From Hyphochytrium catenoides (lineage: Eukaryota; Protista; Hyphochytriomycota), in assembly GCA_900088475.1 (NCBI GenBank), contig FLMG01001571.1, positions 1 to 41,238 of the forward strand: a stretch of 41,238 bases of DNA. Direction: 5' to 3'. Positions within the stretch are counted from its first letter, which is position 1. The number at the start of each line of letters is the position of its first letter. The notes beneath the pieces are model-generated. The model saw nothing but the letters and a program-made list of their open reading frames with translations. It had not been told where the DNA came from and did no database searches. Made by a program: the position numbers and the translations under genes. Below are positions 1 through 41,238 of this stretch, one piece after another.

Positions 1-1200
1 ATGGCGGGGCGAGCTAGACAGCCGCAATATTGGGGCCGAAAGGAACTTCCATTCTCCTGAAGAGCACGGAAGGGAGAGAATCAAATGAAGCTCCGAGAGA
101 CAAAAGGACTGAGGTCATCTGATATATAGAGGATAGACGGACAGGGACAGGATGAGATACCAGAAACAGAAAGGATAGGACAACCAAGGCTCTCTCCCCC
201 TCTCTCACACATTCTCTCTCTTTTTTTCTATGTGTCTCCTTACTTTGCTCTTACTCACTGACGCGGTCTCTCTTTCTCACAGTGCCTAGATGTCTCTGTC
301 TCAAAAAGTTGTCCCTTAAGAGTAGCTGTTTACCTTGGCCATTGCCTTGACAACCTTGTTCCCATAGACCTCCAAGTAGTTTGGATGGCTCATGAATCTC
401 TCTCCGTGGTCCGTCTTGATCCTTTCAAGCACCGAAAGGACGAAGCGTTGAGAGAAAAGAGTGCCGCATAGCTCCCAAGGGTAGTCCCAGTCATGACTGC
501 CTTCTCCGAGAGAGAAGAAGAGGATTTCTTCCTCTCTCTCTCTTAACACTCTACCGTCCTTATTGCCTAGTTCTTGGCTGTGACCGTTAGCTCTCTCTCC
601 TCCGTTCCTGGCACTTTCTCTCTCATCTCTTGTGCTCCAAGTGCCTATCTCTCCTCTCTTCCTTCCCGGTTTCTCAAGAAGTGGCAGCTCTTCAGGTCTG
701 AAGAGCCTCAAGGACGGAAGCTGCATGACAGAAGTCGAGGGATGGCAGAAGGTCACGCCAGGGCTAAGCTTCAGATGACAGGCAATATTCTTCATTTCAT
801 CTGCTCGAATAAACTCTATGGCATTCTGAAGATCCAGATCCCGATAATAAACCGCGTCATCGACTCCGAAAAGCACGAACCCATCGGCAAATCTCTGAAC
901 AAGCGTCACAAGCTGAGACGCAAAATCTGTCTCCTTCACGAAGTTGACATCTGGAAAGAGTTTCTGAAGGTGGCGGTAGGAGCCCTCGAAGTCAGGAGAC
1001 GAGGCGTAAAGAACAGAGATGTGAAGTCTTCCACTCTCTCCGCCCAGCTCTTCTCTCTCTTGTCCCGTTGTCCCTCTCCAATGGAGATGCTCAAGGCAAG
1101 AGCGCAGATACTCCTTAAGCTGGAAAGCGCGGTCTTTGGAGAAGCAGATTAGGTGCACCGGGCCAACGGCAGAGGATGAGGGAGGAGAGAAGTCATTCAT
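1..1200 (-). CDS. Putative GT-A-fold glycosyltransferase-like protein (FSKDR-motif family), 3' partial; exon 1 1200-334, exon 2 from 56 off the window edge
   Basis: ORF 316..1200 has LICFSKDRAFQL, YASS..F..SY..L...FP.V.FV.E, a DxD-like FVLFGVDD and DWDYPWE..G..F. Donor AAG|GTAAAC at 333; acceptor CTCTTCAG at 57 continues in frame as ENGSSFRPQYCGCLARPA. Confidence 0.6.
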
Positions 1201-1264
1201 GATGCAATCCCTGCCCCCTATGGAGCTCCGCGAGAGCTTTCTCGTTTTTCAAGTTTAAGGTCTC

Positions 1265-1759
1265 GCACGCTCTTTCTCTCTGTTGCTCTCTCTCTCTCTC
1301 TCCTTTCTCTTTTTGTCTCTCTCCGCTCGCTCTCTCCGTCTCTCCCTCTCCCCAGAGCTTTCTCAGCGGTGAGCGCTTTGGCTGTGAGTGAGCCCTAACA
1401 GGTGTGTCTCTGATCGTTCTCTCATGTAAATGGTGAGCCGAGCTTCGGCAACTATAAGAAGCGAACCTGATCATCAGACAGCAACCTCACGTCCCAACTG
1501 CATCCGTTTTCCTTCCCATGACTCACCGCCAACGTCCTTTCTCTTTCCTTCTTTCTTCCGTTCTTTCTCTCTCCGTCTCTCTCTCTCTCGGTCTCTCTCT
1601 CGGTCTCTCTCTCTCTCCCTGTCTCTCTCTCTGTCTCTGTGTCTCTGTGTCTCTGTCTCTCTCACTATCCCTCCCTCTCTCTCTCTCTGTCTCTCTCTCT
1701 CTCTGTCTCTCTCTCTCTCTNNNNNNNNNNNNNNNNNNNNNNNNNNNNNNNNNNNNNNN

Positions 1760-1793
<34 letters not shown>

Positions 1794-1960
1794 TTCTTTC
1801 TTTCTCTCTCCCTGCCTCTCAATCTCACTCTCTCTTCGGTTTCTCACTCTTTCTCTCTTTCTTTCTTTCTCTCTCTCTGCCTCTCAATCTCACTCTCTCT
1901 TCGGTTTCTCACTCTTTCTATCTCTTGATCTGTCTCATGCTACGAAGCCCTCTTGTTTCT
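1265..1960. repeat. (CT)n/(GA)n microsatellite and low-complexity tract with N gap at 1721-1759
   Basis: Long ctctct runs directly visible; the overlapping SL/ER-repeat ORFs are artefacts of it. Confidence 0.95.
1812..1919. repeat. Direct duplication with 65-bp period between the divergent GT-like and TRM6 genes
   Basis: ctgcctctcaatctcactctctcttcggtttctcactctttct starts at both 1812 and 1877. Confidence 0.9.
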
Positions 1961-2187
1961 TCTTCCAGACTCCTCTTTGCCCGAACCTGTCGCTCAGAGT
2001 CCTGATGCCAACGTCTGTTCACAGCAACCTCTCCGCCTCTCGTCAAAAAGCGCCATTCCTCCTTAGACCCAGAGGCCAAACTCCATTAGAGAGTCTAAGA
2101 AGGGAGACACTTCTCTCTTGTCTTCCTCCTTTTTCTTTCCAGCCTTAGCAGGCACATTAGGGAGAAGACCAGGCAAGCAGGGGAGAG

Positions 2188-2956
2188 ATGAGTAGAGAGA
2201 CAGACGTTATAAAGGAAGGAGACTTTGTCTGCGTGCATTCCAATGACGACAGGAAGAACATCGTGGAGATTATTGCCAACAAGTATGGTGCCCTGTCATC
2301 GCCTCCCTCTGTCCTTCATCCATTGTCTCCATGTTTCCTCTCTCTCTCTCCTCTCTCTCTCTNNNNNNNNNNNNNNNNNNNNNNNNNNNNNNNNNNNNNN
2401 NNNTCTCTCTCTCTCTCCTCTTTCTCTCTCTCTCTCTTTCTCTTTTGATATATATATACCTCAATCGCTTCACGCTGCTTCTTCTATTCCTCGTCCGTCT
2501 TGGACTCTCGCACTGACATTCTTCTGCCGCTCGTCACTCCTCGTCCCTGGGCATCTCACTTGTCGCTCGCTCTCAAGAACAAGTAGATTTGGAAAGACCT
2601 TCGTCAATCTCCACCAGCTGATCGGCAAGAGGTTCGGGTAAGAGCCTTCTCTGGCTCATGTTTGTCACTCCCTCTCCCCGTCTCTCTCCTTATTCAATGC
2701 ATCTACGTCCTGCGTGATCTGTCTCTCTCTCTGTCTCTCCCGCTGTGTGGCCCGGTCTTGTCTCTGTCGTGACTCAGAGAGCACGCACGTGCCTCTCTCT
2801 TTCTCCTCCTTGCTTAGAATGCTTTGTCCCACTCTCCGCTTTTTTGTCGATATTTCCCTAGACTCTTCCCCTTAGTTGCACCCGAGTCGGATGGTTCTTC
2901 TCTTTAGTTTTTTCTCTGAGTTTAACTCTCTCTCTCTCTCTCTCTCTCTGTGCGTG

Positions 2957-3009
<53 letters not shown>

Positions 3010-6000
3010 CGTTTCAATATCCTTTCGCTCCTTTAGGAGTGTTTTTGAGCTGCAGAAGCGCCAGTTAGTGGTAGTAGACGGAGATCTCCAGCTAGAAGGT
3101 CTAACGGCGAATGGTAAGCGCTGCCACTTGACCAGAAGAGAAAAGTGTCCTATCTTAAAGAAGAGACGAAGAGAGAGGAGCTAAACGGGCTGGCCGATAA
3201 AAGGAGAGTAAAGAGAGAGAGAAATAGAGAGAGAGAGTGAGGAAGGAAAAGAGATTAAAAGAAGCGGAGAGATCTGTCTTTCCTCCGTTCTCAATCTTTG
3301 TTATGTGCCTAACACTCTCTTTTCCCTATAGAAAGTGTAGAAGGCGGCACAAACAAAAACTATGCGGACACGAACACGGCTCAGAAGCTGAGTGAGCAAG
3401 AGATTTTAGAGATGAAGGAGCAGGGCGTCTCAGGTGAGGAGATGTTTCTGTCTGTTTCGCCTCTCTTGCAACCTTGCTAGTCTCTTGCCTATGTTCTCCT
3501 CTCTCCCGGTCTCTCTCTACGTGAGGACAGAGTGAGGCATGCACCCTCAACGTTGTAGTCCTTCATGCCCGCACTTTCTCTATGGGTTCTCGCTGTTGCC
3601 AAAGGTTTCTTCACATCTTCTATTCTCTGTCTGTTGTCGTCCAGCTCTCCCAATCCTGCTCTCTTTCTTTTCCATTTTCTCCATTGTCTCTTCTCCTCTC
3701 TTCTCTCACCGTCTCTTTCCTTCACTCTCTCATTATCTCTCACTTCTATCTTCCCCTGCCGCTAGGTCGTGAAATAATCGATAAGTTAGTGCAAGGGAGC
3801 GACACGTGGGACACGAAAACAGCTTTCTCTAAGGAGAAATATCTTAGGAAAAAACAGAAAAAGTGAGCCATCAGCTCTTTACCTCTACGACTTGAGTCTT
3901 AGACTGCGCTGACACTGCAGCTCAAGATTTTCCTCGCTTGATGCTGTGTGCATCAGTTAGAGTGTGTCTCTCTCCTGAGAGTGCCTCTCTTATTCTCTAC
4001 TTTAAGTTATGCAAGGACTATATCGTAACGTTATCTGTTCGGGATTCCTTTTTCTGTTGAGCTTTGCTCTGCCTTTCTCTGTCGTCTGCGGACTGTGCAC
4101 TTCTTCTCCCTCATATTTAATCTCTCACTCTTTAATCCCCAGATACATCCCTCGCTTTAGAGTTCTGAAGTGCACATCGAAGCTGCTCTGTGAGATCTAC
4201 TTTGAGAAAAATCCACCCAAAATTGGGTACGGAAACGAGAGAGGCAAATGTGCACAGATGCACGGGCTCCCCATGGCTCTGCAGTTTCTCTATTCCATAG
4301 TCTCTTTCGGATTTTCGTTCTGTTTTGCTGGGTGAAGGTCCAGTCTCCAATCTTGGGTCGCTTCTCGCTGTGATGGAGATAGTGCATCCGAAATCTCGCT
4401 TCCACTTTGACTTTCGATTGGCCCTTGTTTTGGCCGTGCATGATTTCTTTCCTCTCTTTTCCGTACCCTCAACGATTGAAATATCGCCAGGAGTATGAGA
4501 AGCGACTCTTTAGGACAAATTCTTGCCTATTCCTCAGTGCATTGGGGCAGCAGAGTTTTGATAGTGGACAACTTTATGGGGCTAGTCACTGGAGCAGTGA
4601 TGGAGAGGCTTGGAGGTAGGAAACGTTTGTCTACGAGTTAAGAGGACGAATGGCTGTCAGAAAGAAGTTGTGTTGCAGAGGTGGCCACCCTAGACAGAGG
4701 TTTGCTTTCTTTTTAGAGTTGTCAGGGTGAAAAGAAGGAGATACTTAGAGCCAGCGGTTTTGGAGACTTCGAAGTCCACTCCTTTTAACCTTTGTCATTG
4801 TTTGAAGTGTCGTCCTCTCACTCTCTAACCTCAGGCAGTGGCCAGGCACTGGCTTTATACAGCGGACAGCAACTGGCAGCTGATCTCATTCGAAGGTTCA
4901 ACTTCGGTAAGCTTCTCTCCTCCCTTAAACGCAGTCTGACGGCTTAGTATCTCCAGAGGATCTATTCTGTTATTGCGCTTGCTACTTCTATTTCTTCAAC
5001 CCAACCAACGGGCAAACTGGTAAACGCCGCTGCCCTCGGTCGATGTTCCTGGTCTGCTTGTCTATTCCTACTAGGCAGCATCGGGCCAGCATCGCATTTT
5101 TGCTCCATCATTCTTCTTAACTACCTAAGCTGTGTGGTTGATAGTTGTCATACTCTTCTTATCGCTAATGCTTCTTACAGATGAGGAACACCAGGCGACA
5201 TTAGTGCCGATTCACATGAGTGAGATTGGGAATCTTAATAAGGTGGATGCACTTCTAGCTCTTCTGCCACATGCTTGTTTGTGCTGCTTTCTTATCCCGG
5301 TTGGTATCTCACGGTCTTCTGGGCCCATTTGTCTCCTCCCTCTTTGTTTGTCCCTTCTTCCCACTCATCAACAGGACGAGGAGGAGCTCCGAGCTGTAGA
5401 GGAGCAGAGTAAGAAGGAAGAAGATGAAGAAGTCACAAAGAGAAAGGCGGAATGGTTTGCTAACCTCAACGAAGTAAGGAATGCCTTTGTCACCTTCTTA
5501 CACCCGTGGAGCAAGGCTTTATACATTTCTCACCCTACTAGGCCGAGAGAAAGAAGTATTTAGACAGACAAAGGAAACGAGATGCACAGCTATCGCCCTC
5601 GCAGAAGCGACAAGCACTCAGAGATGGAAGCGATAGGTAGAAACAAAGCCACTTTCCTTATCTTAGTGCCTTGACTAGTCGCCATCGATCTCCACTACTT
5701 TGTGCCGGAATGACTACAGCCTAATCTCGCTATTCTATGTTCTAGTCTCTGAAGTGTAAAGTTTAGGTCTTAACTCACGTCAGCGCTACTTTGCAGCTTG
5801 ATTATTGCGTCATCCTTTGACCCGATAAAAGTGCTTCGAGCACTGTTAAAGTATCTCAAGCCTTCGCGTCCTGTCACTATTTATAGCGAGTACTTGGAGG
5901 TATATGACCCATTCCGCTTCTTTGGCGGCTTTTCATAGTTCCCTCCTCTCCTTCTGGTCACGACATGCGATCCCATCCCAAGGTCTCTCTCTGCGGCTCT

Positions 6001-6679
6001 TTGTACGAACAATTCCTCTATAGTGACAGTCTTCCTGGACGAGATCTGTTCCTGTTTTTTCGCAACTTCTGGGTTTCGTGCCTTGTCAGTATGAGCTTCC
6101 TTGATTCATAGTGTTTTTTTCCCCATTAGCCTCTGGTAGAGTGCTTCGACTATCTGCAGAAGAGTGGAGAAGCTATAGGACTGCAGCTAAGTAATACCTG
6201 GACCAGAGAGTACCAAGTAAGCACCCCTTCTCCTTTGCTAGATTTGAAGCCAACTCTGTCTGTTGCCCTCCCCTCTCTTTTGCTCTCTCTTGCTCCTCTG
6301 CTCACCCTAGCTCCTTCGCTCTCCTCTTTTTCCATTGTACTTTCAAAATTGAGCAGTTCAGATGCCTTTTGCGCCAGTTCACTCATCCAACTTTTGTGGA
6401 GTCGCTTGTATAACTCATACCCTCGTTCTCTCCTCACGATGGCTGCCCTTCACTGTCTAGGTGCTTCCTTCGCGGACTCACCCTCAGATGTCAATGAGCG
6501 CTGAGAGCGGCTATATCCTTACTGCCATTAAGGTCCTTCCCTCAGACCAACAGGGCCAAACCGAGATGAGTCAATGCATGCTTAAGCAGCAAGTAGATGA
6601 GTCGATATCTGACAGTATTGAGGCACAGAAAGATGGCAATCCTTCAAAACGCGCACGGCTGAGTTCTCCGCCGTCATGA
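2188..6679 (+). CDS. TRM6: tRNA (adenine-58-N1)-methyltransferase non-catalytic subunit (Gcd10/TRM6), about 14 exons
   Basis: Spliced product contains NKNYADTNTAQKLSEQEILEMK, GREIIDKLVQGSDTWDTKTAFSKEKYLRKKQKKY, MRSDSLGQILAYS, DNFMGLVTGAVMERLGG, YLKPSRPVTIYSEYLEPL and WTREYQVLPSRTHPQMSMSAESGYIL. All introns are GT-AG and in phase. Confidence 0.93.
2335..3010. repeat. Intronic (CT)n microsatellites in TRM6 introns 1-2, N gap at 2363-2403
   Basis: ctctct runs at about 2335-2445 and 2926-3005. Confidence 0.9.
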
Positions 6680-7058
6680 GACAACTAAGAGACTGCAAGA
6701 AGTGCGCAATAAATTATTCGTTAAAGAAAATGTGTCGGAAGGAGTGAACCCTGCCCATGATCGAAGTCAGGCGGTTTCAATCCACAACGAGAGAGGAGGA
6801 GTTGGGGTGTCCCAGAATGTGAAGCAAGGAAAAACTCAAAGAACAAAGCGCGAAGAGACTTCATCAGTGGAGCCTGAGGTTGAGACATGGCCTTTAAGGC
6901 CGACGCGTAAGGCTTAGACAGAGATCGTTCACGGCACACGAGGGCAAGGACCTTCCATCTTACGTTTCGTCCTCCATTCCGACGGACGTAGAGACAGAAC
7001 TTCAGTGACGGCCCTGCTTTCTCCTGTAGGACCATGGAATATAGGGAGAACGAGCAAG

Positions 7059-9826
7059 TCACACATGGCTCCCTTGCTTCTTCCTGAAGTGAAACAGACA
7101 ATATTCTTCCGCCATCTCATTGAAATGCAGCTCGAAGAGTGAGGGAGAGCAATTCACGAGGGGGTTCTCCTTGTAACTCTCAGGCGCTAACATGACTTCG
7201 CAATCAAAGCCTCTCTCTTGCATTTCCTGCTTGAATAGAGATAAACCCTGACGCTCCTGGCTGGCCACATAGAGAACGCTACCGCCTAGTGATGCAAGTA
7301 AGGACATGGACACCAGTAAGCGATCGTGATAACTTTTGATTTCGGTCCAACCTATCTCTCTCCTCTCGGTACTTCCCTTGCCTTAGAAACCACCGCCTTT
7401 GTAAGCGCCTTGCTTGTTTAGGCCAATAGACTTGCTAGGTCTCTGGCTCATGCATTTTTCTTCCATCTGACTCTCTCTTTTTCTGCCAGACTCTCTCTCC
7501 CCACTGTCATTCACTTTGCTTTCTCTTCTTACGTTTCGTCTGCCCTGCGATTCAGTTCCACACATATAGGAGGAAACCGATCCTTACCTTCGCTAAGAGA
7601 GTGCTCTACTACGGCTATTAGGGCTGGAACAAGGCCTTCTGTGTAGATGAGGTCCGACCCAAGGATGATATCGCCAGAATTCTTATCGGGCCAGCTCTCT
7701 TTTTCAAACCAGTTCACTTTTTGCACCTTTAGCATGCGCTTTGGTGGAAGAGACGCAGCACGACACTCCCTTTTGTGGTTGCTCCAGTCTCTCTTTTGAC
7801 AGTCCTTAGAGCAATAGACGACAGCCCTACAGCGGCCACACTTCATCAATTTTCCCTCTGGGTTATCCGGAGTGAAACGTTGAACTGATTTGCAGAGATG
7901 ACAATGAGAGAGAGACATGTTCTCCGACTCCTTGTCTAATGAGTCTTCGTCTTCTGCGAGATTTGGGGAAACAAGTCAGTATTGTGGGTGCTGCTCTTTC
8001 CTCTTCCCTCGTGATGCTGAACTTCATACCTAAGCTACAATCCCTCTACTAATATCAGCCCCAAACGAATATCTGACCGCTCATGTTTTATCCTGCGATG
8101 ACCTCGTTAACCCGATCTTCAGGCTCAGGACAATCTAACCCCCGGTGCGTTAGCGCCAGAACCATTACGCTCTGCTTCTCGTTCCCCTCCTACCTTGCCC
8201 CTACGTGCCTGTCTACTCACTGATGCTCACCTTGATTTAGCTTGGCATTGAACGCCAGGTTTTCTACGGTGTGGTCCATCAAATCCGTCAGGATTACTCC
8301 CAAAGTGTCAGTATACAGATGAGCTGCCAGTCCTGGCACGCCGCATCCTGCACCCAGTTCAAGCACCCTCTTCCCTTTGAACAGTGGGGACAGAGAGACA
8401 ATCCATCTAGCCAAGAGGAGAGAAGCGGACCACACTGTAATACCAGTCGTGTCATCGTTCGCGTCTGCACCAAAGGCTTCTCCTGTCCAATCAAGACCCT
8501 GAAAAGAGCTGTCAGGTGATAATTGGGACACTAGAGAGTGACTGCCGATCGGCAAGAGGATGGGCAAAGGCTGGGCTTACCAGCTCGCGGACTCTCAAAA
8601 TTTTACCGCCCTCCTTCAACCTCATTTCTAACGTGGTTTCTTGGACCACTCGGCTTCCGGATGGGCCTTTAGGTCGTTGTACGGAACTGTCTCCGTCTCC
8701 TTCTCCATCTGCATCCTCGCCATCTTCTCTCACCTACAGTGAGATGGTGACAATGAGCCTGACTATAGAACGCACGTACTTATAAACGCGGTTGGTGCAG
8801 TCACTCACCTTTCCGCCATCCGTCTTCAGCTTTTCTTCGTCCGCAGATTTATGGCTTAGCAGCAATCCAACTGGCACGGCAAGCAAGTGTTGATCGTTAC
8901 TAACTAAAGCTAAAAAGGACGATCTACCACGGAATGTAGGACCTTCTTGTCGAGAGCTGATGGAGATAGTTCCGTAGAAAGTTTCTTGTACCATATAAGC
9001 ACTTACTTATCTCCGCCTCATTGGTGAGGAAGGCTTCCGTCAGAGACCCCTTCCCAAAGCTATTCCGAGCTAGCACGTCAATGTCGGGATAGCCCTCTAA
9101 TAGAGCCTGGACTACCTCCAGGCGCTTGTTCTGAACCGCCCAGTCTAGAAAGAATGAAGATCAGACAGAATTCAAGAAGGGGAGCAAAAAAGGGCGAAGT
9201 AGAGAGGTAAGCGACGTTACAAATGCTGAAGTGGCCGTTGATCAAGCGTCAGGATAACTGTGTACGGGCCACTGTGGACAACAGCGGCTGCGAAAGAAGG
9301 GTGAAAGGATCTTGCCATGACAACCCAGTAAGGAGAGGAACAAGCCACACATTGACTCCCCCGCTTACGTACGCAGTGGAGTATTGCCACTGTCATTGGG
9401 CAGATGAGCTGCCCCTCTCTCTATAAGTAGCCTCACGCAGTCCACATGACCATTGGCGCTCGCTGCAGGAAAGATAGAGTAAGATCCTTGTAAGAGTTGA
9501 TCACAAAGTGAAGAAGATGTTCTTCCACCTCTATGAAGTGCGGTTGACCCCCCAAGGTCTTTGACATTTATGTCAAGCGCTGGGTAGGAGAAGAGCTCTA
9601 ACAGCGCATCACGATCGCCATAGCGCGCAGCCTCAAGGAACTCTCGTTGCAGTTCCTCCAAGGAAGGCTCGGGCTCGCTAGTAGCGGCTTCTGGCGGATT
9701 CTTAGAAGGAGCATTCTGTTGAGGCTTCTTATGGCAGTCTTTGCAGACTGGACGATCTGTCTTCAGTTGTGAAGCTGTGAAGCTCTTCTTGCTCTTCTCC
9801 TGCCTGCAGTCCCTGCAGAGAGTCAT
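7059..9826 (-). CDS. Multidomain protein: Stc1-like CxxC...CxxC finger, Yar1-like ankyrin repeats, and MTF16 seven-beta-strand protein methyltransferase with an inserted zf-MYND; 8 exons
   Basis: Approximate exons 9826-9529, 9462-9373, 9144-9007, 8870-8809, 8733-8581, 8498-8230, 7953-7588, 7285-7059 join in phase via GT-AG. Motifs: CRDC..KSFTASQL..CKDC; STALHRASANGH, GNTPLHWAVQN, RNSFG; DTTGITVWSASLLLARW, VLELGAGCG, ILTD; C..C...CGRC....YCSKDCQKRDW..HKREC; VNW, DIILGSDLIY. Confidence 0.88.
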
Positions 9827-10448
9827 CTTCCTCTGCCTTCTGCCTCTGACTCCACTATCCGTCTCAGGAATCAGCTGACCTCAGTAGGATGTAGTTTCTA
9901 TGCCGGCAGGCGCGATGATCTCTTGAAATAGCAGACGAGTCGATCTGCTGATGACAGCGAAGTGTGCCTTCTTCTGATGTGAAGCTTCCTCTTTTTGATT
10001 CTGAAGTTCTGAAGTTTCAGGGAAGGCGCAACCATTGGCTCAGACCTTCTCCAGGAGCTCTTCAGTAAGAAAACGCCGAAAGCTGCGTACGAAAATAACT
10101 ATCAACCTACTGCTGGGGGATTTCTGAGAGCACTACTACTTATAAAGCGTTGTACAAGAGAGAACGAGAAGCGGCGATACAAGGGAAGGCCAGAGACGGA
10201 GATGCGCTAAATCTTCGTCAGTAGCAAATCTCTATTATTCGGTCTGCGTCGTAGGTCCTGATCGGCAGTCGACAATAGCAGGAAGAGCCCTTGGGACAAT
10301 AAGAAAGAAGAAGGTCATTATAGAGAACAAGGAGGCATCAACAAAAAAATGCAGTTCATTAGTTGGTTTGGCTGATAGCAGAATGTATGGAAGAAGGGTC
10401 TGAGTAGCAGGAGTACCAGGAAGAGTCACACTTCTCTTCTTGCCCATA

Positions 10449-11930
10449 ATGAAAGCCCCGCAGTTGTATCTCTACAGTTTGACTGTAATCACTTCCATTC
10501 TCATCAGCACAGCGGTAGCAGCGGCGATATTCGTCTCCTACAGGGAGAACGGAAGCAAACGGAGCTCTCCGAAGAGAATCCGGAGGAGGACAGCTGGTCG
10601 CATCCTCCTCTTCGGAAACTCGAACTTCATAGGCAGTCATGCTGTGCTGTCTCTGTTAGACGAAGGCTTTGAAGTTCTCTCAGCTGACAACCAAAGCCCG
10701 TGGAATGTCTTCATTGTGAGGAGACAGAAGCAAATTAGTGGAAAGCCGGAGCTTCTCTCTTTCGTGGAGATAGATAGGACAGACATGGAAGGAGTCGAGG
10801 AGATCTTTGCGCTGCAAGACGTAAAATATGACACAGTTATCTATTGCATCGACAATCAAGCTAATGAGGGTGAAGGTATGTTGCTCACTGCTCTACTACA
10901 TACCCTTGGTGTTTGCATGTCACTCTCCCTGCTCTTCACCTCTCCTTCCCTAGTAGAGCCTTCAGTTACTCTCTTGTCTCTCTTCCAAGACCGGCCAGTG
11001 CTAGAGCTAGGTGGCGCTAAGCGGCTGTGTTGGTGTTACCTCGTACTGTTCCAGGGAGCCAGAACAAGACAGAGTGCTATTCTCGGCCTATCCTCTCTCT
11101 CCTCCTGGTTCTCCAATGTATGGAAAGATTTGGTTGCAAGCAATTAGTTCTTTCTTATCAAGCAACACAAGGGTCTCGCCTAGAGGCTACCACCCTCAAC
11201 AGCGGTGCATGCGATCCTATTGCTCTTTCGCTTTCTGTTATAGAGAGCCTACTGAGGGACTATCACCTCCTATTTGGGTGGAAGATTGCGCTTGTCCGCC
11301 ATTGCTCCGTATCAGGTGCCCATCCGAGTGGGCTTCTGGGTTATCTACCTCGTCAACCAGCTCCAAGGGTTGTAGAGAAAGGAGAAACAGACATCCGACA
11401 CGTCAACTTGGGGAATGCGAAAGATGAGGTTGTCCATGTAATGGACGTTGCCGAGACCATTGTTCAAGCAGTGGAAAGGCTAAAAAAAGCGGAAGGACCC
11501 CTACTCGCGCTGTACGAATATGACGTGGGCTCATTTTGCTCAAAGGAAAGTCTGACTTTAGGAGGTAAGGAACGCTCTCCTTCTTCTCCAAGGTGAACTG
11601 CTCTCCAGTCTCATCAGTAGCCCCATCCATTACCTCTTCATCGCTTTGGTGGTAGCATCGCTTGGGTTGTGTCTAGCATTTCTCTTGTCTACACTAGACC
11701 GTTACTGAGCTCATCCCTCAATAGGCCCTCAAAGTGCAAACCCTTATCGAAAGAACAGAGAAAGCCTGTCAGTTCCCTCTTCAAGGGGTCATGCAGAAAC
11801 CTCTATCAAGGTGGAGACTTTGAAAGGTTTGATTCGTCGATCGGCAGACGAAGTAGCTGATGATCTGCACCGCTGGCTGTGTTCTGAGGTCGAAGGAGCG
11901 CATGGTCCACTGACCGACTTGGTCTCGTGA
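10449..11930 (+). CDS. N-terminally membrane-anchored, catalytically degenerate UDP-glucose 4-epimerase (GalE)-like extended SDR; 3 exons (10449-10875, 11055-11565, 11725-11930)
   Basis: ILLFGNSNFIGSHAVLSLLDEGFEVLSADN resembles the GalE N-terminus. MERFGCKQLV, WKIALVRH...GAHPSGLLG, VHVMDVAE and DDLHRW follow the GalE order. Hydrophobic segment LYLYSLTVITSILISTAVAAAIFVSY. Confidence 0.75.
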
Positions 11931-12300
11931 TTGACGTGTACATGGACTCCTTTTGCTTAGAGATTTCTCATACTCTTTTCCTTTTCCTTGGCGGCCCGGA
12001 CTCTTTGTAAGCTATACTACCCTTCGTTTCACCACCAAGGACATACTATCGGTCGCATCTCTTAATGCGTCAGTAGATCGTCTGGGTAACCACCATTGCG
12101 TCATGGAAGGAATATGATTGTGGGCAAGAAGTTTGCCTTGCGGAGGCAGACCTACAAGCACCCAACTGCTTACTCTTCTACCTTTCTGCACACTGGCTCG
12201 CTTATTCAATCAAGACTTCAACGGGCCATTCAAGGCTGCACTACCAATAGAGATCATGGGGGACTAAATGTGGTAGTTAGGTATTCCTCCGATGCTGGCA

Positions 12301-14228
12301 CTAGGTAGGACTCATGCCTCCTGCGGAGTTGGGAACAGGAACGGGCACGTCGGTCTCCCCAAATTTGGAGGAAGTGTTGCTCTCTCTATATGAAGGGAAT
12401 GACGGCGGAAGGGGAGTCATCTTCCCTCCATCTTCGCTCTTTGCTATCTCCTTCTCGAAGTACAGAGGGTGCCAGGGCAGCTGGGCTCGCGGCATAACAA
12501 AGCTGGGAGAAAAAGGTATCCAAAGGCCATATCAATGGTCCCGCCATACGCACGACTCAGCATCATTTTAACGGAAAAGAAAGAGGGAATGGTGTTTACC
12601 TCATTCTCGTTTTCTGCTTCCAGAAACGGCGCCAGTTGGAGAGGACTCCATAGTCAAATGGGTTCGAAGGATCAGGAAATAATTGGCGCATCTAGGCGAT
12701 CCCCGGGGTGAAGAAGAAATGAGGAGGAGGAGACTGAGAAGTCAATAGCATTCCTTACCCGCTCATAAGTTGTGAGCCCCTTCGAGACAAGGAAGCAATG
12801 GTAAAAGAAGAGAGCGCCTGTAAAACCGCCGGCAGCTAGAGAGTAGACTATCATTACGATAGTGAGACCACGAGTTAAGGCATGTATCGACTGCAATCAT
12901 TAGAAGGTAGGAAAGAGTAAAAGCTAACGAGATCAGAGCGACGTAATCGTAAAGGATATGCTGCTGGCGAGCTTCGTAGCGTCGTCTCCGCCCACTGCAA
13001 GCCACTGTGGGAGGGAATATCTGCCTGAAAATAAATCGGATCAGCTTCCATGAGTAACAGGCAGGAGGGAACTTAGTCTGGCTCTGAGCCTATCTTCTTC
13101 GCGTCCCTGAGCCTACCTGCACCTGTTCGGCCGTCTTGGCCAGACAAAAAGCGCTAAAACTAAGGTGTAGAACTGACGTGAGCATTCCCGTTAAAAGGAA
13201 GAACACATAATGGCGATAGTTTCTCTAAGAAGAAGGAGAAAAAAGGTGTTAGCTTAGCGGGCTATTGAGGATTGTTGCTATAGAAGCCTTACTACCTTGC
13301 CGATGCACTGTCCGACCCAAGGGCAATGGTGGTCAAAGCCTTCTATACAACTATCGCATATACTGCAGTGGGCAGTACGGAGTGGGCGGAAGATAGCGCA
13401 AGTGGTGCAGTATTTCAGGGAGGTCGGCCGCCCAGAGGACATGTATGTCTGTAGTCAACAGGGGCAAGTGAGTTATGCAGCTCGTATCTCTTTAGCTGTT
13501 AGGTCACGTACGTTAGAGTTGAGGCTGCTGGCCCTGGACTTCTCCTTCTGCTCTTCTTTATTGAGATCGTCCTTCATATAGCTCCGGCGAACTAGAATCC
13601 CGGGATCAGCGAAGGCTGTAAGCTGCAGGATATGACACGGCGGACATTTATGAAGACTCAGCACCTTTATAATTGTCGGGTGTAAGTAAATAAGCGAGGA
13701 GACATTCTTTGACTTACCCAAAAGCTGCGTACGAGTAGAGCAAAGGAGACAGCGCTCACAATGGTAGAGGCATGATTGCCCAGCTCTTTCACAACGACCG
13801 GATTCCTGTGAAGTAGAGAGAATGAGAGTCAAGTATGAAGCTATTTGGTAGGGTGACGGTCATTGGGCGGCCCTACTTACACCCAAAGGAAGAAAATAAT
13901 GGCTGGTAAAAAGCAAAGGATTAGGGACCCGACGGCATTGTATGGCTCAGGGCCCGTTGCTAGCCATCCTCTGCAGAAAAACGCAGCCCTCCCGGGCCAC
14001 ACCTATACACCAGCCTGGTGTGAGAGGTTAAATTTCACTGGCTCATGTATGTGTCACCAATACCTGATAAACCAACTCTTTCTTTCCTTCTGCGCCGGTA
14101 GACGGAGGCTGGTTATGGGCGAGAGATCGGCTGCTTGGTCTGTTGGGACTGCTGTCACTGAGATCAACAGTAATCTCTGGGGCGGCCGGCTGACAGCTGA
14201 TGACTTCGGTGTCTACCTCTTTCATCAT
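12301..14228 (-). CDS. DHHC palmitoyltransferase, Erf2/ZDHHC9-14-18-like; start codon uncertain
   Basis: YQ|[66 protein letters not shown]|[18 protein letters not shown] and [11 protein letters not shown]. Confidence 0.92.
12862..12959 (-). other. U12-type (minor spliceosome) AT-AC intron, 98 nt, in the DHHC gene
   Basis: On the minus strand: 5' splice site ATATCCTTT, branch site TGCCTTAAC with branch A about 13 nt from the 3' end, terminal CTCAC. Removal gives [13 protein letters not shown] in frame; unspliced reading hits TAA. Confidence 0.9.
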
Positions 14229-15463
14229 TTTGGCCGATGACAATGTCAATCAGTTCCCTTAACACTACATCCAACTGGGGGCTTTGTGAAATGCTGGAGT
14301 ATGAGCCCTCAAACTCAGTCCTCGGATACCAACCACCGAAACATCCTGCTTCTGCTCCTCGTCGACCCGACACCTGCTGCTACTTTCAAGTCGTTTGCGA
14401 CTGAGGAGGCCTGATGGGCTGTTCAAATAGCCTTCGATACACCAGATGTCACCGCGTTCAAAGACCTCGATCCTCCTTCGCCTGTCATGGACCCTCTTGC
14501 TTCTCTCTCTCTGCTTCGCAGCTGCTGGTTGCCCGTCGCCTCCCTTCTCGGTCACTTTCCTCTTGTGTCCTCCAGCCTTCGTCAGAAAAGTCTGATGCCA
14601 TCCAAAGAACAGAACTCAACGCGAGCCAGACATGGACACACAAGCCCCAGAATTCGCATCAGGTGCTGTCCTTATCGCCGCCCCGTAACAACTTGTAACC
14701 ACCTCTAAGTCAGAGCTCCCCTCGGACTCAGAATATATTGATAATCCTTTTCTCTCTTTTGTGATAACCATCAGTACGTCCATCGGCTCCTGGGGGTGCT
14801 CTGAAGTGTTCAGGCATCCATCACCCCTGAATGGGCCGTTTTACTCTGATTTCTTCCTTAGGGACGCGAACCGTCGCGGCCCCTTCCTGCACCACCTTCC
14901 TCTGACGGACTTCCTCCTCTCTCATCTGTACTTTAACCAGTCTCTTCTACCACTCTGGCTCCTGATGCCTGTCTCCTCTGTCTTGCTGCCTCACTCTTGA
15001 CGCCATTCCTTTCTTCTTCTGTCTGTCTGTCTCCTGCACAACACGGCGGCCTTCCCTATGAACTAGATCTGGCTCTCCACCAGCCCTTCCCTTAACCTTC
15101 TTCTACCGATCTCGTCGCCTTCCCACACAGCTGATGTGGCTATGTGGGGTGCTGCTTACGTAGAAGACAGATCACCTTTAACTTTGGTCTTGTTCAGGAT
15201 CTTAGTGGCACTCTCCTTCAGCAAGCGCCGTCAACGGCGCCAAGTGCCACAAAGCCACGGGGCTACTCTCAACTCCATTGCAGCCATACAGGTGCAAGAG
15301 AGGCAAGGTCAGAAAGACCTACTATCGATCAGAGGGAAGGTACATTAGAGTTTTGGCAATCTCCGGAAGATAGTGTACACCAAGCAGGAGACTTAAAATA
15401 GGAGTGAGGAGCGGACGGGGATAGAGCAAAAAGAGAGCCCATCTCTCTTCACTTGTAGGAGCT

Positions 15464-18400
15464 ATGGCTGCCCTCCAGCCTCGCCACCGCTGGATGGCAG
15501 CCTGTATCAGCTCCACCTTTGGATCTGAAGTATCGGACAGCCAAGCGGAAGAATTCTTGCAGCACCCTGAAAATCGCAGCATAATTGATAATTTATTGGG
15601 AGGCAAGAACGATGTGCGCAAGGTCTTCGTATGCTATTGCAAGAAGGTAAGAAGAGTTGCCCAAGGACAGCGATCCTTCTGACCTTTATCTAAAAAAGCC
15701 ACCATAGCAAAGGGCGATGAGAGCAGGGAGCAAGGGCTTACCTGTTAAGCTCTCTACTAGCTGTTGTTTCCTAAGTACTATAACCTTTCCATTTTCCATA
15801 GCGATCTCTAACAATAGGCGTACAGGAGGATAACAAGTTTGGGGGCCTGCAGCTAAGTGATGGAACGACCGAGCCAATGAAAGGCAAATGCTGCTACTTT
15901 CTAAGAAACACCAACGATGAAGAACCAGTGGATGTTTCGAAGGTGAGGGTTCGCTTGCGTGATGACCGCCGCGGAGCAAGAAACCACCCACCACCTATCT
16001 GTTCAACTGCTGCCATTTTGTTCCCATCAACTGAGTTTATCCTTTCACTTGTTTGCGCGTCCCACAGCCCACAGACAATCAGGTCCTTTACGGGCAGCTA
16101 TCTGGAGAACCGCTAAAGTCGCTCGAAGTTCTCCTGTCGCACCTCTTCCAGCCTCTTTTCCTGCAGAGAGAGAACTGGGGCTTGGCAGATAAGGCACAGC
16201 AGAATGAATTCAAGGAAGAGACGAGCAAATTTACACATGAAGTGAAGGTAATCCTTTACCCGACAGTGATTATCGCTGCTACCGCGAGGGGAGATGGGCA
16301 GCGATTGTCCAGTCGAGAATCTGCCAAACCGTAGTGCCTCGTTCTTACTCCTTCATTCGAACGTTACTAGGAGGCGATTAAGTCGTTAATGGATGGCCTG
16401 CAGCTAAAAACTCCAGACCCTGCCCTGGTGACCCGCGCAGAGCAGGGTAAGCAGGGAAAGAGTCCTAGCTTTGACCCTGAAATGTGTCAAGCCTTTATGG
16501 AGACACTTGAATGCTGGTGCACCGAAATAGAAGCGTACATTGCCTCACAGGTAAAAAAGGGTGATGCGGAGATTAGTTAATCCCGCCACCATTCCTGTGT
16601 GACTAATCTGACGACATACCTTCATGTCGTGACCTCCATGAATGTAGGATGGATCTGACAACTCTCCTGACGCTGGACCACTTACCGAATTGGAATACTG
16701 GCGGCTGAGGATGCAGCGCCTCATCAGCATCACACAGCAGCTGAAGTCCAAACAATGCAAGGTTGTTCTGAACACCCTCTCTTGGTTTACGAAGCATACA
16801 GCTGACCAAGAGAGAATGAAGGTACGAAGTCACCTCCTTGTTTAGAGCCATGAATAAATGAAGAGTCCATGATAGTGCTGAAAGGAAAGAGTAACAGACT
16901 CATACACTACCTTTTCTTATCTCCTTTCCGTGTGTCCGGTACCCGTGTAGCTTACTTCCCTACTGAAGCGATGGAAGAATGTGGATGTGAGCATCACCGA
17001 GAGCGCGAACGAGGCAAAAGATAATGTCAAGTATCTATTCACGCTAGAAAAGTTCATTGAGCCCCTTTATAATGGAGATCCGAGCTCCATCATTGATAGT
17101 CTTCCGGCACTTATCAACTCTATCAAGATGATCCATACAATCGCAAGGTAACTCTTGAGCCATTTATCATCCAAGTGGTCTAGCCTTATCATGACGTTGC
17201 TTTGGCATGTCTTGTGTCGCAGATACTATAATACTCCGGAGCGGATGACAAAGCTGTTCATCAAGGTCACGAATCAGATGATCAACAATTGCAAGCAGAC
17301 CATTCAGGGGCAGGATGCCGGATCAGACTTATGGGACAAGGATCCAGAAGACCTTGTCAGAAAACTTGAGGCATGTCTCAAGCTTAACGAGGCTTATCAG
17401 GAGCAATACAGGTAGTAGTGGAGGGGTTGCAGTGGTGTCAAGTGAGGACCCTCTCGAAATGCTTAAGTCGTCGTGCGACACACTTTGTTTCTGTTCATGG
17501 TCCTAGGTATACTTTACCTTGAATGGCTTGTTTCAAGTTTCGCCCTTTCCCAACTACACTTTCTGGCTCACTTATTGTGAACTCAAAGGCTCTGTTGGCT
17601 ACCTCATTTCTCTTACACTTGGCAGTATCAAGGAGCACAGCTTCGGCTCACTTTTCCTTCTTCATACTGTTATAACGTGTCAGGCTCAATAGGGACCGTC
17701 TTCAAGCAACCCCAAGCGCTAAGCAGTTTGACTTCAACGAACCGCTCATTTTTGGGAAGTTTGACCTCTTTTGCAGGCGAATCATCAAGCTCATTGACAT
17801 GTTCACCACCATCCACCAGTTCTCGTCACTCGCCCAGCATAAACTTGAAGGTAAGAGGACCAGTCTAGCACACCTGCAATTTCTATTTCGCTGGCGGGTG
17901 CGGGTGCGCGAGGTCTGTTGGCTACCCTCATCACAGAGTTTGGATGGCTATGATCGCTTGTTCTTTGCCACTTTTGCATGCTTCCCCGCGCGCCTAGCTA
18001 ATGACGATTCTTCCTGCTATATACATAGTCTGTTTCTTGTCATGCCTGTCGCTCTAACCATTAGCACCATTTCTCACTGTCGCGGGCTTATCTTTACCGA
18101 AGGCATGGAAGACCTCATTGCCCATTTCAAGCGCATAATTTCTGAGTTCCGTGGCAAGCGTCACGATCTCCTGAACTATCATAATAACAAGTTTGACCGG
18201 GACTACGTCGAGTTTAATGTCCGCATCTCGGACCTGGAAGGCATGCTGCAACAGTTTATCAACCAGTCCTTCGAGAGTATTACCAGCATTGAACACTCGC
18301 TGAACCTCCTTCGGAAGTTCCAAACTATTCTTCACAGAGAGAACTTGAAGTCAGACTTGGATTCAAAGTTCAACGTGATATTCCAGAACTACGGACAAGA

Positions 18401-21400
18401 ACTTGAGCAGGTCCAGCTCTTGTATGAGAAGCTGAAGCACAGTCCGCCTATCCCAAGAAACCTGCCTCCGGTGGCGGGAAATATTACTTGGTCACGTCAT
18501 CTGTTGAAGAGGATCGAGGAGCCCATGAAAAAGTTCGAGAGTAATCAGAACGTACTCGCAAGCAAGGACGCAAAGAGGATCATCCGTATGTACAACAAAG
18601 TAGCGAGAACTCTGGTGGCCTTCGAATACCTCTGGTATCAAGCTTGGCTCAACTCTCTTGAGACAGCGAAAGCTGGGCTGCAAGCTACACTCATCATTCG
18701 ACATCCTGAAGATGGAAAACTCTATGTAAACTTCGATCAAGAAATCTTACAGCTGATTAGGGAGGCTAAGTGCCTCGATCGCATGGGTATCGAGATCCCT
18801 GAAAGTGCCAGGATCATTTTGATGCAAGAGGAGAAGTTCAAAACTCACTTTAATGAACTGCAGTACTCTCTTTCCGAGTACGAGAGGCTGGTGAAGAAGG
18901 TGATTCCCGTCACCGCGATGCTCCTTCGTCCACACTTTGCAGACATGGACTTCAAGCTCCGTCCCGGAATGGTGACGCTCACATGGACTAGCATGAACAT
19001 TGAGGCCTACAAGCAGCATCTACGTACTGGTCTCCAGAAGCTAGAGGAACTTGTCACCAACATAAACGACGTAGTAGAGAATCGACTAGAGAAGAACTTG
19101 AAGATAGTCTCCAAGTCCTACCTAGTCAACATGCCACAGGATCAGTCTCTCTCTCTGGAACAGTTTCTAGACCTGCAGAATCAGCACATACAGGGCTTAG
19201 GACTCACGCTGCAGGGGAAGAACCAGGAAATTGAGACAGCCGTAGAAGACGTACTGAAAATCGTTGTGGATTATCCGCTAGATCCCCACGTGGAGGGAGT
19301 AAGTGCGGAGGAAGTGCAGAAGTTGAAGAAGCACTACAACCACTTCATGTACCAGGCCCTCCTGCACTGCACCAAGAAGAGCCTGAACCAGATCAAGAAC
19401 AGAGTGGGTACCAGGAGTGGCATTGCAGGTCTACTTCTAATGGACAAGCCGATATTTGATGTGGAGCTGCAGCTTAGTGGAGCTGACATGAAGGTACTGT
19501 TAGAATAGCTGCTTCAAATTAGAGGAACAGAAACGAGAATCGTTGAGCTTCTTCTCTCTTAGGCGGATGACCAAATGTGGCTGTAAGACTCTGTCTGCCG
19601 CTCGATAGATGTGCTTTTCTTTTATTTTTTTGCCGTCATACTCTTGTTCCTCATGCATCTACACTCACGACGTAATCCTCGTGTTACCTACTACATCTCG
19701 CCTAAAGCTTTGCACATCTAAGTTTAATTATCCGCCTCTCTGTCTCTTCTCGTCCTTTCCCAAAGCTTCATCCTGCGTTGGAGGACATTCAGCAGGTCAT
19801 CAACCAAGCGGCAAAGATTGTCTTACAATGTAGCAAGAGCATTTACGACTGGGGCCAAGATAGTCTCCCAGACTCCTCCAAGAGGACGTTCTTTGACCGC
19901 ATCACGAAGGATATAGAAGTGGTCCGCGTGGTGCTCCTGCTAACCGGCAACATACAAGGACTGAAGAATAACATTGCGGAGTACACGAACACCTTCAAGA
20001 GCTACGATTGGCTTTGGAAGGACGACAAGCAGGCAGCGTACGAAGAGTTTCTGAAGACGGTGCGTTGAGTGAATCTGCCGTTCTCGCTAACTTGCCATGT
20101 GCCTTCAATCAGTACCTCTCCTTCTTCAGTCTAAGCGTTAACATTTTTCACAGGAACCGGAGCTGGATGATTTCGAAAGAGAGCTCCAGAAATTTGTGGA
20201 ACTCGAGGAAGAGATTCTCACACTCCCATCTCTTCAAAAGATTGGGCCGATCTCGCTTAACTCCTCCAGTGTTAGGGCACAATTATTGGAGCTCGCCCAG
20301 CAGTGGAAGTATCAGTATAGCAACAATTTACACCTTAGAGCCAAAGAGAGGATGAATGAACTCACTGAGTACATTCGGACGGCAGAGGTCAGTCACGAAC
20401 ATTCTCTCTTTCTTTTTCATCGCTAGAGGGCGTTTGCTTACACAATCATCTTCCTTTCATCCACCGTCCCCACTCATACTTTCACCATCTGACTGCTTTT
20501 CGAATTTATGCAGAAAAACCTGAGCCGAGATGTGAATGACCTCGTGTCTCTCCGCTTCATGATGCTTCTTCTACGAGAGATTAGACAAAAAGACAGCGGC
20601 ATCTACCTTGTCATCAACCCAATCCTACGTACATATAGTATCCTCGAGTTCTACCTCCCACAGGTCAGCCCACTATATGTTGATGACAAGGTTTTAGCGT
20701 CCAACTACGTTCATTAATTAACCGTGGTGCTAATATTCACCGACGTTATCCTAGGGCTTCATGGGAAAGGAAGAGATGGATCAAAAGAGTGTTCTTTCTT
20801 CTTCATGGAGAAAGCTGGTGCAGCACGCTGAAGCGCGAACCGAGGAACTGAGCCGGACCCAAGCTGGTTTCAAAAGGAAACTTCTTAGAGATATCAAAGA
20901 GTTTGTCGGGGATGTCAAGATGTTTAGAGCAGAGTTTTTGGCCAACGGGCCCATGGTAAAAGGTGCGCAGAAGAACTCAGATGGCGGTGGTTTCCCATCT
21001 CTGTTGGTGCCCAGCGCCAATCAATTCAACTTCGTAGCTCCTATGCGTCACTCACTACTTACTGTCCCACCTATTATCCTCAACGCCTACCGTAGGCATA
21101 CCTCCCCTTGAGGCTGTTGAGAGGCTAACTCGCTTCAAGGACGAGTTTTCCATTCGGGAAAGGAAGTTTGACCTCTATCGAACCGGTGAAGACCTCTTCG
21201 CCCTCCCTAATACCGAATATCAGGAGCTTGTACAAACCAAGAAGGAGCTTGAACTACTAGAAAAGCTCTTTGGTCTCTACACTGATGTTCTGCACACCAT
21301 TGAGGAGTGGAAAACAATTCCCTGGGTGGAGGTTGTGAGCAACATTGAGAACATGACTCAGAAGGTAGTCTTTCCTGCCCCGCCCTGTTGGATGCAAGCT

Positions 21401-24400
21401 GCGGCGTCTTACCAGTGCTATTTCCTAACGTTACTCGTGGGACTGTTCTTCCAATAGGTCGAAGAATTCTCTCAGCGGTGTCGAAAGATGCCTAATAAAC
21501 TGCGGGAATGGGAAGCGTACACGGACCTCAAGAAGATGCTCGACGACTTTTCCGTAGTTCTCCCCCTGCTTCAGGAGCTTAGTAAAGACTCAATACGCCC
21601 CAGACACTGGGAGGAAATAGAGAAGATCACTGGCAGCAAGTTGGACGTCTCTTCCCCTGATTTCAAGCTTCTCTCTCTTCTGGAAGCAAAGATTGTGAAC
21701 TTCAAAGAAGACATTGACGAAGTCACTGACAGCGCAGACAAACAGCTCAAGATAGAGATGAATCTGAAAGAAGTAGAGAAAATATGGGAGGAGAAGGAGT
21801 TTGCCTTCCTTGAATGGAAGGAGAGGAATGTCAGCGTTCTTAAAGGCTGCGCAGGAGTTCTAGAGGAACTGGAGGAAGCACAGATGAACGTACAAACGCT
21901 TCTTACCATGCGTCACATTGCTCCATTCAGGGAAGAGGCAGAGCAGCTGAAGCTGAAACTTCTAAACACTTTCGAAGCGCTCGACAAGTGGCTTAAAGTG
22001 CAGGTTCGGAGTCTGTGCTGTTTGCTCTGTCTCCTTAGGGGTTGATCTGGGTCTGTAGTGGCTGTCGGGCGCTGTAATCCTTCAGGCTTTTAACTTCACC
22101 TACTACTCATCCTTCTCGTTTTCTGCGTCAAATAACAACTCCTAAGCATCAATGGTCTATCAAATGTAGGTTTTCTGGTGCTCCCTTGAGTCAGTCTTCT
22201 CAGGCGGTGATATTGCTAAGCAGCTTCCAACTGAGGCCAAAAAATTCCAGAAGATCGACAAAGAATGGGGAAAGATTATGGGCATGGCAGTGCAGGAGAA
22301 GCAGGTCCTTGCTTGCTGCTCGCACGAGCTACTGGTCTCTGACACCATGCAGGACATGTATGAGGAACTACAGAGGTGCCAAAAGAGCCTGGAAGGCTAT
22401 CTTGAGCAGAAGAGGAATAAGTTTCCTCGTTTTTACTTTGTCTCCAACCCTTCTCTTCTACTAATTCTGTCTCAAGGATCAGGTACGCGCATACGGCTGA
22501 ATCTGGTAGGCGAAGTGGCGAAGACTAACATTCATGGGGGCGCATACTCCCTTCTTTCTTCCTTGTCCATGCCTTCTACCTACGCTGCACAGAGCCGCTC
22601 TCCATGAATGAGCATTATGAGAAAGTGTTCGACGCAATTGAGCAAGTCCAGCATGACAAGAAGGACAAGACGATTATCCTTTCTATGTTGGCGGGAATAG
22701 AGGTTGTCCCTTTCTCCAAGCCTGTCAAGGCTATAGGGAATATTGAAGATTGGCTCTCTGATCTAGCCCGGGGGATGCAAATGACCATGAAAGATATTTG
22801 CAGAAACTGCGCTGCAGATATTGCGACAGCAAGCAATGACATCAAGTCATTAAGAGGGTTTGTTGACAATTATGTGGCGCAGTTCGCACTGTTGGGTATC
22901 CAGATGATGTGGACAGCAGATGTGACAACGGCACTTGAAACCTGCAAGGTTAAAAAGAACGCAATGAAGGAGGCAAACCAGAAGTCCTTGCAGGTAACAT
23001 TGTGGATCCTCTGTTTCGAACTGTGTGCGTTACTAGTACTCTAATTGAGGGGTCCTCGTCAAACAAAGCGATAGCCGATTTTCCAGTCTCAGCACCACGT
23101 TTGCCTTGGTGGTATGGGAGTCTCCGTTCCGTCTCACTGAATACCGCGTTTCGGTCTATCTGTATACCGCCTTTCGGTTCTCGTTCAAACCTGTGACCAA
23201 GACCTCTCTCCTTCTGCTGTCAACAATCACCATAGGTTCTGTATGAGCTGTCGTCGTGGTGCCTTCAGGACCTCGGGCCGAAGCCAAACCGAACCAAGAT
23301 CGAGACATTAGTCACAATTCATGTGCATCAGAGGGACGTGCTGAACGATCTTACCGCTCTCCATAAGCAAAAGAAAATAAGCGATGCTAATGACTTTGAA
23401 TGGCTAAAGCAAGCACGCTTCTATTGGAAGGCTAACCAAGCTGATGAGCTGGGTGATGATGGTAAGTGACTTTATGCGCGGTGCCTCAAGCTGGTGCGTG
23501 TATTTATCCTTTGTGCCTCAAGCTCTTGCCCCTGCTTATTCTTTGCTTTATTGGAGGACTTCCTAGTCCGTAATGAGAAGCATCACGATGTGAAGCTCCT
23601 CAACAGTACCTTCTTTGTGCTGTCCATCGAAATTCTTTTGAATGTGTCACGAGCATGGCATGTCCTTCCTTGTTACTTGCGTTTGTCGGTCAGTCCTTTT
23701 ATTGTCCTTATCTGACCTGTGCGTCCTCGCGGTATAGCTTGTGTCATCTCAATTACGGACGTGGACTTTACCTACCAATTCGAGTACCTCGGCGCAAAGG
23801 AGCGACTAGTCATTACACCTCTTACTGATCGCTGCTATATTACTTTGGCCCAAGCTTTGGGCATGTACTTTGGTGGAGCTCCAGCTGGACCTGCAGGAAC
23901 TGGAAAAACCGAGACTGTGAAGGATCTGGGGAGGTAAGCCGGCCTTTTTAGGTAGAGTGCCAAAGACGTGAAAGGTGCAATAGCAAGATCTGCCTTTCCG
24001 CTTGTATTGCATAGCGGGGGAGGTTCACGGCTATCAGGTGGGGAGGCTAATATGTGCTCTTCCTCCTGCGCTCAAGAACACTTGGGATCTTTGTCGTCGT
24101 CACAAATTGTACGGACCAACAGAAGTATACAGACTGTGCCAAAATCTTCAAAGGCCTTTGTCAGGGTGGACTTTGGGGCTGTTTCGATGAGTTCAATAGA
24201 ATCCAGCTTCCCGTCCTTTCTGTGGTGGCACAACAGGTAGGTGTCTTACGAAGATCAATAGCCCTTTCTTATTGGCCCTTTTGACAAGCGACCTCTTGTT
24301 GGTTTCCACTTCTGCTGTGTCAAACGCAGGTTCTGGCCATCCAAAACGCTAAGAAGAGCGGCACAGAGTACTTCCAGTTCCCAGGAGATCCGCAGAACAT

Positions 24401-27400
24401 TCTGCTTAAGCCGGTGAGGTCTTGCGGGCTTAGATATATTCGACGCAAAGTTGTATGCCTAACCTTTTTTAACGGAATCCTGTCAACGCGTAGGTTTGTG
24501 GTTTCTTCATCACCATGAACCCGGGCTACGCGGGTCGGCAGGAACTCCCTGAGAACTTGAAGGCACTTTTTAGAGGTGTTGCGATGATGGTCCCGGATTT
24601 TGAGATCATTATGAAGGTTAGCCTTACGTGTGGATATCATGGGTCAATTCGAGAGGACGAGAGCAAGGGAGGTTGTGGTTCTAAGATCTACCCTGCAGGT
24701 GAAGCTTTGTTCCGTGGGCTACCAAGAATACGCTCTCCTGGCAAAGAAGTTCTTTATCCTGTACAACACGTGCAAGGAGCAGCTCTCCGCACAAAAGCAC
24801 TATGACTGGGGTCTGCGAAATATCTTGGCTGTCCTCCGAACAGCAGGTTAGTGCCGCTGCAATCGATGACGCTTACACAGAGAGAGCGAGAAGGGAATAG
24901 GAAGGTCAACATGGCCTGGGGGTGCAGACAAGCGTTGAGCAGCATCTGGTAGCGCAGTTGTCATTCGACAAACCATTCATATGTTTATCTCCTTACTCCC
25001 TCTAAAGGCAAAACTAAGCGCGACAACATCAACGAGCCAGAGGCAAAGCTGCTATTGCAGACTCTCAGAGATATGAACCTATCCAAGCTGGTCGCCCAGG
25101 ACGTGCCTTTGTTTCTCTCCCTCCTGTCAGATCTCTTCCCCTCAATCCCTTCACCAGCCAAGGGTCAGTACCCGGCGTTGGAAACGGCTTTGAACAAGGT
25201 ATTGTGGATTATTCTATTCCTCTGCTTGTAGCCTCCATTCCTTTTAGTAAAGCTGCCGCTTACCTCGCGCAGTGGCGTTAGTGGCTCTTGACTAACTGCT
25301 ATTTACGTTAACCCAATTGGTCCATGTATTTGCAATGCTCTGTGCCCGTATTCTTCTGCACCCTAACTGACTAAGCTCTTTCCTGGTCGTCACGTCACAC
25401 CCCGGATAGTAACCCTTTTGTCTATCATTACTTTTGCCGTTTAGACCATCGAGAGTCTGGGTCTCGTACATCATCCAGGTTGGCTCAACAAGGTGATCCA
25501 GTTTTACGAGACCACTCTTGTCAGGCATGGTATTATGCTTGTCGGACCGTCAGGAGGAGGAAAGACGAGGATCTTCGAGTGCTTGCAGCAGGCCCTCTCC
25601 GTCACTACCGAAATCACGCACAAACAGGCCCGCCTGAATCCTAAGGTGGGCTCACTCTGTACCCTATCTTCGCAAGGGCATTGTCCTTCATCTAGCTAAA
25701 CTTCTACTAAACCTTTCATGAACGATTTCTTCATAGTCCTTGTAGACGGCATTGGTGAATAGTCGACGAGATAAACCAGCTCACCACTTTGTTCACTTCT
25801 CCTTGCCAACTCTTCTTGCGATAGGCTATTCGTGCTCAGGAGATGTATGGAGAGGTGGATCCTCTATCGGGAGAGTGGACAACTGGTGTCTTTGCAGCCA
25901 TGTGGGCGAAATATAACAATAAGACGAACAAGTTCAACACGTGGATCATCTGTGATGGTCCTGTTGATGCCATATGGATTGAGGATCTTAACACGGTCCT
26001 CGATGATAATAAGATTCTAACGCTAGCTAACGGTGATCGGATACCTATGACGGATAATGTGAAGCTGATGTTTGAGGTGGAAACTCTTGTCAACGCTTCA
26101 CCCGCCACAGTGTCAAGAGCTGGTACGTTATAGAAGGCGATCCTGTTGCTTGCATCTCAGGCTCCATCTCCACTTCACACGCCTTGCATCTTCGGTTTAC
26201 GGGTTAAGCGTCTCAGTCCATAGTCATCAGTGGCGTTACCTAGCTTCTGCTGGTGAGGACTCTGCTTACTCCGTCTCATCACACCTTTGTCTTCATTTCC
26301 ATTAACAAAGGTATTGTCTTCGTCTCCGACACGGACCTGGACTGGGCACCAGTTGTCGAAGCTTGGATTCGCTCTCGAGTCCCAGCTCAGCAACCTATTT
26401 TGCGCGCTCTCTTCACTAAGTACTTAGGTGAAAATGGTACAGGTCACTTGATGGACTTCCTTAATCGGAACACCTCCCAGGTAAAAACTAGACACTCCTT
26501 GTCTCCTGAAGTTCCTAGAGACGTATCGTAGTACTCTCAATGTGGCCTAATGTTATCAGCTATGATGTTAGCTCTAAGTGGCGGACTTCCATTATTAACA
26601 ACCACTGAACACCACACGACAGGTGATGACCGTCACCAGGGTGAGCCAAGCTTCTCGCTTGTACTACCTGATCCAGGGGCTAACGGAAGGAGAAGGTGAG
26701 ATGACTCAGCACCCCGAATCTACCCTTCTTGTCATTCGTTGACAGATTCGCGATTTATAGGAGCTGCCACACTCAGTGATAATCCTGAAAAGCTAGCCAT
26801 TGAGCTTGAGAAGATCTTTCTTTACTCTCTCAGTTGGTCTCTAGGCGGCTTATTGGAACCAGAGGACAGAGTGAAATTCCACGAATACATAGCGAAATAT
26901 GACGACAAAAGTAGGGTTGCCAGTCATCTGAACTGCTCCTTTATTCTACTTTGTGCTGCTGCGATTTCCATAGCGTCTTGCCACTCATGCCATCTCCAGA
27001 TGCCATCTTCTTAGTGCGTGCAGGCGAAACAAATTTCCTTGGTCTACCTTCTCGAAGCTCGTTTTCCTTCGTACGGATAATAGCGACCTTGTCTCCTGCC
27101 TACTCCCTAATATTCCGCCATCCTGAAAGGAATTGACATCATCATTTATCACCACTTTGTCCCCTCTCTGACCCGCCGAATCTCTCTATCTCGTAACACG
27201 CAGACCTTATGCCTCGGGTGCAGGAGGGGGAGACAATCTACGAGTACTTTATTGAGCCCCAGAGCCTACAATGGAAGAAGTGGGTGCCGCCAGAATGGAA
27301 GTATCCGACACATTCAGGAGGAGCAGGAGGAAAGTTGGATTTCTCCAATCTTCTCGTTCCTACCATGGATAGCACCCGTGCTCTCTTCCTCATGCATCAT

Positions 27401-30400
27401 CTTCACAAGCAGCGCAAGCCCGTCCTCCTAGTAGGAGGTAGCGGAACCGCAAAAACATCATGCGCTAGGATGTTCTTTGCCACTCTTAACCCTGAGAAAA
27501 TGCTGGTACGGAGTGAAGAGCACGCTTACACTGTTTATTATCTCAGTTCGTATGTTGGCAGCACATCTCTTGTCTTCCCTCATTGAAGGTTGTTGATAAC
27601 TGATCGTCTAGACCTTTAACAATCTCCTTGCTGTCACTCAGGTCAAACTTATAAACTTCTCAAGTGCGACCACCCCTTTCATGTTCCAGTCTTCAGTGGA
27701 ACAGGAGTTGGACAAGAGAGGTTTGTGCTTAGCTCATGTTGACTGTCAATCACATAGATAGAGACTCAAGCCATCGCTTTCCTCGACCTTTTACCCATAT
27801 TTGGTCGCACCCCTAGGTGGCAAGAACTTTGGTCCGCCAAATGGCAAGCGGATGACTATATTTTTGGATGACCTCAGCATGCCCCTCGTCAATGCGTGGG
27901 GAGATCAGCCCACGCTTGAGATGGTAGGTTAGAGGACACCAAAGAACACCAATCGCTCTCTCATAATTATGCAAATCGTCGCAACTCTTGTTACCATACG
28001 TTCTCATCTCTTGGGGACTAATTGTGGGCTCCTTTCCTTCATTCTCACCAACCTCTTCAACCTCGATGCTTCTGTCAGGTCCGATTGATCATAGAGTTTG
28101 GAGGATTTTGCTTCTTGGATAAGGATAAAAGAGGAGACTTCAAGGTGTGCGAGGATCTTCAGTACCTGGCCGCCATGCAGCACCCGGGAGGAGGAAGGAA
28201 CGACATCCCAAATAGGCTGAAAAGGCAATTTTTCATTTTCAATCTCATCCTTCCATCGCTTACGTCCATCGATGATATCTATGGACAAATGCTAAAGGGA
28301 CGCTTCGCCTCTCTGGCTTCGACTCTTCCACAAGCGGTTGCCTCTTCTACTATGAAGAATGTCGGGCTGCTTACACGTGCCACAATCGATATCTGGCGAG
28401 GAATGAAACAGAAAATGCTCCCTACGCCCTCAAAGTTTCACTACGTCTTCAACATGAGAGAGCTGTCTAGGGTATTTCAAGGGGTCTTGCTTACTCCTCT
28501 GGAGACGTTCACCACTGGCGGTAAGGCCACGGATAGGGCTTTCGAGCACAATAGAGGAGAAGGGAATGTTCCATCACTTACTTGGCACTACAACATTCGC
28601 GTTTGTCCTTTATCCATACAGGTGGCATCCTAGCCTTAGAAAAAACTATCGAGCCGGTAGCTCCTCCAGAGCTGATAGTCAGGGTTTGGAAGCACGAGTG
28701 TGACAGAGTGTTTGGCGACAAACTGACCAACCACAAAGATAAAGCTACTTATGAAGACTTTGCCCACGCAGCAATTCATAACCACTTTCCGGAATATGAA
28801 GTTAGTATCTCCCATCATTTGACCTGATTCTTGCCCTCATCCTTAGTCATTCTGCCCTTGCCGCTGTCGCCAATTATCCAAAAATGCAGAGCAAGAGCAA
28901 CGACCCTCTCCACATGGTTAACTTCTTGAGGGACGACGTGTATGAGGACGGTGTGCTTGTTGAGCTGGCTCCCAAGGTTTATGAAGTAGGCGGATCTCTC
29001 GACGCAGTGAAGAAGAGAGTTCTCTCTTTTATGCAGAAGTACAATGAAACGTATCCGCAAAAGAAGCTGGTGGGTGTTCGCTTGATATCTCGGAAGCACA
29101 TGAGGACTCATACTTTGACTTTCAAGTTCTAGACGACATTCCGCTTACGTCATTCCTTTGTTCTATTGGGGGCATATCGTCTCTATCCTCACCTTTGCGT
29201 TGGCTGCTTTAAGGCATGACTGTTCCTAGTCCTAACAGCGCTAACGCAACCTTGCTCTAAACGTAGGAGCTCGTTCTTTTCAAAGATGCTCTGTACCATC
29301 TTCTGCGTATCTCTCGTTTGCTTGAGATGCCCCGCGGATCGGCTCTATTGGTTGGTGTCGGTGGCAGCGGCAAGCAGTCTCTCACGCGCCTAGCTGCCTT
29401 TATGGCCAACTCGTTCACCTTCCAGATCACTCTGACTAAGGTATGAAGGGTAGTGTTGAGAGAATAGGAGAGTTTTGAAGAGACGGCTATAACTCTTCGG
29501 CGCTTGTGAACTGCGTGCGCCTAAAGAGGACTCCCCCGATGGTTCCTAACAACACCATATGTCGTACATTAGACCTACAATATTAACTCACTGATGGATG
29601 ACTTGCGGGTGCTATATAAGAGTGCTGGCCATCAGAGGAAGAAGACAACTTTTATATTCACAGACTCTGAGATCAAGGATGAACAATTCCTGGAGTATAT
29701 CAACTCTATACTTCTCACAGGTAAGTTGAAGTGTACTGATTAGTCCTTACAGGACAGCTCTTACTGTTCCGTACTTTTGTCGTCAGTATACTCTGCTAAT
29801 CAATGTTCATCAAATCAGGCGAAGTCAGTGGTCTATTTCCAAAGGACGAGATCCTAGCAATGACGGCCGACCTGCGCACGTCCTTCCTTCAGCAAAGGCC
29901 TGGCCAGCCTGACACCCAGGCCAACCTGAAACAATTCTTTATTGATAACGTCAGGGATAACCTTCATGTCGTGCTTTGCATGTCGCCACTGAATGCAAAG
30001 GTCAGTAAACGAGTGGCACTGCCAGCGTTAGAATATCCCCAGACTTACTTATCCGATATTGACAGTTTCCGGAGAGAGCAAGGAAGTTCCCTGGGCTGAT
30101 TAGCGGTCCAACCATCGATTGGTTCCTGCCCTGGCCGGAAGAGGCGCTAGTGGCGGTATCTCAGGGTCTGATTGGGGATTTCAACATCGAGGTAAGTATT
30201 GAAGGCCGTACTTAAGGAGCTAGGCAACGACAACGTGACAAAGAAAGGCGCAAACTGACCCAATGAAAAGGGACTGAGAAGGATGCAAAGAGAGCGATTT
30301 AGAGCTGAGAGCATCACTCGATTCTTGTCCATAGTCATGAGCTCACCTTATTATGACTTGGTACCAATCTTCTCTTCTTCAGTGCGAGGACCATGTCAAG

Positions 30401-33400
30401 CACTCACTCATGCAGCACATGGGTATGGTCCACAAAATGGCGACAGAGCTCTGTGAAGATTACTTTTCGAAGATGCGGCGCTATGTCTATCAGACGCCCA
30501 AGAGCTACCTATCCTTCCTGCAAAGCTATAAACAAATGTATTCTGCTAAATTGGGCGAAGTTAAACAGAAGGAGCAGCGAGTTAATCTAGGGTTGAAGAA
30601 GTTGATACAGGTACCCCGTGCGTGTCTCACTTTCCGCTAGCGTCTTGCTCTCTCTATCTCCTATCGTACCCGTGCTGGCGGTTGTCCTTGTTTTCAGTCC
30701 TTCCATAACCATTGAGTCCTTGCTCTAGACAGCACCTCTATTCGTAGCATCTTTGGGTTCAGCCTCCAAGGTGGACATCATCCCGTCCGAGAGATGCCCA
30801 TATTTGTTACTCTGCGCAAATGTTTTCTTTAACTCAGGGAGCTCAAGACGTTGAAGCGATGAAGGTTATTCTGGTGGAAGAGGAGAAAAAGCTTCAGAAG
30901 GCCACTGCGGACACGAATCAAATGTTAGAAAGTTTGGAAGTGTCCTCAGCCCAAGCTAAGAAGGAGGGAGAACAAGTCGAGCAAATCAAGAAAAACTGCG
31001 AAAAGGATGCAGCTAGAATAGCGCAAGAAAAAGCGGCTTGCGAGGAAGATCTGGCCAAAGCGAAGCCTTTCGTCGATGAGGCAGAAACGGCCATCGACAG
31101 CATCAAGCCTGCTCATATTGGTACGCCCAAAAGCACCAATACCTGTTGTTCTCCGTCCACCGCCCTCAGCCCCTCTTCCAATCGTTGTCGCCCTGCTGCA
31201 GGTGAAATCAAGAAGCTTGCTAAGCCCGCCGACATCATTAAGCTGGTCTTTGATGGTGTGCTTATCCTGTTCAAGAACCCGTTGAATCCGATCAAGCCCA
31301 CCAAGCTAAATGTGGCTAAGAAGGAGGTCGAGTTCTTTGAGACATCTTTCGTGCCCTATGCCATGAGCATGATGGGCGACACCAACTTCTTGAAGAGGTA
31401 AACAAGAAAGAAAATAGATCGTAAGCAGATGGGCCTCAGACGTTAAAAGAGGAGGTGATGGCGGTGAGGCATGACATAGAGTTGTCACTCTTCACAAGAG
31501 AAGATAGGGATAAGAAACCGAACCTGCAGTCTCAATATTTTGCCTTCCCTGCTGTTACTCAATAGAATCCAAGACTTCGGAAAGTTTGACAAGGACAAGA
31601 TCAATGAAGAGACTATCGAATTCCTGCTGCCATACCTAGAGCTCGAAGGCTTCCTACCTGCCGTTGCCAAGAATGCTTCGGTTGCGGCAGAAGGTGAGGG
31701 AAATTCTATACTCTGCCATTAAGAAGAGGACTAGTAGTGGGACCGAGTAACAACAAAAAGTAAAGGATCGGAATACTGAGAAGTTTATACCTCTAGGTCT
31801 CTGCACTTGGGTCCGCGCAATGAAGTTCTATCACGAAGCTTCTAAGATTGTAAAGCCCAAACTTGAAGCTCTCGCAGTAGCAGAGTCCAGTATGGAAGCA
31901 GCAACCAAGGCACTTGCTGGTATGCACCTTGGTTTTTTCACGCAGGCGTGCGCTTATGGCATCTAGCTAACCTTTCTCACCTGAGTCTCATCTAATCAAG
32001 GTTTCTGACTTCCTCATCCGCTGCCTTTGCTCAATCAGCTGCTGAGGAAAGACTGCGAGGGTGTCAGCAAAGACTCTTCGAACTGCAAAGCCTTGTGGAC
32101 ACACAAATGGCAGAGAAAAGGAGAATAGAGGAGGGAGCCATGCAGTTGCAGAAGAAGATGCAGCAGGCCTCAGAGCTCATTGGCGGTCTGGCAGGAGAAA
32201 GAGAAAGATGGACGGAGGACAGCAATAACTTTGCCGACCTCAAGAAGAGGCTTGTGGGAGACTGCGCTGTTGCCTGTGCTTTTGTTTCATACAGTGGCCC
32301 CTTTAATCAGGTACATCTCATCTGGTTATCAGCGACATGATGCTACGGCTGCAATCTCTAGATCCTTATTGACCACGGGATGCCTGACTGCAATCACACA
32401 GTAGGACCCGTCCCAATTCATTTCTGACCACAGTGCGCCTGTGCTTTTCTTCCGATGCCGCCTTACTAGGTATTCCGCGATGCCATGATTGCAGACAAGT
32501 TCACAATGGACCTAGTGCAACGACAGGTGCCAGTAAGTGCCGGGCTAGATGTTATCAACTTCCTAGTAGATGTGGGTACGATCGGCGATTGGAATATCGA
32601 GGGCTTGCCAACAGATCCACTTTCAATTCAAAATGGTATCCTGGTCACTAGATCATCTAGGTACGACAAATAACCAACACCCCTCTACTCCTCCTTTCTT
32701 CACCTCATCGGCCCATAGTCCGGATCTGCTACGCAGACACGTCTTACCCTTCTTTCTACGTCTTGCTAAGTTAGTCTTTATACTAGGTACCCTCTCCTCG
32801 TGGACCCCCAAGGCCAAGCTCTGCTTTGGATTAAAAATAGAGAGAAGCAGCGAATGCCTTTCTTTGGATCCATTGCTATCAATGATCCCAAGCTCAAGGA
32901 TAGGCTGGAATCAGCGATGGCTGAGGGTAACGCTTTCGTCGTCACCGGCGTCGAGGAGGTAAGTCGAACTCTTTCTGCTCCTTGTACTTGGCCCACAATA
33001 GGGTCTGGCTTAGACCAGTATGAGTTCATAGTAGTGCCATTAAGTTCCTGCCGACCGCCTACATCAGTCGTTTACTCTGTCCGAGCCTTCCAGTGCATGT
33101 CGTTGTCTCTTTGACGTGACCTCTGTCCACTTTTCGATCTCTAGGAAATCGATCCGATGCTGGATCCTGTTCTTGAGAAGCAGATAATCACGAAGGGAAA
33201 GAAACAGTTCATCACTGTCAGCGACAAGAACATGGACTATAACCCTAAGTTCTCCATGTACTTCATTACCCGTCTGCCCAATCCCCACTTCTCGCCTGAG
33301 CTGCAAAGTAAGACGACGGTCGTTGACTTCACAGTCACCATCAAGGTGAGAATTGCTCGAAAGGAGGTCAACTGAAGCTAGCTCAAATAAACAGCCAGCT

Positions 33401-36400
33401 TGGACATGCCTCTTCGAGAGCTCCCAATTGAGGTCTTAGAATTGCGAGAATTGACAACTGACATTCAATCCCGTGTTAACCTTTACAGGGTCTTGAAGAG
33501 CAGTTGCTTGGCAAAGTCATTGGGAAGGAGCAGAAAGCTCTTGAGGATCAGCTAAGTCAAGTTCTAGAACAAGTCAATTCAAACACGAAGTCTTTGCTGC
33601 AGCTTGATGCCGACCTGCTGGGTGAGTGGGACTGTTCGTGCCATACACATATTCCATGTTCTGCATGATTGTCCCTGTCTCGTTCGTCACGCTTCAGGTC
33701 TCTTGAATGGAGCATCACTGTGACTCTACGGTCTCTAACCTCCTTCTGCACCTCCTCTTTCGTGCTTCCAATCCGATCCAGCGCGTCTCACATCGAATTC
33801 GGGCAACCTGCTGGACGACGAGGAGCTTATTGTAGTACTCGGGAACACCAAAGCCAAGGCAGCAGAGGTCAAAGAAAAGCTTATTGCTGCAGCGGAGACA
33901 AAGAAGAGCATTAGTGAGAAGAGAGAACAGTTCCGGCCTGTTGCTACACGTGGCTCTGTGCTGTACTTCTCCATAGTAGAGACATCTCTTATCAACTGCA
34001 TGTACCAGACCTCTCTGGATCAATTCCTCTCCCTCTTCTCTCGATCCATGGACTTGGCAGAGAAGGCTGCCCTTGCCTCTAAGAGGGTAGCCAACATTAT
34101 TGACACTATGACCTATATTACGTACCGCTATGTCAACCGAGGGCTCTACGAAAAGGACAAATTGACCTTCGTTCTGCTGCTCACTATGAAAATCCTCGTC
34201 ACTGCGTCCCTTCTCTCCTCGAAGGAGGTGATGCTTCTTCTGCGAGGAGGTGCGGCTCTGGACATCAACTTTGTTAAGAGGAAGCCATTTACATGGATCA
34301 GCAACGAGGCTTGGCTGAACGTCATAGAACTCTCTCAGAGTTGCAAGTTCTTTGCAAACTTACCGAACGAGATGACGGCAAACGAAGCAATGTGGAGGCG
34401 GTGGTACGAGGATAATGAGCCGGAACAGGTATGCTACGCGCCCGTCAATTGTGATACAGTGCGGCCTACCCAATCATGACCTTTCGCTCATCTTTTTACT
34501 CGCAGATGATCATTCCCGATTATGAGAACCGCTTGCAAGAAAACCTGGAAATTGGACCCTTTCTCAAGCTGCTTCTGGTCCGCTCCCTCCGTATGGACAG
34601 GACCATTCTGACGGCAAAGCAGTTCATCAAGAACACTCCTCAAATGGGGTTGCGCTATGTGGAGCCTGTGACCGACACCATTGACTCAATCGTAGCTGAG
34701 ATGGTTCCAGAGACACCAGTGATCTTCCTTCTTTCAATTGGAGCAGATCCTACTGAGAGTATAGAGACACTCGCAAGAAAGCAGAAGAAACCTCCACCAG
34801 CAGTCGTTTCTCTTGGAGAAGGTCAAGATCCTGTGGCTATCAAAGCCATGAACGCAGCTGCAGTGAATGGAACTTGGGTCTTGTTACAAAATTGTGAGCT
34901 TGGACTGGGTCTCATGGAACAAATGGAGGATATTCTCCATCAAATGAAGCCGTTGGATCCCTCCTTCCGTCTCTTTATCACCGCTCTTCCGTCTCCTGCG
35001 TTTCCGCTGGGACTTTTGCAGATGTCTACCAAGGTGACCAATGAGCCTCCTGCTGGTTTACAGGCAGGTCTGCTCAGGTCGTACACGGTGATGGTGGACC
35101 AAGAGAGGCTGGAGAGAGTCGAGACGACACAGTGGCGGCAGTTGGTCTTCAATCTTTGCTTCATCCACTCTTTAGTGCAGGAGAGACGGTAAGATTAGGG
35201 CGTTCGACTCAGTCTCTCCATCTGTCCTTCCGCGCATATGCAGCTCGTCTTTACTTTGGTTCCCCTATGATGGTTGCCCAATCTACCTCTCTGAATGCTA
35301 ATGTCTCATCCTCTGTCAACCGCGCGCCATCACCTCCAGCAAATTCGGTCCTCTGGGTTGGTGTATCCCCTACGAGTTCAACAATGGCGATTTGTCCGCC
35401 TGCATCATGTTCTTAGAGAAACATCTCTACAGTGGACCTATATCATGGCCCACGGTGCAGTACATGGTGGCTGAGGTTCAGGTGGGCTAACATTCAGCTC
35501 TAACGTCGCACTTCGGATCTACTTTGTTTATCAAAGCATGCTTCTTAACTCTGAACGTTCGTGCTACTGGCAATGTCAGTGTTGCTGTCTTTTAGCTGAA
35601 GTCTGTTGGAGACCTTTTTCACTACATTGGCAGCATCTTAACGTTGAATGTCTCTTCAATGCACTGACAGTATGGTGGAAAGATCACGGACAACCTAGAC
35701 CGGAGGATGTTTAATCTCTATGCCGAATCTTTCCTCTCGCCCGAGGTCTGCAGACCTGACTTCTCTTACAATCCGGCGGTCCCAATCTTCCGCCTACCTC
35801 AAGATTTTGTCTACAAGATTCCTTCGTCAGAGTCAATTGAGGACTACAGAGCCTACTGTGCAAGCTTCCCGGAGATTGATTCACCGGAAATATTTGGCTT
35901 GCATCCCAATGCAGACCTCACCTTCAGAGTGAAGGAAGTCAATTCAGTGCTAAACACGTTGAGCGCTACACAGCCCAAGGGTAGGATACCACGAGAATCC
36001 GAGCCAAGACACCTTGCGCTCATCCTCTTCTACTGTCCTGAATGTTACTTTACGCACCGAGTCTCTGTTATAGCATTTTGCTCACGCAAAGACCTGCCTC
36101 CGTTCTTCTTTTTAAACTGTAGGCGGAGGTGGAAGCGGCGGTGCGTCGCGCGAGGATGTGATATACGAAAAGGCAGCTGAACTTCTACAACGCCTACCGG
36201 AGGACTATAATGAGGATGACTATCGAGCGAAGCTCCAGCGCCTCGGTGGCCTAGCGATTCCTTTAAATATCTTCTTGTTCCAAGAGATCCAACGCCTTCA
36301 GAATGTAATTGGAAAGGTCCGAACAACGTGCCAGCAATTGCAGATGGCTATCAAGGGTGAGGTGGTCATGACCGCAGAGCTTCAAGTGACCCTTGACCAT

Positions 36401-37541
36401 ATATTCGACGCTAAGGTACGACAGCGATATAGTCAAGTAGGGTGGGGTTAGAAAAGATAAACATGATGGCGCCAGAGCTCTGTGCAGAGGTGCCTAAGGG
36501 AGGCTCTTACTTACTCTGATGTTTGTCATTGCATTAGGTCCCACCTTCTTGGGTTCGCACAGTTGCTGGTGATGAATTCTCCTGGATTCTTCCGACGCTG
36601 GGACTCTGGTTCTCCTCTCTCCTGGCCCGAGATGAACAGAATCGAACTTGGCTCAATACCAAGCGACCGAACTGCTTGTGGCTGTCTGGGTGAGCTAGAA
36701 GACCTGCTATCCTCGTCTGCAACTCCTCTGTCCAATTCAGATTAGTGCCCTGTCCGTGCCAGTTTGTCTTCCTCCCTTCATATCTGGTAATGACCTTGCT
36801 AACGTATCCCCACTTTTGATCTACTCTCTTTATTCAGCTTCTTCAATCCTCAAGGAATGCTTACCGCAATGAAGCAAGAAGTTACAAGGAAGCACAGGGC
36901 ACAGAACTGGGCCTTAGATGACGTCGTGTACCATACAGAAGTCACCTCTTTCGACCGAGTAGAGCAAGTACGTGGACCGCCTCAAGAGGGCGTTTACGTG
37001 CATGGGCTCTTCCTGGAAGGAGGAGCCTGGGCGAAGACGGAAAACTGCTTGGCCGAAAGTGAGCCCAAGAAGCTCTTCACCCCGGTAAGCAAAGGGGTCA
37101 CACTTGTCCCCTCGACTCCTCAGTCCCTAACGTATATTGTTTAAGTCATGGTCTTTCTCTTGGACGTTTGCCTTAGCATTTCAATTAGGCGCTCGCCCAT
37201 TCCAATCTCTCTACTTCCCCTGTGGCTTTCTCAGTCCAATATGCGCGTTATGGCATATCCAAGTGGTCTACCCTACTCAACTATCCGGGCTTAGTATAGC
37301 TTACCATCACCTTATCTTACAGCTCCCAGTGTTGCTGGTGACCGGCAATATCAAGACGGATGAGCAGAAGGCACGGAAGGAAGCTTATGGCCCTCAGGGT
37401 CCATACGACTGTCCGTGCTACAAGTACCCCAGCCGCACGGACCGGTACTTGGTCTTCTATGTCACGCTCAAGTGCCCAGCGGACAAAGGGCCAAGGCATT
37501 GGGGGCTAAGAAGTGTAGCGCTCCTTTGTAATACGGATTAG
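15464..37541 (+). CDS. Axonemal outer-arm dynein heavy chain, gamma type (Chlamydomonas ODA2 / animal DNAH5-DNAH8 class); complete, about 57 exons
   Basis: Tail motifs [27 protein letters not shown] and [14 protein letters not shown]-loops [24 protein letters not shown] (the TAKT variant typical of this class) and GVGGSGKQ. Stalk/MTBD, AAA5-6 and C-terminal [11 protein letters not shown] present. About 56 introns traced, all GT-AG and in phase. Confidence 0.96.
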
Positions 37542-38098
37542 AGTAGTGACTCCAGGTCCATATTGTTTGTCATACTTTAAAGCAGGCCGCCAAGGCGTGT
37601 CCTCTGGCAAAGAAAGTAGGCATGGGCACGGAGCGAAGAAGTCCTATAAGCATTGCTTAAATGTAGCATATTTTTTGGATAAAGTTATCTGTGGCACCGG
37701 ACAATCGCAGCCCGAGCTCTCTTTGAGGCTTTCAAGTAGAAAGAATAGCAAAGAGATGTTAATATAGGGTCCACATCAAAGCTAAACCGCTGCGACAGTA
37801 TATCATTTTATTATTGATCCAGCGGACAGGGATGAGTCACTTACAGTGGTCATCCCTAGGTGCATTCCTTCCCGCGCTACCTGCGTATGGGACGTATCCC
37901 AGATTGATGCTCCGATTTCGTCAGACCTCAAGGAGTGTGCGGCTAGTGACTGCTGTCAAAGGTGCCAGGCGCCGTAAAGTAGAGACGAAGCACCTGAGAC
38001 GAAAAACATCCCGCTACATGATGCCCGTGACAGACCTCGGCCCCAATTCAGCGTCTTCAAAGTAACTTTTTCCTCAGAAAGATTTAGTACACTTCAGC

Positions 38099-40782
38099 CT
38101 AGAGCTTGGACACGAGGGGCTCCTGGTTGCATGTAATCTGCAAAAAAGAAGACGTCGCCACAGCCAAATTTTGGTTAATGCTAGGCAATTGAAGGAGGAT
38201 TTTCCAAAGAAACACAGCGAGAGAGACATTCAGGGTAGAGAAAGAGCAGAATCAGAGAAGGGATATGCACCTGAGCAGTTTCTAGCTCTTTCTTCAACTC
38301 CTCAGCGCTCCGTTGAATGGCCTCTCGCACCTTGGAAGATGGCTGTGCTTCCGTAACAACTGCGTACTGTCCATCACTGCAGCTCACAGGGAAGGAAAAG
38401 ACGAGTCCCTCGGGAACACCAAAAACTCCTCCTTCAGGAGATATTACCCCCATAGATATAATCTCATTTTCAGGCGTCCCATACAACCAGTCTCTAATAT
38501 GAGCGCAGATAGATGCCGCTGAGGAGAGGGATGGGGATATGCCCGTGAGGGAGTACACCTGATGAAGCCGGTCCTGCACAACTTGGATCGCATTTGATAA
38601 TTCTTCCTGGGTCAGGACTGCCGTAATGGGCACCCAAAGCGATGGAACATTATCGTACGGAGTCTTTGGTCTCAACCTAACCTCGCCCTTGCTTGCGTCG
38701 GGTGTCTGGTGGGTAAGGTAAAGCAGACATGAATAGTTAGCCAACCCAAAAGATGCTTCACGGAAGTAATGGTGTCGGCCAATAGGCGTCTCCTATGACT
38801 GAGTGGGAAGTACTCGTAGCAGAATCTCAAATTGCCGAATAGAGACTGAAAATCTACCGATTAAGCAGTAAAGACAGAAAGATCCACTTTGAAGCACTTC
38901 TCGTACCAGGGCCGACGAGTGATTTCCCCAAACAAAAACTCTGCGGATATCCGAGCCGTCTATTCGGTGGTATGTAGTCTCGCTGTCAAAATCATAGACT
39001 ACAAGACTTTTGTCCTATTCAGCAGAGCGTTAGAGATAGAGAAGGTGGAGCCAGGAGGTGAAAGAGTGCACGGTTAACGCGATAAAGCAGAAGAGCCAAA
39101 AGGGGCATATACAGCTGACGTGCCTTTATTTTCTGGTTCAGTAGTCGCACGAGGCATGACACAAAGCGTTGGTGGTTGATCCTAACATGAGCTGAGGCAC
39201 AATTAGGACCAGACAGTTCATGCTACATAGAGTGTACATAGAAGAAGCCAGGTCTGAGAATATCAATATCCTACACTATCTAAAATGATAGCGGCAGTGT
39301 TACGCAGCAGGACTAGGGAAAGCGGCAAAGATGCAGAAGACCCACCAGAGAAGTTCTCAGCAGGAATTCTTGGCGCATAGCGAGAAGCAATTGCAGTCAG
39401 CGTGTTTGGAGGGTTGGCAACAACCACCACCTTACAGTCTGGTGCGGCCCAACGATTCAGCGCCTCTCCCTGAGGTGGCAAAACACAAAGTAAAGACATA
39501 CAAACCGAAGGTCAATTCTGTGTCTATAACAGTAGAATTGCTGCAGGCCACTCAGAGTTTCAAGTAACGGTGTGCATAAGGAATCCGATGTGGAAGGCCA
39601 GAAACGGAAAGTGGCCAGACGATAAGAATGTGCAAAAGAAATTGAAAGAGGATAAGAAGGTGAGGCTTGACTAACCATTTGCCTGAAGATTAGGGCATTT
39701 TCTCTGAGTAATCGGTTTCTAGGAAACGACCACATCCGAAAGAGTAAGGTGAGTACGGCGACGGTAGCGGGCGAGGACGTGAAAAAGGTGGGAAGGGCGA
39801 GATGCGTTGGATTGTCACCTGTCGTTCTCAGCTTTGGTCGGGCTCATTCCTCCTATTAAAATGGCCTGCACAGGATATATATGTGGGACAGAATGGTAAG
39901 ACGATTTTGATGGCCCTTGTCTGGAGGAGCCGAGGGAGAAAAGACGAGAACAGATGGTACGTACGAAATTGACTCTTGAGAAACCTTCCTTAGGATCCGT
40001 GGTGGTGATAATTTCTGCAGGTGGACAAAATACAAAGTCAGGCGGCCCGCTTAGCTATATGGAGCCTTTCGTTACGGCACGAGGAGAGAAGTGGCCAACT
40101 AATGACAAGGCATAGGGTACGCACCCCCCACCCCTTTACCTTACCATCAACGAGGGGAAAGCAGCAGTCATTCAGCTCCATCAAAACTCCCCGAAGCTTA
40201 TCTCTGGCCTCAGGAAGGTCTAGAAGATGCAGTCTCAAGTGCTGCTCAAAGCCAAACGCCTCACCGGCACAGACTGAATGATGAGCCAGTGACGAGAGAT
40301 AGACATTAGCTGATACTGTCACATCAGTAAAACCGAGCTTAGAGCTGCTCATGATCTAACCTTAGATTCGCAATATGAACTGGACATTAAAAAGGAAAAG
40401 CAAAGGTTCTTGAACAATAGATGTAAAGCAAAGAGTCTTACGATCAAGTTGAAGGACAAGGCTACCTACTTAGCGGAAGCAGAGCGTAGGCAGTCCGGCC
40501 AGCAGCACCTAGCGGTCATGAACGCAGCAACAGTCAACACCATGGCGCGATTTGGAAATGATGGGTGTGATTGAGAACATTGAGTGAATGAAGGCGCACC
40601 CAAATAAAGAGTGTGGCCTTAACATCAATGGGTACTTCAACCAGAGCCAGTAACTACTTATAAAGGACTGCGACAGAAAGCGTCTTACCAGTCACGAGCA
40701 CGGTTAGGGGCTCTTCTGGCCGAGGCTCAACAACAAACCTGCCAGAAAAGACTCGAAATACGTCATCATCGGTGTCCGCCAT
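38099..40782 (-). CDS. Divergent cytosolic-type (MDH1-like) malate/2-hydroxyacid dehydrogenase homolog with C-terminal PTS1 (-SKL); 11 exons
   Basis: VLVTGAAGRTAYALLPLIC.GEAFG, LHLLDL, GVLMELNDCCFPL, VVVANPPNT, APRIPAENFS, VWGNHS, HIRDWLYGTP..EIISMGV and GLVFSFPV. Final exon 38137-38099 encodes ITCNQEPLVSKL*. Confidence 0.85.
39015..39123 (-). other. Probable GC-AG intron in the MDH-like gene
   Basis: Donor AAG|GCACGT mirrors the GTACGT donors seen elsewhere in this window. CTAAC branch followed by first AG (GAATAG), phase 0 in frame. A GT alternative 4 nt away is possible. Confidence 0.55.
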
Positions 40783-41206
40783 AGCTAAGCGTACCAAGGC
40801 TAACAGACGGCCTCCTCTTCCAGATCGCCGCAAGTCGACTAATAGACTCCTTTCTCTTACCGGCTTAACCCACCACCTTTCTCGCCTTCTTTTATGTATC
40901 GAGGAAGACACAATGGCCGATATTAGTGAAGCGTGGTCGGTCTCTAGTCTCTACTTCCTTCTCATCAATGTTCTGAACTTCAATTTGTAGATGTGAAAAT
41001 CAGTTCCAGAATCTTCAAGTTAGGGGCAGGAGGTAGGAGGCAGAATCATTGGCGGTGTGCGATGTTATATGCCGTTCGTGACGCGTATACTGCCGTTGTA
41101 CAAAGGCTGGTGCTATACGTTATACGTCAAATAGAGAGAACAGATCCGAACAGAACAGTACATCGACGTACATGTGCTGGGACTGCTCTCTAGCCCCAGA
41201 TCTTGT

Positions 41207-41233
41207 AATCCAAGGACCAAATCCAAGGACCAA
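41207..41233. repeat. 13-bp tandem duplication (aatccaaggacca x2)
   Basis: Directly visible near the window end. Confidence 0.85.
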
Positions 41234-41238
41234 TTTGT

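What the first reader, a model, noticed from the sequence alone, without database searches (positions are those of the whole stretch)
7059..9826. Yar1-like ribosomal-protein chaperone fused to a seven-beta-strand methyltransferase: candidate 'escort-and-methylate' system
Seen: the ankyrin block reads ARYGD...L..LF...STALHRASANGH..VR.L.E...N.SGNTPLHWA.QN..L.VV..L...Y.D....RNSFG...TEA, followed by an acidic linker. Knowledge: this follows, motif by motif, yeast Yar1 as I recall it (ARAGD, STALHMAAANGH, NKTGNTALHWASLN, RNKFG..AIFEA, acidic tail), the dedicated chaperone of ribosomal protein uS3. Seen: it is spliced in frame to an apparently intact MTF16-type methyltransferase (TG..VW, VLELGAGCG, TD, W, DLIY). 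Knowledge: that family mostly methylates translation factors, ribosomal proteins and chaperones. Inference: one polypeptide may capture nascent uS3 or a similar client and methylate it during 40S assembly. I know of no functional characterisation of such a fusion.
Basis: partly seen in the sequence, partly recalled or inferred. Interest (0 to 1): 0.8.

Follow-up and report, generated by a model that had tools for sequence, protein, structure and literature searches.

The report
Ankyrin-tethered lysine methyltransferase with MYND insert
A real eight-exon protist gene joins a Yar1-like four-repeat ankyrin module to an apparently intact family-16 protein-lysine methyltransferase that carries a MYND zinc finger inside it; the fusion is conserved across oomycetes and related protists, but its proposed role in escorting and methylating ribosomal protein uS3 remains an untested idea.

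Summary
Window 9826-7059 (minus strand) holds an eight-exon, all GT-AG gene that encodes 533 aa. From the N-terminus it has a CxxC-x20-CxxC motif, four ankyrin repeats, an acidic linker, and a Methyltransf_16 domain interrupted by a zf-MYND.

The fusion is not a modelling artefact. It is colinear with about 50 oomycete orthologues at 44-47% identity. One of these is a single uninterrupted ORF. Transcriptome-derived ANK-MT16 proteins without MYND exist in other protists.

Every family-invariant methyltransferase residue is present, as are the hallmark [D/E]xx[Y/F] motif and both tryptophans.

The Yar1 reading is only partly supported. A profile built from fungal Yar1 orthologues alone matches the window's ankyrin block end to end at 96 bits. 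Generic natural ankyrin arrays reach 32-67 bits. No stand-alone Yar1-like protein from oomycetes appeared. However, most of the shared motifs are ankyrin-consensus positions, fold searches rank Yar1 only 13th, and the tree is ambiguous.

uS3 binding and methylation could not be tested. The architecture is already visible in public annotation, but I found no paper that characterises it.

The parts
7059..9826 (-). Whole gene: 8 exons, 533-aa product (Zn motif, 4 ankyrin repeats, acidic linker, MT16 domain with MYND insert)
   Evidence: Exon model with GT-AG at all 7 introns and an open 1602-nt CDS. It aligns colinearly over the full length with oomycete orthologues.
9529..9826 (-). Exon 1: start codon, N-terminal extension, ankyrin N-cap and first half of repeat 2
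   Evidence: Weak Ank_4 hit in Pfam. PDB hits to ankyrin N-cap and repeat.
9734..9817 (-). CxxC-x20-CxxC putative zinc motif (residues 4-31), found only in the window's protein among the 76 family members examined
   Evidence: Sequence. Weak Pfam Stc1 hit, E 0.14. Absent from all the other members.
8827..9658 (-). Four-repeat ankyrin block (residues 57-190) spread over exons 1-4
   Evidence: A single end-to-end domain against three profiles: the fusion-family profile A1 (172 bits), the Yar1-like profile A3 (168 bits) and the fungal Yar1 profile A4 (95.7 bits). The orthologue model has pLDDT 95.5 and nine helices, as expected for capped ankyrin repeats.
9373..9462 (-). Exon 2 (repeat 2, start of repeat 3)
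   Evidence: Pfam Ank, 22.7 bits. Splice model.
9007..9144 (-). Exon 3 (repeat 3 with LHWA, C-cap repeat RNSFG..TEAF)
8809..8870 (-). Exon 4 (end of C-cap, LLLSHKSA, start of linker)
   Evidence: The conserved LLEHxSA motif spans the exon 3/4 junction.
8647..8826 (-). Acidic linker (residues 191-225, e.g. EDGEDADGEGDGD)
   Evidence: Sequence. It aligns with the acidic linkers of orthologues and the acidic tails of stand-alone relatives.
8581..8733 (-). Exon 5: linker and the first strands of the methyltransferase N-terminal extension, ending in ..VREL
   Evidence: The invariant RELxxxW motif spans the exon 5/6 junction, which ties the two halves together.
8231..8498 (-). Exon 6: MT16 core. Holds the active-site Trp (TGITVW, 8447-8430), motif I VLELGAGCG (8366-8340) and post-I ILTDL (8294-8280)
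   Evidence: Pfam PF10294, 45.7 bits, profile positions 15-92. PDB matches EEF2KMT, METTL21B and CaM-KMT. Coordinates.
7763..7903 (-). zf-MYND (residues 354-400) with all eight ligands of the C4-C2HC pattern, inserted between MT16 profile positions 92 and 97
   Evidence: Pfam PF01753, 49.7 bits. Ligand positions. In the orthologue model the insert and a long helix lie between the helix after strand 2 and strand 3.
7588..7953 (-). Exon 7: MYND, then the second conserved Trp (KVNW, 7720-7709) and the [D/E]xx[Y/F] motif GSDLIY (7660-7643)
   Evidence: A 187-nt contig of one RNA-like run lies on 7626-7812.
7059..7285 (-). Exon 8: C-terminal part of the methyltransferase domain and the stop codon
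   Evidence: Aligns with orthologue C-termini (NPL..LHFNEM..Y.F).

Best explanation
The gene encodes one polypeptide that works as a family-16 (seven-beta-strand) protein-lysine methyltransferase with built-in docking modules.

Shown:
- The catalytic domain has every sequence feature needed to bind S-adenosylmethionine and methylate lysine.
- It is permanently tethered through an acidic linker to a capped four-repeat ankyrin domain.
- A MYND zinc finger is inserted in a surface loop of the Rossmann fold.
- The whole arrangement is conserved in oomycetes. The ANK-MT16 core, without MYND, is conserved in other stramenopiles and in further protists whose taxa were not established.

Inferred:
- The concave face of the ankyrin domain holds a protein client near the active site.
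- The MYND finger binds a second, proline-motif partner.
- The ankyrin module belongs to the same family of small ankyrin proteins with acidic tails as fungal Yar1 (about even odds).
- uS3 is therefore the best single named candidate client (about 0.3). That would make the enzyme a chaperone-coupled methyltransferase acting on free uS3.
- If the client is not uS3, the same docking logic applies to another protein.
For: Gene and fusion:
- Eight GT-AG exons with an open 533-aa frame.
- Full-length colinearity with about 50 oomycete orthologues at 44-47% identity.
- Conserved motifs span the exon 3/4 and 5/6 junctions.
- Orthologue P0021 is one uninterrupted ORF, L001:43-1524.
- Complete transcriptome ORFs (MMETSP, EukProt) carry ANK plus MT16.

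Catalytic competence:
- PF10294 scores above its cut-off.
- All 17 invariant columns and 14 of 16 near-invariant columns of a 27-member family alignment are kept.
- Motif I, post-I Asp, Trp270, Trp418 and D437-L-I-Y440 are present. These are the family-16 hallmarks described in PMC5324768.
- The orthologue model (pLDDT 84.5) is closest in fold to CaM-KMT, EEF2KMT, Efm7 and METTL21D.

Docking modules:
- The ankyrin model has pLDDT 95.5.
- MYND scores 49.7 bits and has eight ligands.
- N-terminal regions of family-16 enzymes are variable and needed for activity.

Yar1 link:
- The fungal-only Yar1 profile finds yeast Yar1 at 155 bits.
- It gives the window's block a single end-to-end domain of 95.7 bits.
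- Stand-alone protist relatives score 112-125 bits and generic ankyrin arrays 32-67 bits.
- Stand-alone relatives have acidic tails.
- No stand-alone Yar1-like oomycete protein appears in the top 120 of either profile search.
Against: - No biochemical or interaction data exist.
- Ankyrin similarity is dominated by consensus positions. Designed consensus ankyrins outrank Yar1 in every PDB search.
- Yeast Yar1 is only rank 13 of the reviewed proteins by fold.
- In the tree, fungal Yar1 sits next to the generic ankyrin windows. It is not inside the fusion clade.
- The apparent absence of an oomycete stand-alone Yar1 rests on capped, prefiltered top-120 lists.
- The methyltransferase domain belongs to no characterised subfamily (18% identity or less), so it gives no clue to the substrate.
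- Splicing in this organism is not confirmed by reads.
Confidence: 0.6

Rival explanations
1. The full first-reader model. The ankyrin block is the lineage's Yar1 orthologue. It captures nascent uS3 by the N-terminal helix, and the tethered enzyme methylates uS3 before 40S assembly.
For: - End-to-end match to the fungal Yar1 profile, well above generic ankyrin arrays.
- Four repeats followed by an acidic stretch, as described for Yar1.
- Orthologues were named after Yar1 by two annotation projects.
- No stand-alone oomycete Yar1-like protein was seen.
- Yar1 has a patchy phylogenetic profile in orthologue surveys.
- There is a precedent for a chaperone and a methyltransferase jointly protecting a ribosomal protein: Bcp1 and Rkm1 on uL14, PMC11248248.
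Against: - The similarity is largely ankyrin consensus.
- Fold search and tree are not specific.
- No lysine methylation of uS3 is known to me (own knowledge, not searched).
- Nothing links this methyltransferase clade to ribosomal proteins.
Confidence: 0.3
2. The ankyrin block is a generic, near-consensus ankyrin domain unrelated to Yar1 in function. It docks some other client, such as a translation factor or chaperone, as in most characterised family-16 enzymes.
For: - DARPins and designed consensus repeats are the best PDB matches.
- Many unrelated ankyrin proteins give equal Foldseek E-values.
- Even true Yar1 orthologues score higher in total against designed ankyrins than against Yar1, so sequence scores discriminate poorly.
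- The nearest folds of the methyltransferase domain methylate calmodulin, eEF2, eEF1A and VCP.
Against: - Single-domain, end-to-end scores against Yar1-only profiles are about 30-60 bits above natural generic ankyrin arrays.
- The repeat number, the caps and the acidic extension are shared.
Confidence: 0.35
3. The ankyrin domain reads the enzyme's own product (methyl-lysine), as the ankyrin repeats of G9a/GLP do, so that the enzyme spreads or stays on methylated targets.
For: ANK plus lysine methyltransferase is the G9a/GLP architecture (own knowledge; the G9a review PMC8541646 is listed).
Against: The block resembles capped four-repeat chaperone-type proteins, not the G9a array. No evidence from any tool.
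Confidence: 0.04
4. The fusion in this window is a gene-model artefact: two adjacent genes (ankyrin, methyltransferase) make separate transcripts.
For: Splice junctions are not confirmed by reads. The one RNA-like run covers only 7626-7812.
Against: - Intron 4, between the two halves, is 75 nt, with GT-AG ends and the frame kept.
- Invariant motifs span the flanking junctions.
- The orthologue is a single ORF.
- The same order is conserved in dozens of species.
Confidence: 0.02

Closest known systems
Yar1 (S. cerevisiae YPL239W; PDB 4BSZ chain B), dedicated chaperone of ribosomal protein uS3
   Same: - Four capped ankyrin repeats followed by an acidic stretch.
- A fungal Yar1 profile matches the block end to end.
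- The NDSGNTPLHW stretch is identical to those of several fungal Yar1-like proteins.
   Different: - Yar1 is a stand-alone protein of about 200 aa. Here the block is fused to an enzyme.
- Fungal Yar1 has an insertion between repeats 2 and 3 that is absent here.
- The LLEHxSA end of the block is shared with protist relatives, not with fungi.
- uS3 binding is untested.
Family-16 (Methyltransf_16) protein-lysine methyltransferases: CaM-KMT, EEF2KMT/FAM86A, Efm7, METTL21A-D
   Same: The Pfam family, motif I, the post-I Asp, the two tryptophans, the [D/E]xx[Y/F] motif and the fold.
   Different: - At most 18% identity to any characterised member.
- The N-terminal substrate region is an ankyrin domain.
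- A MYND finger plus a long helix is inserted between the helix after strand 2 and strand 3.
SMYD lysine methyltransferases (MYND inserted in a SET domain)
   Same: A MYND finger splits a lysine-methyltransferase catalytic domain. The MYND matches SMYD1-3 MYNDs in sequence.
   Different: The catalytic fold is seven-beta-strand, not SET, so this is an analogy and not membership.
G9a/GLP (ankyrin repeats plus SET domain)
   Same: Ankyrin repeats and a lysine methyltransferase in one chain.
   Different: SET fold. A longer ankyrin array that reads methyl-lysine. No sequence relationship was shown.
Uncharacterised database entries of the same family, such as the Phytophthora infestans PITG_01108 product, the Saprolegnia parasitica SPRG_05371 product, and 'methyltransfer with n-terminal ankyrin repeats' of Nannochloropsis oceanica
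   Same: Orthologous architecture. Oomycete members include the MYND insert.
   Different: The window's protein is only 44-47% identical to them. It alone has the N-terminal CxxC..CxxC extension, and its gene has seven introns.

Membership tests
Yar1 (uS3 chaperone) | Core of four ankyrin repeats | tested here: met
   Yar1 has four repeats (PMC4740875). The orthologue model shows nine helices, which fits capped four-repeat ankyrin, at pLDDT 95.5. The window's block aligns over its whole length.
Yar1 (uS3 chaperone) | Acidic extension after the ankyrin core | tested here: met
   Residues 191-225 are rich in Asp and Glu. Stand-alone relatives end in acidic tails.
Yar1 (uS3 chaperone) | End-to-end match to a profile of bona fide Yar1 orthologues, above unrelated ankyrin proteins | tested here: met
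   Profile A4 (20 fungal proteins) finds 4bsz_B at 155 bits. The window's block scores 95.7 bits as one domain, profile positions 11-173 of 188. Generic natural arrays score 32-67 bits. Caveat: designed consensus ankyrins also score highly in total.
Yar1 (uS3 chaperone) | Yar1 is the specific best match among solved or reviewed proteins | tested here: not met
   Yeast Yar1 is rank 13 in the AFDB Swiss-Prot search. DARPins fill the top 50 of the PDB fold search. True Yar1 orthologues fail this test as well, so it discriminates poorly.
Yar1 (uS3 chaperone) | Groups with Yar1 orthologues in a phylogeny, apart from generic ankyrins | tested here: inconclusive
   FastTree of 176 trimmed domains. 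Fungal Yar1 form a clade (support 0.91) next to the generic windows. The fusions are nested among stand-alone protist relatives. The reading depends on the root.
Yar1 (uS3 chaperone) | Stand-alone protein of about 200 aa | tested here: not met
   Here the block is the N-terminal part of a 533-aa enzyme.
Yar1 (uS3 chaperone) | Binds the N-terminal helix of uS3 on its concave face | not testable with these tools
   No complex prediction or binding assay is available.
Methyltransf_16 / Family-16 lysine methyltransferases | Pfam PF10294 above the gathering score | tested here: met
   45.7 bits (exon 6) and 22.7 bits (exon 7) against a cut-off of 21. Orthologues score 54-81 bits.
Methyltransf_16 / Family-16 lysine methyltransferases | AdoMet-binding motif I (ExGxGxG) and an acidic post-I residue | tested here: met
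   VLELGAGCG at 292-300 and ILTDL at 316-320. Both are invariant in the family alignment.
Methyltransf_16 / Family-16 lysine methyltransferases | [D/E]xx[Y/F] motif and two conserved tryptophans | tested here: met
   D437-L-I-Y440, W270 and W418. The features are defined in PMC5324768.
Methyltransf_16 / Family-16 lysine methyltransferases | Seven-beta-strand fold closest to known family-16 enzymes | tested here: met
   Tested on the orthologue model, not on the window protein itself. Top matches are CaM-KMT, EEF2KMT, Efm7 and METTL21D at E 1e-14 to 1e-11.
Methyltransf_16 / Family-16 lysine methyltransferases | Lysine methyltransferase activity | not testable with these tools
   Needs an enzyme assay.
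zf-MYND | Pfam PF01753 above its cut-off, with the C4-C2HC ligand set | tested here: met
   49.7 bits against 22.7. Seven Cys and one His are at the expected spacing in residues 354-400.
SMYD | SET catalytic domain split by MYND | tested here: not met
   No SET domain in any Pfam scan. The catalytic fold is Rossmann-type. The resemblance is analogy only.

The most novel reading that the evidence does not exclude
In oomycetes and their kin, the only Yar1-type uS3 chaperone is the ankyrin domain of this enzyme. Free uS3 would then be lysine-methylated while it is being escorted. As a Rosetta-stone fusion, this would also predict a functional link between stand-alone Yar1 and a family-16 methyltransferase in other eukaryotes.
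Probability: 0.25. Interest if true: 0.75.

Novelty: new variant of a known kind. Interest (0 to 1): 0.5.

Why it matters
Family-16 methyltransferases recognise their substrates through variable N-terminal regions that are poorly understood. Here that region is a discrete, well-folded ankyrin domain. It comes from the same family as a dedicated ribosomal-protein chaperone, and there is a second docking finger inside the catalytic fold.

If the ankyrin domain does bind uS3, this would be the first case of a ribosomal-protein chaperone covalently joined to a modifying enzyme. It would point to an unknown uS3 modification. It would also suggest which stand-alone methyltransferase to test with Yar1 in other organisms.

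If it binds something else, the protein is still a convenient model for how seven-beta-strand lysine methyltransferases acquire specificity. It would also be a non-SET counterpart of the SMYD and G9a designs. Because the family is conserved in all the oomycete plant and animal pathogens sampled, it can be studied experimentally in Phytophthora or Saprolegnia.

Tried and rejected
- Ranking Yar1 in sequence searches of the PDB, using exon 1, the fusion-family profile and the fungal Yar1 profile. Long ankyrin arrays and designed consensus proteins dominate by summed score. They do so even for true Yar1 orthologues. I therefore dropped this ranking as a test.
- Foldseek of the ankyrin model against PDB and Swiss-Prot. 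All capped ankyrin domains score alike, so the result is not discriminating.
- ESM Atlas look-alikes of the ankyrin part. It returned only generic ankyrin clusters, the nearest being about 185 aa from green algae.
- RNA evidence. One run was found, and one 187-nt contig lies inside exon 7. There is no junction information.
- The representative-library search with exon 7. It was swamped by multi-MYND proteins. Only four or five single-stretch hits were orthologues. They were enough to seed everything else.
- Supplementary tables of the ribosome-biogenesis orthologue survey. The stramenopile row for YAR1 is not in the stored text.
- Counting the N..GN..LHW signature in 'generic' versus family repeats. 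The background set was itself selected by these profiles, so I make no claim from it.
- Residue numbers printed are shifted, because the alignment step dropped insertions. The identities are right.
- The window's own spliced protein could not be given to the database or structure tools by reference. Orthologue P0021 and its family alignments stood in for it.
Full report
**What is in the sequence.** The minus strand between 9826 and 7059 carries a eukaryotic gene. Reading the strand and joining eight exons gives an open 1602-nt reading frame of 533 codons. The exons are 9826-9529, 9462-9373, 9144-9007, 8870-8809, 8733-8581, 8498-8231, 7953-7588 and 7285-7059. Every intron starts with GT and ends with AG, and the introns are 66-302 nt long. 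The ATG at 9826 is the first start codon after an upstream in-frame stop.

**Domains.** Pfam scans of the individual exons find ankyrin repeats in exons 1-3. Methyltransf_16 is found in exon 6 (45.7 bits, profile positions 15-92) and in exon 7 (22.7 bits, positions 97-146). A zf-MYND (49.7 bits) lies exactly between those two pieces. The product therefore runs as follows:
- a CxxC-x20-CxxC motif, residues 4-31
- a four-repeat ankyrin block, residues 57-190
- an acidic linker, residues 191-225
- a family-16 methyltransferase domain, residues 226-533, with a MYND finger at residues 354-400 inside it

I confirm it.

**Is the fusion real?** A search of the representative library with exon 7 was dominated by multi-MYND proteins. 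It nevertheless gave a few single-stretch hits that cover both the MYND and the C-terminal methyltransferase motifs. One of them, P0021 (493 aa), has the full architecture of ANK, Methyltransf_16 and zf-MYND.

Using P0021 as the query returned about 50 orthologues from Phytophthora, Peronospora, Hyaloperonospora, Plasmopara, Pythium, Globisporangium, Lagenidium, Saprolegnia, Aphanomyces and Albugo. It also returned ANK-MT16 proteins without MYND from Nannochloropsis and from MMETSP and EukProt transcriptomes.

The window's protein aligns with these over its whole length. It is 44-47% identical to Peronosporales and Saprolegniales alike. This suggests an organism outside or at the base of the sampled oomycetes.

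Three observations exclude a modelling artefact:
- The conserved LLEHxSA and RELxxxW motifs span the exon 3/4 and exon 5/6 junctions.
- The intron between the two halves is only 75 nt.
- The gene for P0021 is one uninterrupted 1482-nt ORF on its contig.

Direct read support in this organism is lacking. The only RNA-like run holds a single 187-nt contig inside exon 7.

**The methyltransferase half.** I aligned the methyltransferase regions of 27 family members and added the window's sequence. All 17 invariant columns and 14 of the 16 nearly invariant columns are kept. The residue numbers printed by that call are shifted; the correct ones are.

The hallmarks of family-16 enzymes are all present:
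- an active-site tryptophan: W270 in TGITVW
- a second tryptophan: W418 in KVNW
- the [D/E]xx[Y/F] motif: D437-L-I-Y440
- motif I: VLELGAGCG
- the post-I aspartate

An AlphaFold model of the orthologue's methyltransferase region (pLDDT 84.5) is closest in fold to CaM-KMT, EEF2KMT/FAM86A, Efm7, Efm3 and METTL21D. Identity is never above 18%, and sequence searches of the PDB agree. The domain is therefore an intact but distinct clade of family 16, and its relatives give no hint of the substrate.

In the model, the MYND finger and a long helix are inserted between the helix that follows strand 2 and strand 3. Among the 76 family members examined, 50 carry MYND at this place. The spacing between motif I and the DxxY motif is about 155 residues in members with the insert and about 79 in those without.

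Evidence against a specific match:
- Exon 1 and a profile of the fusion family's ankyrin blocks find DARPins and other designed consensus ankyrins first in the PDB.
- Foldseek with a very confident model (pLDDT 95.5) also puts DARPins on top.
- Foldseek places yeast Yar1 13th among reviewed proteins. Its E-value is indistinguishable from those of GABP-beta, tankyrase, ANKRD7 and others. Yar1 does have among the longest coverage and the highest TM-scores.
- Much of the 'motif by motif' match (ARxGD, TALHxAxxxGH, GNTPLH, FGxx..xA) is the N-cap, repeat and C-cap consensus of ankyrin domains in general.

These rankings also fail for true Yar1 orthologues. A Myxozyma protein and a Didymella protein each match 4BSZ chain B as their only clean single-stretch hit. 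Both still score higher in total against designed ankyrins. The rankings therefore say little either way.

A fairer test uses best single-domain scores. I built a profile from 20 stand-alone fungal proteins only. It finds yeast Yar1, which was not in the training set, at 155 bits in one stretch covering the whole chain. Against sequences held locally the same profile gives:

| Sequence | Best single-domain score (bits) |
|---|---|
| Corallochytrium protein | 147 |
| Plant protein | 130 |
| Group of about 38 stand-alone protist proteins (mostly 180-235 aa, most with acidic tails) | 112-125 |
| ANK-MT16 fusions | 96-123 |
| Window's block, as one domain over profile positions 11-173 of 188 | 95.7 |
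| Generic natural ankyrin arrays, including the best other oomycete ankyrin proteins found | 32-67 |

A broader Yar1-like profile gives the same bimodal picture. The window's block scores 168 bits and generic arrays 49-84 bits. The stand-alone protist group shares the CARYGE N-cap, LHWA, N.FG..TEA and L.H.SA with the fusions, and ends in acidic tails as Yar1 does.

Other points:
- Neither profile search of the 5.8-billion-protein collection listed a stand-alone Yar1-like oomycete protein. Fungal, holozoan, plant and alveolate ones were listed. These lists are capped at 120 and prefiltered, so this is weak evidence of absence.
- Two oomycete annotation projects named the orthologue after Yar1.
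- A FastTree of 176 trimmed domains is ambiguous. Fungal Yar1 form a clade next to the generic windows, while the fusions are nested among the stand-alone protist relatives. If the generic windows are taken as the root, the fusions sit inside a Yar1-like ingroup. Support is modest.
- An orthologue survey had already noted a patchy profile for YAR1.

I put membership of the Yar1 family at roughly even odds.

**How it most likely works.**

Shown:
- an intact family-16 lysine methyltransferase domain
- a permanently tethered capped ankyrin domain
- an inserted MYND finger
- conservation of the arrangement

Established knowledge:
- Ankyrin domains bind proteins on their concave face. Yar1 does so with the N-terminal helix of uS3.
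- MYND fingers bind proline-rich motifs (own knowledge).
- The N-terminal regions of family-16 enzymes are variable and needed for activity.

Inferred:
- The ankyrin domain docks the client next to the active site.
- The MYND finger adds a second partner.
- If the ankyrin block keeps Yar1's specificity, the client is free uS3.

A chaperone and a methyltransferase jointly protecting a ribosomal protein has a precedent in Bcp1 and Rkm1 on uL14. None of the binding or catalytic steps could be tested here.

**Novelty.** The architecture is visible in public annotation. Examples are 'MYND-type domain-containing protein', 'putative Zinc finger, MYND-type, lysine methyltransferase, ankyrin repeat-containing', and 'methyltransfer with n-terminal ankyrin repeats'. 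Full-text searches for the locus tags and for combinations of ankyrin, MYND and family-16 terms found no characterisation.

I class it as a new variant of a known kind: a family-16 methyltransferase whose substrate-recognition region is a Yar1-like ankyrin domain, with a SMYD-like MYND insertion on a non-SET fold. The window's copy adds a unique N-terminal CxxC..CxxC motif.

**Practical notes.** The spliced protein could not be passed by reference to the database or structure tools, so orthologue P0021 and family alignments were used in its place.

Noticed in passing
window 9734-9817 (-): The N-terminal CxxC-x20-CxxC motif (MTLCRDC...CKDC) has a weak Pfam hit to the Stc1 domain (E 0.14). It was absent from all 75 other family members checked, so it may be a lineage-specific zinc module added to the fusion.
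   Followed up: partly
window about 17799-35192 (+): A large multi-exon dynein heavy chain gene. ORF pieces hit DHC_N1 (E 2e-105), DHC_N2, AAA_7, the microtubule-binding stalk and Dynein_heavy D6.
   Followed up: partly
window 10440-11596 (+): Two overlapping ORFs in different frames both hit the NAD-dependent epimerase/dehydratase family (N- and C-terminal parts). This is probably one spliced gene, divergently oriented from the methyltransferase gene.
   Followed up: no
window 1270-3005: A run of CT/TC-rich microsatellite and low-complexity arrays (periods 2-65). It gives strong strand skew: GC skew -0.37 and AT skew -0.47 in 1001-2000.
   Followed up: partly
window 38181-38744 (-): An ORF with a lactate/malate dehydrogenase C-terminal domain. 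An earlier first-stage note on this window discusses an MDH1-like enzyme here.
   Followed up: no
P0176, P0181-P0193, P0025 (metagenome and Logan proteins of 338-388 aa): Many MYND-bearing family members in the collection start at an internal Met just before LLEHxSA and lack the ankyrin block. They are probably ORF calls truncated by introns or contig ends, not a separate ankyrin-less form.
   Followed up: partly
P0223 (Edaphochlamys, 429 aa), P0233 (Gonium, 389 aa): Green-algal proteins with a Yar1-like ankyrin block (122-142 bits for P0223 against the Yar1-type profiles) and a long C-terminal region with no Pfam domain. This may be another fusion partner of the same ankyrin family.
   Followed up: no
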